Positions 1-64,000 of a stretch of 64,000 nt of DNA are shown one piece after another. The notes beneath the pieces are model-generated. The model worked only from the letters and a program-made list of their open reading frames with translations, did not search any database and was not told where the DNA came from. How positions within the stretch are numbered: position 1 is the first letter of the stretch; the number at the start of each line of letters is the position of its first letter. Origin of the DNA: Methanobacteriota archaeon (lineage in GTDB: Archaea > Thermoplasmatota > Thermoplasmata > SG8-5 > JAGLSY01); contig JAEHCQ010000004.1 in assembly GCA_020696385.1 (NCBI GenBank), positions 192,997 to 256,996 on the forward strand, in the 5' to 3' direction. Made by a program: the position numbers and the translations under genes.

Positions 1-2
1 AG

Positions 3-650
3 TATTACTGGGTAATGGCCGCCCTTGGAGTGGTGGGCATGATCTACGGCGCTCTCATATGTCTCGCGCAGGTTGACCTGAAGAAAATGATCGCTTATTC
101 CAGTATCAGTCACATGGGATTCGTCCTGCTGGGCGCATCCACTCTCAATCTGATAGGCGTGGCTGGTGGAATTTACCAGATGTTCAGTCATGGTATTGTA
201 ACTGCTGTTCTTTTCATGATGTGCGGTGTCATCCATCACAAGACTGGAACAAGGGATATTCCAAAGCTGCAAGGCTTGATAACCAAAATGCCTCAAGCAT
301 CCTTCATCCTTATTGTGGGATTCCTTGCATCACTTGGTCTCCCGGGTCTGAATGGTTTCGTCAGCGAGCTCATGGTCTTCGTTGGAGCCTATGAAGCATA
401 TTCCATCCTCATAGTCGTGCCTTTGATAACACTGGCCATAGGAGCCGCTTACTATATCTGGACAATGCAGAGAATACTCATGGGCGACTTCAATAAAAAG
501 TTGGGAAATGTCACAGACCTTGAGAAATATGAATTGATACCATTGGCAATACTGGTGGTGTTCATCGTGTTCCTCGGTTTCTATCCAAACCCACTGCTTG
601 ATGTGATCTATCCTGCAGCCGAGGCAGTTCTGGGAGGTGTTGTAATATGA
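3..650 (+). CDS. nuoM: NADH:quinone oxidoreductase / Fpo-like subunit M, first copy (5'-truncated by window edge)
   Basis: Frame is open from base 3. DLKKMIAYSSISHMG, HG..TAVLF, LGLPGLNGFVSE and FYPNPLL align end-to-end with the C-terminal half of the next ORF; no NuoL-type C-terminal extension. Confidence 0.85.
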   Translation, partial: YYWVMAALGVVGMIYGALICLAQVDLKKMIAYSSISHMGFVLLGASTLNLIGVAGGIYQMFSHGIVTAVLFMMCGVIHHKTGTRDIPKLQGLITKMPQASFILIVGFLASLGLPGLNGFVSELMVFVGAYEAYSILIVVPLITLAIGAAYYIWTMQRILMGDFNKKLGNVTDLEKYELIPLAILVVFIVFLGFYPNPLLDVIYPAAEAVLGGVVI

Positions 651-2092
651 TACCATATCTATCTTTGATATTACTGATAACACTGTTGGGATCCGTCCTG
701 ACATATCTATTGGGCAAGAATGACAAAACTGCCAAGCTGGTAGCCATAATCTTCTCCATCATACCACTGGTCATATCCATCGTGATGTGGGCGACAATGG
801 ATTTCAATCTATTGGACTTCCAGTTCGTGGAGGATATCCCATGGATAAGCCAATTGGGAATATCATACACACTTGGTGTGGATGGATTGAGCTTCCCAAT
901 GGTCCTATTAGCAACAATACTGGTACCACTGGCTCTCATATTCTCTTGGGATGTCAAACACAAGGTGAGGGAGTTCTTCGCTCTGATGCTTATGCTGGAA
1001 GTTGCCATGATCGGTGTGTTCGTATCACTGGACATGTTCCTCTTCTTCATATTCTGGGAAGTTGGGCTTGTTCCAATGTACTTCCTCATATCAGTATGGG
1101 GAGGCCCAAGGAAGAAATACGCTTCTGTCAAGTTCTTCCTTTTCACCCAGGCAGCGAGTATACTTGTTCTGATGGGCATAGTGGCCATATACTTCGAGAT
1201 CGGCTCTTTCAGCCTTATCGACGCTCTGGCAAATGCAGGCTCCATGGCAAGGGCGGTTCAGATACCGATATTCCTCGGCTTCCTGATCGGTTTCGGTGCC
1301 AAGATGCCTATTGTACCATTACACACTTGGCTTCCAGATGCGCATGTTGAAGCTCCAACTGGAGGCAGCGTCATACTGGCGGGTGTCCTTCTGAAGATGG
1401 GAGGATATGGTTTGATAAGGTTTGGTATTCAACTGATGCCCGAGGCAAGGGAATATTTCATGCCTCTAATGGCCGCCATCGGTGTCATAAGTATGATCTA
1501 CGGAGCCATGCTCTGTCTGGCACAAACCGATTTCAAGCGTCTGATAGCGTATTCCAGTGTGAGCCACATGGGTCTTGTTCTTCTTGGTATCGCGACCATG
1601 ACGATGAATGGACTTAGCGGTGCTATCTTCCAGATGTTCGCACATGGTTTGGTATCCGGTGGTCTATTCATGATGGCCGGTGTCCTGCTTCACAAGACAG
1701 GTACCAGGGATATCAGGGTCCTCCGTGGTCTTGCACCAAAGATACCTCTTACGGCAGTTGCTCTGATCACCCTTTCAATGGCATCACTTGGACTTCCAGG
1801 TCTTGTTAGCTTCATAACAGAGGTTTTCATATTCGTGGGAACCTACGAGGCCTTCGGCCTCTGGGTATTCGTTCCACTGATAGCCGCTGTGCTTACAGCC
1901 GCCTATTATCTGTGGATGCTCCAGAAGGTTGTTTTCGGACCATACAATAAGAAGTTGGGCGATCATCTACATGACCTGTACAGCTATGAGCTCATACCTT
2001 TGGCAGTATTGATCTTCTTAATAGTGCTATTCGGAATATATCCAGCAGCGGTGATTAACATGATAACAGCCTTTTCAGGAGGGATAGTATGA
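647..2092 (+). CDS. nuoM: Complex I / Fpo-like subunit M, second copy
   Basis: LGVDGLS, FFIFWE, KMPIVPLHTWLPDAHVEAPTGGSVILAGVLLKMGGYG motifs; ATGA overlap with upstream gene. Confidence 0.95.
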   Translation: MIPYLSLILLITLLGSVLTYLLGKNDKTAKLVAIIFSIIPLVISIVMWATMDFNLLDFQFVEDIPWISQLGISYTLGVDGLSFPMVLLATILVPLALIFSWDVKHKVREFFALMLMLEVAMIGVFVSLDMFLFFIFWEVGLVPMYFLISVWGGPRKKYASVKFFLFTQAASILVLMGIVAIYFEIGSFSLIDALANAGSMARAVQIPIFLGFLIGFGAKMPIVPLHTWLPDAHVEAPTGGSVILAGVLLKMGGYGLIRFGIQLMPEAREYFMPLMAAIGVISMIYGAMLCLAQTDFKRLIAYSSVSHMGLVLLGIATMTMNGLSGAIFQMFAHGLVSGGLFMMAGVLLHKTGTRDIRVLRGLAPKIPLTAVALITLSMASLGLPGLVSFITEVFIFVGTYEAFGLWVFVPLIAAVLTAAYYLWMLQKVVFGPYNKKLGDHLHDLYSYELIPLAVLIFLIVLFGIYPAAVINMITAFSGGIV

Positions 2093-3558
2093 ATTATCTG
2101 ATATTACTTCCACAGATGATACTCGTGGCTATAGCCATGCTGATACCGGCCATTGACCTTTACGGCAAGGACAAAGCACGTATCTTGCCTTACCTGGCCT
2201 CAGGTGCTTTGGGAATTTCCCTACTGTTCCTGGCAATATTCACAGGCATCATTCCGCTTGAGATATTCGATATCACCATACCCACATCATTGTTCGGTGG
2301 AATGCTGGTCATAGACAGGTTCGCGCTATTCCTTCAATTACTGTTCGGAACGGTCACTCTTTTCGTAGTGATGGCATCATCCACCTACATCAAGAAGAAC
2401 GAGCGCAACCAGGGCGAGTATTATTCCCTGCTTCTGATCGCGACAGTCGGTATGATGGTCGTGGCAATGGCCAATGATCTGATAACATTGTTCATCGGTC
2501 TTGAGATCGCCAGTATATCATCATACGCACTTGCGGGCTTCAGAAAGAACGACAAAAAGAGTGCGGAAGCCGCGATGAAATACTTCATCATCGGTGCTCT
2601 GTCCTCGTCTATCGTTCTGTATGGAATATCATTGTTCTATGGATTGACTGGAACAACAGATCTTGCTCAGTTCGGAACTGCATTGTCAAACCTGAACTCA
2701 GGCCAGGATGGTCTGCTTGCAATGGCCACGATATTCCTCATCGCGGGATTCAGCTTCAAGGTCGCAGCAGCTCCATTCCATATGTGGGCTCCAGATGTCT
2801 ACCAGGGTGCGCCAACAACCATAACCACCTTCCTGGCCGCAGGGTCGAAGAAGATGGGATTCGCAGCCTTGTTCAAGGTCTTCCTTTTTGGTCTTATCTC
2901 ATTCAAGGCCGATTGGGCAATTGCTTTTGGAGTGATGGCAGCTCTTACCATGACAATTGGTAATCTCGCGGCATTGAAGCAACAGGACCTGAAGAGGATG
3001 CTCGCTTACTCGAGTATCGCACAGGCGGGTTACATAATGATGGCTCTGGCAGTTGCCACCCAGTATGCATTGGGCGGCGCATTGTTCCACATACTCACAC
3101 ACGCCTTCATGAAAACAGGTGCTTTCATAATCGTGGCAATGTTATCCGTCATGCTCATTGGCTCCAGGGTGGAGGATCTACGCGGTCTGAGGATCAAATC
3201 TCCGATCACGGCTTTCTGTATGGCGATAATGATGTTGTCATTGGCCGGAATTCCGCCTCTGGCAGGTTTCGCCTCCAAGTTCGTGCTGTTCTCCAGTGCG
3301 ATCGATGCTGGCGGCTGGCTTATCTGGCTTGCTGTGATAGCTGTCATAAACAGCGCTATCTCCCTGTACTACTATGCGAGGGTCCTGAAGGAGATGTACG
3401 TCCTGCCAACTGGAAAGAACAAGCCGATAAGGATGAAGGAACCACTGGCGATGTTGATACCTATTGTATTGGCAACGGCAGCCGTGATAATAATCGGTCT
3501 GTACCCCGCGCCTTTCGTGGATGCGGCAATGGACGCGGCAAGAGCTTTGATTCCATGA
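2089..3558 (+). CDS. nuoN: Complex I / Fpo-like subunit N
   Basis: SAEAAMKYFIIG, FKVAAAPFHMWAPDVYQGAP, KRMLAYSSIAQAGY, SLAGIPPLAGF. Confidence 0.95.
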   Translation: MNYLILLPQMILVAIAMLIPAIDLYGKDKARILPYLASGALGISLLFLAIFTGIIPLEIFDITIPTSLFGGMLVIDRFALFLQLLFGTVTLFVVMASSTYIKKNERNQGEYYSLLLIATVGMMVVAMANDLITLFIGLEIASISSYALAGFRKNDKKSAEAAMKYFIIGALSSSIVLYGISLFYGLTGTTDLAQFGTALSNLNSGQDGLLAMATIFLIAGFSFKVAAAPFHMWAPDVYQGAPTTITTFLAAGSKKMGFAALFKVFLFGLISFKADWAIAFGVMAALTMTIGNLAALKQQDLKRMLAYSSIAQAGYIMMALAVATQYALGGALFHILTHAFMKTGAFIIVAMLSVMLIGSRVEDLRGLRIKSPITAFCMAIMMLSLAGIPPLAGFASKFVLFSSAIDAGGWLIWLAVIAVINSAISLYYYARVLKEMYVLPTGKNKPIRMKEPLAMLIPIVLATAAVIIIGLYPAPFVDAAMDAARALIP

Positions 3559-3616
3559 TGATATGGAATCCCTGATGCCATAAAAGAAAACGAGATGAAG
3601 CAGGAAAGCAGTGAAA

Positions 3617-3660
3617 GGGGCATGGTTGAACATGCCCCACTTTTCCCTTTTTAGTTTTTA
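3617..3660 (+). terminator. Putative terminator of the nuo operon
   Basis: GGGGCATG-gttgaa-CATGCCCC stem followed by T-rich tract TTTTCCCTTTTTAGTTTTT. Confidence 0.65.
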
Positions 3661-3769
3661 GATATGGTTATGTTATACATCACTCTCCCACCACCTTGCG
3701 GTTCTCCCATCTCGAATATTATTGAATGAATCACCCCCTATCTTGATTGTGTAAAATTGTGCTCAATTT

Positions 3770-3845
3770 ATTGATAATAATTATCATTATTTTTACAAAT
3801 TAATCATTCATTTATTAACTAATGCTCAATAAAGTTTATATCTCA
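3770..3845 (+). promoter_or_regulatory. Candidate promoter region of the hdr-flx operon
   Basis: AT-rich spacer; AAAG-TTTATAT (BRE/TATA-like) at 3831-3841; palindrome TGATAA-taa-TTATCA at 3772-3786. Confidence 0.4.
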
Positions 3846-3984
3846 AAGTTTCTTTACCGCCCTTTATAGCTATACAATATATATTATACAAAAGAATGAA
3901 ATGAATTATATATCGTATATGGCCCAAGTTTGGAATCGCCGTACGTATGAATATCAAACTTGGGATACGGGAGGCACGATATCG

Positions 3985-4539
3985 ATGACAGTTACTGATA
4001 AGAACAATGTCAAAAGTGATGAGATCATTACCGCGGATCAGCTCGATCTAAATTTCAAGTACGAGGTGGCCGAGGAGATAGGTGGCGAAGGAATTCTACA
4101 ATGTTTTCAATGCGGCACCTGCACGGCCACATGTCCAGTTCGTAAATTCGATCCAGACTTCAATGTGAGGAGAGTTATTCGTCTCACATTGCTCGGAGCC
4201 AAAGAGAAGGTCCTTACCAGTGACTTTGTCTGGATGTGTTCCACCTGTTATTCATGTTACGAGCTGTGCCCACAGAATGTCAAGATAACTGATGTCATGA
4301 CAGCTCTGAAGAACCTGGCCGTTAAGAATGGCCATGCTCATCCGAATGTCAAGGTCCACATTCCGATCCTGGAAGAGTTCGGTCACCTTGGTGAGATAAC
4401 TGAATTCGAGAACACTATCAGGGAGAAGCACGGTCTCCACGAGATCGTCCAGAACCCAGATAAGGTCAAACTTATCTTCGAGAAGCGCAAGTTGAAGCTC
4501 TTCATGGAAGGCAAGCTCAAAGATGAAGGAGGTGTGTGA
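3985..4539 (+). CDS. hdrC: Heterodisulfide reductase subunit C
   Basis: CFQCGTCTATCP and WMCSTCYSCYELCP; start moved to ATG 3985 after GGGAGG. Confidence 0.93.
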   Translation: MTVTDKNNVKSDEIITADQLDLNFKYEVAEEIGGEGILQCFQCGTCTATCPVRKFDPDFNVRRVIRLTLLGAKEKVLTSDFVWMCSTCYSCYELCPQNVKITDVMTALKNLAVKNGHAHPNVKVHIPILEEFGHLGEITEFENTIREKHGLHEIVQNPDKVKLIFEKRKLKLFMEGKLKDEGGV

Positions 4540-5418
4540 ATGGATTACCTACTCTACACCGGATGTACTGTTCCTTTGAGGGCGGTTGGATATGAAGTGG
4601 CTGCGATCAAGGTCGGAAAGGCATTGGGAGTCAACCTACTCCCAATGGAGGAATTCACCTGCTGCGGCTACCCGATAACATTCCTTGACAATGACAGTTC
4701 CATGGCTCTGGCAGTTCTGAATATCTGCCTTGCTGAGGAGAAGGGATTGAACATCGCGACATTATGCAATTCATGCACCGGTAATTTGACAAAGGCGAAT
4801 TACCGGATGAAGACCGAGGAGAAGTTCAGAAACAGGATCAATGAGCTCATCAGCCCGACTGGCCACCAATGGAAAGGAACTATCGAGATCAAACATTTCG
4901 CCAGGATCCTTTACGAGGATGTCGGAGAGGAAAAGATGAAAGCCAGAGTGACAAAAAGCCTGGCCGGCAGCAATATCGCTCCCATGTATGGCTGCCATTA
5001 TCTGAAACCTTCCAAGATCTATGATGGCTTTGATCATCCAGATCATCCAAAGTCCATGGAAACACTTATTGAGGCAACAGGCGCGAAACCAGTTGAATAT
5101 GTTGAGAAGACCCTTTGTTGCGGAGGTCCAATATTGGCACTTGGAGAGGAGATGCCAATGAACATGTCCCAGCGCATACTGGACGGTATGAAGAGAGAGA
5201 AGGCGGATGTCGCCGTCGTGGTGTGTCCCTTCTGCAATGTGATGATGGGTGAGTATCAATCCACCATCGGTGATAAGGCCGGGACAGAGTATGGAATACC
5301 CACTTTCTACATGCCACAGATAATCGGTCTGGCATTTGGTTTCACACCAAAGGAACTTGGCCTGAAAAAGAAACAGGTCAAGAAAGCATTTGGCGATATT
5401 TTAGAGGAGGTTGAATAA
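4540..5418 (+). CDS. hdrB: Heterodisulfide reductase subunit B
   Basis: Two CCG domains: YTGC/TCCG/CNSC and YGCH/LCCGG/CPFC. Confidence 0.93.
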   Translation: MDYLLYTGCTVPLRAVGYEVAAIKVGKALGVNLLPMEEFTCCGYPITFLDNDSSMALAVLNICLAEEKGLNIATLCNSCTGNLTKANYRMKTEEKFRNRINELISPTGHQWKGTIEIKHFARILYEDVGEEKMKARVTKSLAGSNIAPMYGCHYLKPSKIYDGFDHPDHPKSMETLIEATGAKPVEYVEKTLCCGGPILALGEEMPMNMSQRILDGMKREKADVAVVVCPFCNVMMGEYQSTIGDKAGTEYGIPTFYMPQIIGLAFGFTPKELGLKKKQVKKAFGDILEEVE

Positions 5419-8400
5419 TGACGGCTGACAAGAAAGGAGTTATGGTCATAGGAGGAGGTATTGGAGGTATTCAATCAGCTCTTGACCTGGCAGATTCTGG
5501 AGTGAATGTTTATCTGGTCGAGAAAGGCCCATCAGTTGGTGGCCGAATGGCCCAGCTGGACAAGACCTTCCCGACAAATGATTGTTCCATGTGTATCCTG
5601 TCGCCAAAGTTGGTCGCAGCATCCAGACACCCGAAGATCAATTTGTTGACAATGTCCGAAGTGAAGAAACTGGAAGGCGATCCAGGAAACTTCAAGGCTA
5701 CAATTATCACCCATCCGAGATACATCGACATTAGCAAGTGTGTTGGTTGTGGTGACTGCGCGGAGGTTTGCCCCATCGAAATGTCAAATGAGTTCGATGC
5801 TGGAACCGCCACGAGGGGAGCGACATACATTCCGTTCCCACAGGCCACTCCACTCAAATATTCAATTACAAGACACGGTACTCCACCTTGTGAGGCCGAG
5901 TGCCCAGCTGGAGTTCACGTTCAGGGTTATGTCGCACTTATTGCCAAGGGCAAGTACATGGAAGCTCTAGAGCTTCATAGGGAGTTCAACCCACTACCGA
6001 TAATCTGCGGCAGGGTTTGTCCACATACCTGTGAGAGCGTGTGTAACCGTGCGGAAGTGGATGAGCCGATCGCGATCGCTCATCTAAAGAGATTCATGGC
6101 AGCTTATGAGATGGATAATAGGGACGGACCTGTCGAGCCTTTCGACCAGACTGATGGCAAGACCATTGCCATCATTGGTTCAGGTCCTGCTGGATTGACA
6201 GCCGCTTATTACCTGGCCAGACACGGCCATAAGCCAACCATTTACGAAGCACTGCCAGTTGCTGGCGGTATGCTGAGAGTTGGTATCCCCGAGTACAGAT
6301 TACCAAGAGACTTACTCCAGGCTGAGATAGATTACATCAAGGCCAAGGGAGTGGACATCCAGCTTAATAAGAGGCTTGGAACTGACATAATGCTGGATAA
6401 TCTCAAAAGAGATTATGATGCAGTGTTCCTGGCTATAGGCTCTCATGTCTCAAAATCCATGAGAGTGACAGCGGAGGACACGCCAGGTGTAATTCCTGGT
6501 GTGGATTTCCTGCGTGATGTCAATCTGGGCAAGGAAGTTCAGCTTGGAAACAAGGTCGCCGTCGTTGGTGGCGGAGATGTCGCTATCGATGCTGTAAGGG
6601 TCGCTCACCGTCTGGGAAAAGAAGCCTTCATGATCTACAGAAGGACCAGGAACGAGATGCCCGCTCACGAAACTGAGATCGTCGATACCGAGGAAGAGGG
6701 TATCGAGATCAAATTCCTCACACAGCCTGTGAGAGTTGTCGAGACAGGCGGGAAGGTATCTGGTATCGAGTGCGTTCGTATGGAATTGGGAGAGCCAGAT
6801 GACAGCGGAAGGCGCAGACCAGTTCCGGTCGAAGGTTCTGAATTCATCATCGAAGTTGATAATATTATCCCAGCTATTGGCCAGGATTCCGATGTCGAGT
6901 ACCTCAAACAGGCAGGTATCAGTACGACGGATTGGAAGACCATCGTCGCATGTGAAGAAACCTACATGACCAGTGATGAAGGTGTGTTTGCTGCCGGAGA
7001 TGCAGTATCTGGCCCATGGACAGTTGTAGGTGCGGTTGGCGGAGCGAAGAAAGCCGCCGATGCTATCAATTCTTACCTCATTGGCGAGGATTTCCCGATG
7101 GAGTGCAAGCTCCAGGATGTCATCACTTTCGAGGATCTGATGCTGGAGAAAAAGCTGGAATCAGCCCCAAGAGCATGTGTTGACACTTTAGATGTCAAAC
7201 AGAGGGAATGCAATTTCAAGGAAGTTGTAGGCCAGCTTACGGAAGCACAGGCAGTTGCCGAGGCAGAGCGATGCTTAGCCTGTGGTGGTTGCTCGGGTTG
7301 CTGGCAATGTATCGGGGCTTGTGAAGCAGATGCTATAGATTTCTCACAGGAAGAGATCGAGCAGGAAGTGGATATCGGCTCTATCGTCGTTGCCACGGGA
7401 TTCGATCTAATCGATGCTGGCTTTAGGCCAGAGTACAATTATGAGAACTTTGACAATGTGATAACAGGTATCGAGTTTGAGAGATACCTGAGTGCATCCG
7501 GACCTACCAGCGGTCATCTTATCAGACCAAAGGATCACAAGCCTCCCAAGAAGATTGCCTTCATCCAGTGCGTGGGATCTAGGGATGAGCATTATGGATG
7601 CGCGTACTGTTCCAGAGTTTGCTGTATGTACGCGATCAAGGAAGCCATGCTGATCCGGGGCCATGACAAGGATGTTGAAGACATTACAATTTTCTTCATG
7701 GACATAAGGGCCTTTGGAAAAGGCTTTGAGCAATATTATGAGCGTGCGAAGGATGAGAACATAAACTTCTCAAGATCCAGGCCATCTCATTTCATAGAAG
7801 ATCCCGAGACTGGGGATGTATTGATCCAGACCGAAGATACAGAAACTGGTGAGATCAGCGAGTACCGAGCTGACCTCGTAGTTCTATCCTCAGCCATGGT
7901 GCCATCCAAAGGAACTGATGAACTGGCTGAGAAGCTGGGTGTGGAATTGAACGAGTCCGGTTTCTTCAAGGAAGGCGAGACTGACAATATCCCATTAGAA
8001 ACGACCAGGCCAGGAATTTATTCCTGCGGTTGCTCGTCAGGGCCTAAGGATATTCCAGATACTGTATCTCAAGCATCTGGAGCCGCCGCCAAAGCTGGCG
8101 AATGGGTGAAGGATTATAGGGCCGCGCCCGAGAAGAAGGATATCCCTCAAGTTGATGCATATGGCAAGCCCAGGATCGGTGTGTTCATCTGTCACTGTGG
8201 TCTGAACATCGGAGGAACTATCGATGTGGTGGATGTTGCCAAGTATGCGAAAGAACTTCCATATGTCGAGTACACTGATGCAAATGTTTACACTTGCTCG
8301 GAGAACACTCAGGGCGAGATCCAGGATCTCATACACAGTGAGAAACTGAACAGAGTGGTAATTGCTTCTTGCAGTCCACGAACCCACGAGCCTATTTTCA

Positions 8401-9863
8401 GACAGATGTGTGCTGAAGCAGGACTGAATCCATATCTATTCGAGATGGTGAACATACGTGACCAGGGGTCATGGGTTCATTTGAATGAGCCCGAGGCAGC
8501 GACCGCGAAGGCAAAGTCCTTGGTCGCGGCCGCAGTTGCCAAGTCCAGATTCCTGAAGCCATTGGTGGCTAGCGAACTGGAAGTGAACCATGACGCGCTC
8601 GTCATCGGTGGTGGAGTATCTGGACTCACAGCAGCCATAAGCCTGGCATCTTTAGGATTCGAGGTTAGCCTTGTGGAGAAGACCGACAAGCTCGGTGGAG
8701 CCTTGCTGGACAAAGGTATGCTCATACCCTCTAATGTTGAAGCTGTCGACATGGTGGCCGATCTGATAAAGAAGGCCGAGGACAAGGGAGTGAAGTTCTT
8801 CAAAGAGACCGAACTCACGGACTTGGAAGGCTTTGTTGGAAACTTCAGGGTCAAAGCCATGCAGAAGGGAACTGAGGAACTTGATTTCGAGATCGGAGCC
8901 ATTATACTGGCTATAGGTGCGAAGCTCTATGAGCCTACGAAGGGCGAGTTCGGTTACGGCCTGCATCCAAATGTAATAACCAATCAGGACCTGGAAGAAC
9001 TCATGATGAAGCACCAGGGCGACAAGCTCATGCTCAATGGAAAAGAGCTGAAGCGCGTTGCCATGATACACTGTGTTGGCTCTCGTGACAAGGAAGGTTT
9101 CAAGGACTGCTCCAGATACTGCTGCCAAGTGACGCTCAAGCAGATAGACGAATTGAGGGCTCTGGGTATCGATACCGTGGATTACAACCGGGACATACGT
9201 GCTTTCAGCAAGGGAGCGGAAGAATTGTATAGGAAGACCAGAGAGGATGGTACAATGTACATGCGCTACACTCCTGAAGAACTTCCGGAGATCATTCCGG
9301 ATGGCGATGGTGTGAAGATCAGAGCTTACGACACTCTGGTCGGAGCGACTGTCGAGTTGCCATTTGACGCCGTTGTCCTGTCAGTGGGAATGAGAGCTCA
9401 TGAGCTTGATGTTAAACATTTGAGAAGCCTGATGAAAGTTCCAATGGGCGCGGATGGTTTCTTCTTAGAAAGCCATCCGAAGCTGGGACCTGTTGAGACC
9501 AATACCGCTGGTATCTATCTTTGTGGAACCGCTCAGTTCCCCAAGGACGTGGTCGATACCATCGCTCAGTCATATGGAGCAGCCGCCAAGGCAGCCACAG
9601 TTCTGTCCAAGGACAAGCTCCTGGGTGTTGCCCAGATATCCAGTGTCGATCCAGAATTATGCATAGGTTGTGAGACCTGTATCGATATCTGTCCTTACAA
9701 TGCCATCGAGAAGGAGAAGGGCAAGGCCAAGGTATTGGAAGCCGTTTGTAAGGGTTGCGGATCATGCGCGGCGGCTTGCAGGAACGGTGCGATACAGCAG
9801 GCTGGCTTCAGGGATGAGTACATCGTTACTATGATCGACAATGCTCTAGAGGAGGTGGAATAG
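5418..9863 (+). CDS. hdrA: Large HdrA (HdrL-type) with inserted GltD/NfnB-like NAD(P)/FAD oxidoreductase and duplicated HdrA modules
   Basis: GGRMAQLDKTFPTNDCSMCI start; PPCEAECPAG...ICGRVCPHTCESVCNR, GSGPAG, GGGDVAID insert; YCSRVCCMY; RIGVFICHCG; CSRYCC; C-terminal ferredoxin. Confidence 0.92.
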   Translation: MTADKKGVMVIGGGIGGIQSALDLADSGVNVYLVEKGPSVGGRMAQLDKTFPTNDCSMCILSPKLVAASRHPKINLLTMSEVKKLEGDPGNFKATIITHPRYIDISKCVGCGDCAEVCPIEMSNEFDAGTATRGATYIPFPQATPLKYSITRHGTPPCEAECPAGVHVQGYVALIAKGKYMEALELHREFNPLPIICGRVCPHTCESVCNRAEVDEPIAIAHLKRFMAAYEMDNRDGPVEPFDQTDGKTIAIIGSGPAGLTAAYYLARHGHKPTIYEALPVAGGMLRVGIPEYRLPRDLLQAEIDYIKAKGVDIQLNKRLGTDIMLDNLKRDYDAVFLAIGSHVSKSMRVTAEDTPGVIPGVDFLRDVNLGKEVQLGNKVAVVGGGDVAIDAVRVAHRLGKEAFMIYRRTRNEMPAHETEIVDTEEEGIEIKFLTQPVRVVETGGKVSGIECVRMELGEPDDSGRRRPVPVEGSEFIIEVDNIIPAIGQDSDVEYLKQAGISTTDWKTIVACEETYMTSDEGVFAAGDAVSGPWTVVGAVGGAKKAADAINSYLIGEDFPMECKLQDVITFEDLMLEKKLESAPRACVDTLDVKQRECNFKEVVGQLTEAQAVAEAERCLACGGCSGCWQCIGACEADAIDFSQEEIEQEVDIGSIVVATGFDLIDAGFRPEYNYENFDNVITGIEFERYLSASGPTSGHLIRPKDHKPPKKIAFIQCVGSRDEHYGCAYCSRVCCMYAIKEAMLIRGHDKDVEDITIFFMDIRAFGKGFEQYYERAKDENINFSRSRPSHFIEDPETGDVLIQTEDTETGEISEYRADLVVLSSAMVPSKGTDELAEKLGVELNESGFFKEGETDNIPLETTRPGIYSCGCSSGPKDIPDTVSQASGAAAKAGEWVKDYRAAPEKKDIPQVDAYGKPRIGVFICHCGLNIGGTIDVVDVAKYAKELPYVEYTDANVYTCSENTQGEIQDLIHSEKLNRVVIASCSPRTHEPIFRQMCAEAGLNPYLFEMVNIRDQGSWVHLNEPEAATAKAKSLVAAAVAKSRFLKPLVASELEVNHDALVIGGGVSGLTAAISLASLGFEVSLVEKTDKLGGALLDKGMLIPSNVEAVDMVADLIKKAEDKGVKFFKETELTDLEGFVGNFRVKAMQKGTEELDFEIGAIILAIGAKLYEPTKGEFGYGLHPNVITNQDLEELMMKHQGDKLMLNGKELKRVAMIHCVGSRDKEGFKDCSRYCCQVTLKQIDELRALGIDTVDYNRDIRAFSKGAEELYRKTREDGTMYMRYTPEELPEIIPDGDGVKIRAYDTLVGATVELPFDAVVLSVGMRAHELDVKHLRSLMKVPMGADGFFLESHPKLGPVETNTAGIYLCGTAQFPKDVVDTIAQSYGAAAKAATVLSKDKLLGVAQISSVDPELCIGCETCIDICPYNAIEKEKGKAKVLEAVCKGCGSCAAACRNGAIQQAGFRDEYIVTMIDNALEEVE

Positions 9864-10310
9864 ATGACTGACAATAATGAGAACAATGAGAATTTCGAAC
9901 CAAAGATAATCGCCTTCCTCTGTACTTGGTGTTCATACGCAGGTGCGGATCTGGCAGGCTCGGCAAGGATACAGTACCCGACCAATGTGAAGATAATCAA
10001 GGTCATGTGCTCGAGCAGGATCAATCCACTCTTTGTACTGAGAGCTTTCAGGAAGGGAGCGGACGGTGTTCTTGTTTCAGGATGCCATCCTGGAGATTGC
10101 CACTATCTGACTGGTAATTACTTCACCAGGCGTAGACTTATCTTATTCAAGAAACAGCTGGAATGGGTAGGAATTGACCCTCGCAGATTTCACATGAGCT
10201 GGGTGTCCGCATCCGAAGGCCAGGGCTGGGCCGATGTGGTGAATAAAGTTATAGACGATGTCAAGGAGCTTGGTCCTCAGGATGAGATGAAAAGGAAGGT
10301 GGTTGAATGA
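9864..10310 (+). CDS. flxD: MvhD-like [2Fe-2S] subunit (FlxD)
   Basis: FLCTWCSYAGADLAG, VMCSSR, GCHPGDCHY. Confidence 0.9.
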   Translation: MTDNNENNENFEPKIIAFLCTWCSYAGADLAGSARIQYPTNVKIIKVMCSSRINPLFVLRAFRKGADGVLVSGCHPGDCHYLTGNYFTRRRLILFKKQLEWVGIDPRRFHMSWVSASEGQGWADVVNKVIDDVKELGPQDEMKRKVVE

Positions 10311-10365
10311 ATTCGTTATCACTCATCATTCAACTCGACACCTCCAAATTTATGGAGGTGTTGTC

Positions 10366-11406
10366 ATGAGCAATGACCAACTGAGAAAAATAGCCAGCAC
10401 CCTTCTCGCCGAAGGCAAGGTCAAATATTTCCTGGGTAATGTTAGAGGAGCTGATGGCTTTTCCTCAAAACCCACAACTGCCCGAACACCAGAAGAGGCA
10501 AATGAGTTCGTTTGGGATCCATCATGTGTCAATAATATGGCATCCTACCTACATGAGGATAAAAAGAGAATTCTCAAGAGAGGCGAAGAGCCAGACACAA
10601 GACCCATTGGCATATTTGTCAAGGGCTGTGACAGCCGCTCTGTCGCCCTGAATATTCAGGAACACATCTTCGAGAGGGAGCAAATTTACATCGTTGGAGC
10701 GACATGCGAAGGCGTGGTTGATGTTCCAAAGTTGAAGAAGGCCTGGATGAAGAGAGGACTTCCAGTGGCCGCGACCAACACCCTCCAACTTTCCATCGTG
10801 GGCAATGAGGTGATTGCCAGCTTTGATGGGAAACAGGAAAAGTTCGCAAAGGACGATGTCATCATGCAGAGGTGCAAGGTGTGCAGATACCCGAATCCGG
10901 TCATCCACGATGAGCTCATTGGTGAGCAGGTGGAACCAAAGCCCGATGCTTATCCAGACTTGGAGGAGATGGAAGCCATGTCCCCGGCGGAGAGATGGGC
11001 CTTCTGGACCGATCAATTCAGCAATTGTGTCAGATGCCTGGCATGCCGAAATGTATGCCCCGCTTGTTATTGTAGAGAATGCTCTGTACAAAGAAGCAAT
11101 CCGGCTTTTGGACCAAGAACAACGCCGACCGAGAAGATGGCCAAGGCACAGTTCTCGAACAAGACACCGACAAAGGAGGACAATTTCAACTTCCACATGT
11201 CCAGGATGTACCACATGACTGGTAGATGTACCAATTGTGGTGAATGCAACCGTGTTTGTCCAGTCGGGATACCACTCAGGCTTCTGACCAGGAAAATGGA
11301 CAAGGATGTCAGAGAGACATATGACCATGAATCTGGCCTGGATACCGAGCCAAAGAATCTCCTTGCGGAGTATCGTGATGATGATCCAGAGGGGGGTTTC
11401 CTATGA
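10366..11406 (+). CDS. flxC: FlxC-like 4Fe-4S protein (FrhB/FdhB-related)
   Basis: KGCDSR, CVRCLACRNVCPACYC, GRCTNCGECNRVCP; position after mvhD; ATG 10366 follows GGAGGTG (in-frame TTG at 10303 is an alternative start). Confidence 0.8.
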   Translation: MSNDQLRKIASTLLAEGKVKYFLGNVRGADGFSSKPTTARTPEEANEFVWDPSCVNNMASYLHEDKKRILKRGEEPDTRPIGIFVKGCDSRSVALNIQEHIFEREQIYIVGATCEGVVDVPKLKKAWMKRGLPVAATNTLQLSIVGNEVIASFDGKQEKFAKDDVIMQRCKVCRYPNPVIHDELIGEQVEPKPDAYPDLEEMEAMSPAERWAFWTDQFSNCVRCLACRNVCPACYCRECSVQRSNPAFGPRTTPTEKMAKAQFSNKTPTKEDNFNFHMSRMYHMTGRCTNCGECNRVCPVGIPLRLLTRKMDKDVRETYDHESGLDTEPKNLLAEYRDDDPEGGFL

Positions 11407-12440
11407 CGACCTACAAGATATCCAAGGATAAGATGAATGAATTGCTTAGCAGTATCAAGGGCTATGACGTTTATGTCCCTACTGAATTGGGAGACAAGTT
11501 CCAATTCAAGGTCATGAAGGATGCTGGAGATGCCAAACTGGGATATTCCCAATCTGCCAAGCCTCCAAAGGATGTGATCTTCCCACAGAATGAAGTTCTC
11601 ATGAATTACAAGATCCAGCCCAATGGCTTCGATGTTGATCAGGTGATAGACTCGATCGGTAAGTTCGTGATATTCGGAATTCGGAATTGTGATTCACGCG
11701 CTCTGAAGTATCTGGACACTCAAATGCTCAATGGCAAGTATGTCGATCCTTACTATGCGAAGAGGCGTGAGAACACAACGGTTGTAGGACTGGCGTGCAA
11801 CACCCCGCTTTACAACTGCTTCTGCAAATCCGTAGGAGCTGGCCCTCATCATAAAGAGGGGCACGATGTCCACCTCACGGAGCTGGATGATGGCTACCTT
11901 GTCGAGATAATCACCGACAAGGGAAAGGAGTTGCTCGCCAATTCCATGTCTTTATTGGCTGGATCATCCGATGCCGATGCCTCAAAACAGGCCGAGCTCA
12001 AACAGGCCTGTGAAGCGAAGTTTGTCAGAAAGCTCGATATCAAAGGCAATGACAAGAGAATGCTTGATATCTTCGAATCCGACTACTGGCGTGATGTTTC
12101 AGACGGTTGTATCGGCTGTGGAATATGCACATTATTGTGCCCGACATGTTTCTGCTTCGATATCCAGGATATCGGAAGCCGAAAAGAAGGCCAGAGGGTT
12201 CGAGTATGGGACTCGTGCCAATATCCAGAGTATACCATGCACGCTTCCAGCCACAATCCAAGACCGGGCAAGAAGGAGAGGCAGAGGCAGAGATTCTTCC
12301 ACAAGTACGTTTACAGCTACAAGAACAATCAGATGTTAGGCTGTGTGGGCTGTGGAAGGTGCATCAACCAGTGCCCGACCCAGATTGATATAATTGATGT
12401 AATTGAAGGAGTTAAGAATGTGAAGGAGGTGGATCAATGA
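11403..12440 (+). CDS. flxB: FlxB / AsrA-like 4Fe-4S dicluster protein
   Basis: FGIRNCD, CIGCGICTLLCPTCFCF, RVRVWDSC, CVGCGRCINQCP. Confidence 0.85.
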   Translation: MTTYKISKDKMNELLSSIKGYDVYVPTELGDKFQFKVMKDAGDAKLGYSQSAKPPKDVIFPQNEVLMNYKIQPNGFDVDQVIDSIGKFVIFGIRNCDSRALKYLDTQMLNGKYVDPYYAKRRENTTVVGLACNTPLYNCFCKSVGAGPHHKEGHDVHLTELDDGYLVEIITDKGKELLANSMSLLAGSSDADASKQAELKQACEAKFVRKLDIKGNDKRMLDIFESDYWRDVSDGCIGCGICTLLCPTCFCFDIQDIGSRKEGQRVRVWDSCQYPEYTMHASSHNPRPGKKERQRQRFFHKYVYSYKNNQMLGCVGCGRCINQCPTQIDIIDVIEGVKNVKEVDQ

Positions 12441-12492
12441 GCGACTGTAAGAAGCGCATTGATAACTCCGACTTGAAAAGGAGGAGTTCACA

Positions 12493-13422
12493 ATGAGTGA
12501 TAATCCATACGAACCAATGCCAGCAAGGGTGATCGGCGTATCCATGGAAGCCGGAGGAATCAGGCCGGTGAAGAAGATACAGGTGGCTTTCGTAAACGAA
12601 GAGGATAAGAACAATTTCAAGAACGTGCCAGGCAACTGCGCGATCCTTTCCATGATCGGCCAGGGTGAGAGCATGATATCCATCACCTCACCGCCAACGG
12701 AGAAGGACTTCCTCGAGTTCGCTATCATGAAGGTCGGAGTCGTTACAACCGCACTCCATGAACTTGAAGTGGGCGATATCGTGGGTGTACGCGGACCATA
12801 CGGCAACGCCTTCCCCATAGACGATTGGAAGGGCAAGGATATAGTCATAATAGGAGCCGGAATTGGAATGGCTCCTATCAGGTCGATATACAATTACATC
12901 CTGCACCCGGACAATCGCAAGGACTTCGGAAAGGTGACATTGATGTACGGAGCCAGAACACCGAATGATCTTTCTTTCAAGAAGGAATTGTTTGAGTATG
13001 AGGATCAAGCAGATCCAGATGTGTTCCTCTGCATCGACTGGAAATTCGGACCCAATGGCATGATGGACGAGGACGCACAGGAAGGATGGCCCAGGATCAA
13101 TATGAAAGATGCTGGCGCGACCGTGATCCCGCCAGGTCAGACACGATTCACATGCTTCGTGCCACAGTTGGTGGAGATGATCAAACCAAGCCCGGAAAAT
13201 ACCATCGCCATCACTTGCGGACCACCAATTGCGATAAAGTTCATAACTCAGAACTTGTCCAAGCTCGGATTCGATGATGAGCAGATATTCACCACCATGG
13301 AGAACAGGATGAAATGCGGTATCGGCAAATGTGGCCGATGCAATATCGGTGACGTGTTCGTTTGCGTTGATGGGCCAGTGTTCAACTACAAGCAGGTGAA
13401 AGAACTACTGCCGGAATATTAG
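12493..13422 (+). CDS. flxA: FlxA / AsrB / PyrK-like FAD- and NAD-binding [2Fe-2S] subunit
   Basis: RGPYGNAF, GAGIGMAPIRS, CGPP, MKCGIGKCGRCNIG...VCVDGPVF. Confidence 0.88.
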   Translation: MSDNPYEPMPARVIGVSMEAGGIRPVKKIQVAFVNEEDKNNFKNVPGNCAILSMIGQGESMISITSPPTEKDFLEFAIMKVGVVTTALHELEVGDIVGVRGPYGNAFPIDDWKGKDIVIIGAGIGMAPIRSIYNYILHPDNRKDFGKVTLMYGARTPNDLSFKKELFEYEDQADPDVFLCIDWKFGPNGMMDEDAQEGWPRINMKDAGATVIPPGQTRFTCFVPQLVEMIKPSPENTIAITCGPPIAIKFITQNLSKLGFDDEQIFTTMENRMKCGIGKCGRCNIGDVFVCVDGPVFNYKQVKELLPEY

Positions 13423-13468
13423 AACGACCAGGTCTCTTACCTGGAAGTTCTAAAACTGGGGTGGGACT

Positions 13469-13675
13469 CTATTGTAAACCTGAAGAAGAAGAACCTGCTG
13501 TAAAGCTGAAAAGTGCTCCAACAGTCATCAAAGTAATTCCTATTATGAACAATAGCTCCCCAGTGTGCAATAGAAGTTTTTCATATTTCTGACTCCGTCG
13601 AGATCTATAAATCATTAGTAGACCAGCTATCAGAAATATCGGCGAATAGTAAAAATAAATCATATGATCTTCCAT
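13469..13675 (-). CDS. Small hypothetical membrane protein (2 TM)
   Basis: 68-aa ORF with two hydrophobic segments; GAGG upstream on the minus strand. Confidence 0.45.
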   Translation of the reverse strand: MEDHMIYFYYSPIFLIAGLLMIYRSRRSQKYEKLLLHTGELLFIIGITLMTVGALFSFTAGSSSSGLQ

Positions 13676-13843
13676 GTGAACCTCTCTGCTTGCCTAAGTC
13701 TCCTAAATGCTGCACAAATATATATACCCACCCCATTCAATCGATATGCCCCCCACCCAGCTCCTCTCTGGCTCGCCCCTTCCCCCGCTCACCTGCTCGG
13801 AGCTGTCGCTACTTATTGAAACTATGAAGAATGGATAGTTTAA

Positions 13844-14287
13844 TCAATACTTCGAAGGACACCCTATCTGCATACTCCAAGACTCGATAGTGTACACACC
13901 ATCAACTTCCTTGAAATCGCCTTTCAGAACAACAATGGCATTATTGGTGAATCCATCTGGGAAGGCTGTTGTATGATTGGCATGAATGAAAGTAATATTA
14001 TCGCCTTCGTCCACCAGTGTGAACTCATCAGATGAGACATTCCAATCCCTCACAATGCCCTTGATACTTATCTCCTTGTCAAGGTATTTGGCTGTGTCAT
14101 CAGCCACCTGGTGCACCTCGTATATCTCTTCTGGCACCATGCCCCAGAGTAGGATGCCGACGACGACAACGACGACGACGATGAAAACACCGAGCTTGAT
14201 CTGCTTCTCGGTGATCTTCTTCTTCGGCTTCGCTTCTGTCTTCACTTCAGGATCAATTACCTTCTCCTGAATCTCGGTTTCGTCCAT
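13844..14287 (-). CDS. ccmE: Heme chaperone CcmE (CxxxY variant)
   Basis: N-terminal TM, OB-fold-like body, terminal GCPSKY; last gene of the ccm run. Confidence 0.88.
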   Translation of the reverse strand: MDETEIQEKVIDPEVKTEAKPKKKITEKQIKLGVFIVVVVVVVGILLWGMVPEEIYEVHQVADDTAKYLDKEISIKGIVRDWNVSSDEFTLVDEGDNITFIHANHTTAFPDGFTNNAIVVLKGDFKEVDGVYTIESWSMQIGCPSKY

Positions 14288-14417
14288 CCATAACCTCCTT
14301 CAGCATTTTCATTTCCCTTCCTAATTTTCTCTGGTCAAGCATTAATTTGACCAGATAAGCGAAGGTCAGTCCCCAAATTATCGAGTATCCAATGTACATG
14401 TAAGTTATATCATCCAT
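14253..14417 (-). CDS. ccmD: CcmD-like small membrane protein (54 aa, below ORF-track cutoff)
   Basis: Hand translation MDDITYMYIGYSIIWGLTFAYLVKLMLDQRKLGREMKMLKEVMDGRNRDSGEGN: one aromatic TM then a charged helix; overlaps ccmC stop and ccmE start; AGGTGA upstream. Confidence 0.75.
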   Translation of the reverse strand: MDDITYMYIGYSIIWGLTFAYLVKLMLDQRKLGREMKMLKEVMDGRNRDSGEGN

Positions 14418-15102
14418 CCAAGTCACCTATCTCTTGCTTTATTTCTTCTAATTCTTCTTTTGTAATTTCAAGATCGGTCTTCATCATCAAGATCCCCAGG
14501 TAAAGGAATGTGAAGGCGAATACCGCTGTTACCAGTGTCTGCACCATCGTCGTCTGCAAGCTCCCGCCTTCGGAAGCGATCACCGTGGGATGGAACTGCG
14601 TCCATATCCTATTGGCTGCGAAGCTCAGGGGGATGCATAGGAAGCCGATTATCCCGAAAACAGCGCTGATCCTGGCCCTTGCCTTACCGGGATCGCTGTT
14701 GGACCTTAGAGCGAGGTAAGCGATGAATACGAGCCATAGGACCATGGTCATGAATAATTTCATATCATCCCATATCCAGAAGACGCCCCAAACACCCTTG
14801 GCCCATAATGCGCCAGTGATGATGGCCGCGGTACAGAAGACCACGCCGATCTCGGCTGACGAGTAAGCCAATATATCGTATTTCATATTGTTTGTTTTCA
14901 GATACAACAGACTGCCAAGTAGAGTGATGCCAAATGCGAGGTATGAGACCCAGGCCGATGCGACATGGAAATAGAATATTCGCTGAACATCGCCCATTGT
15001 ATCATGGGTCGGAGCCCAAAGGAAGGCCATGTACAATCCTGTGAATGTCAGGGCCGCGGAGGCCAGTAACATAATAATTGTTAAAATATTCTTCTTTGTC
15101 AT
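14410..15102 (-). CDS. ccmC: Heme exporter protein CcmC
   Basis: QRIFYFHVASAW, TGALWAKGVWGVFWIWDD (WWD domain), HP. Confidence 0.92.
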   Translation of the reverse strand: MTKKNILTIIMLLASAALTFTGLYMAFLWAPTHDTMGDVQRIFYFHVASAWVSYLAFGITLLGSLLYLKTNNMKYDILAYSSAEIGVVFCTAAIITGALWAKGVWGVFWIWDDMKLFMTMVLWLVFIAYLALRSNSDPGKARARISAVFGIIGFLCIPLSFAANRIWTQFHPTVIASEGGSLQTTMVQTLVTAVFAFTFLYLGILMMKTDLEITKEELEEIKQEIGDLDG

Positions 15103-15103
15103 G

Positions 15104-15823
15104 TCATTCCTCAATTATGTAATCTATCATCAGGTAACCGCTGGCTACAAAGATTATATCGAATGCCAATATAAGCTTTATCCCATTGGAAAGATCTGCT
15201 AAGACCGCTCCATCGAATATCTGGAAGGTGGCTTCCACAGATGTCATGATGACCGTGAAGAGCAGGATGGGTATGAGCAGGACTGGGAGCATGACCTGGC
15301 TCTGCGACAAGTTTGCCGATATGGCCGAGATCAGATTTCCCAGGGCTGTGAAGCCGATGGTTCCCAGTACGATGATGCCCAACAACAATACCATGTCTGG
15401 CATTGGTTGGGCGAAGAAGGCGAAGAATACCACTGTTGAAAAGAGATTCAATCCCAATATTATAATGAAGGTCGCCAGGAACTTGCCGAAGTAGATGGAA
15501 GAAGCGGATATCGGAGCCAGCATCAATCCTTCCTTCGTTCCCTGCTCCACCTCTCTCTGGTAAATAGGAGCCAGTGCGAACATCCCGCTGAAGAAGAAAG
15601 TGATCCACAAGATCGGAGACGCCAGTTCGGTCTCCGAGAAATCTATGAACTTAAATATGAACCTGAAGGAAGCCAGTATCATCAATGAAAGAATGAGCAT
15701 GGAATTGATCATCTGCTTGTTCCTGAATTCTATCCTCAGCTCTTTCAGGAATATCGCACGGGTGGCACTAATCAGAATCCCTCCTTTTCGAACCTCTCGA
15801 TTCCCTCGAGCTTTTGAATACAA
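15104..15823 (-). CDS. ccmB: Heme exporter permease CcmB (true start probably near CTG 15775)
   Basis: KELRIEFR, REVEQGTKEGLMLAP, IYFGK, MLPVLLIP; the only SD-like GGAGGG lies just before ATT/CTG codons. Confidence 0.88.
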   Translation of the reverse strand: MYSKARGNREVRKGGILISATRAIFLKELRIEFRNKQMINSMLILSLMILASFRFIFKFIDFSETELASPILWITFFFSGMFALAPIYQREVEQGTKEGLMLAPISASSIYFGKFLATFIIILGLNLFSTVVFFAFFAQPMPDMVLLLGIIVLGTIGFTALGNLISAISANLSQSQVMLPVLLIPILLFTVIMTSVEATFQIFDGAVLADLSNGIKLILAFDIIFVASGYLMIDYIIEE

Positions 15824-15931
15824 TCACTTCGTTCTCGCATTCAAAGTCGGGCTTTCGTATGTGGGGGCTCTGCCCACACATATGAAACTTCGAATACTGT
15901 TCGAAGTTCCCAATGCGCTCCTTGCAGTCGC

Positions 15932-16660
15932 TCATTGATTCTCACCTCCCAGTATCTCCTTGTATTTGGATAGGAATTCCCCTGTATCTGTATTATCATC
16001 AGCTATGATCTTTCCTTTGGATAGGATGCCTCTTCGCGTGGCTATCTCCATTCCTTTTTCAAGGTCATGAGTGATCATGAAGAATGTCACACCTTCTTGA
16101 TTCATTTTCTTGATGACCTTGTTCAGCATGGCCTGGGCATTCAGATCAAGACCGGAATACGGCTCATCCAGGAAAACAAGATCCGGCGAGTGGAGAAGGG
16201 TTCTGGCCAATGCCAGCCTCTGCTTCATCCCCCTGGAGAAGGAGCCCACCTTGTCGAATGATCTATGATAGAGTTCCACCATCTTCAGCATCTCTTCAAT
16301 CCTTTTCTCCTTGTTAGGTATGGAATAAAGGTCTGCGAAGAAATCTAAATTCTCGCTGGCCGTGAGATCCCTGTAAAGATATGGCTCGTGGGACATGAAC
16401 CCTATTTTTCTTCGAATATCTCTGAGGTCATCATCACTGTTCATGCCAAAGTGAGTGATTTCTCCTTTGTCCGAGTGTATGAGGGTGGCCAGTATCTTGA
16501 CCAGGGTGGTCTTGCCGACACCATTGGAACCAAAGAGGACATAAATATCTCCCTTGTGAAGATCCAGATCCAGGCCATTGAGCACGTTCTTCTTTCCGAA
16601 GCTTCTTCGAATGCCCTTGGCCTTGAGAATTACATCTGCCATTGATATGATGGAATTCAT
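15932..16660 (-). CDS. ccmA: Heme exporter ATP-binding protein CcmA
   Basis: GSNGVGKTT, FSRGMKQR, LDEPYSGLD; directly upstream of ccmB/C. Confidence 0.88.
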   Translation of the reverse strand: MNSIISMADVILKAKGIRRSFGKKNVLNGLDLDLHKGDIYVLFGSNGVGKTTLVKILATLIHSDKGEITHFGMNSDDDLRDIRRKIGFMSHEPYLYRDLTASENLDFFADLYSIPNKEKRIEEMLKMVELYHRSFDKVGSFSRGMKQRLALARTLLHSPDLVFLDEPYSGLDLNAQAMLNKVIKKMNQEGVTFFMITHDLEKGMEIATRRGILSKGKIIADDNTDTGEFLSKYKEILGGENQ

Positions 16661-16688
16661 TGTTATTATTAAAACCTTCTAAAAAGAA

Positions 16689-17393
16689 TCATCTTCTGGG
16701 ATCTTCCCCGAACATATCGATGTCCTTGAGTTCGTCAGGGTGATGGTGTTTCATCTGTTTACGGGTCATCTTTCCCGTGAGCCAGGTCATCTGCATTGGA
16801 TCATCTGGTAGGAAATGCACATTGTAAAAGTGAGATATTATAACGACCAGTGTGGCGACGAAGGCCTCGTAGAAATGCATAACTCCGGCTAGATTCACCC
16901 AGCCAAAGGGAATGAATTCCAATGCTTGGAATGGGAACCATAGGATGAAACCAGTTATTCCCATGACCAATATACCCCAGACAACACCCCAGTATTCCAA
17001 TTTCTCCTTCCAGATATATCTATCCCAGGATGGCATTTCGCCAAAACCAAAGAGGGCTTTGAAGTATTGGATCAATTCTCTAACATCTCTTTTGCTGATC
17101 ATCATCTTGTGCTTCATGAGGGATTTTATGTTTTTGTGATTGATCAAAAGATTGAATACGTGGTAAACCCCAAGAAGAACCATCAAAAGACCGGACCAAT
17201 GGTGTATTTGTGTTCTCCACCACCATCCGCCCATGAGCTCCACGAGGAGTTTCGCCCACCAGGTTTCTGGGAAGCTTAGAGGGAAACCTGTGACTATCTG
17301 GGCTACGAACGTACCTAGCAGTACGATATGCTGGATACGGGTGTTCTTACCCCATCGCAGGTATTCTTTTTGATCATTCTCTTCGCTTTCCAT
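16689..17393 (-). CDS. Di-heme cytochrome b (FdnI/HydC-like) membrane subunit
   Basis: RIQH..., IHHWSG, EKLEYWGVVWG, MHFYEAFVA...SHFYNVH, WLTGKM: four-TM cytochrome b pattern. Confidence 0.85.
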   Translation of the reverse strand: MESEENDQKEYLRWGKNTRIQHIVLLGTFVAQIVTGFPLSFPETWWAKLLVELMGGWWWRTQIHHWSGLLMVLLGVYHVFNLLINHKNIKSLMKHKMMISKRDVRELIQYFKALFGFGEMPSWDRYIWKEKLEYWGVVWGILVMGITGFILWFPFQALEFIPFGWVNLAGVMHFYEAFVATLVVIISHFYNVHFLPDDPMQMTWLTGKMTRKQMKHHHPDELKDIDMFGEDPRR

Positions 17394-18599
17394 TTATTCA
17401 CCTCCCTCTTCAGTTTCACTTTCTTCTTTCTTTGCTTTCCACTTGTTCACTGTTCTTCCAACTATTTTTCCCCAGCCATAGTTCTCAAGGAACATGAGTC
17501 CGATCAGTCCGCCCATCATGCCAAGGATCGCTAATTTGTATATCATTGGAATAAGTTCTATGAGGTTGAGGCCAAAGATGTAGTAAACCTCTTCCCTCTC
17601 TCCCATTGATCCCTCATAATGTACATGTCCCTGCGCAACCAATTCCAGGTCCAGCTCGTTACCGTGGCATTCCTTACTGCTGGATCCTCCTGAACATGTA
17701 TCCGCAATATTACTTGAGTGGACAATTGAATCTGGATCTGAAACTGGTTTGATGCCATGCACACCGTGGCAGTCTGGACAGGATGCCACGATCTCTCCAC
17801 CAAACACCACATAAGCCCCATGATATGAATCCTGGAAGCTGTAAAATTTGGATGAGTGGCAATTGCCGCATGTGTCCGGGCTGTTCAATGTGTAAACTGG
17901 TGATTCTGGATTATTATGCTTTTCAATATGATGGATACCATGACAATCCGTGCAGGTATTGGCCACAATGGTCTCTCCATCTTCATTCAAGATATATCCA
18001 TTATGGATACTGGTCTTGAACTCTGCAGATTCGTTTGCATGGCATCCTCCACATATTTTCAGGATATCCTCTCTTTCTGGTAATCCAATGAAATTACCGC
18101 TCATTGCATCCACATCATTGTTTGGATCACCACCATGGCAATCCGCACAGGTAGTTCCGGCTTCCTTGTGGGTGCTGGAGAACCAGTCATTACCTGCCAT
18201 TGTGTAGTTAATGCCCGCATGGCAGTCCGCACAGGTGATATCAACTGGAATATGACTCACATTCCAGTCATCATTAAAAGTAGCTGCCATTTTATCAGGA
18301 TGGCAATCTGAACAATACATTTCATAATCCATGTGGCTGGGCCACCATTCATCACTGTGTATTGTGATGTCAGCACCTTCTATGTCACTGTGACATTCCA
18401 GACAGCTTAGGCCTGCAACTGGTGTAACATCCTCATATGTGAATTCTAGATCGGGCTCATGATATTCCAGCATGTCTTTATTGACATTTTGGATATCTAT
18501 GTAAATGTAAAGCAGGAGTGAAATAACACAGACCAAATACAATATCCATGCATAATTTCTAATGAACCCCTTGATGCCGGATCGTGTAGCCATCCTCAT
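17394..18599 (-). CDS. Membrane-anchored nonaheme cytochrome c (CbcL-like c domain)
   Basis: 8 CxxCH plus one CX8CH (CSGGSSSKECH); N- and C-terminal TM; abuts the cytochrome b gene. Confidence 0.88.
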   Translation of the reverse strand: MRMATRSGIKGFIRNYAWILYLVCVISLLLYIYIDIQNVNKDMLEYHEPDLEFTYEDVTPVAGLSCLECHSDIEGADITIHSDEWWPSHMDYEMYCSDCHPDKMAATFNDDWNVSHIPVDITCADCHAGINYTMAGNDWFSSTHKEAGTTCADCHGGDPNNDVDAMSGNFIGLPEREDILKICGGCHANESAEFKTSIHNGYILNEDGETIVANTCTDCHGIHHIEKHNNPESPVYTLNSPDTCGNCHSSKFYSFQDSYHGAYVVFGGEIVASCPDCHGVHGIKPVSDPDSIVHSSNIADTCSGGSSSKECHGNELDLELVAQGHVHYEGSMGEREEVYYIFGLNLIELIPMIYKLAILGMMGGLIGLMFLENYGWGKIVGRTVNKWKAKKEESETEEGGE

Positions 18600-19414
18600 T
18601 TACCTCCCGATCTTGATGTGAATCTAATAGCAATGGCGACCATTGAGATCAAAGCCAGGATCGTCAAGAACCCAGGGGCTGGCAATAGCTTATCATGCTC
18701 TTCATATACATCTTCTTCCAGATCATATATGCCCAGATCCTCTAGTAGGTCTTTAGGTGGCTCATCCACGAAGATAAAAGTGGAGCCCGTTGCTGTGCCT
18801 TCAGAATATTCTGCCTCTATGATGGCCTTATGAGTTCCTGCCACAGGAGCGACCTCGAATATCACATATCGCATTTCTTCCTTCAGAATAGTGATACTCT
18901 TTAGGGTCTGTAGGACCTCACCGTCTATAATGAGTGATACATTGACATCTCTCGCATTGCCATTTCCTGTATTGTTCACATAAGCGTAAACGAACATCTT
19001 CTGCCCCTCATAGGTGTCCTTGGCAGATCTGTTAACATTAGTTATGATCAGGTGAGCTATGCGAGGAGATGGTATGGATGTGGCATCCCCTGGGTTTGAA
19101 GCATTCTCTATCTCATTCCTATTAGGGTAACCATCATCATCCGAATCAAGGTGACCAATGGCGCTGATCGCACCAGCGGCATCGGATACATGATCGGTCT
19201 CGGCTTCGAAATCCACACCATATGGATTAAGCCCTGCAAAATCTCCTGGTGGATGGCATACATCACAATCCCCCTTGAGATCGCCTTCGATATAAGACCC
19301 GTAAGAACTATAGCCAGATGAGATAAAACAGGTAACTAGTAGAAGAGTTATGAATACCGGGATGAGCAGGGCTATCTTGATCGATCTCGCCCTCCATCTC
19401 CTTGGTCCTTCCAT
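18596..19414 (-). CDS. Surface monoheme cytochrome with CARDB-like domain and PGF-CTERM anchor
   Basis: Signal peptide, CDVCH, DSDDDGYPN..E Ca-binding-like repeat, VNNTGNGNA..VNVSL Ig-like segment, APGF + TM + basic tail; start moved to ATG 19414. Confidence 0.75.
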   Translation of the reverse strand: MEGPRRWRARSIKIALLIPVFITLLLVTCFISSGYSSYGSYIEGDLKGDCDVCHPPGDFAGLNPYGVDFEAETDHVSDAAGAISAIGHLDSDDDGYPNRNEIENASNPGDATSIPSPRIAHLIITNVNRSAKDTYEGQKMFVYAYVNNTGNGNARDVNVSLIIDGEVLQTLKSITILKEEMRYVIFEVAPVAGTHKAIIEAEYSEGTATGSTFIFVDEPPKDLLEDLGIYDLEEDVYEEHDKLLPAPGFLTILALISMVAIAIRFTSRSGGK

Positions 19415-19507
19415 GGTATTCACGCTCTGTTTATTTCTTGATTTTATTTCCTGACTATATGATGTAATATTTATACATGTTCTAAACAATAGTTAACACT
19501 TATTTGC

Positions 19508-21046
19508 TTAGTGCTGCTCCTTACCAGCATGCTTCTTTTTGTATTCTTTCGCCCGTTCCTTAAAGGCCTTGTCTTCGGGCATGATCATTTTTACCGCAGC
19601 CATTGCCCCCATTCCAATATCCATCGCTATTTTTGGGATCGGAATACCCTGTTTTGTTATTCCTTCAATGGACTTTCCTGGATTCATTATATCATGAGGA
19701 TCCAGAACTGTTTTGATATCGAACATGAGCTCGGCGGCTTCTCCTCTTATCTTTGGCAAATTGCCTGCAAATAATAATCCGAGACCAAGAGGACGACCCC
19801 CATGTTCGAAGCCGATATCTCCCAGCTTCTTCGGGAATGCCAGGCTCGTTGTGCCTTTGATGAGTTTCTTATCATCGAATATGAAATATGGTAGGAATGC
19901 GACTGTGTTTCTGTCCGTCACCATTCCAATAATGGACGCTTCCATTCCCATATTGTCAACAAGCTCATATGTGTCCCTGACCACATGGGGGAATTTATTG
20001 AGTGGGGCGACTATCTCACCAAGTGCCGCGCTCAGGCCGACCTCTCTTGGTCTGAACTCATAGGCTCTCTCATTCCATTCATGCTCTGCTATGGAATCAC
20101 TCATTTTTTTGCCCTCGAATTGGGCATTGAGATCATCCAGAACATCTTCCTCAACCTTCACGGATTCTACTGTTCCTTCAAGTGCGATGTTTATCAAAGC
20201 CCCCTTCCCGGGAGTGTGCTTACCCATCATGTCAAGGAATTGAACATGGATCTCATCGACAAAGGAAATGTTCAGTGGCCTGATCTTGCTTCTGGTCACG
20301 GCTCTGATAAATGGAAATGCCTTTGCCAGTGTGTCAAATTGGTAAGATGTTGGTCTTAGGATCTCAGGAGCTGGCTCGGCCATCAAAGTTACTTTGGTTA
20401 TTATCCCCAAGGTTCCCTCACTTCCAACGAAAAGCCCATTGAGATTGTATCCCGCACTGTGGTCAGAAACTCCACTGAAGCCAGTCTCTATAATTCGGCC
20501 ATCTGGCAGAACGACCTCCATGCTCCTTATATTGTGGCCTACTGATCCATATTTGTAACATCCTATGCCCACACCACCGGTATTGATCCATCCGCCCACT
20601 GTGGCCGCGTACATACTTGAAGGATAGGAAACTACGAACAATCCTCTTTTCAAGGCAATGTCATAGACTTTCTTCCAAACAGCTCCAGCTTCGACAACGA
20701 TCTCGAGGTTCTCCTGATCTACATTGATGACCCTGTCCATTGAAGAGATGTCAATTACTATTCCACCCTGGCTTGGTATCGCTCCTCCAAATCCCCAGGT
20801 CGCCGCTCCTCGTGGTATTACAGGAATGTCGTGTTTTATGGCCACTTTCACGATCTGGGACACTTCCTCCGCACTCTTTGGTCTGATAACAGCATCCGGC
20901 ATGGTATTGAATGCCAGACCTACCTCTTTTGGCAATGGTGCCAGATCATGACTGTACAGTATCTTTTCGGTCTCCGTGATCTTCACCCTATTTGGGCCAA
21001 CTATCTTTACAAGGCTCTCGAATATCTCAACATTGTCCCTTGTCAT
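19508..21046 (-). CDS. FAD-binding oxidoreductase, GlcD / D-lactate dehydrogenase family
   Basis: PDAVIRP, IPRGAAT, ATVGGWINTGG, VGSEGTLGIITK, LDPHDIMNPGK. Confidence 0.85.
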   Translation of the reverse strand: MTRDNVEIFESLVKIVGPNRVKITETEKILYSHDLAPLPKEVGLAFNTMPDAVIRPKSAEEVSQIVKVAIKHDIPVIPRGAATWGFGGAIPSQGGIVIDISSMDRVINVDQENLEIVVEAGAVWKKVYDIALKRGLFVVSYPSSMYAATVGGWINTGGVGIGCYKYGSVGHNIRSMEVVLPDGRIIETGFSGVSDHSAGYNLNGLFVGSEGTLGIITKVTLMAEPAPEILRPTSYQFDTLAKAFPFIRAVTRSKIRPLNISFVDEIHVQFLDMMGKHTPGKGALINIALEGTVESVKVEEDVLDDLNAQFEGKKMSDSIAEHEWNERAYEFRPREVGLSAALGEIVAPLNKFPHVVRDTYELVDNMGMEASIIGMVTDRNTVAFLPYFIFDDKKLIKGTTSLAFPKKLGDIGFEHGGRPLGLGLLFAGNLPKIRGEAAELMFDIKTVLDPHDIMNPGKSIEGITKQGIPIPKIAMDIGMGAMAAVKMIMPEDKAFKERAKEYKKKHAGKEQH

Positions 21047-21810
21047 GCTACAACCTCATTTGTAATTTCATTATCTTGTTTTTGTTCCACGGCCACGGTG
21101 GTTTCTTCGACCGCTTCAACTTCTTCTATTTCAACTGGCGGATCTTGATAAAGACGTCCAGTCAATTCCCTGTACCACAGATAATGGTATTTTCTAACAT
21201 ACCATTCCGGTAGTGTTCCAGTGACAAAATATGCTCTGAACTTGACCTTGTCTCTCTTTCTTAAGTGAAGGGAACCTCTGTAGAAAACGAACCATATCAG
21301 GAATATTCCCATGATGATATGGATCAAAAATCCATACTCATGCAGGAATGATATCTGCATTATTCCTGCCGTGATGCCCAGAACACCCACCTTGAAGATG
21401 AAAGCGATGTAAGAAAGTCTTTGATGGCCTTGATATTTCCCATGGCTTCCCATTTCTTCTCTTGGGGCCAGGAACATGAGGAAAAGGAAGGTGTGAATGA
21501 CACCCTTGATCTCTTTTGCAGGGTTCTTGGGTAGGATCTCAACTTCTTTACGCCCTATATTCAATATAACATGTAGAAGACCAACACCCAGAAGGCCAAT
21601 GGCAGAATACATGTGGATATCTATCATCCATGAGAAGTGCGGGATCTCATTCAGTATTCCGCCGTATATATCTAATTCATGGAACAGGAATTCCTTGAAC
21701 AATATACCTCCCGAAATGACAACTCCAGCAAGGAGAACTAACACTAGCCAGTTGATGGCGACCGCATCCTTCCCGAAGATCTTGATCTCCTCTTTTTTCT
21801 CTCTCATCAT
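21043..21810 (-). CDS. Cytochrome b-like membrane protein
   Basis: Four TM with IHMY, LHV, GKYQGHQRLSY, IHI and ..TGTLP..Y....H pattern resembling FdnI family; first heme-ligand His appears replaced (INW). Confidence 0.7.
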   Translation of the reverse strand: MMREKKEEIKIFGKDAVAINWLVLVLLAGVVISGGILFKEFLFHELDIYGGILNEIPHFSWMIDIHMYSAIGLLGVGLLHVILNIGRKEVEILPKNPAKEIKGVIHTFLFLMFLAPREEMGSHGKYQGHQRLSYIAFIFKVGVLGITAGIMQISFLHEYGFLIHIIMGIFLIWFVFYRGSLHLRKRDKVKFRAYFVTGTLPEWYVRKYHYLWYRELTGRLYQDPPVEIEEVEAVEETTVAVEQKQDNEITNEVVA

Positions 21811-21818
21811 CTACCTCT

Positions 21819-23168
21819 CTATGGCTCAGTGTGTATCATGGTCAGGTCTGAATGACATCCACATCCATCTGTTGTCTCATCATGGAATGGTGGTATGCCG
21901 ATGTGGCATCCATTACACCTGTCCCAATCCACGCTTATGGTGCCATGTTCTCCATGGCAGTTAATACAATCCTGGGCCAGGTGGTATCCCTCGCCCAGCT
22001 GCTCTATTTCGTCCGAATGGCATTCGGAACAGAATGAATTGTAGATCATGAATGATGTCTCAAATGGAATATTCTGTGGGTCGTGGGCACCAGTGACATG
22101 ACAGGTCATGCAATCATCATACGGTGCAGTTGCTTGATGTGGGATATTATCACTGTCATGGCAATCACTGCATTCTGGACTGTATTTGTGATCCGTGTGA
22201 CATTCTGGACATCCATCCTCCCATCCGTGGGCCGAATCCGAACTTATTAGTTTATCATAGGTCTCATAATGACAATCCGAGCAGAAGGATGAGTTTACCT
22301 TGAAGATCCCATGCTCTTGAACTATCTCATAAGGAACACGAGCATCTTCTGGATGCAGCCTATCATGGCAGAACATACAGTTATCCATGACCGTTCTGTG
22401 GCCGATAAACTCTGGCTGCGTGTGGCAATCTCCCATTCCACATGTTCTATCCCTGTGGAGGTCGATCTCCTCCGAGCTAAGGTCATGACAGGTTGGGCAT
22501 GCGAATCTTGTGAATCCGATACCATTCATCCTCTGGTCATGGCAATCTACACATGTTTCCTGCGATTCCAACTCGGAGAAATCATCGCCATTCTCAGTTA
22601 GTGGATGCCAGATCAATTGAGTTGGCCAGATGGTCGTGCCATCTTGATCTGTGATATGTGTCTCACCCCTGGGTACTGGAGCCAATATTTTCCAATCCAG
22701 ATCATCATGACAGCCTTTCAGACAATTCTCAGCAGGCACGAATCCATGAAGATTATCAGGATCATAATTATCCAATATCAAATAGACAAGATCCTTGGTC
22801 CCATCAATGGTAACGGCCTCTACCTGGCCAATAATTCCTTCTCCGGTATGACAATCAACACATAGAACTTCTTTCTCCAGATGAGATATCATGATCGAAT
22901 TGTTCTGAGGGTTCAGGTAACTATCATAGTATGGAACCATTGGATGACAGGTAAGTCCGCAAAATTCTGGCTCTTTGTGATAATCAATGAGTATCCACGA
23001 GCCCAATATTATAGCACCCAGTATTATTAGAAGAGAGAAGACATAAGCGATTCCCTTGATATTGATCTTATTACCCCGAAATCTTTTCAGCATATACATT
23101 ATGGCGAATGACCATGCTCCAGTTATCACGAAGAACAGTATGAATCCGATCAAGACTTCCTTCAGCAC
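21819..23168 (-). CDS. Membrane-anchored multiheme cytochrome c with NapC/NirT-like N-terminus (about 15 hemes)
   Basis: Two N-terminal TM, PEFCGLTCHPM; 11 CxxCH plus CGLTCH, CLKGCH, CGMGDCH and CGCH. Confidence 0.88.
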   Translation of the reverse strand: MLKEVLIGFILFFVITGAWSFAIMYMLKRFRGNKINIKGIAYVFSLLIILGAIILGSWILIDYHKEPEFCGLTCHPMVPYYDSYLNPQNNSIMISHLEKEVLCVDCHTGEGIIGQVEAVTIDGTKDLVYLILDNYDPDNLHGFVPAENCLKGCHDDLDWKILAPVPRGETHITDQDGTTIWPTQLIWHPLTENGDDFSELESQETCVDCHDQRMNGIGFTRFACPTCHDLSSEEIDLHRDRTCGMGDCHTQPEFIGHRTVMDNCMFCHDRLHPEDARVPYEIVQEHGIFKVNSSFCSDCHYETYDKLISSDSAHGWEDGCPECHTDHKYSPECSDCHDSDNIPHQATAPYDDCMTCHVTGAHDPQNIPFETSFMIYNSFCSECHSDEIEQLGEGYHLAQDCINCHGEHGTISVDWDRCNGCHIGIPPFHDETTDGCGCHSDLTMIHTEP

Positions 23169-23539
23169 TTATCTCACCTATCTCTCACTTGCCAAGTAGG
23201 CATTCGAGGTCATACTTTAACAATATATATGGTTTATGTATAGTTTTACCATAATAATTTGCTAATCTTGCTCATATTCTTATGGTTTGCTTAGTGCGGA
23301 CATCAAAGCGCAGAGTCATAATCACAAAAAAGGCTTGCCAATCTTTATCCACACCCAGTACAACGAATACAATGAGCGAGCAGACCTGGCGAGTTTTTCT
23401 TGTTCACCCCTCTTTTTCTTTTTTAGATGCGCGGTTTTGCGCATCTATTTTATCAAACACATAGAATGGGTTTGATTCAGGAGCCAGGCCAGTACAGCGA
23501 GGTGTAAAAAGAAAAAAATTGGGAAGAAAAGGCTTACTG

Positions 23540-23700
23540 AATTTGTACCACGCCCCAATGTCGCAACCTTTGGTTTGCGGATAAGGGGCGATATATCAAG
23601 ATTATGACAATGGTACAAATTATGTAAGGGCTCAATCTTCTTGCTGTTAAATCAAAAAACAGCAAGAAATGTCCCACCCTTTAGGGTTGGGAGCCCTCAC
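23540..23700 (+). mobile_element. Structured palindromic element, possible IS200/IS605-family end remnant (MITE/PATE-like)
   Basis: Nested inverted repeats ending in GAAATGTCCCACCCTTTAGGGTTGGGAGCCCTCAC, resembling the hairpin+TCAC right end of tnpB elements; no transposase nearby. Confidence 0.45.
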
Positions 23701-23753
23701 TTGGGAATAATTTTATATCCCAACCCTGGATTGACCACTCTGGAGCCTGATCG

Positions 23754-25457
23754 ATGAACTCGCCATCCATTACCAAAAATAGAACCATTCTGACCATCGT
23801 TACAGTCTCACTTCTATTTTCATTATTATTTCCCATGGTTACCTCCGCACAGGATTATGCTTGTCCTGTTGCCGAGCCAGGTTTGGGTATGATATCTTAC
23901 CACGAGCTCATGTTCTTCCAGGGTGATGATCCCAATACGCAAGAGCTGGAGCCAGTTTCTCTTATAAAGGTAAATGACAAGACAAGGTGGATAGTTCCAT
24001 GGAATGCGACCTATGTTTATGTCTCAATTCCAGAAGGCTCGTCCAATGTGGATATCACAAATATCGAATATGATGGCATGGCGTTTGTTCCTGGTAGATA
24101 TAACCTTCCTGATGGCACCATGCCTCCACAATATTCCCTGGTCACTGAAGGAGGCTCAGCTGGCTCCTACAAATGGTATCTTTCGGATGAAGCATCTCGC
24201 CACACCACGGTTGCAGCGCTCTACAATTCTTCAGGACTCACTGAGATATCGGATAATGGAACTGGAATGACAAATATTGATGAATGGGACTTCTCTCAGG
24301 ATTCGATGAAGTTGGCTGGTGGTATCTCTTCAGCCAACTACACTTCTAAGGTGGAGCATCTCGGTCACGATATCGTCTCCGTTAATGTAAGCCTGAACAC
24401 GACATCCAACCAGGACAATATCACTTTTCTCATATCAGAGAATGATGGTGAAAACTGGACCGAGGTGGAGCTTGGAACCCGATTAGATCTACCTGCAATA
24501 GCCAGTGATATGAGGTTCATGATCCAGATGTCCCAGGATATCGGCCTGAACAATACTCCGGAGATCAATGACTTTTCGATGGTCATTGAATATGTTCCGG
24601 ATAATATCGACCTCTGGCTGGAAACAAAATATGATATTGATGTTCCGGCAGATGGCATTGAATTCTCCATACATCTCACTTACGATATGCCAGATATGCC
24701 CATCTATTATGTCGGATACTTTGATGAGGACATTCAATTTGGATTCAGTGGCTTTGAAGCCACTCAAACGACCTTCGAATCCCTGCCTGGCAAGGTGGTT
24801 TACATGACCATGGGAGAGGAACATGGTGATCATCTATCCTTTTCCGTTCGAATGCCCGCCTCTGGTGAGCTATCCATGTCAGCCTCGGTGATCATAGTTA
24901 TTCTATTCGTGGTATTGACAATGGGTATTGTGGGCTTCTACCTGCGTAAATATACATCATCTGGCAGCCAGGATAAGATCGAGAAGGATGATAAGTCTTC
25001 AATAAGCGAGGATGATGATGAGGCATCTGGATCTTCAGCAAAGGATATCACTGAAGAAAAGCCAGATATCACGGACATCATCCGCAGGAAAAAGATCCTG
25101 GAGCAAACCATCGCCAGGCTGGACAATGAGGTCAGCTCCGGCTTGATCGGAACCAGTGCGGCAGAACGCATGAAAGCATCTTATCATGAAGAACTGGATG
25201 AGATAAACAGCCAGTTGGAAGAAAATGATGATGACGATGCTTCATCTGCTGATAAATCTGCTGATAATATTCCTGAAGCCGTATCTGCTGAGCTTGAGGA
25301 TCTCTCATCCCAGAAATCCGAGGCCATAAATAAACTGAAAGACCTGGATCAGAGGCTGGAGAATGGAGAGGTATCGGATGAAGAGCATGCGATCCTGAAG
25401 GCCAGTTACAAGAAGCAGGCCATTGATATCATGAAGAAAATGGATTCAATTGAATAA
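23754..25457 (+). CDS. Hypothetical single-pass surface protein with duplicated CcmI-like cytoplasmic helical motif
   Basis: Signal peptide, beta-rich ectodomain, TM, then LKDLDQRLENGEVSDEEHAILKASYKKQA-type motif twice; paralog of 42362..43834; precedes ccmF. Confidence 0.7.
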   Translation: MNSPSITKNRTILTIVTVSLLFSLLFPMVTSAQDYACPVAEPGLGMISYHELMFFQGDDPNTQELEPVSLIKVNDKTRWIVPWNATYVYVSIPEGSSNVDITNIEYDGMAFVPGRYNLPDGTMPPQYSLVTEGGSAGSYKWYLSDEASRHTTVAALYNSSGLTEISDNGTGMTNIDEWDFSQDSMKLAGGISSANYTSKVEHLGHDIVSVNVSLNTTSNQDNITFLISENDGENWTEVELGTRLDLPAIASDMRFMIQMSQDIGLNNTPEINDFSMVIEYVPDNIDLWLETKYDIDVPADGIEFSIHLTYDMPDMPIYYVGYFDEDIQFGFSGFEATQTTFESLPGKVVYMTMGEEHGDHLSFSVRMPASGELSMSASVIIVILFVVLTMGIVGFYLRKYTSSGSQDKIEKDDKSSISEDDDEASGSSAKDITEEKPDITDIIRRKKILEQTIARLDNEVSSGLIGTSAAERMKASYHEELDEINSQLEENDDDDASSADKSADNIPEAVSAELEDLSSQKSEAINKLKDLDQRLENGEVSDEEHAILKASYKKQAIDIMKKMDSIE

Positions 25458-25563
25458 TTGGATAAATTGTTTATAAATAATTTGATCAGATTATGGACGA
25501 ATACACCCATAATCTGATTTTTCATGTGAAAATTATATATATTCGGCCAAACTGCCCATATCA

Positions 25564-27672
25564 ATGGAATTCGGTAATGCCTTGGTGAACATCAGTCTTG
25601 TTCTTTCTATTATTGGTATAATTCTATCAATACTCAGAATAAAGACCAAGCAGGACAATCTCGAGCAATATGCCCGGATGGTGTCATTATTCCTTTTTAT
25701 CACCATATCCGCCACCCTGCTTTATCTGTATATCCTATTCATCACTTCAGACCTTTCCGTATTGTATGTATGGACCTACACAGATAGTTCATATTCACTC
25801 GTCTACAAGCTCTCTGGTGTTCTGGCAGGTATGGACGGCTCACTCCTGTTCTGGATATGGCTGGTCATCCTCCCATGGTTCTATGAGGAGATGAAAGCCA
25901 TAAAAAAGCCAAAGGATACCGATCTTATGGATTGGACAAGGGTATTTCTCTTTGGTGTTCTGGCAGTTCTTTTATTGATCCTGTCCGCCCACGAGATATT
26001 CTCCCTTACGCCACCGGAATACCTGAGCTTCAGACCCGATGGAAATGGTCTGAATCCGATCCTTCAGACCTTCCTCATGGCCATTCATCCGCCAATTGTC
26101 TTCGTTGCCTATGGCTTTTTCGCCATGCCCTTTGCAGCTGGTCTGGCCTTCCTCGTTACAGGCAATACTAAATGGACCGACCTTTGCATAAACTGGAGCA
26201 GAATAGGCTGGTTCTTCCTGACACTGGGAATTGGCATTGGGGCCTTATGGGCGTATGTCGTTCTTGGCTGGGGGGGCTATTGGGGATGGGATCCGGTCGA
26301 AACATCTTCGTTATTGCCATGGATAATGCTCACTGGCTTCTTGCACGTGCAGTTGATGTACAGGCGTAAAAAAGACTATCCGATATTGGCTCCAGTTCTC
26401 GGAGTTTTCAGCTTCATACTGGTGATATTCGCCACCTTCGCCACCAGGGCTGGTGGCCTATGGGTGTCTGTTCATACCTTTGGACAGGCTGATGTCAGTA
26501 TCGATGCTTTTACAAGGTTCAAGAATATCATGGCAGAAAGTGATACCGTACCCTATTATTTCGCCATGATGGTCGGTATGCTGATCTTGGTCGCGATACT
26601 GGTGATCTACAGGCAGAGAAAGATGAAGCCCAGCCAACCTGAAGAAGAGAAGTCTTACAGTTTATCCGAATTGATAAATGATGATATCCTAATGTTGGGA
26701 ACATCCTTCTTGCTTATTCTTTTAACAGCAGTCACAATGCTCATCCTTGTCAGGGGCATAAATGGCCTGGCTCCTGAGAATTTTGATGGCCCTGTGGGTA
26801 TTTTGACATTGGTCCTGATACTCATCATGGTCCTCTGTGTCAGTTGGAGGGTACTTGGAAAGAAACTCATCACCCAGCTTTTACTTGCAACGATCATGAT
26901 ATCTGCCATTGTCATGGCCATCTATCCCGATAACCTGATCGCGGCTGGAGCCTTCCCGATCCTAATCACGGCTCTCGTGGTGATATCTTATTCAATTATC
27001 AAGAAATTCAACCCAAAGAATCCATGGCGATCGATGAAATCGATCTCCGCTCACCTCATTCATCTGGCAGTGATCCTTCTTGTGATCGGTTATGTGGGCA
27101 GTAGCTTCATGGACTCTGAGCAAAGTGTGACGATCCATATCGGAGAAGAAGTGGAAGCCATGGGATACTCCTTCGAGGTGGTAGGAACCGAGCCAGCAGA
27201 TGATTACATATATGTGAACATGAACATCTACAAGGATGGTAATTTCATTGGTAAAGCGAGGCCTGGAATATCCATAATAGATGATACCAGTAGATCCGAA
27301 ATATATGTGGAGGACACCTTGCTGGAAGATATCTATCTCATCTATGATTTCAATGCAGATTCGTACGAACATGGAGCTGTAGATATCGTGGTGAAGATAC
27401 TGCCTCTGATGAAATTCCTGTGGGGTGGAATGTGGCTGATGTCCATTGGCATCATATTGCGTGTCACATTGGAGATATTCTTGCCAGGAAAGCGGAAAAC
27501 ATCAGGCGAAAGATCCGACAAGGATGATGAGGTTGATGAAGAGTCAGATGATCGACTCTATGATAAGGAACCAACCGAGACCAAGGATGAAGCCGGGTCA
27601 TCTGATATCAAAGACGATGATTACTACGAGGCCATGCTGGAGGCCGAGTTGGATGGAACAGACCGTGAATGA
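25564..27672 (+). CDS. ccmF: Cytochrome c heme lyase CcmF
   Basis: GSLLFW, GLNPILQ...HPP, WAYVVLGWGGYWGWDPVE, SVHTF, HLIH. Confidence 0.95.
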   Translation: MEFGNALVNISLVLSIIGIILSILRIKTKQDNLEQYARMVSLFLFITISATLLYLYILFITSDLSVLYVWTYTDSSYSLVYKLSGVLAGMDGSLLFWIWLVILPWFYEEMKAIKKPKDTDLMDWTRVFLFGVLAVLLLILSAHEIFSLTPPEYLSFRPDGNGLNPILQTFLMAIHPPIVFVAYGFFAMPFAAGLAFLVTGNTKWTDLCINWSRIGWFFLTLGIGIGALWAYVVLGWGGYWGWDPVETSSLLPWIMLTGFLHVQLMYRRKKDYPILAPVLGVFSFILVIFATFATRAGGLWVSVHTFGQADVSIDAFTRFKNIMAESDTVPYYFAMMVGMLILVAILVIYRQRKMKPSQPEEEKSYSLSELINDDILMLGTSFLLILLTAVTMLILVRGINGLAPENFDGPVGILTLVLILIMVLCVSWRVLGKKLITQLLLATIMISAIVMAIYPDNLIAAGAFPILITALVVISYSIIKKFNPKNPWRSMKSISAHLIHLAVILLVIGYVGSSFMDSEQSVTIHIGEEVEAMGYSFEVVGTEPADDYIYVNMNIYKDGNFIGKARPGISIIDDTSRSEIYVEDTLLEDIYLIYDFNADSYEHGAVDIVVKILPLMKFLWGGMWLMSIGIILRVTLEIFLPGKRKTSGERSDKDDEVDEESDDRLYDKEPTETKDEAGSSDIKDDDYYEAMLEAELDGTDRE

Positions 27673-27727
27673 TCTATCGATTTCTTAACCCTCTCTGAAC
27701 TCTCTGAAATATGAATGATCCAGCTAT

Positions 27728-27768
27728 ATCTATTCTATCATATTCTATCTATTCTATCTATTCTATGA
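27728..27768. repeat. Short tandem repeat (TATTCTATC) x ~4
   Basis: tattctatc-a-tattctatc-tattctatc-tattctatg. Confidence 0.7.
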
Positions 27769-27896
27769 TATATCATACATATGATCATAATTCCATGATC
27801 AATAACAATATCTATTCTAATCGATATTCCTTAATATAAGATTGATAATGTGGGCTGATAGTGATCAAATAATCATCCGGCATATGAGTTGATACT

Positions 27897-29195
27897 ATGG
27901 GAAAGGATAAAAAACCCGAGACAAAGAAACCCAAATCAAAGGTACCCGATCTGGTCAAGAACAAGGCACCTTATCTTGATGACCTGACCGCCTGCATGCA
28001 GTGTGGTTACTGTCAATCTGTTTGCCCGGTCTATGAAGAGGGTAAGTGGGAATCCCTTTCACCCAGAGGCAAATTATTCCTGATGAAGGACCTCACAAGC
28101 AAGAACAGTGCACTTCAGAGATTATTTGGAAAGAAGATCACTAACAAGATCACTGGCTCTGTTGAAATAGATCATGAAGAGTTCATGAATGCCATTTATA
28201 GATGCACACTCTGTAGTCGATGTGAAACAGTCTGTCATGTTGAAATCGAATTCCACGAATACTGGGATCACCTCCGTGAATGGATGGTGAAGAATGGAAT
28301 CAAGCCTCCGGAAAACACTATCAACATGTACAATGACATTGCCAATACTGATTTTAATAATCCCTTCAAAGAGACAAAGGACAAGAGGGATGAGTGGTAC
28401 AGGGATGATTATCCTGACCTGCCAGCTACTGCGGAAGTGGTATACTATATTGGATGTATGACCTCATTTTACGAGTATCAGGTTCTGCTGAACACCATGA
28501 AGATCTTCACGAAGGCCGGAGTGAACTTCACCACCCTTGGACAGGAAGAGGTTTGCTGTAGTGCGATAAATGTCATGACTGGCCAGACCGAAAATTTCAA
28601 GGATATTGCCAAGCGCAATGTCGACGCTATCAAGAAGAGAGGGGCAAAGAGAGTTGTGACTGGATGTCCAGGATGCTTCCGCGCCCTCAGAAAATATAAG
28701 AAATTCGTTGATTATGATTTCGAGATCATTCACACGATCGATCTGTTACACGAGGTCGTCACCCAGGGCAAACTGGAGTGGAAGAAGGATTTCAAATCAA
28801 AGCAATTGCCAGTCATCTACCACGACCCTTGCGAACTGGGTCGGATACTGGAGTTCGAGGACAAACCCCGATACGATCAGCCAAGAGAGATATTATTGGC
28901 TGTTCCAGGTATCGACGAGGTTCTGGAGTTCCCCACCAATAAGCTGGATAGCGCGTGCTGTGGTGGAGGCGGGGGTCTTAAAGCCACAGATTATGACCTG
29001 AGCTCCCAGATAGCTCTGAAGAAGGTGGAGGCCGCCATCGAGATCGGAGCCAAGACCATTGTGTCCACATGCCCCAACTGTAAGAATCAGATAGGGATTG
29101 CGGTTGAATTGAAGAAGGCCGAGCTGAAGAAGCAGGGCGAGAAGTTCAAGATGAACGTGATGGATGTTACTGACGTAGTTTCCAAATCCATTTGA
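27897..29195 (+). CDS. HdrD/GlcF-like Fe-S oxidoreductase (2x4Fe-4S plus two CCG domains)
   Basis: CMQCGYCQSVCP, CTLCSRCETVCH, YYIGC/VCCS/CPGC, YHDPC/ACCGGGG/CPNC. Confidence 0.88.
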   Translation: MGKDKKPETKKPKSKVPDLVKNKAPYLDDLTACMQCGYCQSVCPVYEEGKWESLSPRGKLFLMKDLTSKNSALQRLFGKKITNKITGSVEIDHEEFMNAIYRCTLCSRCETVCHVEIEFHEYWDHLREWMVKNGIKPPENTINMYNDIANTDFNNPFKETKDKRDEWYRDDYPDLPATAEVVYYIGCMTSFYEYQVLLNTMKIFTKAGVNFTTLGQEEVCCSAINVMTGQTENFKDIAKRNVDAIKKRGAKRVVTGCPGCFRALRKYKKFVDYDFEIIHTIDLLHEVVTQGKLEWKKDFKSKQLPVIYHDPCELGRILEFEDKPRYDQPREILLAVPGIDEVLEFPTNKLDSACCGGGGGLKATDYDLSSQIALKKVEAAIEIGAKTIVSTCPNCKNQIGIAVELKKAELKKQGEKFKMNVMDVTDVVSKSI

Positions 29196-30205
29196 TCGGT
29201 GGTCCGATAATGGTTAAACTGTTCCGCCTTGGAGATATTTTTTGGGAAGATACTCAATTGATATACCATGCACTGGCTAATCTCAATATCGAGGCACTGG
29301 TCCTTGATTCTCCAAAAGAGGAGTATGTTTGCCTTGGCTTTCATCAGAACCCGGATGATGAGCTGGATCTGGAGTATTGTAAGCAGAATGATATTGGAAT
29401 ATTCCGAAGGGAGATCGGCGGTGGCTCGGTCTGGCTGGACAATCGCCAAGTATTCTACAATATCATATTGAGAAAGGATAACCCGATTGTACCAAGGCTG
29501 ACACAGAACTATTTCTCCAAATTCCTCCAGCCAGTTGTTTCCGTATGCAGGAATCTGGGCATGGAAGCTGAGTTCATGCCCATCTGCGATATTCTGGCCA
29601 GTGGCAGGAAGTTCTCCGGGAATGGAGGAGGGGAAATCGGCGAATGCAAGGTGATCGCCGGCGGTCTTCTTCTGGATTTTGAATTTGATAAGATGGTCAA
29701 TATCATGAACCTCAATTCCTCAATGAAGAGTCATTTCAGGGAGAGCATGGATAATAATCTGACAACTATACGGAATGAGATCGGCCAGATCCCACCAAAA
29801 GATGAGATATTTGATGGTCTCATCAGGGAATTCGAGGATATTCTGGGCCCCTTCGAAATATCGTCCATCACCCCGGAGATCCGTGCGGAGATGGATCGTT
29901 TGAGATCCCATTACTTTTCAGATAAATGGATGCTCCAGAGAGGGGTGAACAATCTTGGCAGGGAGATCAAGGTCAGGGAAGGATATTACATCCTGGGTGT
30001 GGATGTGAACTTCAAGGGCGATGATCACCATCTTGCCATATTCTCGGAAGATGGCCAGGTCAGTGAATTGAAGATAACTGGCGATGAAGTTCCGGCTCGA
30101 ATTGATGATCAAATAGAACTAGAAAATAGATTGTCCAATATTATCAAAATGGACTATGATCAAAGAAAAATAATAAATGCGATTAATGACATGATATACC
30201 TGTAA
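29192..30205 (+). CDS. Lipoate-protein ligase family protein
   Basis: RREIGGGSVWLD, DILASGRKFSGNGG; ATG at 29210 is a likely start. Confidence 0.85.
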   Translation: MIGGPIMVKLFRLGDIFWEDTQLIYHALANLNIEALVLDSPKEEYVCLGFHQNPDDELDLEYCKQNDIGIFRREIGGGSVWLDNRQVFYNIILRKDNPIVPRLTQNYFSKFLQPVVSVCRNLGMEAEFMPICDILASGRKFSGNGGGEIGECKVIAGGLLLDFEFDKMVNIMNLNSSMKSHFRESMDNNLTTIRNEIGQIPPKDEIFDGLIREFEDILGPFEISSITPEIRAEMDRLRSHYFSDKWMLQRGVNNLGREIKVREGYYILGVDVNFKGDDHHLAIFSEDGQVSELKITGDEVPARIDDQIELENRLSNIIKMDYDQRKIINAINDMIYL

Positions 30206-30276
30206 CAGTCCAAATTTGACATTCGGTATATACGGTGATCTGGAATGTCAAATCTGGTTCGTAGGGAGGCTGAAAC

Positions 30277-30708
30277 ATGCTGGTTATAAATGACATGAAA
30301 TTCCCACTTGACAGGAAATATTACACGAAGAATGGAGCCCATATGTGGCTCACTGAAGATAATGGCCAGATAAAGCTGGGTCTGGATGCTTTCGCCTCGG
30401 AGATGGCAGGCTTCCTCACATTCTTTGCAGTGACCTCGGAAGAACCAGATGCTGGAGAGGCCATTGGCAGTTTTGAATCCGCCAAGTTCGTCAGCCGTTT
30501 TTACTCCCCGATTAGTGGAAAGATCGTGGAGGTCAATAAGGCCGCGATGGCCAATCCCAAGCTGATCAATGACGATCCCTATTCCGCATGGATAGTGTCC
30601 ATCGAGCCACGTGATATCTCCGAACTGGATTCCGAGTTCATCATAGAGGGCGAGGAAAAGGTCAGCCAATGGATACACGAGGAACTGAGAAAGATAGAGG
30701 AGGAATGA
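30277..30708 (+). CDS. GcvH-like lipoate-binding protein (LbpA-type)
   Basis: HMW, GSFESAKFVSRFYSPISGKIVEVN, INDDPY; lipoylation Lys intact. Confidence 0.88.
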   Translation: MLVINDMKFPLDRKYYTKNGAHMWLTEDNGQIKLGLDAFASEMAGFLTFFAVTSEEPDAGEAIGSFESAKFVSRFYSPISGKIVEVNKAAMANPKLINDDPYSAWIVSIEPRDISELDSEFIIEGEEKVSQWIHEELRKIEEE

Positions 30709-31748
30709 CATTCATGGAAAGTCCCGGATTCGTTAGGATAAGTACTGCAGCCGCCATGACCCTGAAGCTTGTTCCTGGCAAGTTCAATAGAGGCGAAAAG
30801 TTAGGATGCCTTAATCTTCTTATTCATTATGATGAAGGATGTAGGGCGAATTGCAGTTATTGTGGTCTTTCCGATACAAGGGATGCGGTGACCGAGGATC
30901 CATCTTCAGATACCTTTATCAGAGTGGACTGGCCGCTTGTGGAAATTGATGATATAATCCGCAGGGCGAATGAACACGCACCTCATCTTCAAAGGGTGTG
31001 TGTTTCCATGATCACCCATAACAAGTCATTTGATGATATGATATCCATCATGAAGAAGTTCAAGGAAGAGACAGACCTGAGCATAAGTGGCCTGATCGCT
31101 CCCACCATGATGATGGATATTGACAGTGCGTTTAAGATAAAAAAGGCAGGAGCTGACATGATCGGTGTCGCGATAGACGCAGCAACTCCGGAACTATTTG
31201 ATGAAATGAGGGGCAGTGGTGTGATGGGCCCACACAGTTGGGATCATTATTGGGAGGTGCTGGATTGGTGTGTGGATGTATTCGGAAAGGGAATGGTCGG
31301 CATCCATATCATCGTGGGCCTTGGGGAGACGGAAGAAGAAATGATATCCGTCATCCAGAAGGCGCAGGACAAGGGAGCCAAGACACATCTTTTCTCCTTC
31401 TTCCCAGAGGGCGGAAGCTCCATGAGTAAATGGCTCCAACCTTCATATGGCAGGTACAGGAGGGTGCAATTGGCCAGATACATAATCAATGAAGAGATAT
31501 CTGATATGGATCAGATGAAATTCGATAGTGAGGGCCAATTAATAGATTTCGGTATCAATATCAACCCAATAGTGAATGAGGGAATTGCCTTCATGACCTC
31601 CGGATGTTCTGGAAGTGATGGCATGGTGGCCTGTAATCGTCCGTATGGAAATGAAAGGCCTTCCAATCCAATTCGCAATTACGCTTTCATACCTGAGGAA
31701 AGGGATGTCAAGCAGATATGGTCGCAGATATTTGATTACACTGAATAA
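30705..31748 (+). CDS. lipS2: Radical SAM lipoyl synthase of LipS1/LipS2 type (TxGC...CNRP subunit, likely LipS2)
   Basis: CRANCSYC plus C-terminal MTSGCSG...ACNRPYGN; lies between lipoate carrier and ligase; numbering recalled from the Thermococcus enzymes. Confidence 0.75.
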   Translation: MTFMESPGFVRISTAAAMTLKLVPGKFNRGEKLGCLNLLIHYDEGCRANCSYCGLSDTRDAVTEDPSSDTFIRVDWPLVEIDDIIRRANEHAPHLQRVCVSMITHNKSFDDMISIMKKFKEETDLSISGLIAPTMMMDIDSAFKIKKAGADMIGVAIDAATPELFDEMRGSGVMGPHSWDHYWEVLDWCVDVFGKGMVGIHIIVGLGETEEEMISVIQKAQDKGAKTHLFSFFPEGGSSMSKWLQPSYGRYRRVQLARYIINEEISDMDQMKFDSEGQLIDFGININPIVNEGIAFMTSGCSGSDGMVACNRPYGNERPSNPIRNYAFIPEERDVKQIWSQIFDYTE

Positions 31749-31783
31749 GAGATCGATCCAGCCAATATTCAACAGGTAATAAA

Positions 31784-33337
31784 ATGAAAAAACTCACCTT
31801 ACTGGACACCGGTATGATGACCGCGGCCCAGAACATCGCACTTGATGATATCCTTCTCCAATTACGAAATGAGGATGAGATACCCGACACACTGCGGCTT
31901 CTTCAATTCAAGCCGCATTCCGTGCTTGTCGGATACCATCAGAGCATTGAGCAAGAGGTGAGGATTGAATTTTGTCAACAAAATTCGATCGATATCAACC
32001 GCCGGATAACTGGCGGGGGCACTATTTATCTTGATGAGCCTCAGATCGGATGGGAATTGATAGCATCCAGGTGGGACTCGGACATTCCGAAGGACATTGA
32101 CAAATTGTATGCCAAGGTTTCCGAAGGCGCTGTCCAGGGTTTGAAGAACCTGGGCGTGGAAGCGGAGTTCCGACCTCGGAATGATATCGAGGTCGATGGA
32201 AAGAAAATATCTGGCACTGGCGGTTCTTTCGAAGGCAATGCTTTCTTTTTCCAGGGAACATTACTGACGGATTTCGATGTCGAGACCATGATCAGGGCTT
32301 TGATGATCCCCATGGAGAAACTGAAGGCCAAGGAGCTGGAATCCGCAAAAGAAAGAGTGACATGCCTCAAGTGGGAACTTGACGAACTTCCATCGATCCA
32401 GACCATTAAGGAAGCCATTGTCAGGGGTTTTGCCGATGTCTTCGATGTGGAGATCGAAGAAAGAGAACTAACAGCACTGGAACTTCAGATGTTGGAAGAG
32501 AATACATCTAAATTCGAAAAGCCGGATTGGATATACGGCATAAGGAGGCCGGTGGAATCGCGCCAGGTCATCCGTTCCATATACAAGGCACCTGGAGGCT
32601 TGATACGCTCCAGCTTGATCGTGGACATTCCGAACAAGAGGATCCAGGCGGCTCTCATAACAGGTGATTTCTTCATCTTCCCCAATAGGATAGTTCTGGA
32701 CTTGGAAGCGTGCTTGAAAGACGCTTCCTTGGAACCGGACAAACTCACGGCTATAATCCGTGAGTTCTTCGATTCTAGGAAAGTGGAAATGCCAGGTATC
32801 CTGCCAGATGATTTTGTAAAGGCGATTCTAAAGGCAGTGCAGAAGCTGGAATACCTGTACATCGGCATTCCATTGGAGCATATCAATAAAGTATTCAGGG
32901 TGTGTGATCCTCCAATGAGCCTGAAGGATTGCAAGACAATTCTACTTCCATACTGCGCGAAATTACAAAAATGTGGATATCGACGAAAAAATGACTGCGC
33001 GGAATGTGGCGAATGCGACACCGGGGATGCCTACACACTGGCGAAACAACTCGGCATGGAGCCCATAACGATAATCAGTTTCGAGGACCTCATAGAGAAT
33101 CTGAACAGGATGAAAGCCGAGGGGGCCAGTATGTTCCTCGGAAGTTGTTGCGAGGCCTTCTATGAGAAGCATCTGGAGGATTTCGAAGAAGTCGGTTTGC
33201 CAGGCTTCCTAATAGACATAGACAGCACAACCTGCTATGATCTGGGAAGGGAGCAGGACGCATACGTGGGCGACTTCGAGAATGAGACCGACCTGAGGTT
33301 GGAGCTCATTAAAATGATTCTGAAGAAGATGGGATGA
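31784..33337 (+). CDS. Lipoate-protein ligase sLpl(AB)-like with Cys-rich (DUF116-like) C-terminal domain
   Basis: RRITGGGTIYLD, NDIEVDGKKISGTGG, KAPGGLIR, ITGDFF; PYCAK...CAECGEC, GSCC, TTCY tail. Confidence 0.85.
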   Translation: MKKLTLLDTGMMTAAQNIALDDILLQLRNEDEIPDTLRLLQFKPHSVLVGYHQSIEQEVRIEFCQQNSIDINRRITGGGTIYLDEPQIGWELIASRWDSDIPKDIDKLYAKVSEGAVQGLKNLGVEAEFRPRNDIEVDGKKISGTGGSFEGNAFFFQGTLLTDFDVETMIRALMIPMEKLKAKELESAKERVTCLKWELDELPSIQTIKEAIVRGFADVFDVEIEERELTALELQMLEENTSKFEKPDWIYGIRRPVESRQVIRSIYKAPGGLIRSSLIVDIPNKRIQAALITGDFFIFPNRIVLDLEACLKDASLEPDKLTAIIREFFDSRKVEMPGILPDDFVKAILKAVQKLEYLYIGIPLEHINKVFRVCDPPMSLKDCKTILLPYCAKLQKCGYRRKNDCAECGECDTGDAYTLAKQLGMEPITIISFEDLIENLNRMKAEGASMFLGSCCEAFYEKHLEDFEEVGLPGFLIDIDSTTCYDLGREQDAYVGDFENETDLRLELIKMILKKMG

Positions 33338-33358
33338 TTCGCAGCTCATCACGATGGC

Positions 33359-34399
33359 CTAACCTCTACTAGCCAGAAACTTCAATCTCTTGACATATTT
33401 ATCCGCCTTCTCCGGGCTAGCCAAATTATCTTCTATAAAACCAATGTCTCTCAGGCCAAGCAAACCCGCGGCTTCCAGTTTCTCATCGTAAGCCTTTGCA
33501 AGATCTATCTCACTATTTCCCATGTGCTCGAAGGTGATCTCCGCGGCTATCTGGCCGGACCTCATAGCGTAATAAATTCCCTCGCCAGTTCCAGGATAGA
33601 CAAAGCCGCCAGCATCCCCTGTTAAGAGTATCCTGCCGCAGGATAGTGTTTGGAGTGGGCCGGACATCGGTATGGAATGCGCTTCTTTTTTCAACAATAC
33701 GCCATCCTCCACCTTTGGGGCGACAAGCGGATTGTTAATGAACAATTCTATCATCCCCCAGATGTCTGGCTTTCTATCGGAAAGAATGCCGATACCAACC
33801 TTCACTCCGCCCTTCATGGGGCTGATCCAGCCATATCCGTATTCCATGAGATAATACACTTCGAACCAGTTGCCGATCCTGTCATCGACCAAGTCCTCAT
33901 CCAGGCCGAACTCGTATTGGGCGGATATCGCTATCTTATCGATCTGCGTATCGCATATCCTCCTGGCCACGGATGCAGTTCCTTCTGCTCCGATCACATA
34001 CCTGGCCTTGACATCTCCGCTTCTACCCTTGAGCAAATAATGATCATCCATATCCTCGATCTCAAAGATATGGCTGTTGACAACGGGATTTTTCAGATCC
34101 TTGATAAGGAATTCATCGAACTTATCTCTTTGAACGATGCACCCAGGCTCTGGAAATGATGATTCCACAATATCCTTGGAGGGACCGAATACCCTGTATC
34201 CTTTCAGTGGTCTTTCTATGACATCCTCCGGAATGTCCAAAAGTGAATGGATCTTGGGAGAAAGCACTCCGGCGCATGGCTTGTTCCTGGGGAATTCCGC
34301 TCTGTCCAGTATTATGTAATTCGCTCCGAGCTCTTCGAGCTTCCTCGCGGCCATCGCACCTGCGGGCCCCGCGCCCACAATTGCAATATCATGTATCAT
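33359..34399 (-). CDS. Geranylgeranyl-reductase-family flavoprotein (LipT-like by context)
   Basis: GAGPAG, FPRNKPCAG, GYGWISP, GDAGGFVYPGTGEGIYYA; inside the lipoate cluster; start moved to ATG 34399. Confidence 0.8.
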   Translation of the reverse strand: MIHDIAIVGAGPAGAMAARKLEELGANYIILDRAEFPRNKPCAGVLSPKIHSLLDIPEDVIERPLKGYRVFGPSKDIVESSFPEPGCIVQRDKFDEFLIKDLKNPVVNSHIFEIEDMDDHYLLKGRSGDVKARYVIGAEGTASVARRICDTQIDKIAISAQYEFGLDEDLVDDRIGNWFEVYYLMEYGYGWISPMKGGVKVGIGILSDRKPDIWGMIELFINNPLVAPKVEDGVLLKKEAHSIPMSGPLQTLSCGRILLTGDAGGFVYPGTGEGIYYAMRSGQIAAEITFEHMGNSEIDLAKAYDEKLEAAGLLGLRDIGFIEDNLASPEKADKYVKRLKFLASRG

Positions 34400-34500
34400 C
34401 AATATACTTGAGTGTAATATTGGATATAAATTTTGGGTATGGTATGGGGGCGAAATGGGAAAAACTTTAAACAATATCCATCCATCCGAGGAATGTTATA

Positions 34501-35478
34501 ATGCACAGCACTGACACAGAGAACATCAGGACCCTGCGAAATAGGGATCTGCCCTGGCTTCTGGAGAAAGCCTGGAATCTGCGAACTGCAGAATTTCCCA
34601 ATGAGCTTGTCATCTCATCACCTGGAGCCAAGACATACATCACTGACCATCACAGGAACAAGAAGAACACTTTTGTCAATGTCAGTGTGACTGGTACAGA
34701 TTGCGCTCTTAGCTGCGAGCATTGCAATAAGACACTTCTCGAGACCATGGAATCCGTCAAGACCCCTGAGGAATTGAAAGCTCTGGGAGACAACCTTGTA
34801 TCGAAAGGTTGTCAGGGATTATTATTGAGCGGAGGGGCTGACAAGAATGGCGAGGTTCCTATACTCGGATATGGAGATGCGATAAAACACCTGAAAAGCC
34901 TGGGATTGAAGATACTCGTGCACTCCGGCCTGGCAACAAAAGAAACAGCCCGGATGTTGAAGGAATCCGGGGTTGATCAGGTCCTGCTGGATGTCATAGG
35001 TTCGGAGTCCACTCTTAGAGAGGTTTATCATCTTGACAAGACACCGGATGATGTTTACAATTCCCTGAAAGCCCTGGTAGATGAGGGACTGAATGTGGTA
35101 CCTCATATTCTCGTGGGTCTTCATTATGGAAGGATCGATGGGGAATTCAATGCCCTCGAGATGATAATGAGAGCCGGCGTCAAGCACATTGTGATAATCG
35201 TGCTCATGCCCAAGAGTGGTACACCCATGGAGAACTCGCCCACACCTTCGGCCATTGATATTGGCAAGATCATCGCTGTTGGCCGTATCCTCAACCCAAA
35301 GGCCAAGATAACTTTGGGATGTGCCAGACCTGCTGGTGATGATAAGCTGATGATGGAAAAATATGCAATTCAGGGCGGGGTAAATGGCATCGCGTATGCG
35401 ACGGATGAAGCAATGGACATTGCGGAAGAGCTGAATTTAACTCTAAAATTCAGCGATACGTGCTGCTCTTTGCTATAA
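34501..35478 (+). CDS. lipS1: Radical SAM lipoyl synthase of LipS1/LipS2 type (GCAR + CC subunit, likely LipS1)
   Basis: SVTGTDCALSCEHC, VPHILVGLHYG, LGCARP, terminal TCCS. Confidence 0.75.
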   Translation: MHSTDTENIRTLRNRDLPWLLEKAWNLRTAEFPNELVISSPGAKTYITDHHRNKKNTFVNVSVTGTDCALSCEHCNKTLLETMESVKTPEELKALGDNLVSKGCQGLLLSGGADKNGEVPILGYGDAIKHLKSLGLKILVHSGLATKETARMLKESGVDQVLLDVIGSESTLREVYHLDKTPDDVYNSLKALVDEGLNVVPHILVGLHYGRIDGEFNALEMIMRAGVKHIVIIVLMPKSGTPMENSPTPSAIDIGKIIAVGRILNPKAKITLGCARPAGDDKLMMEKYAIQGGVNGIAYATDEAMDIAEELNLTLKFSDTCCSLL

Positions 35479-35508
35479 ATTTATTTTTTGAAGATTTGGT
35501 TGATTATT

Positions 35509-35934
35509 TCAATCCTTGATCTTCAGCTCGAACTCAAGTGGAAAATTAACAGCATTCGTAACAGTACAATGCGCCCGAGCCAGATCGAACACTTTCTCTA
35601 TCTTTTCCTTGTCCGCTCCTTCTGTCCAAACGGATAACTTCATGCTTCCGGCAACCACACGTTCCTGGCCTTCGACGAAATCTGTTTCGGTCTTCACGTC
35701 AACCGAGATGTCACTGACATGTATCCTGGATTTGTGGGCTGAATAAAGGAATGTGGTCATCAGACAGGAGCCCATTGCGGAGGAGAATATCTCCAGGGGC
35801 GCGGGAGCTGTGTTCGTTCCAAAAAGACCCTTGGGCTTGTCGCATGCGATCTCCATGCCTCTGATCAGGGAAGTTGTCTTCAGACCGCCTTCCCACATTA
35901 CCTTTGCTCTTGCCTCGCTCTTTCCGCCTGCCAT
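35509..35934 (-). CDS. OsmC family protein
   Basis: DKPKGLFGTNTAPAPLE, GSC and HCTVTN two-Cys pattern; start moved to ATG 35934. Confidence 0.85.
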   Translation of the reverse strand: MAGGKSEARAKVMWEGGLKTTSLIRGMEIACDKPKGLFGTNTAPAPLEIFSSAMGSCLMTTFLYSAHKSRIHVSDISVDVKTETDFVEGQERVVAGSMKLSVWTEGADKEKIEKVFDLARAHCTVTNAVNFPLEFELKIKD

Positions 35935-36058
35935 TAGATCCAACTCCTTTCCTACTGGTAATGTTCTAAGCCTGTATGATATATAATTATTACTGCTGAA
36001 TATTTGATCTTCCAAACTGGCAAATATTTAATATCGAATTGGCCATTCCTGCAAATAC

Positions 36059-36757
36059 ATGAAAAGAACTCCCATCCAGAAATTCTATTTCGATATCTCA
36101 AAGAGATACGAGATCGTCAATACCTGCATCACCATGGGTCTTGATAAGCCATGGCGCAGAAGGGCCGCCAAGGCCGCGTCCTCTCAGGGTGGTAAGATGT
36201 GGCTGGACATGTGCTGTGGAACTGGCGATATGTCTGCGGACCTGAACCAGCACATTGGCCAGGATACAAGATTGGTGATGGCGGATTTCTCACAGGAAAT
36301 GATGGATATTGCCAATAACAAGCCTGGGCTGGAGGACAAGGACAAGACCCTGGCCGATGCCTTCAATTTGCCTTTCAAGGACAATTCTTTCGACCTGGTG
36401 ACAATATCCTTCGCCACCAGGAACCTGAACCTTGGCCAGAGTGGTCTGGTTAAGGCCTTTTCGGAGTTCAACAGGGTATTGAAGCCAAATGGAAAGCTGG
36501 TCAATATCGAAACAAGCCAGCCCAAGTCGAAGTTTGTAAAGTCCATGTTCCATCTTTATGTCGGGACGATCATCAAACCCATTGGCTATGTTTTCACAGG
36601 CGACAAGACCAGCTACACTTTCCTGGCTTCTTCTATAACCAATTTCCTTGACCCGGAATCTTTCAATGAAGTATTGACCAGATCTGGTTTTTCAGACATG
36701 ACCTTCGAACCTCTTTTGTTCGGAGCCATTTCCATTCATACCGCTAATAGTCAATGA
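36059..36757 (+). CDS. menG: Demethylmenaquinone methyltransferase (MenG/UbiE)
   Basis: YE..N...TMGLDKPWRR, LDMCCGTGD, LPFKDNSFD, RVLKPNG, Y.FLASSI. Confidence 0.85.
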   Translation: MKRTPIQKFYFDISKRYEIVNTCITMGLDKPWRRRAAKAASSQGGKMWLDMCCGTGDMSADLNQHIGQDTRLVMADFSQEMMDIANNKPGLEDKDKTLADAFNLPFKDNSFDLVTISFATRNLNLGQSGLVKAFSEFNRVLKPNGKLVNIETSQPKSKFVKSMFHLYVGTIIKPIGYVFTGDKTSYTFLASSITNFLDPESFNEVLTRSGFSDMTFEPLLFGAISIHTANSQ

Positions 36758-36846
36758 GATATCATTGGTCTTAAAGGGCGATAAGTTCATCTACATTACT
36801 TAACGATAACAAAAGGTAAATATTCTATTTGCATATTCGAGTCCAT

Positions 36847-37494
36847 ATGGGTTCGAAAGTCACCACTTCCATTCGATCAATAATGTTCACTGTGATCATC
36901 ACCGCATTTCTGCTCACAATAGCCCTAGGTCATGCCAGTGGCGATGATGATGGTAAAGGCGATCTGGATGATGATTGTGTTGGTTGTCATTCGGATGGTG
37001 GTAGCGGAACTGTTTCTATCAGTTCCGAGTTTGATACTTTCGAGGCTGGTCAGGATGTTATAATATCCATTCCGGTCAATATGGATTCCAGTGATTCGGA
37101 TGCCATGATGCCTGGTGTGATGATATTGTCAGGAGCTGGATCCAATGTTAAGGGCGATGGCTGGACCATATCCTCTGATCCAAATGGCAATGCACTGCCA
37201 ATGAACTATAATGAGATGTCTGGCATATCTGGTGAGACTGAATTTCAATGGACTCTGGTGGCACCTGAAACACCAGGAGATTACTCGGTTTTCGCAAGAC
37301 TCATCTACGATGACGGCGGGGCCAAATTCTTAGAGACTGAGGCCCTTTCCTTCACAATAACAGAGGCCTCATCAGTTGCATCAGACACTGATACAACCGA
37401 TGAGAGACCAGACCAAACACCCAAAGCTTTAAGTTTTGGAATATTGGTCGGCATTGTGGGAATAATGATAATAACAATACTGAGGCGTAGATAA
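36847..37494 (+). CDS. Secreted monoheme cytochrome c with C-terminal membrane anchor
   Basis: Signal peptide, single CVGCH, beta-rich FQWTLVAP segment, TM + RRR tail. Confidence 0.7.
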   Translation: MGSKVTTSIRSIMFTVIITAFLLTIALGHASGDDDGKGDLDDDCVGCHSDGGSGTVSISSEFDTFEAGQDVIISIPVNMDSSDSDAMMPGVMILSGAGSNVKGDGWTISSDPNGNALPMNYNEMSGISGETEFQWTLVAPETPGDYSVFARLIYDDGGAKFLETEALSFTITEASSVASDTDTTDERPDQTPKALSFGILVGIVGIMIITILRRR

Positions 37495-38579
37495 TGGCTG
37501 GCGAAGGAACTCCAAAGAATGCGGGCAAGTCTGCAGGTTTAGTTGGAATGCTGGTGCTAATCGCAGTTATGGCGATCGCGGTGATCATTGTACTTGCTTC
37601 CTATTCCGTATACACTGATTTTGTTGGCGAGGAAGTTCCTGTTCTCCATGTGGAAGTGAAATTAAGTGATGGAGAATATGATGACAATGCTGATAGATGG
37701 ATAACCCAGACACAATCCTATGCTCCATATATCAAAGACTTGGGCAGTGATGTCGATGTTTCATTATTGTATGTGGATGCTCTGGACGCCCCAGCTGACG
37801 GGACATTCCTTCTTGGTGAAAGGCCCGTTGTAGTGATATATGCTTTCAATATGGATGATAATTGGAAGACTGGTAAGGCCTCTACAAAGTACATTGGCTC
37901 TGGCGATTACACATTCAATATAACTTTCCCATATACTCCCGAAACAGGTGATCTCATAAAGGTCGTTATTGAAGTTGCCTATGATAAGGATGTATATCCG
38001 AATGAGGACGTGTATCCGCTCTTCAATTCCGATAGATCCAGTGTTATTTATCATTGGGGAGTGCCCAATATGGATTCTGGCTCTGACATAATTGCCAATT
38101 CCGAGTTTGACCGTGAAACAATAGAGATATCTGATCACGCTGTTGAGAGTTATAGATGGTTCATGGAATCGGGAGATGGAAATATAGCCTTTGGATCGCC
38201 TGACAAGGCCATGACCTCTATAAGTGCTGATGTAGATGGTACTTATGTGATCGCTATTGAGGCAACAGATGATCTGGGCAACTTGGGCTATGATAGTTTC
38301 ATTCTAATATGGGATACTACTGCACCTGATGTGGATGTGGGTTTGGATGTAATTAGTAACTCCACAATAACCAAAACAGCTACGGTCAGTGATACTAATG
38401 GCATATCGAATTATACATGGGAAAGAGTATCCGGCCCGGGCTATGTATCATTTAGTTCGCCATACGCTCCAATTACCGATATAGATGCATCAGTTCGTGG
38501 TAATTATACTGTACAATTAAGCATCATTGACAGTGCAGGGAATGTGGCCGTTGATGAGTTCGATTGGGTCTTCGAATAA
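37494..38579 (+). CDS. Hypothetical membrane-anchored protein with PKD/Ig-like repeats
   Basis: N-terminal TM; two Y.W....G.G...F.SP...T...A...G.Y...L...D..GN...D.F repeats. Confidence 0.65.
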   Translation: MAGEGTPKNAGKSAGLVGMLVLIAVMAIAVIIVLASYSVYTDFVGEEVPVLHVEVKLSDGEYDDNADRWITQTQSYAPYIKDLGSDVDVSLLYVDALDAPADGTFLLGERPVVVIYAFNMDDNWKTGKASTKYIGSGDYTFNITFPYTPETGDLIKVVIEVAYDKDVYPNEDVYPLFNSDRSSVIYHWGVPNMDSGSDIIANSEFDRETIEISDHAVESYRWFMESGDGNIAFGSPDKAMTSISADVDGTYVIAIEATDDLGNLGYDSFILIWDTTAPDVDVGLDVISNSTITKTATVSDTNGISNYTWERVSGPGYVSFSSPYAPITDIDASVRGNYTVQLSIIDSAGNVAVDEFDWVFE

Positions 38580-38764
38580 GTATTTTAATAGGCTTAGTAT
38601 ATAAAGAAAATACCTGACATATTACCTACTATATAAAAGAAATACTCAATACTATTAACAATATTTATATACCATGGCTCTAATTATCATCCAATCTTGA
38701 AAACAGATCGAACCAGAGAGAAAACTCTCCGATAATTCTCGGGGTGAAGTAAAGAGGTGAATAA

Positions 38765-39388
38765 ATGAAAAACAGAACATTAGTTCTAGCAGTATCAGTA
38801 CTGTGCGTGGGAATAATGATCATGCCGTATACGGTATCATTGTTTAGCACCCAGCACGACTGGAAGGCCGGAGCTGACGTGAATTGTATGACCTGCCACA
38901 CGGATATAACAGAACCAGGCGCATCATACATGCACGGCAGCATGACCTCTGGAACAGCACAGGAATACTGTACATCTTGCCATCAGTTAGGCACACCAGG
39001 ATCCGGTGACGGTGTCACTGGTGACGGTGGCTTTGATGACGAGCATGCAGCAGTTTCCGTTGAGTGTTTGGATTGTCACGAGACATCCCAGAGTGCAGGC
39101 GCTATTTCAGACGTATGGTACAGTGGCACAGGAGCTGAGGATGCTCTGGCAAACAAGGCTTTCATAAACAATGCAACAGAAGCCCACAGCAACATGACTG
39201 GAACGGCATCACTTGATGAGGGAGCATGGGCATCGGATTACCTTGCTGGTAACAACGAGGCCTGTATCGCATGTCACACAAATGTGACACTCGAGACATA
39301 CCTTACCGTGACCGCTCAGACACTGAACATCACTGCTAGTGAGAACATATGGGGCAACTGGACTGTAACCTTTACAGCCAAGCCATAA
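38765..39388 (+). CDS. Tetraheme cytochrome c, archaeal extracellular cytochrome nanowire (ECN)-like subunit
   Basis: Signal peptide ending P.TVSLF..QH.W; CMTCH, CTSCH, EHAA...CLDCH, EAH...NEACIACHT; no anchor; strong GAGGTGA SD. Confidence 0.75.
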   Translation: MKNRTLVLAVSVLCVGIMIMPYTVSLFSTQHDWKAGADVNCMTCHTDITEPGASYMHGSMTSGTAQEYCTSCHQLGTPGSGDGVTGDGGFDDEHAAVSVECLDCHETSQSAGAISDVWYSGTGAEDALANKAFINNATEAHSNMTGTASLDEGAWASDYLAGNNEACIACHTNVTLETYLTVTAQTLNITASENIWGNWTVTFTAKP

Positions 39389-39405
39389 GCCATAATATAA
39401 AGAAT

Positions 39406-39445
39406 AAAGAAGAAGGCTTGACCTTCTTCTTTCCTTTTCCTTTTT
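39406..39445 (+). terminator. Terminator after the tetraheme gene
   Basis: AAAGAAGAAGG-cttga-CCTTCTTCTTT stem followed by CCTTTTCCTTTTT. Confidence 0.65.
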
Positions 39446-39476
39446 GACAATTACTTTTTGATTAACTTTTATACCT

Positions 39477-40346
39477 GTGAAGGCTAATGGAAAAAATATC
39501 ATGATGGTGAAAAAAGAAAAACAAAAACTGGATGAAAAAGGCCAGACCAATCTGAGGAACAATATATTCTTTGTAGCCTCATCATTAATGATAGTAGCTA
39601 CCATAATCCTTCAAAATCCCTTGATCGTTTTCTCTCTTTTCCTTTTGACGGTACTTCATCTATTGCACCATTCCAAAGCAAATGGCAATGAAGCACCCAA
39701 GTCATTCTTCAAAAGCCTGATAGATTATAGAAAGAGAAAAAAGTTAGAGCGTCTCACACAGAATAGAATGACACTCATAAGGCAGAAATTCTATCGCCCT
39801 CGCAATCTCATTCTATTTGTCCCTCTTATAATATGTATAATAGTATTGTATCTATTTCTTTCACATACTATATTCTTTGCAGTTGTGACCTCTGATAGTA
39901 TGAGACCGACCTTCAAAACCGGCGATCTCCTGCTTATGCAGGGGAAAGGCTACACACTCGATGATGAAGATATAATAATGTTCACCACCCCGGAAATACA
40001 GGAGCTGGTCATTCACAGAGTGGATGATATTGAAGATGATGGCGGAATATTGACAAGAGGAGATGCGACCAACCATACGGATAATTGGGTCATTGAGAAA
40101 GATAATGTCCAGGCGGAAGTATTGGAATTCAATGGCAACCCCGTAGTACTAAAGAACACAGGCTGGTATTTCATTGATAATGCACCAGAGGATTCCGCGG
40201 TCTTTTCCGATGAACTGCAATTCACATCATTGATGATGATGACCCTGAAGGAAATAGGAATGGTGATGTTCATAGCTGCAATATTCATGTATCTATTGCT
40301 CACAGCGAGAGATATAAGATTTGCCTCGGCTACCAGGAGAAAATGA
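39477..40346 (+). CDS. Signal peptidase I (S26, archaeal/SipW-like)
   Basis: AVVTSDSMRPTFKTGDL (Ser), LVIHRV (His), TRGDA...D.W. Confidence 0.88.
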   Translation: MKANGKNIMMVKKEKQKLDEKGQTNLRNNIFFVASSLMIVATIILQNPLIVFSLFLLTVLHLLHHSKANGNEAPKSFFKSLIDYRKRKKLERLTQNRMTLIRQKFYRPRNLILFVPLIICIIVLYLFLSHTIFFAVVTSDSMRPTFKTGDLLLMQGKGYTLDDEDIIMFTTPEIQELVIHRVDDIEDDGGILTRGDATNHTDNWVIEKDNVQAEVLEFNGNPVVLKNTGWYFIDNAPEDSAVFSDELQFTSLMMMTLKEIGMVMFIAAIFMYLLLTARDIRFASATRRK

Positions 40347-40364
40347 TTGGCAAATGTTTAATAA

Positions 40365-42359
40365 TTGAAAATTATGATTGGTCAGGAAGCTACTATGAAA
40401 AACACGGATAAGATCGAGGGATTCAAAACATTATTGAGGGGCCGTGACGGCCTTTGGGAGTGTATGGAGAATCTGGATGATGGCGATATATCCAATTCCG
40501 TAGAATGCTTTGATATTTTCATTAAGAACAACCCTGATGATATAGATGGCCACATAGGAAAGGCATTGGCCATTTATGAGACTGGCAGGTGGGAAGATGC
40601 CATTAAGGCTCTGACTGAGGGTCTGAAGCTGGATCCTACATATGAACTGGGTCTTTTGATCCGGGCAGAAATGCTAAGGGCGAATGGAAAGCAGGAATTC
40701 GCCTTGAAATTCTATGATAAATTATTATCGATAGCACCTTCAGATGAGAATTATATAGCAAATAGGGTCGAAATACTCAAGGAACTTGGCCAATACGAAG
40801 AAGCTGAGCAGCCAATTGAGGAAATAGATCAACCTGTAGAGGAAGTTGATCGACCTGATGATGAAGCAGAGATACCTGCTCAGTCAGTTGAGCCAGATGC
40901 AGGCGATTGGGATGCCGGTGCGATCGGTGGCGAATCACAAGACGAATCCTTTGTTACCGAACAGCCAGAGGCCATAGAATCAGATTCTGAAGCTTCTTCT
41001 GATGAGGATCCACTTACCGAAAAGGTCATGATGTTCAGAGGGATGAAAGTAACTAGATCATCCGAGTCAACCTTTGAAACAGCTGATGAAGAAGAGACCT
41101 TGAAGGTGATAAAGACCAAAAAAGAGGATGTAAAAAGAACATCCACTCCACATGACAAATGTCCAAAATGCGGTTTCATGAAAGCCGAGACAGAGGCATG
41201 CCCCTTCTGCTCCATAGATGATGACCTCGCGGCTATCGAAGGAGGGGAGATATCCACCGAAGACTTTGTAGGTGAATTGGCTGATACCGATAGCCTTGAC
41301 GATCTGGATCTGGCAGAGCTGGACAAGTTAAGTGCTGAGGAAGAGATAATTGAAGAAAGTCTCCACTTCGAAGAGGATCTGGAGGAATTGGAGGAAATGG
41401 TCTGTGAGAGCTGTGGTGGTATTCTTGATTCATCAAGTGAGTTCTGCAATTCATGTGGCGTAGTGCATGATGATAAGGTCATGTACATGAGGGGGACCAA
41501 AGTCTCCAAGGTATCGACCGACGATAAGCCCATCCTCAATAATTATGAAGAAGATAGATGGTCTTCTTTTGTAGACAAGACAAGATCCGAAAAGAGCCGT
41601 AGTGTAAATATCATCGGAGTTTTCTCTATAATATCTATCGCCATATATCTGATATTCCTGTCCATGTTGGAATTATATGACAGCATATTCGTTGAATTTG
41701 ATTCAATATCTTTCTTCCCGAATATCATCATCTTTTTACTGGGCTTTGGAGCCCTGTATGGTGGAGTGAACATTGCCAGAAACTCCATTGTCTTTGATCA
41801 TTTCCTTGACTCTATCTTCGAGACCGAGGTATATCCTAGATTGGAACCCGCTCTTGAGGAGGTCGCGCAGGTGCAGGCTCGTCTGGAGAACATCGAGGAA
41901 AGGATAGACCGTATGAACCTGAACATCGCTAGGTCCAAGCAGTACCCATCAGCCGCCGAGTTCCCGGCAGTTGCGATATCCAACAGAATATCATCCTTCC
42001 TCAAGATGGTGATCGTGACCAATATAACGATTGGAATAATGATATATGTAATTCTTTATCCTGGTAGCTACGTGCCCTATATCTTCACCATAATGTTCAT
42101 GCTATGGTGGGGTGTCATTACAGATGATTATAAACTATGGAAGAATGCGATATCATGGGCCTGGGCTATCATTCCTATATTTGCTGTACCTTTCATGTCC
42201 ATATTCCTTTATGTCGTCATACCAATTGGCTCCCTTATCGGGCTTGTTGGCGGCTTCCTCATGATATACACCTATGCTTACTTCGCCTGGGTTAGATATT
42301 ATGTCGAAGGAAAACTCCCATTTGACCTATATGAAGCCCAACTTGAAGAGGAAGAATAA
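40365..42359 (+). CDS. TPR + acidic linker + zinc-ribbon + multi-pass membrane protein
   Basis: N-terminal TPR-like helices, CPKC..CPFC and CESC..CNSC, coiled coil between TM groups; ATG 40395 is a likely start. Confidence 0.7.
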   Translation: MKIMIGQEATMKNTDKIEGFKTLLRGRDGLWECMENLDDGDISNSVECFDIFIKNNPDDIDGHIGKALAIYETGRWEDAIKALTEGLKLDPTYELGLLIRAEMLRANGKQEFALKFYDKLLSIAPSDENYIANRVEILKELGQYEEAEQPIEEIDQPVEEVDRPDDEAEIPAQSVEPDAGDWDAGAIGGESQDESFVTEQPEAIESDSEASSDEDPLTEKVMMFRGMKVTRSSESTFETADEEETLKVIKTKKEDVKRTSTPHDKCPKCGFMKAETEACPFCSIDDDLAAIEGGEISTEDFVGELADTDSLDDLDLAELDKLSAEEEIIEESLHFEEDLEELEEMVCESCGGILDSSSEFCNSCGVVHDDKVMYMRGTKVSKVSTDDKPILNNYEEDRWSSFVDKTRSEKSRSVNIIGVFSIISIAIYLIFLSMLELYDSIFVEFDSISFFPNIIIFLLGFGALYGGVNIARNSIVFDHFLDSIFETEVYPRLEPALEEVAQVQARLENIEERIDRMNLNIARSKQYPSAAEFPAVAISNRISSFLKMVIVTNITIGIMIYVILYPGSYVPYIFTIMFMLWWGVITDDYKLWKNAISWAWAIIPIFAVPFMSIFLYVVIPIGSLIGLVGGFLMIYTYAYFAWVRYYVEGKLPFDLYEAQLEEEE

Positions 42360-42361
42360 TA

Positions 42362-43834
42362 ATGACCAGTTTATCATCTATATGTGAGGATCATCTTGGA
42401 TGTTCCTCATTACCAAAACCCCTTGCCGTTCTATTATTATCATTAATATTTCTCATGCTGATCGGTTTGCCAACAGCAGCACAGGAAGACCCCCCCATGA
42501 ATGCGACTGGTTACAATCATTGGCTGGAGATCATGCAGGGTGATATACCGGATTCCGAGCAGGTGGAAGCTGATAATATGCTACTGGTCCATGATACCAT
42601 GTTCTACGTGGTCCCATGGTATGAGTCCCGGGTTTACATGAGCATTCCAAATGGCGCGGAGGTCGTGTATATACTCGATGTTCACAACCTGTTCAATAAT
42701 GGTTCATGGGGTCAGTCCGAGTATGTGGATTGGTACTATTGGGAATTCGAACAGGGTGCTGATAGAGATATGTACGCCTTCGTGGAGCATGATTCAAGTG
42801 CTGTTTTTTCCCAGGGTGATTATGATGCAACTCTGTTCGATATCAATGACAATGGAACATCACTGAAGTCAAACATCACATATGGCGAGTACACGTCACT
42901 CAGCATCACCAATTCCGAGATCGTGAACTTCACATCCGCCAGTCCTATTTTCAATTCCAACTCGAGTAATGTGACCTTTCAGTTATCCAATGATAATGGA
43001 ACAACATGGATCGCATGTGGTAGTGGTGAGACTATAGATTTCACAACCAGTGGTAATGAGCTGAAATATCGGGCTATCTTATCAGATAATCCAGTCACCC
43101 AGCCGGATATTTCCAATATCACCATAGAATATTCATACACACCCCAGTCCACCATCATCGCCCTCAGATCTGAATATGTGATATTCAGCGAGACCGATCC
43201 CCTCAGTTTCAATATGCAGAAACAGCTTATGTACGATATAAGCGATGTCAATATCCTATTCTATCATGACCCTGGCTTTGAACCCGGATCCGATAATATC
43301 ACATGGATGCAACATTATGAGATAAATCCCGCGATGCTTGAAGCATTTGAAAAGCCTGGCAAGGAGGTTCATATAGGCTCGGCGACACCCGGTCTTCTGA
43401 TCTCTATGTCACTTGTGGAGGGACATGGAGATGATGCCGCTGGTCCCAATTATTACCTCTATTCCATCATAGCTGTTATAATAATAATTTCATTGATGGG
43501 CATTTACCTGTCAAGGAAAGACTCTGACCTGGAAGGTGATGACTTGAAAGATACAAGTTCATCCGAGACCCTGGAAGATGGCGAACCATCCGAAGATGAG
43601 GCTGATAAGGACGATGACATAGAGAAAGCGGAAGTGCCAGAAAACGAGGACACTGAAGCATTTGTGGAAGTCAATGATGATTTTTCAACTCAGAAAGAGA
43701 ACATCCTGAAGGCCATCAAGAAGCTCGATGCTGACCTGGAAAGCGGTGACATATCAAAGGATGTCCATACCGAGCTCAAAGCCAATTACAAGAAGGAAGC
43801 GGTTAGGGTAATGAAGGAACTGGATAAGCAGTGA
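42362..43834 (+). CDS. Hypothetical single-pass surface protein with CcmI-like C-terminal motif (paralog of 23754..25457)
   Basis: Shared VPW...VY.SIP.G, S.D.G..W, TP.I..I.IEY blocks; tail IKKLDADLESGDISKDVHTELKANYKKEA. Confidence 0.7.
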   Translation: MTSLSSICEDHLGCSSLPKPLAVLLLSLIFLMLIGLPTAAQEDPPMNATGYNHWLEIMQGDIPDSEQVEADNMLLVHDTMFYVVPWYESRVYMSIPNGAEVVYILDVHNLFNNGSWGQSEYVDWYYWEFEQGADRDMYAFVEHDSSAVFSQGDYDATLFDINDNGTSLKSNITYGEYTSLSITNSEIVNFTSASPIFNSNSSNVTFQLSNDNGTTWIACGSGETIDFTTSGNELKYRAILSDNPVTQPDISNITIEYSYTPQSTIIALRSEYVIFSETDPLSFNMQKQLMYDISDVNILFYHDPGFEPGSDNITWMQHYEINPAMLEAFEKPGKEVHIGSATPGLLISMSLVEGHGDDAAGPNYYLYSIIAVIIIISLMGIYLSRKDSDLEGDDLKDTSSSETLEDGEPSEDEADKDDDIEKAEVPENEDTEAFVEVNDDFSTQKENILKAIKKLDADLESGDISKDVHTELKANYKKEAVRVMKELDKQ

Positions 43835-43911
43835 TATCTATTGATCTGATCTATGATAAATTCAATGATATTCAATTATTTGATAATTAATTCTAAATTG
43901 ATAATTTAAGA

Positions 43912-46900
43912 TCAAGAGCCGAAATCTGTCTTATGACATTCCCAATTTGGATATGTATTGGCTGTTCCTGATGGATTAGCTCCAGGATAAAGCCAAGTCC
44001 TTGGAGTCCCAGAAACAAAGATCGAGTAATATCCATTTGCATGCGCGCCAGTGCCGTACATCTCATTATCCGCTCTGGATGGTAAGAAGTGGCATGTCCT
44101 ACATGGAACTTCGCCATTCTCTGTGAAGTCACCATCATTATCGAAGTCCCACATATCTCCTTCCTCAGCATCCTGATGAGCTCCAGTTGTATGCGGATAA
44201 GAACCAGGATGATCCACACCTGTGGTTCCTTCAACATACATCTCGATCCTGGATCCATGGCAGTTACCACATCCAACCGCTGGATTATCCCAGTCTGCTG
44301 TTGCACCTGCCCAGTTGCCCCAACTATTATCCACTCCAGCCACACCTCCTGAATTATCATCCACAGCATTACTGTGGCACCATGTGTTCGTGCAGGTCTG
44401 TGTTGCCGCAGTATATGTGGGGTTGGTCCCTCCCCAGTTGAATTGATCCGAGATGGATGCTGGATCAACTGCTGTGTATACCTGTGTGGTCATATCCACA
44501 TGCTGGCTTGTTCCATAAGTACCAAGACCAGCGGTCGGTGGAGTATTGTAATGGCATTCTGAGCAATCATAATCATACCATGCGAAGTAAACATCCCACC
44601 ATGGTCCGCCATCGTAATTCGTGATGCCGGCCCCATCGCCCCATGTTGTGCCTGCGCTTATTGCATCATATTGGAGAACCCAGTGATCTGCCGTGAGTTG
44701 CTCATCCGTGGCTATGGTAAGCAATGTAGTGCCGCCATTAGTACTCTCTATGATGATGGTCTCCTTGAAACCGCCTCTTCCATCATAATTGCCATCATGA
44801 TCGGCATCCATGTATGCCACCCGGTCAACCGCGTTCGCATTGGATTGGATGTGCTTCCAGGTTCCAGATGGTCCAGCTCCTGTGTACAGTCTTTCTCCTT
44901 GCTCCCAGTAGGTTCCGTCGCCATCCATGTCGAAGCATATGGATTCCTGATAATCGTAAGCATTATCACCGTTAGCATCTGCCCACCAGACATCATCTGT
45001 GGCAACAAAGCGAGTTATATCTGCCAGACCTGGAGTGATAATCTCATCTGGTGAACCAACACCATTCAAACGTCCTGGATCAAGCAGGTAAACGCCGTCA
45101 TTATCGCTTATGACGGCCTCATTCGCATCATATGCTCCATCTCCGTCATTGTCGATGTATGCCAGGTTTCGCGTCGCGCCCCACGCGCCTCCAAAGTTAC
45201 GCGTGTGCTTCAGATGGCTGGCACTGTTTCCAGTGACAGTGCCGCCCAGCTCTCTGTCGGCTCCATCATTGTAATTCGGCATACCGTGGCAATCGCCGCA
45301 GGTCATGGCTGTTAATGAGTTCCATGCGGGAGTGGTGAAGTATATGTCTCCAGCTCCCCCGATATCATATCCATTGCTGTGACAGTAGATATTGTCACAG
45401 GTGTCATCACCATTGTAGGCTGGAGTTACACCACTACTACCGCCATATGTGCCAATGCCAGCGGGGTCGAACAGTACATCCACCTTTCCATCAACGTGAA
45501 GGGTGCTTCCATATGTTGTGTCGGTCCAGCCAGCGGCCGAGGTCCCTGCCACATAATGACATTCTGAACAATTGAAATCATACCAGGGGTCTGCATCTGG
45601 TATGTTATTGCTCGTATGCCTTCTGTGAGCGTAAGATGTCATTGGTATATCGTGGCAATCCCCACACCCTACATTATCCGCGAGCCAATCCGGTGTCACG
45701 CCAGGTGAGAATCCACTGGCATTACCATCACTGTGGCAGTATGTATTGGCGCATAGTGAATTGCTGGTCGCATTGTAGGTCGGTGAAAGTGCATTGGCAT
45801 ATGTCGCTATGCCGACCGTGGATGGAGCGGTTGTATTGAACCTCACCTGCAATGTTCCATCTCCATGCTCGGCTGTTCCATAGGTGTTGTCATACCATCC
45901 ATCTTGATCTCCAGCTGAATTGAAATGACATTGCGAACAATTGTAATCGTAATCTGGAATACTCCAATCAACAACGATATGCTTCACGTGTTGGTAGGAA
46001 TCTGCACCACAGTCTATTCCACCTGGGTGACATGCTCCGCCCCATTCCCTGCCATCTGGATGGCAATTCGCATCATTGACATCACAGGTTCCATATGAGG
46101 CATCGCCTTCTAAAAGTGAACCGGTATTGTCTGGGTATAGATTGGCCGTGGTGATATAAGCGTCAAAGTCACCAGTGAAATCGAAACTGATCTGTCCGTC
46201 AATGTGGGAGAAGGTATTGTCCCCTGGTAAGTATAGGCCAGTCTGCAGATGGCATTCACTGCATATCATATTCGCCCTGGCTGGATTGAGATGTCCAGTA
46301 TGGCTTCCTGTCTCTATTGGGGTTGTATCTGCCCATTCTCCGCCGTGGCATAGATCACAGGCCGCGGTAGTGGCATCTCCCCAGTTGGGAAGCCATGGAG
46401 TTATGGTAGCATCATCATCAGTAACAGCATCATGGCAATAAACATCACATGTATTTCCTGAAACATAATTGACCATGGTCCAGCCCCATTCGGTATTGGT
46501 CTGAAGACCAGGTGGGAATCCCGCGCCTGCATTGTCCCACCATGCTACATCGAAATCACCATCGACGTGGCTTGCGGTCCCATAGGTGCCGTCGGTGGAT
46601 GGACTGCCCGCAACGCTGTCCCAGTGGCATTCTCCGCAACGATAAACCTCTGCCTCCGCATGTTCTGGATGATTATTGGTCAAAGGCTTATTGCCCACGG
46701 TATTGTCTCCGTGGCAGCTACCGCCACCACCCGCACTGCAATAACTGGTCGCAGCATTATCCCACACAGGAGTTGGATCCTTCGCATTGCCATCTACACC
46801 ATCGGTCGGGTCGTGGCAGAAGATATCTGAACAGGTGTCAGTTCCGCTATTCCAAACTCCGGTGAAGGCGGCATTACCGAACTGTAATGCCAGTCCGGTT

Positions 46901-49900
46901 GCAGTGTTATTGAAAACGACCTGAACTTGCCCATCAACATGCTGTGATGTTCCATAAGTTGTGTCATACCAGCCAGAGCCAGCACCTGAACTTCCGGCCA
47001 CGAAATGACATTCTGAACAATTGAAGGTGTATGGAGATCCATTGCTATGCTTCGGATGGCTGGATGTTGTTGGTGCCATGTCGTGGCAGTCTCCACATGC
47101 GACACCTGGTGTGTCCCATTCAGGGGAGGCCGCGTTCCATGAGAAGCTAGCGGGGTATCCATCGCTGTGACAGTATGTGTTGTCACATTCCATATTGGTT
47201 GTCGTGTTGTAGGCTGGTGCCAGGTTATTGGCATATGTCGCAATACCGACTGTGGAAGGAGCGGTGGTATTGAACCTCACCTGCAATGTGCCGTCTCCAT
47301 GCTCGGCTGTTCCATAGGTGGTGTCGTACCATCCATCCTGGTCTCCAGCCGAATTGAAATGACATTGTGAGCAATTGTAATCGTAATCCGGTATGTTCCA
47401 GTCTGCAGCCATGTGTTTGCCATGCTCATTGGAGTCTGCACCGCATAGTATTCCGCTTGGGTGGCATTCTGCAGTTGGGTTATGTCCCTCTGTGGGATCA
47501 AATGGATAATTGTGCTTATAATGGCAGCTTGAAGAAGTACAGTCATCACGGCCACTCACGACCCATGATGTGGAAGTTCCATGGGTGGGTGGTGTTTCTC
47601 TGGGATCTGTAGCATCCACAACACCATTGTCAACAAGATGACATCCTCCAACTCCCATGTCTTGGTCGCCACATCCCTGGATACTGCTTCCTCCGAAGAG
47701 CTGGGCGCCATCATCTGTATCATCTGGTTTCAGTAAATGATCTGGATGGCAGTCCACACACTCCACGGTCCCGTCTGCATCGATAAGGGTGCTGGTGGTG
47801 TGCTTCGCACCATCATTGGTGAAGCTCGTGAAGATGTCCTTCATCCACGGTGTGCTGGCATCCTGATATGGAACTCTCGAGTCCAGATCCGAGTAATGGC
47901 ATACCACGTCGCAGAAGGCATTGTCCACATTGGTGTCCGCAGCCGCTGCATATGTTGTCCAGTCTATATCGACAACATGAGGGATATCATGCGGATACCA
48001 TGGCTCTACTGCCGTGTCATGGCAATCCTCGCAATGTGTGTAATCGTAATTTGATATTGATTCATTAAGATGGTTGATGTATTTTCCGCTTCCAAAGGGA
48101 ACTGGATTGGTTCCAGTATCATCATGGCAGTCGGCACAACTGCTGACAACTCTTGGGTATACCTGTTCGAAGGCCGTTGTGGATGTATTCCACACATTGA
48201 CGGTTTGATCTGGCTCTGTCCAAACTTGGATTATGAGGCCGGAACCGGGTGCAGATGAGAAATCATGCCACATGATATGTATCTCATCAATTGAAACTGT
48301 GTCCTGCTGTACGGCGTCCCCTGAGTTCGTGTCAATGACATTCAGGTATATCGGGCCGGACATCACGGGAATTGATGCGGAATATGCGGTCAATGCGACA
48401 TTGTTTACCGTTATCACAGGAGTATAAGGTCCTCCCTGAATTGTAGAATATCCGATATCGAAATCATCATCACCGGCTGCGCGGCTGGCATTGACCAGTA
48501 ATGTGAGATCGTCCGCTCCAGCGGGTATGGACTCTGTTCGCCAGATATGTTCGAGCGAGTAAGTGCCTCCGACTGATTCGATCCATTGAATTCTTATTCT
48601 TTCAATGGTAACATCATCCGCCTGGCTATCAACAGCATTATCATCCACCACTCTGAGGTAAAGAACACCGGAAGTAGCTCCCGGGAAGTTCCAGTTGTAT
48701 GAAGTGAGTGTATCTGAGTTGATGGTTATCGTGGTCGGATTGTATGTCGCATCATCCGTGGACCATTCTATGGTGAATGTATCATCGGAGCCAGTATTGT
48801 AATTTCCCTCGACATAAAGTGTCAGGGTCGTCGCTCCCGCAGGTATATTGTCCGTGCGCCAACGATGCTCCAGCGAGGCCGTGACAGGATTGCTGACAAG
48901 ATGCTGTATTCGAACAATATCAATGACAACGCTATCCGCCTGGCTGTCTGCTCCATTATTGTCCACAACACTCAGATAAAGAACACCAGATGTTGCTGCT
49001 GGGAAGTTCCATGAATAGGTGGCCATGGCATTGGTATTTATGGTTATTGTCGTTGGATTATAAGTCACATCATCAGTTGACCAGTATATCGTGAATGTAT
49101 CGTCAGAGCCAACTGGATTGTACTGCGCATCCACGAAGAGTGTGAGAGTATCTGCTCCTGGGGCTATATTGTCCGTTCGCCATCTATGCTCGAGGCTGGC
49201 AACAACTGGAATGTTCTCATACCATTCCAGGCGAATTGTATCTATCTGGCAGGTGGTGAGTAATGCATCTCCTGTATTGTCATCTATTATCTGGATGTAA
49301 AGAACACCGATCTCGCCCAGTGGGAAAGTGAATGGCGCGTAGGTGGTCATCGCGACATTGTTTATGTTTATGCCAGTATCCACATATGATATATCATCAT
49401 TTGACCAGAACACACTGAACACATCATCCCCTGGAGCTGTTGATAATGCTCTCACATAAAGATTGAGAGCGGTGTAGCCAGCCGGAATGCTGTCCGTTGT
49501 CCATTTGTGCTCCAGTGAAGGAGCTCCTCCAGCAGTGGTCACAATGACCTTGATGTAATCGAATGATACCGCATCGCCTCCTCCTCCATCATTGTTCTGG
49601 AATCTGACGTCCAGGGTGGATATCTGAGCCAGAGTGGTCACACCCTGGGCAAAGAGATTGTATTGTGCAGTGAGATCCACTTGTCCATTTGTTGGCGTTA
49701 TGCCTGTGGTTGCCTGTGCTCCACCATTCAGTGCCCAAGTGATGGCATTTGATCCAGTGTATCCTCCTTCAACAGAGTATTGGACCTCCAACATGACTCC
49801 GGTCACAGTTCCGCTCATTCCACCAGTGTTGAAGGCATCCATGAAAAGGATCCTGTTCTTATCAACAGTGTACCAGCCATCACCTGCTGCTACCGCACCC

Positions 49901-51654
49901 GGAGAGGCTCCTGCAGTATCATCTGCATTGATCTCGTTTATGAGCTCTGTTGTGGTGTCTGTTCCGCCCACGACACTGGCGAATGCATCTCCACCAACTC
50001 CGCTAGCCGCGACTTCCTGTATGGTCTCGATATCTCCCACAGCGGGGTTTTCATCAATATTCTGCCAGTATGGTGGACCTGCTGTACCGCCCACAGTTCC
50101 TTCAACCGCGATATCGGATGCAACCGTGTAATTGGCCCAAACATCACCGCCAGTAGTCGCCTCAGTTATGGTCTGCGTAAGCCCATCTGATGGATCGATC
50201 TCGTCAATATTGGTGTAAGTGTTGGTGACCGTTCCATGATTAGCCGCATTTAGCTGATCCAGGTCCACTGTGTAATTGGAATAGACATCACCGCCAGAAG
50301 TGATCTCGGTGATGGTTTCAATAAGCCCATCAGCCGGGTTGATCTCATCAATGTTCAGATAACCATTGGCTGCAGGTACGACAGTTCCGTGAACAGCCGC
50401 ATTTGGCTGATCCAAGTCCACTGTATAATTTGCATAATTATTCGCTCCACCAGCGACCTCCTGTATGGTCTGTACTCCAGCTCCATGAGTGTTTGCCTCT
50501 GTTCCTGCAACAGTGCCGTGATTGGCAGCATCCACAGGATCCAGATCCGTGGTGTAATTGGCCCAGGTGTCAACTCCTCCACCACTTCCAACAGGGTCAA
50601 GCCAGTTATATCCACTGTGACATCCCCAGCACAGATCTCCTTCTTTCTGATGGGACATGCCAGTTGCGGTTGTTATCTCATTGAAGATCGTGGTCATATT
50701 TGCGGAAACATGTGTGTCACCACGATCATGGCAGCCATTTAATCGATTCGCACAGGTGATGTTCTTGGCCGCGTGATATTCAGTATCCGCAACCTCCTGG
50801 CTATCAACATGGCAGGAGTCGCACGCTGTGTTCATAAGATGAGTCAGATTGCTCGGTTGTGTCGCTGTATGGTGACCACCGCTGTCGCCCAATCTGGACG
50901 CCACGACATCATTGTGGCACCCACTAACTCCATCTCCACAGCTCACATCATTTACACCAATGTATGTATGGGATTCGCCGGTCTTTGTCCATGTGTATGT
51001 GTTCTCATGCGTTGAAGTGCTGGTCTCCACATTCGTGATCGCGTAGTTCACATCTACAGTGAAATTGTAAAAATCCGGGCGTAAGAAGGTCACGTTCACA
51101 TCGAAGCCAGTATGACAAACGATACAGGCCTCATTAGGTCCTCTGTTGTATATGCTGTTTGGTGCATTGCTGAATAATTCACTGTGTGCTTCAGTAGCGT
51201 AGCTGATATTGGTTGCAACTGTGGGATGACAGCTAATACAAGTAGGCAATGTGGCCGCGTGTTCGTCCCCATACTCCGCAGTAACATCCTGATGACAATC
51301 TGGACATGTCATTCCCTCATGTGGCTCAATACCTGGCGTCCCCAGCATGTTCGTGAACTCCTGGCTAACATCCGCATGGCAATCATCACACGCCTTTCCC
51401 GAGTTCCAATCATGCTGATCAGAAAATAATGAGACTGTAACTGCTCCAATAGATATGGCGGCTATGGCCAGTATCATCATCAAAAGCAGAGCCTTCTTCG
51501 ATACCAATATAGACGGAGTAGAGGTGAACGACTTCGCCGCAGTGGTACTAATAGATGAATCTGCACCCGGGCCGCCCCCGACCTCCGGGTTCATATCTGG
51601 CTGACTATCAATGTCAGGTCCATTTTCTATATCCATTGCCATGTTGATCAGCAA
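43912..51654 (-). CDS. Giant multiheme cytochrome c (2580 aa; 22 CxxCH plus about 13 CX3-9CH)
   Basis: Manual motif count; N-terminal ECN-like modules, heme-free beta-sandwich region, repeated CxxxxCH...CxxCH (Geobacter-type) units; exact start uncertain (ATG 51642 or 51636). Confidence 0.92.
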   Translation of the reverse strand: MLINMAMDIENGPDIDSQPDMNPEVGGGPGADSSISTTAAKSFTSTPSILVSKKALLLMMILAIAAISIGAVTVSLFSDQHDWNSGKACDDCHADVSQEFTNMLGTPGIEPHEGMTCPDCHQDVTAEYGDEHAATLPTCISCHPTVATNISYATEAHSELFSNAPNSIYNRGPNEACIVCHTGFDVNVTFLRPDFYNFTVDVNYAITNVETSTSTHENTYTWTKTGESHTYIGVNDVSCGDGVSGCHNDVVASRLGDSGGHHTATQPSNLTHLMNTACDSCHVDSQEVADTEYHAAKNITCANRLNGCHDRGDTHVSANMTTIFNEITTATGMSHQKEGDLCWGCHSGYNWLDPVGSGGGVDTWANYTTDLDPVDAANHGTVAGTEANTHGAGVQTIQEVAGGANNYANYTVDLDQPNAAVHGTVVPAANGYLNIDEINPADGLIETITEITSGGDVYSNYTVDLDQLNAANHGTVTNTYTNIDEIDPSDGLTQTITEATTGGDVWANYTVASDIAVEGTVGGTAGPPYWQNIDENPAVGDIETIQEVAASGVGGDAFASVVGGTDTTTELINEINADDTAGASPGAVAAGDGWYTVDKNRILFMDAFNTGGMSGTVTGVMLEVQYSVEGGYTGSNAITWALNGGAQATTGITPTNGQVDLTAQYNLFAQGVTTLAQISTLDVRFQNNDGGGGDAVSFDYIKVIVTTAGGAPSLEHKWTTDSIPAGYTALNLYVRALSTAPGDDVFSVFWSNDDISYVDTGININNVAMTTYAPFTFPLGEIGVLYIQIIDDNTGDALLTTCQIDTIRLEWYENIPVVASLEHRWRTDNIAPGADTLTLFVDAQYNPVGSDDTFTIYWSTDDVTYNPTTITINTNAMATYSWNFPAATSGVLYLSVVDNNGADSQADSVVIDIVRIQHLVSNPVTASLEHRWRTDNIPAGATTLTLYVEGNYNTGSDDTFTIEWSTDDATYNPTTITINSDTLTSYNWNFPGATSGVLYLRVVDDNAVDSQADDVTIERIRIQWIESVGGTYSLEHIWRTESIPAGADDLTLLVNASRAAGDDDFDIGYSTIQGGPYTPVITVNNVALTAYSASIPVMSGPIYLNVIDTNSGDAVQQDTVSIDEIHIMWHDFSSAPGSGLIIQVWTEPDQTVNVWNTSTTAFEQVYPRVVSSCADCHDDTGTNPVPFGSGKYINHLNESISNYDYTHCEDCHDTAVEPWYPHDIPHVVDIDWTTYAAAADTNVDNAFCDVVCHYSDLDSRVPYQDASTPWMKDIFTSFTNDGAKHTTSTLIDADGTVECVDCHPDHLLKPDDTDDGAQLFGGSSIQGCGDQDMGVGGCHLVDNGVVDATDPRETPPTHGTSTSWVVSGRDDCTSSSCHYKHNYPFDPTEGHNPTAECHPSGILCGADSNEHGKHMAADWNIPDYDYNCSQCHFNSAGDQDGWYDTTYGTAEHGDGTLQVRFNTTAPSTVGIATYANNLAPAYNTTTNMECDNTYCHSDGYPASFSWNAASPEWDTPGVACGDCHDMAPTTSSHPKHSNGSPYTFNCSECHFVAGSSGAGSGWYDTTYGTSQHVDGQVQVVFNNTATGLALQFGNAAFTGVWNSGTDTCSDIFCHDPTDGVDGNAKDPTPVWDNAATSYCSAGGGGSCHGDNTVGNKPLTNNHPEHAEAEVYRCGECHWDSVAGSPSTDGTYGTASHVDGDFDVAWWDNAGAGFPPGLQTNTEWGWTMVNYVSGNTCDVYCHDAVTDDDATITPWLPNWGDATTAACDLCHGGEWADTTPIETGSHTGHLNPARANMICSECHLQTGLYLPGDNTFSHIDGQISFDFTGDFDAYITTANLYPDNTGSLLEGDASYGTCDVNDANCHPDGREWGGACHPGGIDCGADSYQHVKHIVVDWSIPDYDYNCSQCHFNSAGDQDGWYDNTYGTAEHGDGTLQVRFNTTAPSTVGIATYANALSPTYNATSNSLCANTYCHSDGNASGFSPGVTPDWLADNVGCGDCHDIPMTSYAHRRHTSNNIPDADPWYDFNCSECHYVAGTSAAGWTDTTYGSTLHVDGKVDVLFDPAGIGTYGGSSGVTPAYNGDDTCDNIYCHSNGYDIGGAGDIYFTTPAWNSLTAMTCGDCHGMPNYNDGADRELGGTVTGNSASHLKHTRNFGGAWGATRNLAYIDNDGDGAYDANEAVISDNDGVYLLDPGRLNGVGSPDEIITPGLADITRFVATDDVWWADANGDNAYDYQESICFDMDGDGTYWEQGERLYTGAGPSGTWKHIQSNANAVDRVAYMDADHDGNYDGRGGFKETIIIESTNGGTTLLTIATDEQLTADHWVLQYDAISAGTTWGDGAGITNYDGGPWWDVYFAWYDYDCSECHYNTPPTAGLGTYGTSQHVDMTTQVYTAVDPASISDQFNWGGTNPTYTAATQTCTNTWCHSNAVDDNSGGVAGVDNSWGNWAGATADWDNPAVGCGNCHGSRIEMYVEGTTGVDHPGSYPHTTGAHQDAEEGDMWDFDNDGDFTENGEVPCRTCHFLPSRADNEMYGTGAHANGYYSIFVSGTPRTWLYPGANPSGTANTYPNWECHKTDFGS

Positions 51655-51824
51655 ATTTTGATAGCTATACAGGTAGTTATACTATCGTTATATTAAACAG
51701 TATATGCACCCTATTTAATATAATAGTTGCGGGCTTATTTTCAATAAGCCAGATTATGCGAGAAAATACACAACCGAAAGGCATATAATACTCCAAGATA
51801 TGTCCTCTTATTGGAGAAAGTCTC

Positions 51825-52256
51825 ATGCAAATTGAAGAGTACACATTTCCGGATGACCTGTATTTCCACAAGGAACACTACTGGGCGAGAGTAGAAGGCG
51901 ACGTTGTAGTTATTGGCGTTAGCGATTTTGCACAGAAGCTGGCAGGAACAATTAAAAGAGTGGTCACACTGGAAGAAGACGATGAGATCGTCCGCGACAA
52001 GCCAATCGGTACATTGTCTAGCGGAAAATGGACAGGAAAATTATACGCACCAGTTAGTGGTGAGATAGTTGAGGTAAATGAGGAGATCGAGGATGAGCCA
52101 AACCTTATCAACGACGATCCTTACGGAGAAGGCTGGGTCATAAAAGTAGAACCTAGCGACCTTGACGGTGACCTTGCACAGCTGATGAAGCCAGGCCCAG
52201 AATTCGAGGTCTGGATGAAGAAAGAGATCGAAGAGAAGAAAGCTTTGGTAAAGTAA
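51825..52256 (+). CDS. Second GcvH-like lipoate-binding protein
   Basis: EHYWARVEG, GVSDFAQ, GTLSSGKWTGKLYAPVSG, INDDPYGEGW. Confidence 0.9.
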   Translation: MQIEEYTFPDDLYFHKEHYWARVEGDVVVIGVSDFAQKLAGTIKRVVTLEEDDEIVRDKPIGTLSSGKWTGKLYAPVSGEIVEVNEEIEDEPNLINDDPYGEGWVIKVEPSDLDGDLAQLMKPGPEFEVWMKKEIEEKKALVK

Positions 52257-52319
52257 GCCGAAGGCGTCTTCATAAGTAAGCCGAAGGTGTCTTAATAAGT
52301 AAGCCGAAGGCGTCTTCAC
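52251..52319 (+). repeat. 3 x 23-bp tandem repeat AAGTAAGCCGAAGGYGTCTTMAY
   Basis: Units at 52251, 52274 and 52297; the first contains the gcvH stop codon. Confidence 0.9.
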
Positions 52320-52647
52320 GATCTTTGCGTTGTTAGTATTGTCATATAGTGTAGCGTGAAGCTTGAAGCTTGCGTATAAATCCGCAGGCTTTTAAAAGAC
52401 CCCGCCCCTGCTTTGATCGGGGCAGGGTTTGATTTGACTCCTCGCTCTCTTAATGCGAGGAGTTTATTTTCTTACTGGCACATCGCAACTGTCAACCACT
52501 GAGATATAGAATATAAAACCCCGACCTGCTGAATATTCTATGAATCATCCAGACGGGGCATGCTCGAATTTTTCTGCATATATATTGTTGTAAATATGCT
52601 CTGTAGAAATTTTGCTCTGTAAAAATAAGCAATGCTGAGAACACACC

Positions 52648-53730
52648 TCAGCGTTTGAAGATCGGCTTGCAGTTCACAGCTCGATTCATTCTGTCTGGTC
52701 CCAATAATCTCATCGACATTTCCAGAGTCCAGTTCCTCTTGAAGGCCTTGTCCGCCATCCTCTTTGTATCCAGAGCATTGTCCAGCTCTGGGCCGACATT
52801 CAACCTCCACTCCTCCTCATATTTCTCAAGAGGTGTGTTGTCCTTGAAATGTTCGGATATGACATTGCCAGCGATCCTGCCGCATATCATGGATATCGGT
52901 ATGCCGCCTCCATTTGTCGCCATCACCTGTCCAGCCGCATCCCCGACTATCATGACATTACCCTTGACAGTTTTCGGGATGGGCCCTGATATTGGAACAA
53001 ATCCCGCACTTAGCTGCTCGATCTTTCCCAGGCCTCGGACCTTGAGGAATTTGTCAAGCATCTTCCTCAATGACACATTCCCTGTCTTCTGAATGCCAAG
53101 GCCGACATTCGCTCCGTCGCCCTTTGGGATCACCCAGGCATATCCGCCAGGGGCTATTGTGCCGAAGAACATCTCCACGATCGGCTCGAAATCCCCGGAT
53201 ACCTGTCCGAGCATGCAGGGGCACAGGACATGCTCGACCTGCATTCCCGCGGATCTGGCAACATTGGATTTGAAACCATCTGCTCCGACAACTATCTTTG
53301 CTTTTATGCTTCCTTTATCGGTCTCGACGATGTCGCCCTTCAGGGACTTGAACTTCGTCCCTGTTCGGAGCTCTGCTCCCGCCTCTGTCGCCTTGCTGGC
53401 CAGATGTTTGTCGAAGTATCTTCTATCAACTGTGAATCCTTCAAAATCAATATCATATTTCCGGTTCTTCGGTGATACGAACCGGATCTTCTCCGTCTTC
53501 ATCTTGATAAGCCTGTCATCGATATTGAAAAGCTCTGATTGATCCTTGACACGGGGTATGATCCTTTGCATTTCCTTGGTGGATGGTATGAATTCCCCGC
53601 ATTGAACAGGCTCCCCAACCGCCTTTCTCTGGTCGATGATTATCACATTCAAACCAGACTTGGCTGCATAATGCGCTGTTGAACTTCCAGCAGGCCCGGC
53701 TCCGATAACTGCGACATCGAATTCTTCCAT
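52648..53730 (-). CDS. Geranylgeranyl / prenyl reductase
   Basis: GAGPAGS, GEPVQCGE, APGGYAWVIPKG, GDAAGQV...GGGI. Confidence 0.9.
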   Translation of the reverse strand: MEEFDVAVIGAGPAGSSTAHYAAKSGLNVIIIDQRKAVGEPVQCGEFIPSTKEMQRIIPRVKDQSELFNIDDRLIKMKTEKIRFVSPKNRKYDIDFEGFTVDRRYFDKHLASKATEAGAELRTGTKFKSLKGDIVETDKGSIKAKIVVGADGFKSNVARSAGMQVEHVLCPCMLGQVSGDFEPIVEMFFGTIAPGGYAWVIPKGDGANVGLGIQKTGNVSLRKMLDKFLKVRGLGKIEQLSAGFVPISGPIPKTVKGNVMIVGDAAGQVMATNGGGIPISMICGRIAGNVISEHFKDNTPLEKYEEEWRLNVGPELDNALDTKRMADKAFKRNWTLEMSMRLLGPDRMNRAVNCKPIFKR

Positions 53731-53760
53731 TTTCAATCACTCTGTTCTCGTTAATGATCA

Positions 53761-54732
53761 TCAATGATTTCTGTCCACTGCGAAATCGGACAGTGCCAAT
53801 AGCTTGTCCCACTCTTCAGTTCTGGTATTAATCTGCTCCAATGCATCCCTCGCCTTGTTACCATATACCACGGATAGACTGTTGGCATAATCAATTGAGC
53901 CAACAGCTTTCATTATCCTGATGGCCTCCATTATGTCATCATTGGAGTTCTCATTATTTGTTATGACCTTCTTCATATGGTCATTGTCCGAACCTTCGGA
54001 ATTATTAAGTGCATGAATGGAAAGGATGGTCATTTTACCCTCGTTCAGATCATTCCCTATGGCCTTGCCAGTATTGCTCTTCGAGCCCACCACATCGAGG
54101 ACATCATCCATTATCTGGAAACCGATGCCCATATTGAGCCCGTAATCGCTCAATAGCTCGGTGTCCTTCTCGGAAGCACCAGCCATGAGCCCTCCGGCCT
54201 TTGAACTGGCAGAAATGGGCCCCGCGGTTTTCTGCTCGATGATATTGAGATAATCCTGCTCTGAAAGCTTGACATTCTGGATATTCTGGGATTGTATGAT
54301 CTCACCAATCGCCTGTGATATGCAGGCTCCTGTGATGGTGTCCCTGATCTCCTTATTGTATTCGCTGAGCAATTCGAAAGCTTTGACAAAGAGATAATCA
54401 CCTGTTAAAAGTGCCGCGCTGGTTCCGAACTTCACATGGGCTGTCTGTATGCCTCTTCTCACCACACTTCTGTCATTGATATCATCATGTATCAATGTCC
54501 CTGTGTGGATGAGCTCCATGGATGCCGCCAGGGGAACCGCACTTTGGATGTCTGTGCCGTTCAGGGCCTTGTAGGCGGACAGCATGACAGCTGGCCTGAT
54601 CCTCTTGCCACCTGAATCTATCACGTGGTGGGATACCTTCTCGATAATGGCAATACCACAGTTGATATTGTCGTTAATGATATCATCTACGAGTTTCATT
54701 TCCTCGGATGAGTATAATTCAACGTCCATCAT
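53761..54732 (-). CDS. Polyprenyl diphosphate synthase (probably long-chain)
   Basis: GGKRIRP, HTGTLIHDDIND..RRG, KT, FQIMDDVLD. Confidence 0.92.
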   Translation of the reverse strand: MMDVELYSSEEMKLVDDIINDNINCGIAIIEKVSHHVIDSGGKRIRPAVMLSAYKALNGTDIQSAVPLAASMELIHTGTLIHDDINDRSVVRRGIQTAHVKFGTSAALLTGDYLFVKAFELLSEYNKEIRDTITGACISQAIGEIIQSQNIQNVKLSEQDYLNIIEQKTAGPISASSKAGGLMAGASEKDTELLSDYGLNMGIGFQIMDDVLDVVGSKSNTGKAIGNDLNEGKMTILSIHALNNSEGSDNDHMKKVITNNENSNDDIMEAIRIMKAVGSIDYANSLSVVYGNKARDALEQINTRTEEWDKLLALSDFAVDRNH

Positions 54733-54903
54733 AGCTTTCGAGTGCAGATTATTGATATTCTATATAAAGAGTTCTCACAAATAGTCAATATTATAATCGG
54801 ATAAATTAAGTCTGAAGTGGGTGATAATTGAAGAATATAGGTGATGATGGGGGATATGAACATTTAATTGCTCGAAATGTGAATGAAGGATAAAACAATT
54901 CAT

Positions 54904-55140
54904 TCACATTTCGAGAGTTGCCTTATGGATAACTTTCTGGGCTTTATCTTCCTCAAAGAACATCTTGATGGCTTTAAGAACATGCTTTTGCAGAACTATG
55001 CCCATCATCTTCTCATCGATATTATCTTCATTGAACCCAAGATCCTTGAGTCCTTTTTTCAGGAACATGCCGGCCATGTCTTGATGAACACCATTTGATA
55101 TCAGGGAGGCTTTTACATTTTCATAAATTATATTTCCCAT
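54904..55140 (-). CDS. Small hypothetical protein downstream of nuoD
   Basis: 78-aa ORF starting 16 bp after the nuoD stop, with plausible helical composition. Confidence 0.55.
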   Translation of the reverse strand: MGNIIYENVKASLISNGVHQDMAGMFLKKGLKDLGFNEDNIDEKMMGIVLQKHVLKAIKMFFEEDKAQKVIHKATLEM

Positions 55141-55156
55141 TCATCCGCCCCATTAT

Positions 55157-56245
55157 CTACCTGTCAGTTTCACCAATACAGACATCGATGCTTCCCATTA
55201 TCGAGGGCACATCCGCGATCCTGTTGCCGATAAGTATGGTTGGTGCGGCCGAGATATTGATGAATGCCGGGCTCTTGATATCCACTCTGTATGGCTTATC
55301 TGTACCATTGCCTATCATGTGCATGGATGAGTCGCCTCTTGGATCTGCTGTTCTGGTGAACACCTCTGATCCTTTTGGAGCTGTTTTAGGAACCTTCTGA
55401 GCCATGATGGGGCCAGCTGGCATGTCCTTAAGAGCCTGCTTGATTATGTTCATGCTCTCTCTCATCTCATTCATTCTCACACGGTATCTGGAATAGCAGT
55501 CGCCTCTCTTCTCGACGCAAATGGCGAAATCAAGCTTATCATAAACAAGGTATGGATCATGCCTTCTCAGATCATATGGAACTCCACTGGCACGAAGATT
55601 TGGACCAGTGACTCCCAGGTCAATAGCATCGCCGGGTTTCAATACACCGACCTCCATCGTCCTCATGAGGATCATGTCATTGTCATCCATCATGCCCTCG
55701 TATTCGAGTAATTTCTCCTCAAGAACAGCTATCTGCTTGAGGGTTTCCTCCTCGAATCTGTCAGGGGTGTCATTCCTCACTCCGCCGATCCTCGTGTAAT
55801 CGTACATGAGCCTTCCACCGGAGATCATCTGCATGAGATCCATGAATAATTCACGCTCTCTCATCGGATAAAGGAACATTGTCAATATCCCAAGGTCGGC
55901 AGCGTATGCCGCTAGCCAAAGAAGATGGTTGATGATCCTCTGTATCTCCAATGTGATAACTCTGATATATTGCGCCCTCTCAGGAGCCACAACACCCATG
56001 AGATCCTCTACTGTGAAAACATAAAGCGAACTCCAGGAATGTGCCGAACCATAGCAAAGCCTGTCTGCCAGAGGTATGCTCTGAGGAAAGGTACGGTTCT
56101 CCATGATCTTCTCGATCCCACGGTGAAGGTATCCCACTTCAGGTATTGCATCTGTTATGGTCTCACCGTCGATCTTGACCTTCAATGTCCATAGTCCATG
56201 GGTCATCGGATGTTGCGGACCCATGTTCACCCACATCTCTGCCAT
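55157..56245 (-). CDS. nuoD: Complex I / Fpo-like subunit D
   Basis: NMGPQHPMTHG, GYLHRGIEK, RLCY, IGETDR; no NiFe CxxC pairs. Confidence 0.93.
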   Translation of the reverse strand: MAEMWVNMGPQHPMTHGLWTLKVKIDGETITDAIPEVGYLHRGIEKIMENRTFPQSIPLADRLCYGSAHSWSSLYVFTVEDLMGVVAPERAQYIRVITLEIQRIINHLLWLAAYAADLGILTMFLYPMRERELFMDLMQMISGGRLMYDYTRIGGVRNDTPDRFEEETLKQIAVLEEKLLEYEGMMDDNDMILMRTMEVGVLKPGDAIDLGVTGPNLRASGVPYDLRRHDPYLVYDKLDFAICVEKRGDCYSRYRVRMNEMRESMNIIKQALKDMPAGPIMAQKVPKTAPKGSEVFTRTADPRGDSSMHMIGNGTDKPYRVDIKSPAFINISAAPTILIGNRIADVPSIMGSIDVCIGETDR

Positions 56246-56246
56246 A

Positions 56247-56894
56247 TTATTCAGACCTCCTGCATTCTGCTTGCCATTTTTCAGGCTTATCATTTAATTT
56301 GTAATTCTTCCTCAATGGGAAGAAATCAGCATCGTCCCTCAGCATTATCCTTCTGAGGTCTGGATGGTTCTCGAAATTGATGCCGAACATATCGTATATT
56401 TCCCTTTCATACCAGTTCGCCGCGCGCCATACTCCACAGACCGTGTGGACACTGGGATCATTCTTTGGCAAGGATACGGTGAATACCAAAACTGGTGCGT
56501 GGCTTAGTGAAAAGAGCATGTAGGTGACATCGAAACCAGTTCTTCTGTCTACCCCTGAAATAAAACTCACGCCTTTGTAGTCCATTTCATTCTTCAATAT
56601 ATTGCAGGTCTCGATCAATTTCTCTGCCGATACCTTGAACTCAATCCTTCTGGGCAGTGTGATCTTCATATCCTCTATGTCTGGGAACCTGTCCTTTAAC
56701 ATCTGAAGGACAGTTTGCTCGTCAGTCATCCCGATCATCAGTTTATGTTCGAGCTCATTTATGTCGAACAGCTCTGCCTTATTTTTGGATGACTGCTTTT
56801 GATTGTTGGTTTCTGGAGCCTTTTGATTACGGATGGGTGGCTGGCCTTGTCCGATGATCTCTGGTGCTTCTGGCTGCTCATGCTCATTCATCAA
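56247..56894 (-). CDS. nuoC: Complex I subunit C
   Basis: ANWYEREIYDMFGINFENHPDLRRI...FPLRK. Confidence 0.92.
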   Translation of the reverse strand: MMNEHEQPEAPEIIGQGQPPIRNQKAPETNNQKQSSKNKAELFDINELEHKLMIGMTDEQTVLQMLKDRFPDIEDMKITLPRRIEFKVSAEKLIETCNILKNEMDYKGVSFISGVDRRTGFDVTYMLFSLSHAPVLVFTVSLPKNDPSVHTVCGVWRAANWYEREIYDMFGINFENHPDLRRIMLRDDADFFPLRKNYKLNDKPEKWQAECRRSE

Positions 56895-57477
56895 TTACCA
56901 CCTCTTCATCAAGATTGAACATGCCCTGCTTATTCGCCTTGATCATCTCTTGGAACTTGAATAGGCCATCAAAGAAGGCCTCCGGTCTTGGAGGGCATCC
57001 AGCTATGTAAATGTCAACTTTCATTATCTTGTCAACGCCTTCAATGATATTGTACGATTCCCAGAAAGGCCCTCCGCTTATGGAGCATTCGCCCATCGCC
57101 ATTACCCATTTTGGCTCTGGCATCTGTTCATAAAGTGTGACGAGCTTCTTTGCCAGCTTGAAGCTGACTGGCCCATTGACAATTAGCATATCGCACTGCC
57201 TGGGGCTTGACCTTGGAAGAACTCCGAACCTTTCCATATCGAATCTTGGTCCGAAGGTCGCCATCGGGCTCTCCAGTGCGCAGCATGCGATACCGAAATG
57301 AAGGGGATAGATAGAATTCCTCTGGGCCCAGTTGAAGAAGTCGGTCGTGACATAGTTCACAACCTTGTCTATCTTACTATTCTTGAGAAATCTTTTGGTG
57401 ATATCATCGAACCAGTCCAGAAAATCCTCGGAGTTCAGCATTGCGACGGTCGCGTCGCCAGTATCGCCTATATCCAA
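56884..57477 (-). CDS. nuoB: Complex I subunit B
   Basis: FGIACCALE, RSSPRQCD, QMPEPKWV, AGCPPRPE. Confidence 0.95.
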   Translation of the reverse strand: MDIGDTGDATVAMLNSEDFLDWFDDITKRFLKNSKIDKVVNYVTTDFFNWAQRNSIYPLHFGIACCALESPMATFGPRFDMERFGVLPRSSPRQCDMLIVNGPVSFKLAKKLVTLYEQMPEPKWVMAMGECSISGGPFWESYNIIEGVDKIMKVDIYIAGCPPRPEAFFDGLFKFQEMIKANKQGMFNLDEEVVIDE

Positions 57478-57827
57478 ATTTTCGCCTCCTTTTTAAGCGC
57501 GTACATCAATCCAAGCGAAAGAATTCCGATGAATATGAGTATGGATATCGAGCTTTTGATATCCATTCCCTGGAACACCACTGCCCAGATCATCAAGAAC
57601 ACGACCACGATATCGAATACGACAAAGATGATAGCGAACATGTAGTATTGGAAGTGGAACTGTATCTTCGCTTCACCTACTGGTATCGATCCGCACTCGT
57701 ACGTAGTATCTTTTATCTTGGTCAATTTGGTTGGTCTGAAATACCTGTTTAGGAAAAACACTGCCGCTGGGAATATCAGGCCTACTATCGCGAACACAAA
57801 CACTGGGAAGTAATCTTCTGACAGCAT
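57468..57827 (-). CDS. nuoA: Complex I subunit A
   Basis: TTYECGSIP, YYMFAIIFVVFDI; start moved to ATG 57827. Confidence 0.92.
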   Translation of the reverse strand: MLSEDYFPVFVFAIVGLIFPAAVFFLNRYFRPTKLTKIKDTTYECGSIPVGEAKIQFHFQYYMFAIIFVVFDIVVVFLMIWAVVFQGMDIKSSISILIFIGILSLGLMYALKKEAKIWI

Positions 57828-57977
57828 AGGAATCGAAAGTAGATATTCATACAAGATATAAAGGTTACTCTGGATAATTATACAATATAATACAAACCTA
57901 TAGGAATTTGTAGCATTTACATTAATTTCCATTTGATCGAGAAAAAAGCAAAGTTCATAATCATTAAAGCCCCTGTC

Positions 57978-58556
57978 ATGTCGATGAAAAAGAACAGATG
58001 CTCATGGGCAGAATCCCCTCCAATCTATGTCGAATACCATGATACAGAATGGGGTGTGCCATTGAGAGATGATGACAAGCTCTTCGAGTTCCTGGTTCTC
58101 GAAGGCATGCAGGCTGGCCTCAGCTGGCTGATGGTCCTCAACAAACGAGAAAATTTCCGCAAGGCCTTCGATGGTTTTGATCCGAGAAAGGTGGCCGTCT
58201 ATGACCAAAAGAAGATAGACGAGCTCTTACAGGATGCTGGCATAATTCGAAATAAGCTGAAGGTGAATGCCACCGTGACGAATGCGCAGGCCTTTCTGAG
58301 AATCCAGAAGGAGTTCGGCTCCTTCAGCGATTATATGTGGAAATTCGTTGGCGGGCAGCCAATTATCAATCACTGGAAAGAGCTCAGGGAGATACCCGCA
58401 AAGACGGAGCTGGCCGAGACAATAAGCAAAGACTTGAAAAAGAGAGGGTTCAAGTTTGTGGGACCAACCGTGGTCTATTCGCATATGCAGGCTACTGGTA
58501 TGGTTAATGACCATCTTGTTGATTGCTTTAGATGGGCTGAGGTTCAAGGTCTTTAG
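57978..58556 (+). CDS. tag: DNA-3-methyladenine glycosylase I
   Basis: RCSW, YHDTEWGVP, LEGMQAGLSW, IIRNKLK, FVGPT, NDHLVDC. Confidence 0.95.
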   Translation: MSMKKNRCSWAESPPIYVEYHDTEWGVPLRDDDKLFEFLVLEGMQAGLSWLMVLNKRENFRKAFDGFDPRKVAVYDQKKIDELLQDAGIIRNKLKVNATVTNAQAFLRIQKEFGSFSDYMWKFVGGQPIINHWKELREIPAKTELAETISKDLKKRGFKFVGPTVVYSHMQATGMVNDHLVDCFRWAEVQGL

Positions 58557-58743
58557 GTCACGAGATCATCATGATGCTCAATGCCAATAATAGCAGATTG
58601 TAATATTTAAATGTGCATTTAAACTCACATCTAAATAACAATATATCATTTGCATTGCCCAATTTTATATAACATCATCTTCATTGAAATATTGATATCC
58701 AATTAATATTCAGATCATATCTGATTATCGGGAGGAAGTATAC

Positions 58744-59991
58744 ATGATAATATTAGCTAAATTTTATCCGAAGTACGGGATCAATAGATTATGGAATGAG
58801 CTTGCATCTGAACGAAAGAACCTTTATCTTGAAGGTGTGAAGCCTATAACTGCTTTTACAGTGGAAGGCAAAGGGTGTGTGTGCATGATGCTGGATATAA
58901 GTTCCTTAGATGCATTTCAGGATAAATTTCTCAATGAATTGAATAAAGTGATATCACTTAGGAAGACCGAGACCGTTCCACTTATGTCACCTCTCTTTTT
59001 CCCTGTAAGAGAGGGGGTTGATTATACCTTGGATCGATATGTTGCCAGCCTGGAGATCGCACCCGAGAAATATGATGAGGTTTACAATAAGATCCTTGAT
59101 ACGAAGTTCACCAATGATACGTATGCCCGCTGGATGTCCTATTCTCTTGGAAAGGAGGATATCATCCTGTTCATGTTCTCTGATGATCGTGAATCCACAA
59201 ATGAGTTCATCAATAAGAACATAGAATCCATAGGCGGTGTCAAGACCATTGAGATCGAGCGGATATTCGACTTCATGCCCATGTTATCCACTGAAGCTTT
59301 CAGAGAATTGAAGGCTCCTTTCATGTACTCTCATCCACCGGGCTATAATGGGAAACTTTTGGATCCAGAGCTTCATCAAAGATACATGGAGGAAAATGCA
59401 TCAATGATATCCATTGTCCGGATGATGCCAAAAGGCTCTCTGAAAAAACTTTGGAAAGAGATCGAACTGGATATTGATCGATTCAATTCCAATGGGATAA
59501 AGCCCATATTCGCCACTCAATCGGAGGGCAGGTCCCATGTTTCTGTCATCTTCGAGCTTTCTAATTTCGAGGTCCTTAAGAGATTCCTGGTCGAGAACGT
59601 GCATACGCTGGAGAATGTAAGGCAGACAATGACGGTCCCATTGCTTAAGCCAATGTACTTCCCTCTTCCTGAAAGTCACCCCTCAAATATGGAAAGGTAC
59701 CTGATATCTATTAGGGCTGACCCACAAAAGATTTCTCAGATAAGGGGCAAATTGGAGAGCATGACCGTTCCCGGATCCTTGTACCAGACCTTTTTATCAT
59801 ATTCTATGGGAGAATTTGATATTTTCTCATCAGTACTTGCTGATTCCAGGGAAACTGTACAAAAATATGCTGAGGAGACCTTTGACAATATGGACGGTAT
59901 GATCCATTACAATATAACAAGCCAGCAGGAAATTCTTCCATTGGCATCAAAGGAAGAACGGATACAGCATAAAAATCAATTTGACAAATAG
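58744..59991 (+). CDS. Hypothetical protein with two-fold internal repeat (Lrp/AsnC ligand-binding-like folds)
   Basis: Halves share LW.E...GVKPI/GIKPI, TVPL..P..FP, RY, SYSLG/SYSMG. Confidence 0.65.
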   Translation: MIILAKFYPKYGINRLWNELASERKNLYLEGVKPITAFTVEGKGCVCMMLDISSLDAFQDKFLNELNKVISLRKTETVPLMSPLFFPVREGVDYTLDRYVASLEIAPEKYDEVYNKILDTKFTNDTYARWMSYSLGKEDIILFMFSDDRESTNEFINKNIESIGGVKTIEIERIFDFMPMLSTEAFRELKAPFMYSHPPGYNGKLLDPELHQRYMEENASMISIVRMMPKGSLKKLWKEIELDIDRFNSNGIKPIFATQSEGRSHVSVIFELSNFEVLKRFLVENVHTLENVRQTMTVPLLKPMYFPLPESHPSNMERYLISIRADPQKISQIRGKLESMTVPGSLYQTFLSYSMGEFDIFSSVLADSRETVQKYAEETFDNMDGMIHYNITSQQEILPLASKEERIQHKNQFDK

Positions 59992-59997
59992 TTGGAT

Positions 59998-60047
59998 ATC
60001 TCATGTTGGTGCAAGGTACTTTTTCACCAACATGAGATCCCGTTTTT
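59998..60047. terminator. Hairpin between convergent genes (possible bidirectional terminator)
   Basis: Perfect 14-bp stem ATCTCATGTTGGTG / CACCAACATGAGAT followed by TTTTT. Confidence 0.65.
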
Positions 60048-60060
60048 AAATAGGTTTAGC

Positions 60061-60537
60061 TCAATCGCAAGATGAGCATGACGAGCATGAATGGCATGCT
60101 TCTGTAGCTTCATCCGAGATGCTGACGACCTTCAACTTGAAGTTCAGCTTCTTGCCAGCCAGCGGGTGGTTGACATCGATCTTGACCTTCTCATCTGTTA
60201 TCTCGACAATTGTGGCTGTGAATGGCTGACCATTGTCAGATGTTACAGCGACCTTCTGACCAACTGTGAGCTGGTCAGCTTCTGGAACCTCTTCTTTTGG
60301 GAAATCTATGACCATGTCATCCCTTGGCTCTCCATAAGCTTCTGCAGCTGGAATGGATATCTCTTTTTCCACATCGAGATCCATTTCCTTAATAGCATTC
60401 TCAAAGCCGGGAATCACTTGCTGGCTACCCAATTGGAATTCCAGTGGCTCTCCGCCCTCGGTACTGTCAAATACAGTTCCGTCATCCAGTGTTCCTACGT
60501 ATTCTATCTTCACGAATTTACCATCTTCAATAGGCAT
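60061..60537 (-). CDS. slyD: FKBP-type peptidyl-prolyl isomerase (SlyD-like)
   Basis: YVGTLDDGTVFDS, VIPGFE, AYG, DVNHPLAGKKLNF, Cys/His tail; start ATG 60537 after GGAG. Confidence 0.92.
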   Translation of the reverse strand: MPIEDGKFVKIEYVGTLDDGTVFDSTEGGEPLEFQLGSQQVIPGFENAIKEMDLDVEKEISIPAAEAYGEPRDDMVIDFPKEEVPEADQLTVGQKVAVTSDNGQPFTATIVEITDEKVKIDVNHPLAGKKLNFKLKVVSISDEATEACHSCSSCSSCD

Positions 60538-60652
60538 ATCAATTACTCCTTGCCGGGCTATTATCAGGTCATATAAGTAATTGTAGGGTGATATGTTTGG
60601 AATAATATTATGAACAATAGGTTTAAAGCATTGTTCTTCCATCAATGTTTCA

Positions 60653-61678
60653 ATGACCGAACCTCCCCGGCAGGCAAAGAAAGCCACCATTACATCCAAT
60701 AATATCACTGTCAGGTATGGGAAGATATTGGCTCTGAATGATTTTACAGTAAAGGTTCCATCTGGCATAGTTGGATTGCTTGGGCCCAATGGGGCTGGGA
60801 AGAGCACTTTCATCAAGGCATTGCTGGGTCTTTTGAGGCCGGTTAATGGTTCCATGACAATAGCTGGTCACGATCCCACTGATGACATGAGCGCGGTCAG
60901 GGACATGATCGGTTACATGCCGGAACACGATTGCCTTATCGAAAGCCTCAATGCCGTGAACCTTGTCACTTACATGGGCCAGATATCTGGAATGCTGAAA
61001 AAAGATGCGATCCCCAGGAGCCACGAAGTTCTTGATTTCGTGGGCATAGGCGAAGAGAGATATCGTGACATATCATCATATTCAACTGGCATGAAACAGC
61101 GCGTGAAATTAGCGCAGGCGATAGTTCACGACCCTGCCATACTTTTCCTGGATGAGCCCACCAATGGGATGGATCCCCAGGGCAGGGTGGAAATGATGGA
61201 ATTAATAAAGAAAATAAGTGATTCTGACAAATCCATCATGGTGTCCACCCACATACTGGATGATCTCGAGAGGGTGAGCGATCATATCTTGATAATCAAT
61301 AATGGTCATCTTGTGACCCAGGGGAAGATCGATGAACTTCTGGCCATGAAGGAAGGGCAGAAGATGGTCAAGGCCATAGGCCGACCATCCGAACTTGATG
61401 TTTTCCTCACATCACTGAAAAAAGCCTTCGAGATCAGGTCGGCCAGCATCGAGGGAGGCCAGGCTGCCATCGTCCTGATCAACAAGGACGATGGGAATTA
61501 CATTTTCAAAATAGGCCAGGAAAGCCAGGTGCAGATCCGAGCTTATTATCCAGAGCGGGCCAGCCTGGAGGATGTGTTCATCGGCACTCTTGACATTGAC
61601 AATGCTGTTGAAGCTGAAAAGGCTGATGCCGCTAGCTCTGCAAATGAGATCGAAGGGGGTGAGCCAGGTGTCAATTGA
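60653..61678 (+). CDS. ABC transporter ATP-binding protein
   Basis: GPNGAGKS, YSTGMKQR, LDEPTNG, STH. Confidence 0.92.
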   Translation: MTEPPRQAKKATITSNNITVRYGKILALNDFTVKVPSGIVGLLGPNGAGKSTFIKALLGLLRPVNGSMTIAGHDPTDDMSAVRDMIGYMPEHDCLIESLNAVNLVTYMGQISGMLKKDAIPRSHEVLDFVGIGEERYRDISSYSTGMKQRVKLAQAIVHDPAILFLDEPTNGMDPQGRVEMMELIKKISDSDKSIMVSTHILDDLERVSDHILIINNGHLVTQGKIDELLAMKEGQKMVKAIGRPSELDVFLTSLKKAFEIRSASIEGGQAAIVLINKDDGNYIFKIGQESQVQIRAYYPERASLEDVFIGTLDIDNAVEAEKADAASSANEIEGGEPGVN

Positions 61679-62489
61679 CCCAATAAGGTACAAGCCCTGG
61701 ACTGGTGAGAGGTCCAATCATTTTCAAAGGATATTCGTGATATCCAAGACTTTCTTCATGCAGAAGCTGAAGTCAAAATGGATATTGTTACTTTTGATAT
61801 TGGGCATATTCATTTCCGTCGTATTCCCCATATTCATGTATTCGATGACCCCTCATGAAGGTCTGGATAAAGCAGTGATGGCTGAGCAAATGCACACTGA
61901 GGTTCTCTTCATCTTCACCCTATTATTGGTGGTGATGATCTGCTCGGATACCATATCTGAAGATCTGCGGAGCAATTCTTTCGTTCTCTACTTTTCAAGA
62001 GCCATACGTACGGATAGTTACCTTATCGGCAAGATGGGAGGGGCTTTCCTCACATTATCCACCTACACTCTGATACCCCCGGTGATACTGGCTCTTGCTA
62101 TTACAGCTACACAATCTGGAGATGATTATCTTGCCAGTTTTGGAGTGATCGGTATCACGATAGTTGCTGGCATCATCAATACATTCTTTTTCATTCCTTT
62201 CGGATTATTGATATCCTCGCTGACCAAAAGAAAATCCTATGCGGCTGTTGGCACTTTCATGATAATATTCATCCTCATGATAATCAGTGGGATATTCATG
62301 GGATTCGATACAGACTGGGTATTGTTGGATCCAAGCCGTATACTCTATTATTTCCACGAGGTTCTTTACGGATTTGACTTGCCGAGTCATGTGAATGGTG
62401 GAGGTCTGGCCGCGGTATTCACTGGTTTCATGACCATTCCTCTCGCACTGGTATATATCAGGATACACCTGAAGGCGGTGGGTAAATGA
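61668..62489 (+). CDS. ABC-2 type permease
   Basis: Six TM, ISEDLRSNSFVLYFSRAI...YLIGK; GTG start at 61668. Confidence 0.85.
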   Translation: MSIDPIRYKPWTGERSNHFQRIFVISKTFFMQKLKSKWILLLLILGIFISVVFPIFMYSMTPHEGLDKAVMAEQMHTEVLFIFTLLLVVMICSDTISEDLRSNSFVLYFSRAIRTDSYLIGKMGGAFLTLSTYTLIPPVILALAITATQSGDDYLASFGVIGITIVAGIINTFFFIPFGLLISSLTKRKSYAAVGTFMIIFILMIISGIFMGFDTDWVLLDPSRILYYFHEVLYGFDLPSHVNGGGLAAVFTGFMTIPLALVYIRIHLKAVGK

Positions 62490-63520
62490 ACAATGGCCAT
62501 CAGAACCCACAACAGCCCCCACAGGCAATGGCACAACCTCCCCCGCCACATCAGGATGCTCAATTCCAGCAACCGATGCAGCCACAAGGCCCACCTCCTG
62601 TGATCAATACCATCAATCTGTGCAAGTGGTACGGGAATGTCATCGGTCTGAACAATTTCAATGTCCAGATCGGAGATGGGATCACCGGAATTGTCGGCCC
62701 CAATGGAGCCGGCAAGAGCACGCTGTTCAAACTGATAATCGGCTCCATAAAGTCAAATGCTGGCTATCTCGGCGTCATGGGTCAAACACCCTGGGGAAAT
62801 ACGAAACAACTTGCCCACATTGGCTTCTGCCCGGATTACGATTTCCTGCCGCTTAACATGACTGGCCGCGAGTATCTGGAATTCATGGGCGGTCTCCATG
62901 CAATGGAAAAAGATCATTTGAAAACCCGGATCGCGGAACTCGCCAGTATCGTGAATATGGAGAAGGATATGGACCGGGATATGGGTGGTTACAGCAAGGG
63001 TATGAAACAGAGGCTGAAGATCGCCGGAGCCTTGATCCATAATCCGAAATTACTTCTTCTGGACGAGCCACTGAGCGGGACAGACCCGATCGTCAGAAGG
63101 GACATCATCAATCTTGTAAAGAAACTGCACAAGGAACACGGCCATAATATCATTGTAAGTTCCCACGTGCTGCATGAGATCGAGCGCATGACCAGTGACA
63201 TTGTTCTAATTTACAAAGGAAGGGCAGTGGCTTCCGGCGAGATATCCGAGATCCGTGCTCTAATAGACCAGCATCCTCATAATATCGTTCTCGAAGGTAA
63301 GAACATAGGTGGCCTGGCCAAATCACTTCTGGACCAGCCATACACGGTCTCCGTGGGCTATAATGAGGGTAGGGAATCCATAACCGTCCGGGTGACTCAG
63401 CCGGACGAGTTCTTCGAATCCATGCCAGCTCTTCTGGAAAATTCAGACTGCAAAATAGACAAGATGTTCTCCATGGATGACAATCTGGAGTCGATCTTCA
63501 AGTATCTGGTGGGGTGGTAA
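62486..63520 (+). CDS. ABC transporter ATP-binding protein
   Basis: GPNGAGKS, YSKGMKQR, LDEPLSG, SSH; Q/P-rich leader. Confidence 0.92.
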   Translation: MNNGHQNPQQPPQAMAQPPPPHQDAQFQQPMQPQGPPPVINTINLCKWYGNVIGLNNFNVQIGDGITGIVGPNGAGKSTLFKLIIGSIKSNAGYLGVMGQTPWGNTKQLAHIGFCPDYDFLPLNMTGREYLEFMGGLHAMEKDHLKTRIAELASIVNMEKDMDRDMGGYSKGMKQRLKIAGALIHNPKLLLLDEPLSGTDPIVRRDIINLVKKLHKEHGHNIIVSSHVLHEIERMTSDIVLIYKGRAVASGEISEIRALIDQHPHNIVLEGKNIGGLAKSLLDQPYTVSVGYNEGRESITVRVTQPDEFFESMPALLENSDCKIDKMFSMDDNLESIFKYLVGW

Positions 63521-63521
63521 T

Positions 63522-64000
63522 TTGGATATTGACCTGAAAGCTATTTATTCCGGATTATACGCTATAATCAAGTACTCGACCAAGAAGATCCTGTTCAAAA
63601 AGCAATGGATCATCACCCTTCTGATAGTGATACTCATGGGCTTCGTTATGGGATATGCAGGTTCGCAGGATTGGATCGATTCCGAGATACTGGATAGTGG
63701 TATGGAGCTGATGGACCTGCTCATATTATCCTTTGTACTTCCGATAATATCCATGATATATGGTGCTTCCCTCTTGCGGAACGAGATCGAGGACAAGTCC
63801 ATCACCCAGGTGATAATCGCGCCACTGGACAGGGCGATCTCCTATCTGGGTTATTACATCTCCCTGGTCCTATCACTTTCCCTGATAATGGCAGTTGTGT
63901 GTGTTGTTGGTTGGCTGGCCTTTTTCGGCCAGCTGGGTGTCGATGGTGATGCCGCTGGAATTCTCGGCACCATGATCGTCCTGACCACGATCGGCTCAGC
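63522..64000 (+). CDS. ABC-2 type permease (3'-truncated by window edge)
   Basis: TTG start; hand translation MDIDLKAIYSGLYAIIKYSTKKILFKKQW...LRNEIEDKSITQVIIAPLDR; open to the window end. Confidence 0.8.
   Translation, partial: MDIDLKAIYSGLYAIIKYSTKKILFKKQWIITLLIVILMGFVMGYAGSQDWIDSEILDSGMELMDLLILSFVLPIISMIYGASLLRNEIEDKSITQVIIAPLDRAISYLGYYISLVLSLSLIMAVVCVVGWLAFFGQLGVDGDAAGILGTMIVLTTIGS

Follow-up and report, generated by a model that had tools for sequence, protein, structure and literature searches.

A giant archaeal cytochrome headed by two AvECN-type modules: a possible end piece of a cytochrome nanowire

A giant multihaem cytochrome (P0025), encoded in the 64,000-nucleotide stretch of archaeal DNA analysed here (the window), begins with a tetrahaem module of the AvECN type followed by a degenerate second copy. 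According to Baquero et al. 2023, the extracellular cytochrome nanowire of Archaeoglobus veneficus (PDB 8E5G) is reportedly built of the tetrahaem subunit AvECN. The giant is a member of a multi-module branch of the AvECN/MmcX family. We propose, with a probability of about 0.4, that it works with the stand-alone ECN of its own cluster and acts as a terminal adaptor of the ECN wire and not as an internal or branch subunit. It may represent the first dedicated end piece of an archaeal cytochrome nanowire. The gene cluster and the parts of the giant are as follows.

36829..38579 (+): two genes further upstream in the cluster, one for a monohaem protein anchored at its C-terminus (choice-of-anchor V-like, below cut-off), the other for a membrane protein that carries PKD domains
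38765..39388 (+): stand-alone tetrahaem ECN homologue P0002, 207 aa, with a motif series matching module 1
39477..40346 (+): signal peptidase I of the archaeal type (TIGR02228, 67.4 bits, cut-off 51.85; synteny)
40365..42359 (+): TPR and zinc-ribbon protein ending in a polytopic membrane domain, conserved beside the peptidase
42362..43834 (+): membrane protein consisting of an extracellular domain, a single helix and a coiled, acidic tail, convergent with the giant
43912..51654 (-): giant multihaem cytochrome P0025, frame from TTG, open for 2580 codons (2580 aa)
51499..51642 (-): N-terminal tail, residues 5-52, acidic, lacking Cys and His, with a Lys-Lys end before the helix
51439..51492 (-): single hydrophobic helix, residues 55-72, with the only Kyte-Doolittle windows of at least 1.6
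50977..51438 (-): module 1, residues 73-226, by its motifs a complete AvECN-type tetrahaem subunit, with a beta-hairpin past haem 4
50593..50976 (-): module 2, residues 227-354, a degenerate duplicate of module 1
48253..50592 (-): variable non-haem insert, residues 355-1134, containing a single Cys and about five repeats, each roughly 115 aa long
48154..48252 (-): closing strands of the two-module unit (IQVWTEP...EQVYP), residues 1135-1167, from by-eye comparison
43912..48153 (-): multihaem region at the C-terminus, residues 1168-2580 and stop codon, with 24 firm and 3 long-spacer haem sites

The order along the giant is therefore N-tail, hydrophobic helix, module 1, module 2, non-haem insert and C-terminal haem region. 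As called in public data, the gene starts at M5 (51642) and encodes 2576 aa; the orthologue at L014 has 2590 aa. The span 50600-51500, to which the first-pass annotation had assigned a nanowire module, takes in the helix and both modules (limits here 50593-51492). Among public sequencing runs none of RNA is listed, and one DNA run contained a small share (0.06) of the query words. The signal peptidase scores weakly against the SipW model (37.9 bits against a cut-off of 190), and no family was found for the protein at 42362..43834 (+). The window also holds a second cytochrome, cytochrome b and Ccm cluster.

In module 1 the arm TVSLFSDQHDW occupies residues 73-83 and CXXCH motifs lie at 89, 117, 139 and 177, giving haem residues C89/C92/H93, C117/C120/H121, C139/C142/H143 and C177/C180/H181. 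All four distal histidines (81, 112, 132 and 157) are kept, so none of the axial ligands, the loss of which the first-pass annotation had named as a danger to its proposal, has disappeared. The four CXXCH motifs and four distal His are invariant in the 7 giant-type rows; across 100 family rows each is conserved to at least 90%. BLASTP aligns P0002 with the giant at 32% identity over 180 columns (E 1e-15; P0002 1-176 on giant 51-190), an alignment that takes in the hydrophobic helix. The collinearity originally noticed between the giant's N-terminus and the tetrahaem protein at 38765 is borne out by this hit and by the matching motif series, and the motifs quoted for the giant (TVSLFSDQHDW, CDDCH, CPDCH, DEHAA, CISCH, ATEAHS and NEACIVCHT) are all present in its translation. 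Judged by alignment, the likeness is greater than the common CXXCH motifs.

Comparison with the A. veneficus filament 8E5G, whose model covers 220/262 AvECN residues, gave E 2.4e-12 for P0002, E 1.6e-5 for the N-terminal part of the giant as a single sequence, and E 6.8e-9 for a 7-row profile of the giants' heads, the last spanning AvECN residues 24-246 of 262. On this profile evidence module 1 is a complete AvECN-type subunit. A Foldseek search with the AF2 model (pLDDT 78) returned 8E5G with probability 1.00 and a TM of 0.41 by target over 204 columns, the sole match below E 0.7. When the whole giant was searched against the PDB, there was no match at E 0.1. The arm motif T-V/L-S-L-F-x-x-Q-H-x-W/F occurs in 90/147 family representatives, in 77 of these 90 at residue 20-29; in the giants it is found at about 64-71, owing to the tail.

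Module 2 repeats the motif series of module 1 in a degenerate form, with an arm-like His229, CX6CH at 239, CXXCH (CDSCH) at 278, YHAA at 293-296 (His294), CX6CH at 301 and CXXCH (CWGCH) at 342; it has no counterpart of the EAH histidine. Profile-profile comparison (hhalign) with module 1 gave 98.5% probability and E 3.1e-15 over 100 columns, and comparison with the stand-alone family gave E 2.5e-15 over 71 columns; a shallower profile test returned 71% and E 3.6e-5. The degenerate second module proposed earlier is hence real. The insert that follows is missing from the L009 orthologue and different in P0027, P0028 and P0029. It matches no Pfam family (best E 0.04), which leaves the adhesive domains once suggested for the giant without Pfam support in residues 355-1134. 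By eye, the closing strands beyond it are the counterpart of the stretches with which stand-alone two- and three-module proteins end at the C-terminus.

The N-region carries 8 haem sites by motif count. Beyond it, 16 CXXCH, 2 CX3CH and 6 CX4CH make up 24 firm sites, to which 3 long-spacer candidates can be added; the initial estimate of about 27 more haems was fair, and the total for the giant is roughly 32-35. The C-terminal region consists of CX4CH/CXXCH pairs with an acidic, Asp-rich insert at about 2140-2340. PF09698 matches the whole giant with 45.3 bits (gathering cut-off 21.7) and the C-terminal 1,420 aa with 49.7 bits (E 5.9e-13, 6 stretches, cut-off 21.7). Past residue 100 the top 19-residue Kyte-Doolittle mean is 1.26 and the sole hydrophobic segment lies at about 55-72, which confirms that the protein has no C-terminal anchor.

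The helix of the giant is either the core of a signal peptide or a signal anchor that stays in place. It is poorly conserved across families (32% versus 63-67% for the following 150 aa). The preceding N-tail, presumably cytoplasmic, is 45-70 residues long in all close giants and missing from the stand-alone ECNs; in L009 and L012 the stretch from about -47/-70 to -13 (inside the helix) contains no start codon, which means that these two translate the tail. Its length argues for a retained anchor, as judged from sequence. The pre-arm segment is conserved in ECNs and not in giants, hence the two paralogues are under different constraints and are probably not handled identically; the residues preceding the arm are IMPY in the stand-alone protein versus IGAV in the giant, with no Pro before the giant's arm. 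An attached helix would put the arm 1-9 residues from the membrane, hindering docking. Cleavage of both proteins by the same peptidase had been suggested. The signal peptidase I gene is the only match in the 94.5%-complete genome: a dedicated peptidase is rejected, and with one such enzyme detected, cutting by the same peptidase carries no information.

Tail and arm context bear on a different, somewhat unlikely explanation, in which the giant is an independent membrane-anchored conduit: the helix would be a signal anchor and the protein a self-contained 32-35-haem wire on the cell surface. In this similarly doubtful picture module 2 would complete module 1 to make the head a closed octahaem domain, electrons would pass to ECN filaments or minerals by transient contact only, the common module would reflect ancestry and the co-occurrence one respiratory pathway. 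The 45-70-residue tail of all close giants and the missing Pro before the arm fit such a conduit, the second cytochrome, cytochrome b and Ccm cluster suits a general electron-export lifestyle, and the known filaments are all homopolymers. Against it, module 1 keeps the full ligand set that serves neighbouring subunits in AvECN, and the head has 8 haems against about 7-8 conserved non-motif His, with module 2 lacking the EAH histidine.

Phylogeny places module 1 and the neighbouring ECN apart. In a tree built without the N-terminal arm columns, a branch with SH-aLRT 99 separates 44 rows (giants and multi-module proteins) from all others, among them the stand-alone clade of the neighbouring gene (11 rows); the full-column tree agrees, with a deep-split support of only 80. 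Module 1 groups with P0035 and P0036 (SH-aLRT 88). Both trees reject a recent duplicate of the neighbouring ECN gene as the origin of module 1. The equation of module 1 with "the same nanowire module" has to be given up, as it sits in a separate multi-module branch (SH-aLRT 99 without arm columns); with 32-35% identity outside the arm, module 1 and ECN are old paralogues. Two- and three-module ECN-like cytochromes of 280-670 aa also exist as free-standing genes (e.g. P0036, P0035, P0040 and P0030), for which no name was found in the literature. Both the deep paralogy with the ECN clade and these free-standing genes, which make the head an evolutionary and perhaps structural unit, agree with an independent conduit.

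A scan of 401 Thermoplasmata-class genomes found a tetrahaem-size ECN ORF in 6 and a two-module or giant ORF in the same 6; of the remainder, 2/401 had one weak match each and 393/401 none. Three further archaeal genomes, chosen for a multi-module match, all had tetrahaem-size ORFs (3/3). Hence the search for genomes combining module fusions and stand-alone genes, recommended in the first-pass annotation, found both types together in all 9 genomes, 6 from the class scan and 3 preselected for the multi-module match. The number of independent lineages behind these genomes is small. In 4/9 genomes (G000, G002, G207 and G402) the two genes lie within 2-12 kb of each other, and G402 has the same convergent layout and a signal peptidase I gene. 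Such tight linkage and strict co-occurrence in several lineages speak against a conduit working alone.

The same is true of the arms. The first 11 mature residues match between co-resident paralogues, the mature start being predicted. Of 83 family rows that share less than 40% identity with P0002 once the arm is left out, the seven with the closest arms (9-10/11) all belong to the giants' clade, and in G207 a Tyr at arm position 5 (rare, 6/94 rows) and His-Glu-Trp are found in both paralogues. The match is partly inheritance, because the arm motif is family-wide (90/147 representatives). With the arm columns removed, the tetrahaem gene of L020 joins the 8-row set of the L020 multi-module gene, at the end of a long branch (1.88); the two may be recent duplicates. 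The L020 arm match was set aside as a case of independent co-evolution, given this possible duplication.

Docking of P0002 to the giant head gave an ipSAE of 0.64, the best of 3 controls reaching 0.00; the mark used is reached by 58/80 solved complexes and 2/110 mismatched pairs. At least 80% of the contacts recur between runs, with partner pLDDT at or above 66, and the interface joins residues 7-17, 21-25 and 60-66 of the giant fragment to P0002 131-141 and 168-206. The input comprised two alignments with many common rows, including P0002 itself, and 4 haems for 12 sites, and the pass may be due to memory of the solved homologous filament 8E5G. Owing to the overlapping rows, 8E5G and the haem number, the pass shows family likeness and not binding of this pair. 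It counts against a self-contained conduit with the same proviso of possible 8E5G memory.

The passing model would also suit a stoichiometric accessory role for "ECN", in which one or a few tetrahaem subunits sit on the multi-module head as a short hetero-oligomer and no micrometre-long wire forms. We regard this as improbable. The tetrahaem type always has a multi-module partner in the genomes examined, and no Thermoplasmata filament was found in the literature. However, P0002 aligns with AvECN from arm to hairpin and keeps its arm for a further subunit, that arm being free in the docking model; nothing limits polymer length, and the cluster with its peptidase and membrane proteins resembles filament operons.

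The first-pass annotation had offered a branch or hub as well as a tip. Module 1 does have both an arm and a hairpin face, as would be needed if the giant were internal, branching, a hub or self-polymerising, with module 1 inserted between ECN subunits or between other giants and the remainder decorating the wire. We consider this very improbable: the ECN-like arm segment of module 2, with its own arm-like His directly after module 1, should occupy the polymerisation face meant for the next subunit, a wire could hardly make room for about 2,300 residues with every subunit inserted, and there is one giant gene per genome (two in G001).

The data show homology, a complete ligand set, the architecture, the co-occurrence and the synteny; for the preferred terminal adaptor, we infer docking, polarity and function as follows. 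Three of the four AvECN haems are His-ligated from another subunit, according to the accessible portion of PMC12203936, so an ECN-type module would be made for completion by a neighbour. An ECN subunit would receive, on its haem-4/C-terminal-hairpin face, the arm (His81) and His132 of module 1. Module 2, covalently joined and equipped with His229, would fill the matching face of module 1 and carry the variable non-haem insert in a loop. The giant would therefore fit one end of the ECN polymer only, stopping or starting growth there, and would extend the haem chain into its own 8 plus ~25 haems. With the helix retained, that end could be the cell-proximal base, serving electron entry and anchoring; with the helix cleaved, it could be the distal tip, touching a mineral or partner.

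A wider extension is put forward more tentatively: AvECN-type nanowires could be polar two-component machines, with a multi-module paralogue as the obligatory end subunit. With similar reserve, that subunit might nucleate or terminate the tetrahaem polymer, fix its polarity and connect it to the membrane or an external acceptor. Under this extension the trio of tetrahaem ECN, multi-module ECN-like protein and signal peptidase I recurs across distant archaeal lineages.

Solved cytochrome filaments are all homopolymers as far as the consulted portions of 10.1101/2023.06.12.544705 and 10.1101/2024.12.21.629920 go, and the accessible text of PMC13748539 reports no cell-attached filament and no physiological role for archaeal cytochrome nanowires. 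No archaeal heteropolymeric cytochrome nanowire was found in the literature. If true, the wider extension would describe the first heteromeric cytochrome nanowire and give a first answer on wire attachment and feeding. A one-end paralogue that continues the haem chain would be a concrete answer to how a wire starts, stops, is anchored and is fed with electrons. Even if docking fails, it still holds that giant cytochromes carry grafted tandem duplicates of AvECN-type subunits, an arrangement not found in print, although the neighbourhood figure or supplements of Baquero et al. 2023 may show multi-module neighbours. The ECN and multi-module pair would serve as a genomic marker for wire-building archaea, one that extends the ECN family to uncultured marine Thermoplasmata.

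Among known systems, AvECN shares with module 1 and P0002 the four CXXCH, the four distal His, NEACIxCHT and an arm-to-hairpin alignment. It is a 262-aa homopolymer whose filaments have been solved, whereas the giant is a 2,580-aa chain with a degenerate copy and a long tail, about 25% identical and from a lineage with no known filament. MmcX-type four-haem cytochromes of Methanocellales, ANME and Archaeoglobales (PMC11176372) and ECN-Mv of 'Ca. Methanoperedens vercellensis' (PMC13748539) are AvECN homologues with signal peptides, proposed as nanowire or electron-uptake proteins; as presented in the accessible parts of both reports, they belong to the family of P0002 and are single four-haem proteins, with no mention there of a fused or multi-module partner. 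The two- and three-module cytochromes have the module order and closing strands of the giant's head, to which the giant adds a ~780-aa non-haem insert and a ~1,400-aa CX4CH/CXXCH haem region. These C-terminal 1,400 residues match the Geobacter CxxxxCH...CXXCH repeat proteins (PF09698). Giant multihaem cytochromes of ANME, Geoglobus and Ferroglobus are described with S-layer-type or C-terminal anchors, and we know of no ECN-subunit head described for them.

End subunits are familiar elsewhere, as the tip adhesins and terminators of chaperone-usher pili and as TapA, which acts with the SipW peptidase for TasA fibres. Like the proposed giant, these are paralogues of the major subunit with one polymerisation face blocked or missing and are confined to an end position. 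A signal peptidase gene is found both in the SipW/TasA operon and in the giant's cluster, where, unlike the SipW-type case, it is the only one detected in the genome and not an extra copy. Folds and chemistry are unrelated: the contacts of the giant would use haem-His ligation.

The giant multihaem cytochrome is encoded by a minus-strand frame at window 43912-51654 that translates as 2580 codons without a stop, within a source genome of 2.28 Mb that is 94.5% complete. The public gene call of this protein (P0025) starts at M5 and comprises 2576 aa. Its features, in residue numbering and all on the minus strand, are:

5-52 (-): N-terminal tail, acidic, without Cys or His
~55-72 (-): hydrophobic segment, the sole such segment in the protein
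directly past the hydrophobic segment (-): 11-residue arm, TVSLFSDQHDW, containing His81
73-226 (-): module 1, four CXXCH motifs alternating with His112, DEHAA and EAHS, then a beta-hairpin
227-354 (-): module 2, motif series CX6CH, CXXCH, YHAA, CX6CH, CXXCH
past module 2, ~780 residues (-): non-haem stretch with a single Cys
C-terminal ~1,400 residues (-): haem region with 16 CXXCH, 2 CX3CH, 6 CX4CH and 3 long-spacer candidates

The C-terminal haem region matches the Pfam Geobacter CxxxxCH...CXXCH repeat, and hydropathy analysis across the giant found no hydrophobic C-terminal segment. An insert rich in Asp and Gly, in which motifs of the D-x-D-G-D type recur, lies within this region (window ~44630-45240, minus strand; residues ~2140-2340) and from its sequence looks like calcium-binding repeats. 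Similar stretches are also present in proteins P0028 and P0039.

The first-pass annotation proposed that the giant begins with the same module as the stand-alone tetrahaem P0002 (window 38765-39388, plus strand; 207 aa), a homologue of the extracellular cytochrome nanowire (ECN) subunits. Collinearity of the two N-termini is borne out by pairwise alignment (giant residues 51-190, 32% identity, E 1e-15). When compared to the PDB, P0002 matched the Archaeoglobus veneficus ECN (AvECN, 8E5G) at E 2.4e-12 and the giant head did so at E 1.6e-5 as a single sequence; a seven-row giant-head profile reached E 6.8e-9, spanning AvECN residues 24-246 of 262. By these matches, P0002 and the giant head are both homologous to the filament subunit solved from A. 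veneficus. The axial ligands of module 1 are kept, with the four haem motifs and His81, 112, 132 and 157 invariant in seven giant-type sequences, and in a family alignment of 100 rows each of these haem motifs and distal (non-motif) His ligands is either invariant or conserved to at least 90%. The proposed second, degenerate module also proved real: profile comparison, at 98.5% probability, matches it to module 1 and to the stand-alone family alike (E ~3e-15 for each), and aligns the arm-like His229 to the arm His of ECN. On this comparison module 2 is a true diverged duplicate, and the giant is a member of the AvECN family in those features that can be read from sequence.

Searching 1.84 billion representatives with a profile returned 207 relatives at a cut-off of E <=0.001. 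The majority are tetrahaems of 160-260 aa in which the match starts at residue 21-29; many others have two or three modules and 280-670 aa, and a few are giants (P0033, P0039 and P0029). In trees of the module 1 region, a multi-module half holds the giants, grouped with the two-module proteins P0035 and P0036, and P0002 falls within an 11-row clade of the tetrahaem half (SH-aLRT of the split 80 for all columns and 99 with arm columns dropped). Hence, 'same module' does not hold in the sense of a copy: since the split places them in separate halves, the giant head is, by these trees, an old paralogue of the neighbouring ECN. An orthologue at locus L009 (1555-2436) has no large non-haem region, module 2 running directly into the closing strands; in P0039, modules 1 and 2 are instead separated by ~400 aa of Asp-rich insert. 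In the giant, the strands past the non-haem insert match the C-terminal ends of two-module proteins that stand on their own. As judged from these layouts, the non-haem stretch has been inserted into a two-module unit, and this large region is both dispensable and mobile. In one genome of the genus (G001), separate contigs (L010 and L012) each carry a giant-type N-terminus, and the two differ.

Co-occurrence with stand-alone ECN genes was confirmed by a search of 401 genomes of the class: six have an ORF of tetrahaem ECN size, and exactly these six also have a two-module or giant ORF. A single weak match was found in each of two others, and 393 are without any. Tetrahaem-size ORFs were found in 3/3 genomes of other archaea, all selected for a multi-module match. 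The ECN and multi-module genes lie 2-12 kb apart in the window's genome and in G002, G207 and G402; in the remaining five genomes they are on separate contigs of fragmented assemblies, which is uninformative on linkage either way. The order monohaem, membrane protein, ECN, peptidase and TPR protein is conserved in G002, G016 and G001, and the ECN-peptidase pair is found again in the distant locus L020 of G402. There the layout is as in the window, with ECN, signal peptidase I, further genes and a convergent multi-module cytochrome. This 6-kb locus of an AT-rich archaeon (L020:1-6046, G402:C31) encodes a nine-CXXCH multi-module ECN-like protein (409 aa), a membrane protein (565 aa), a five-haem protein, signal peptidase I and a tetrahaem ECN (197 aa); in both the multi-module protein and the ECN, the arm shows the rare states Lys-Phe and His-Tyr-Phe.

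The arms of co-resident paralogues resemble each other. When the family is restricted to the 83 rows whose identity to P0002 beyond the arm is <40%, the top seven arm matches to P0002 (9-10 of 11 residues) prove to be exactly the giants, P0034 and P0035. G207 encodes an ECN with the arm TVALYSNQHEW and a two-module protein with AISLYGGQHEW; Tyr at position 5 occurs in 6/94 rows. These matches suggest that co-resident arms share a constraint, but they come from very few independent events and concern an arm conserved family-wide.

In AvECN, the distal His of three of four haems is donated by another subunit, according to a review (PMC12203936). Module 1 keeps all these His, and is therefore predicted to be built for completion by a neighbour. 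A docking model of P0002 with the giant head scored 0.64 (best control 0.00), passing a mark attained by 58/80 solved complexes and 2/110 mismatched pairs; at least 80% of contacts agree between runs and partner pLDDT is at least 66. The giant contributes its arm (fragment residues 7-17, including His81), haem-1 motif and DEHAA segment, and P0002 its EAHS segment, haem-4 motif and C-terminal hairpin, leaving the P0002 arm free. Because a homologous filament is solved, the two alignments share rows and only 4 haems were supplied for 12 sites, this pass shows compatibility of the family's head-to-tail interface with module 1, and nothing further on the co-polymerisation proposed in the first-pass annotation. 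A short, defined hetero-complex of giant and ECN, to which that interface would also be open, appears rather improbable. With the arm-like segment of module 2, the simplest picture would be a chain from ECN (n-1) through module 1 (n) and module 2 (n+1) to the C-terminal haems, with the giant accommodated at one filament end only. Such a one-end fit counts against shaft incorporation and against the 'branch or hub' proposed earlier, and we consider an internal subunit, branch or self-polymer very unlikely. We favour an end adaptor of the ECN wire, with a probability of roughly 0.40.

Which end would depend on N-terminal processing. The peptidase adjoining the ECN gene (window 39477-40346, plus strand), which has additional N- and C-terminal helices, is the sole signal peptidase I found in this 94.5%-complete genome, making the earlier 'same peptidase' claim uninformative. 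The giants carry a tail of 45-70 residues, and a search for start codons yielding a normal short signal peptide in L009 and L012 found none. The residues preceding the arm are IMPY in ECN and IGAV in the giant; across families (this genome versus G016) the ECN pre-arm segment is conserved (73% versus 66% for the mature part), that of the giant poorly so (32% versus 63%). Within the order, the stand-alone ECN signal peptide (window 38765-38830, loci L003-L006) is 73-100% conserved, compared to 58-89% for the mature protein. Such conservation, at least equal to that of the mature protein, is unusual and hints at specific recognition. If the helix is retained, the arm would lie at the membrane surface, favouring a basal anchoring role or the absence of docking. 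We regard an independent anchored conduit as somewhat less probable than the end adaptor; what remains falls to something other than these four readings. For an end adaptor, a cleaved helix would favour the tip, and the fast-varying non-haem insert fits an exposed position.

A second cytochrome cluster (window 14410-23168, minus strand), which also contains CcmC-, CcmB- and CcmA-like maturation genes, may be a membrane-side feeder of the extracellular cytochromes:

16689-17393 (-): cytochrome b561-like membrane protein
17394-18599 (-): 8-CXXCH protein
21819-23168 (-): 11-CXXCH protein
within 14410-23168 (-): CARDB protein and FAD-linked oxidase

Window 5418-9863 (plus strand) encodes a protein of 1,481 aa in which two flavin/pyridine-nucleotide oxidoreductase units, with 4Fe-4S domains, are fused. 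The giant's own cluster is flanked by a UbiE/COQ5-type methyltransferase (36059-36757, plus strand) and a geranylgeranyl reductase-like flavoprotein (52648-53736, minus strand), annotations that fit quinone and isoprenoid lipid synthesis beside electron-export genes.

Literature searches on AvECN, MmcX, heteropolymers and signal peptidase yielded no account of ECN modules fused to larger cytochromes, though Baquero et al. 2023 or supplements may contain one. According to PMC13748539, reports of a cell-attached filament are lacking for archaeal ECNs, and one author states that a heteropolymeric cytochrome filament has not yet been discovered (10.1101/2024.12.21.629920). An end adaptor would join a second type of subunit to the ECN wire; the solved cytochrome filaments, according to 10.1101/2023.06.12.544705 and 10.1101/2024.12.21.629920, are all homopolymers.
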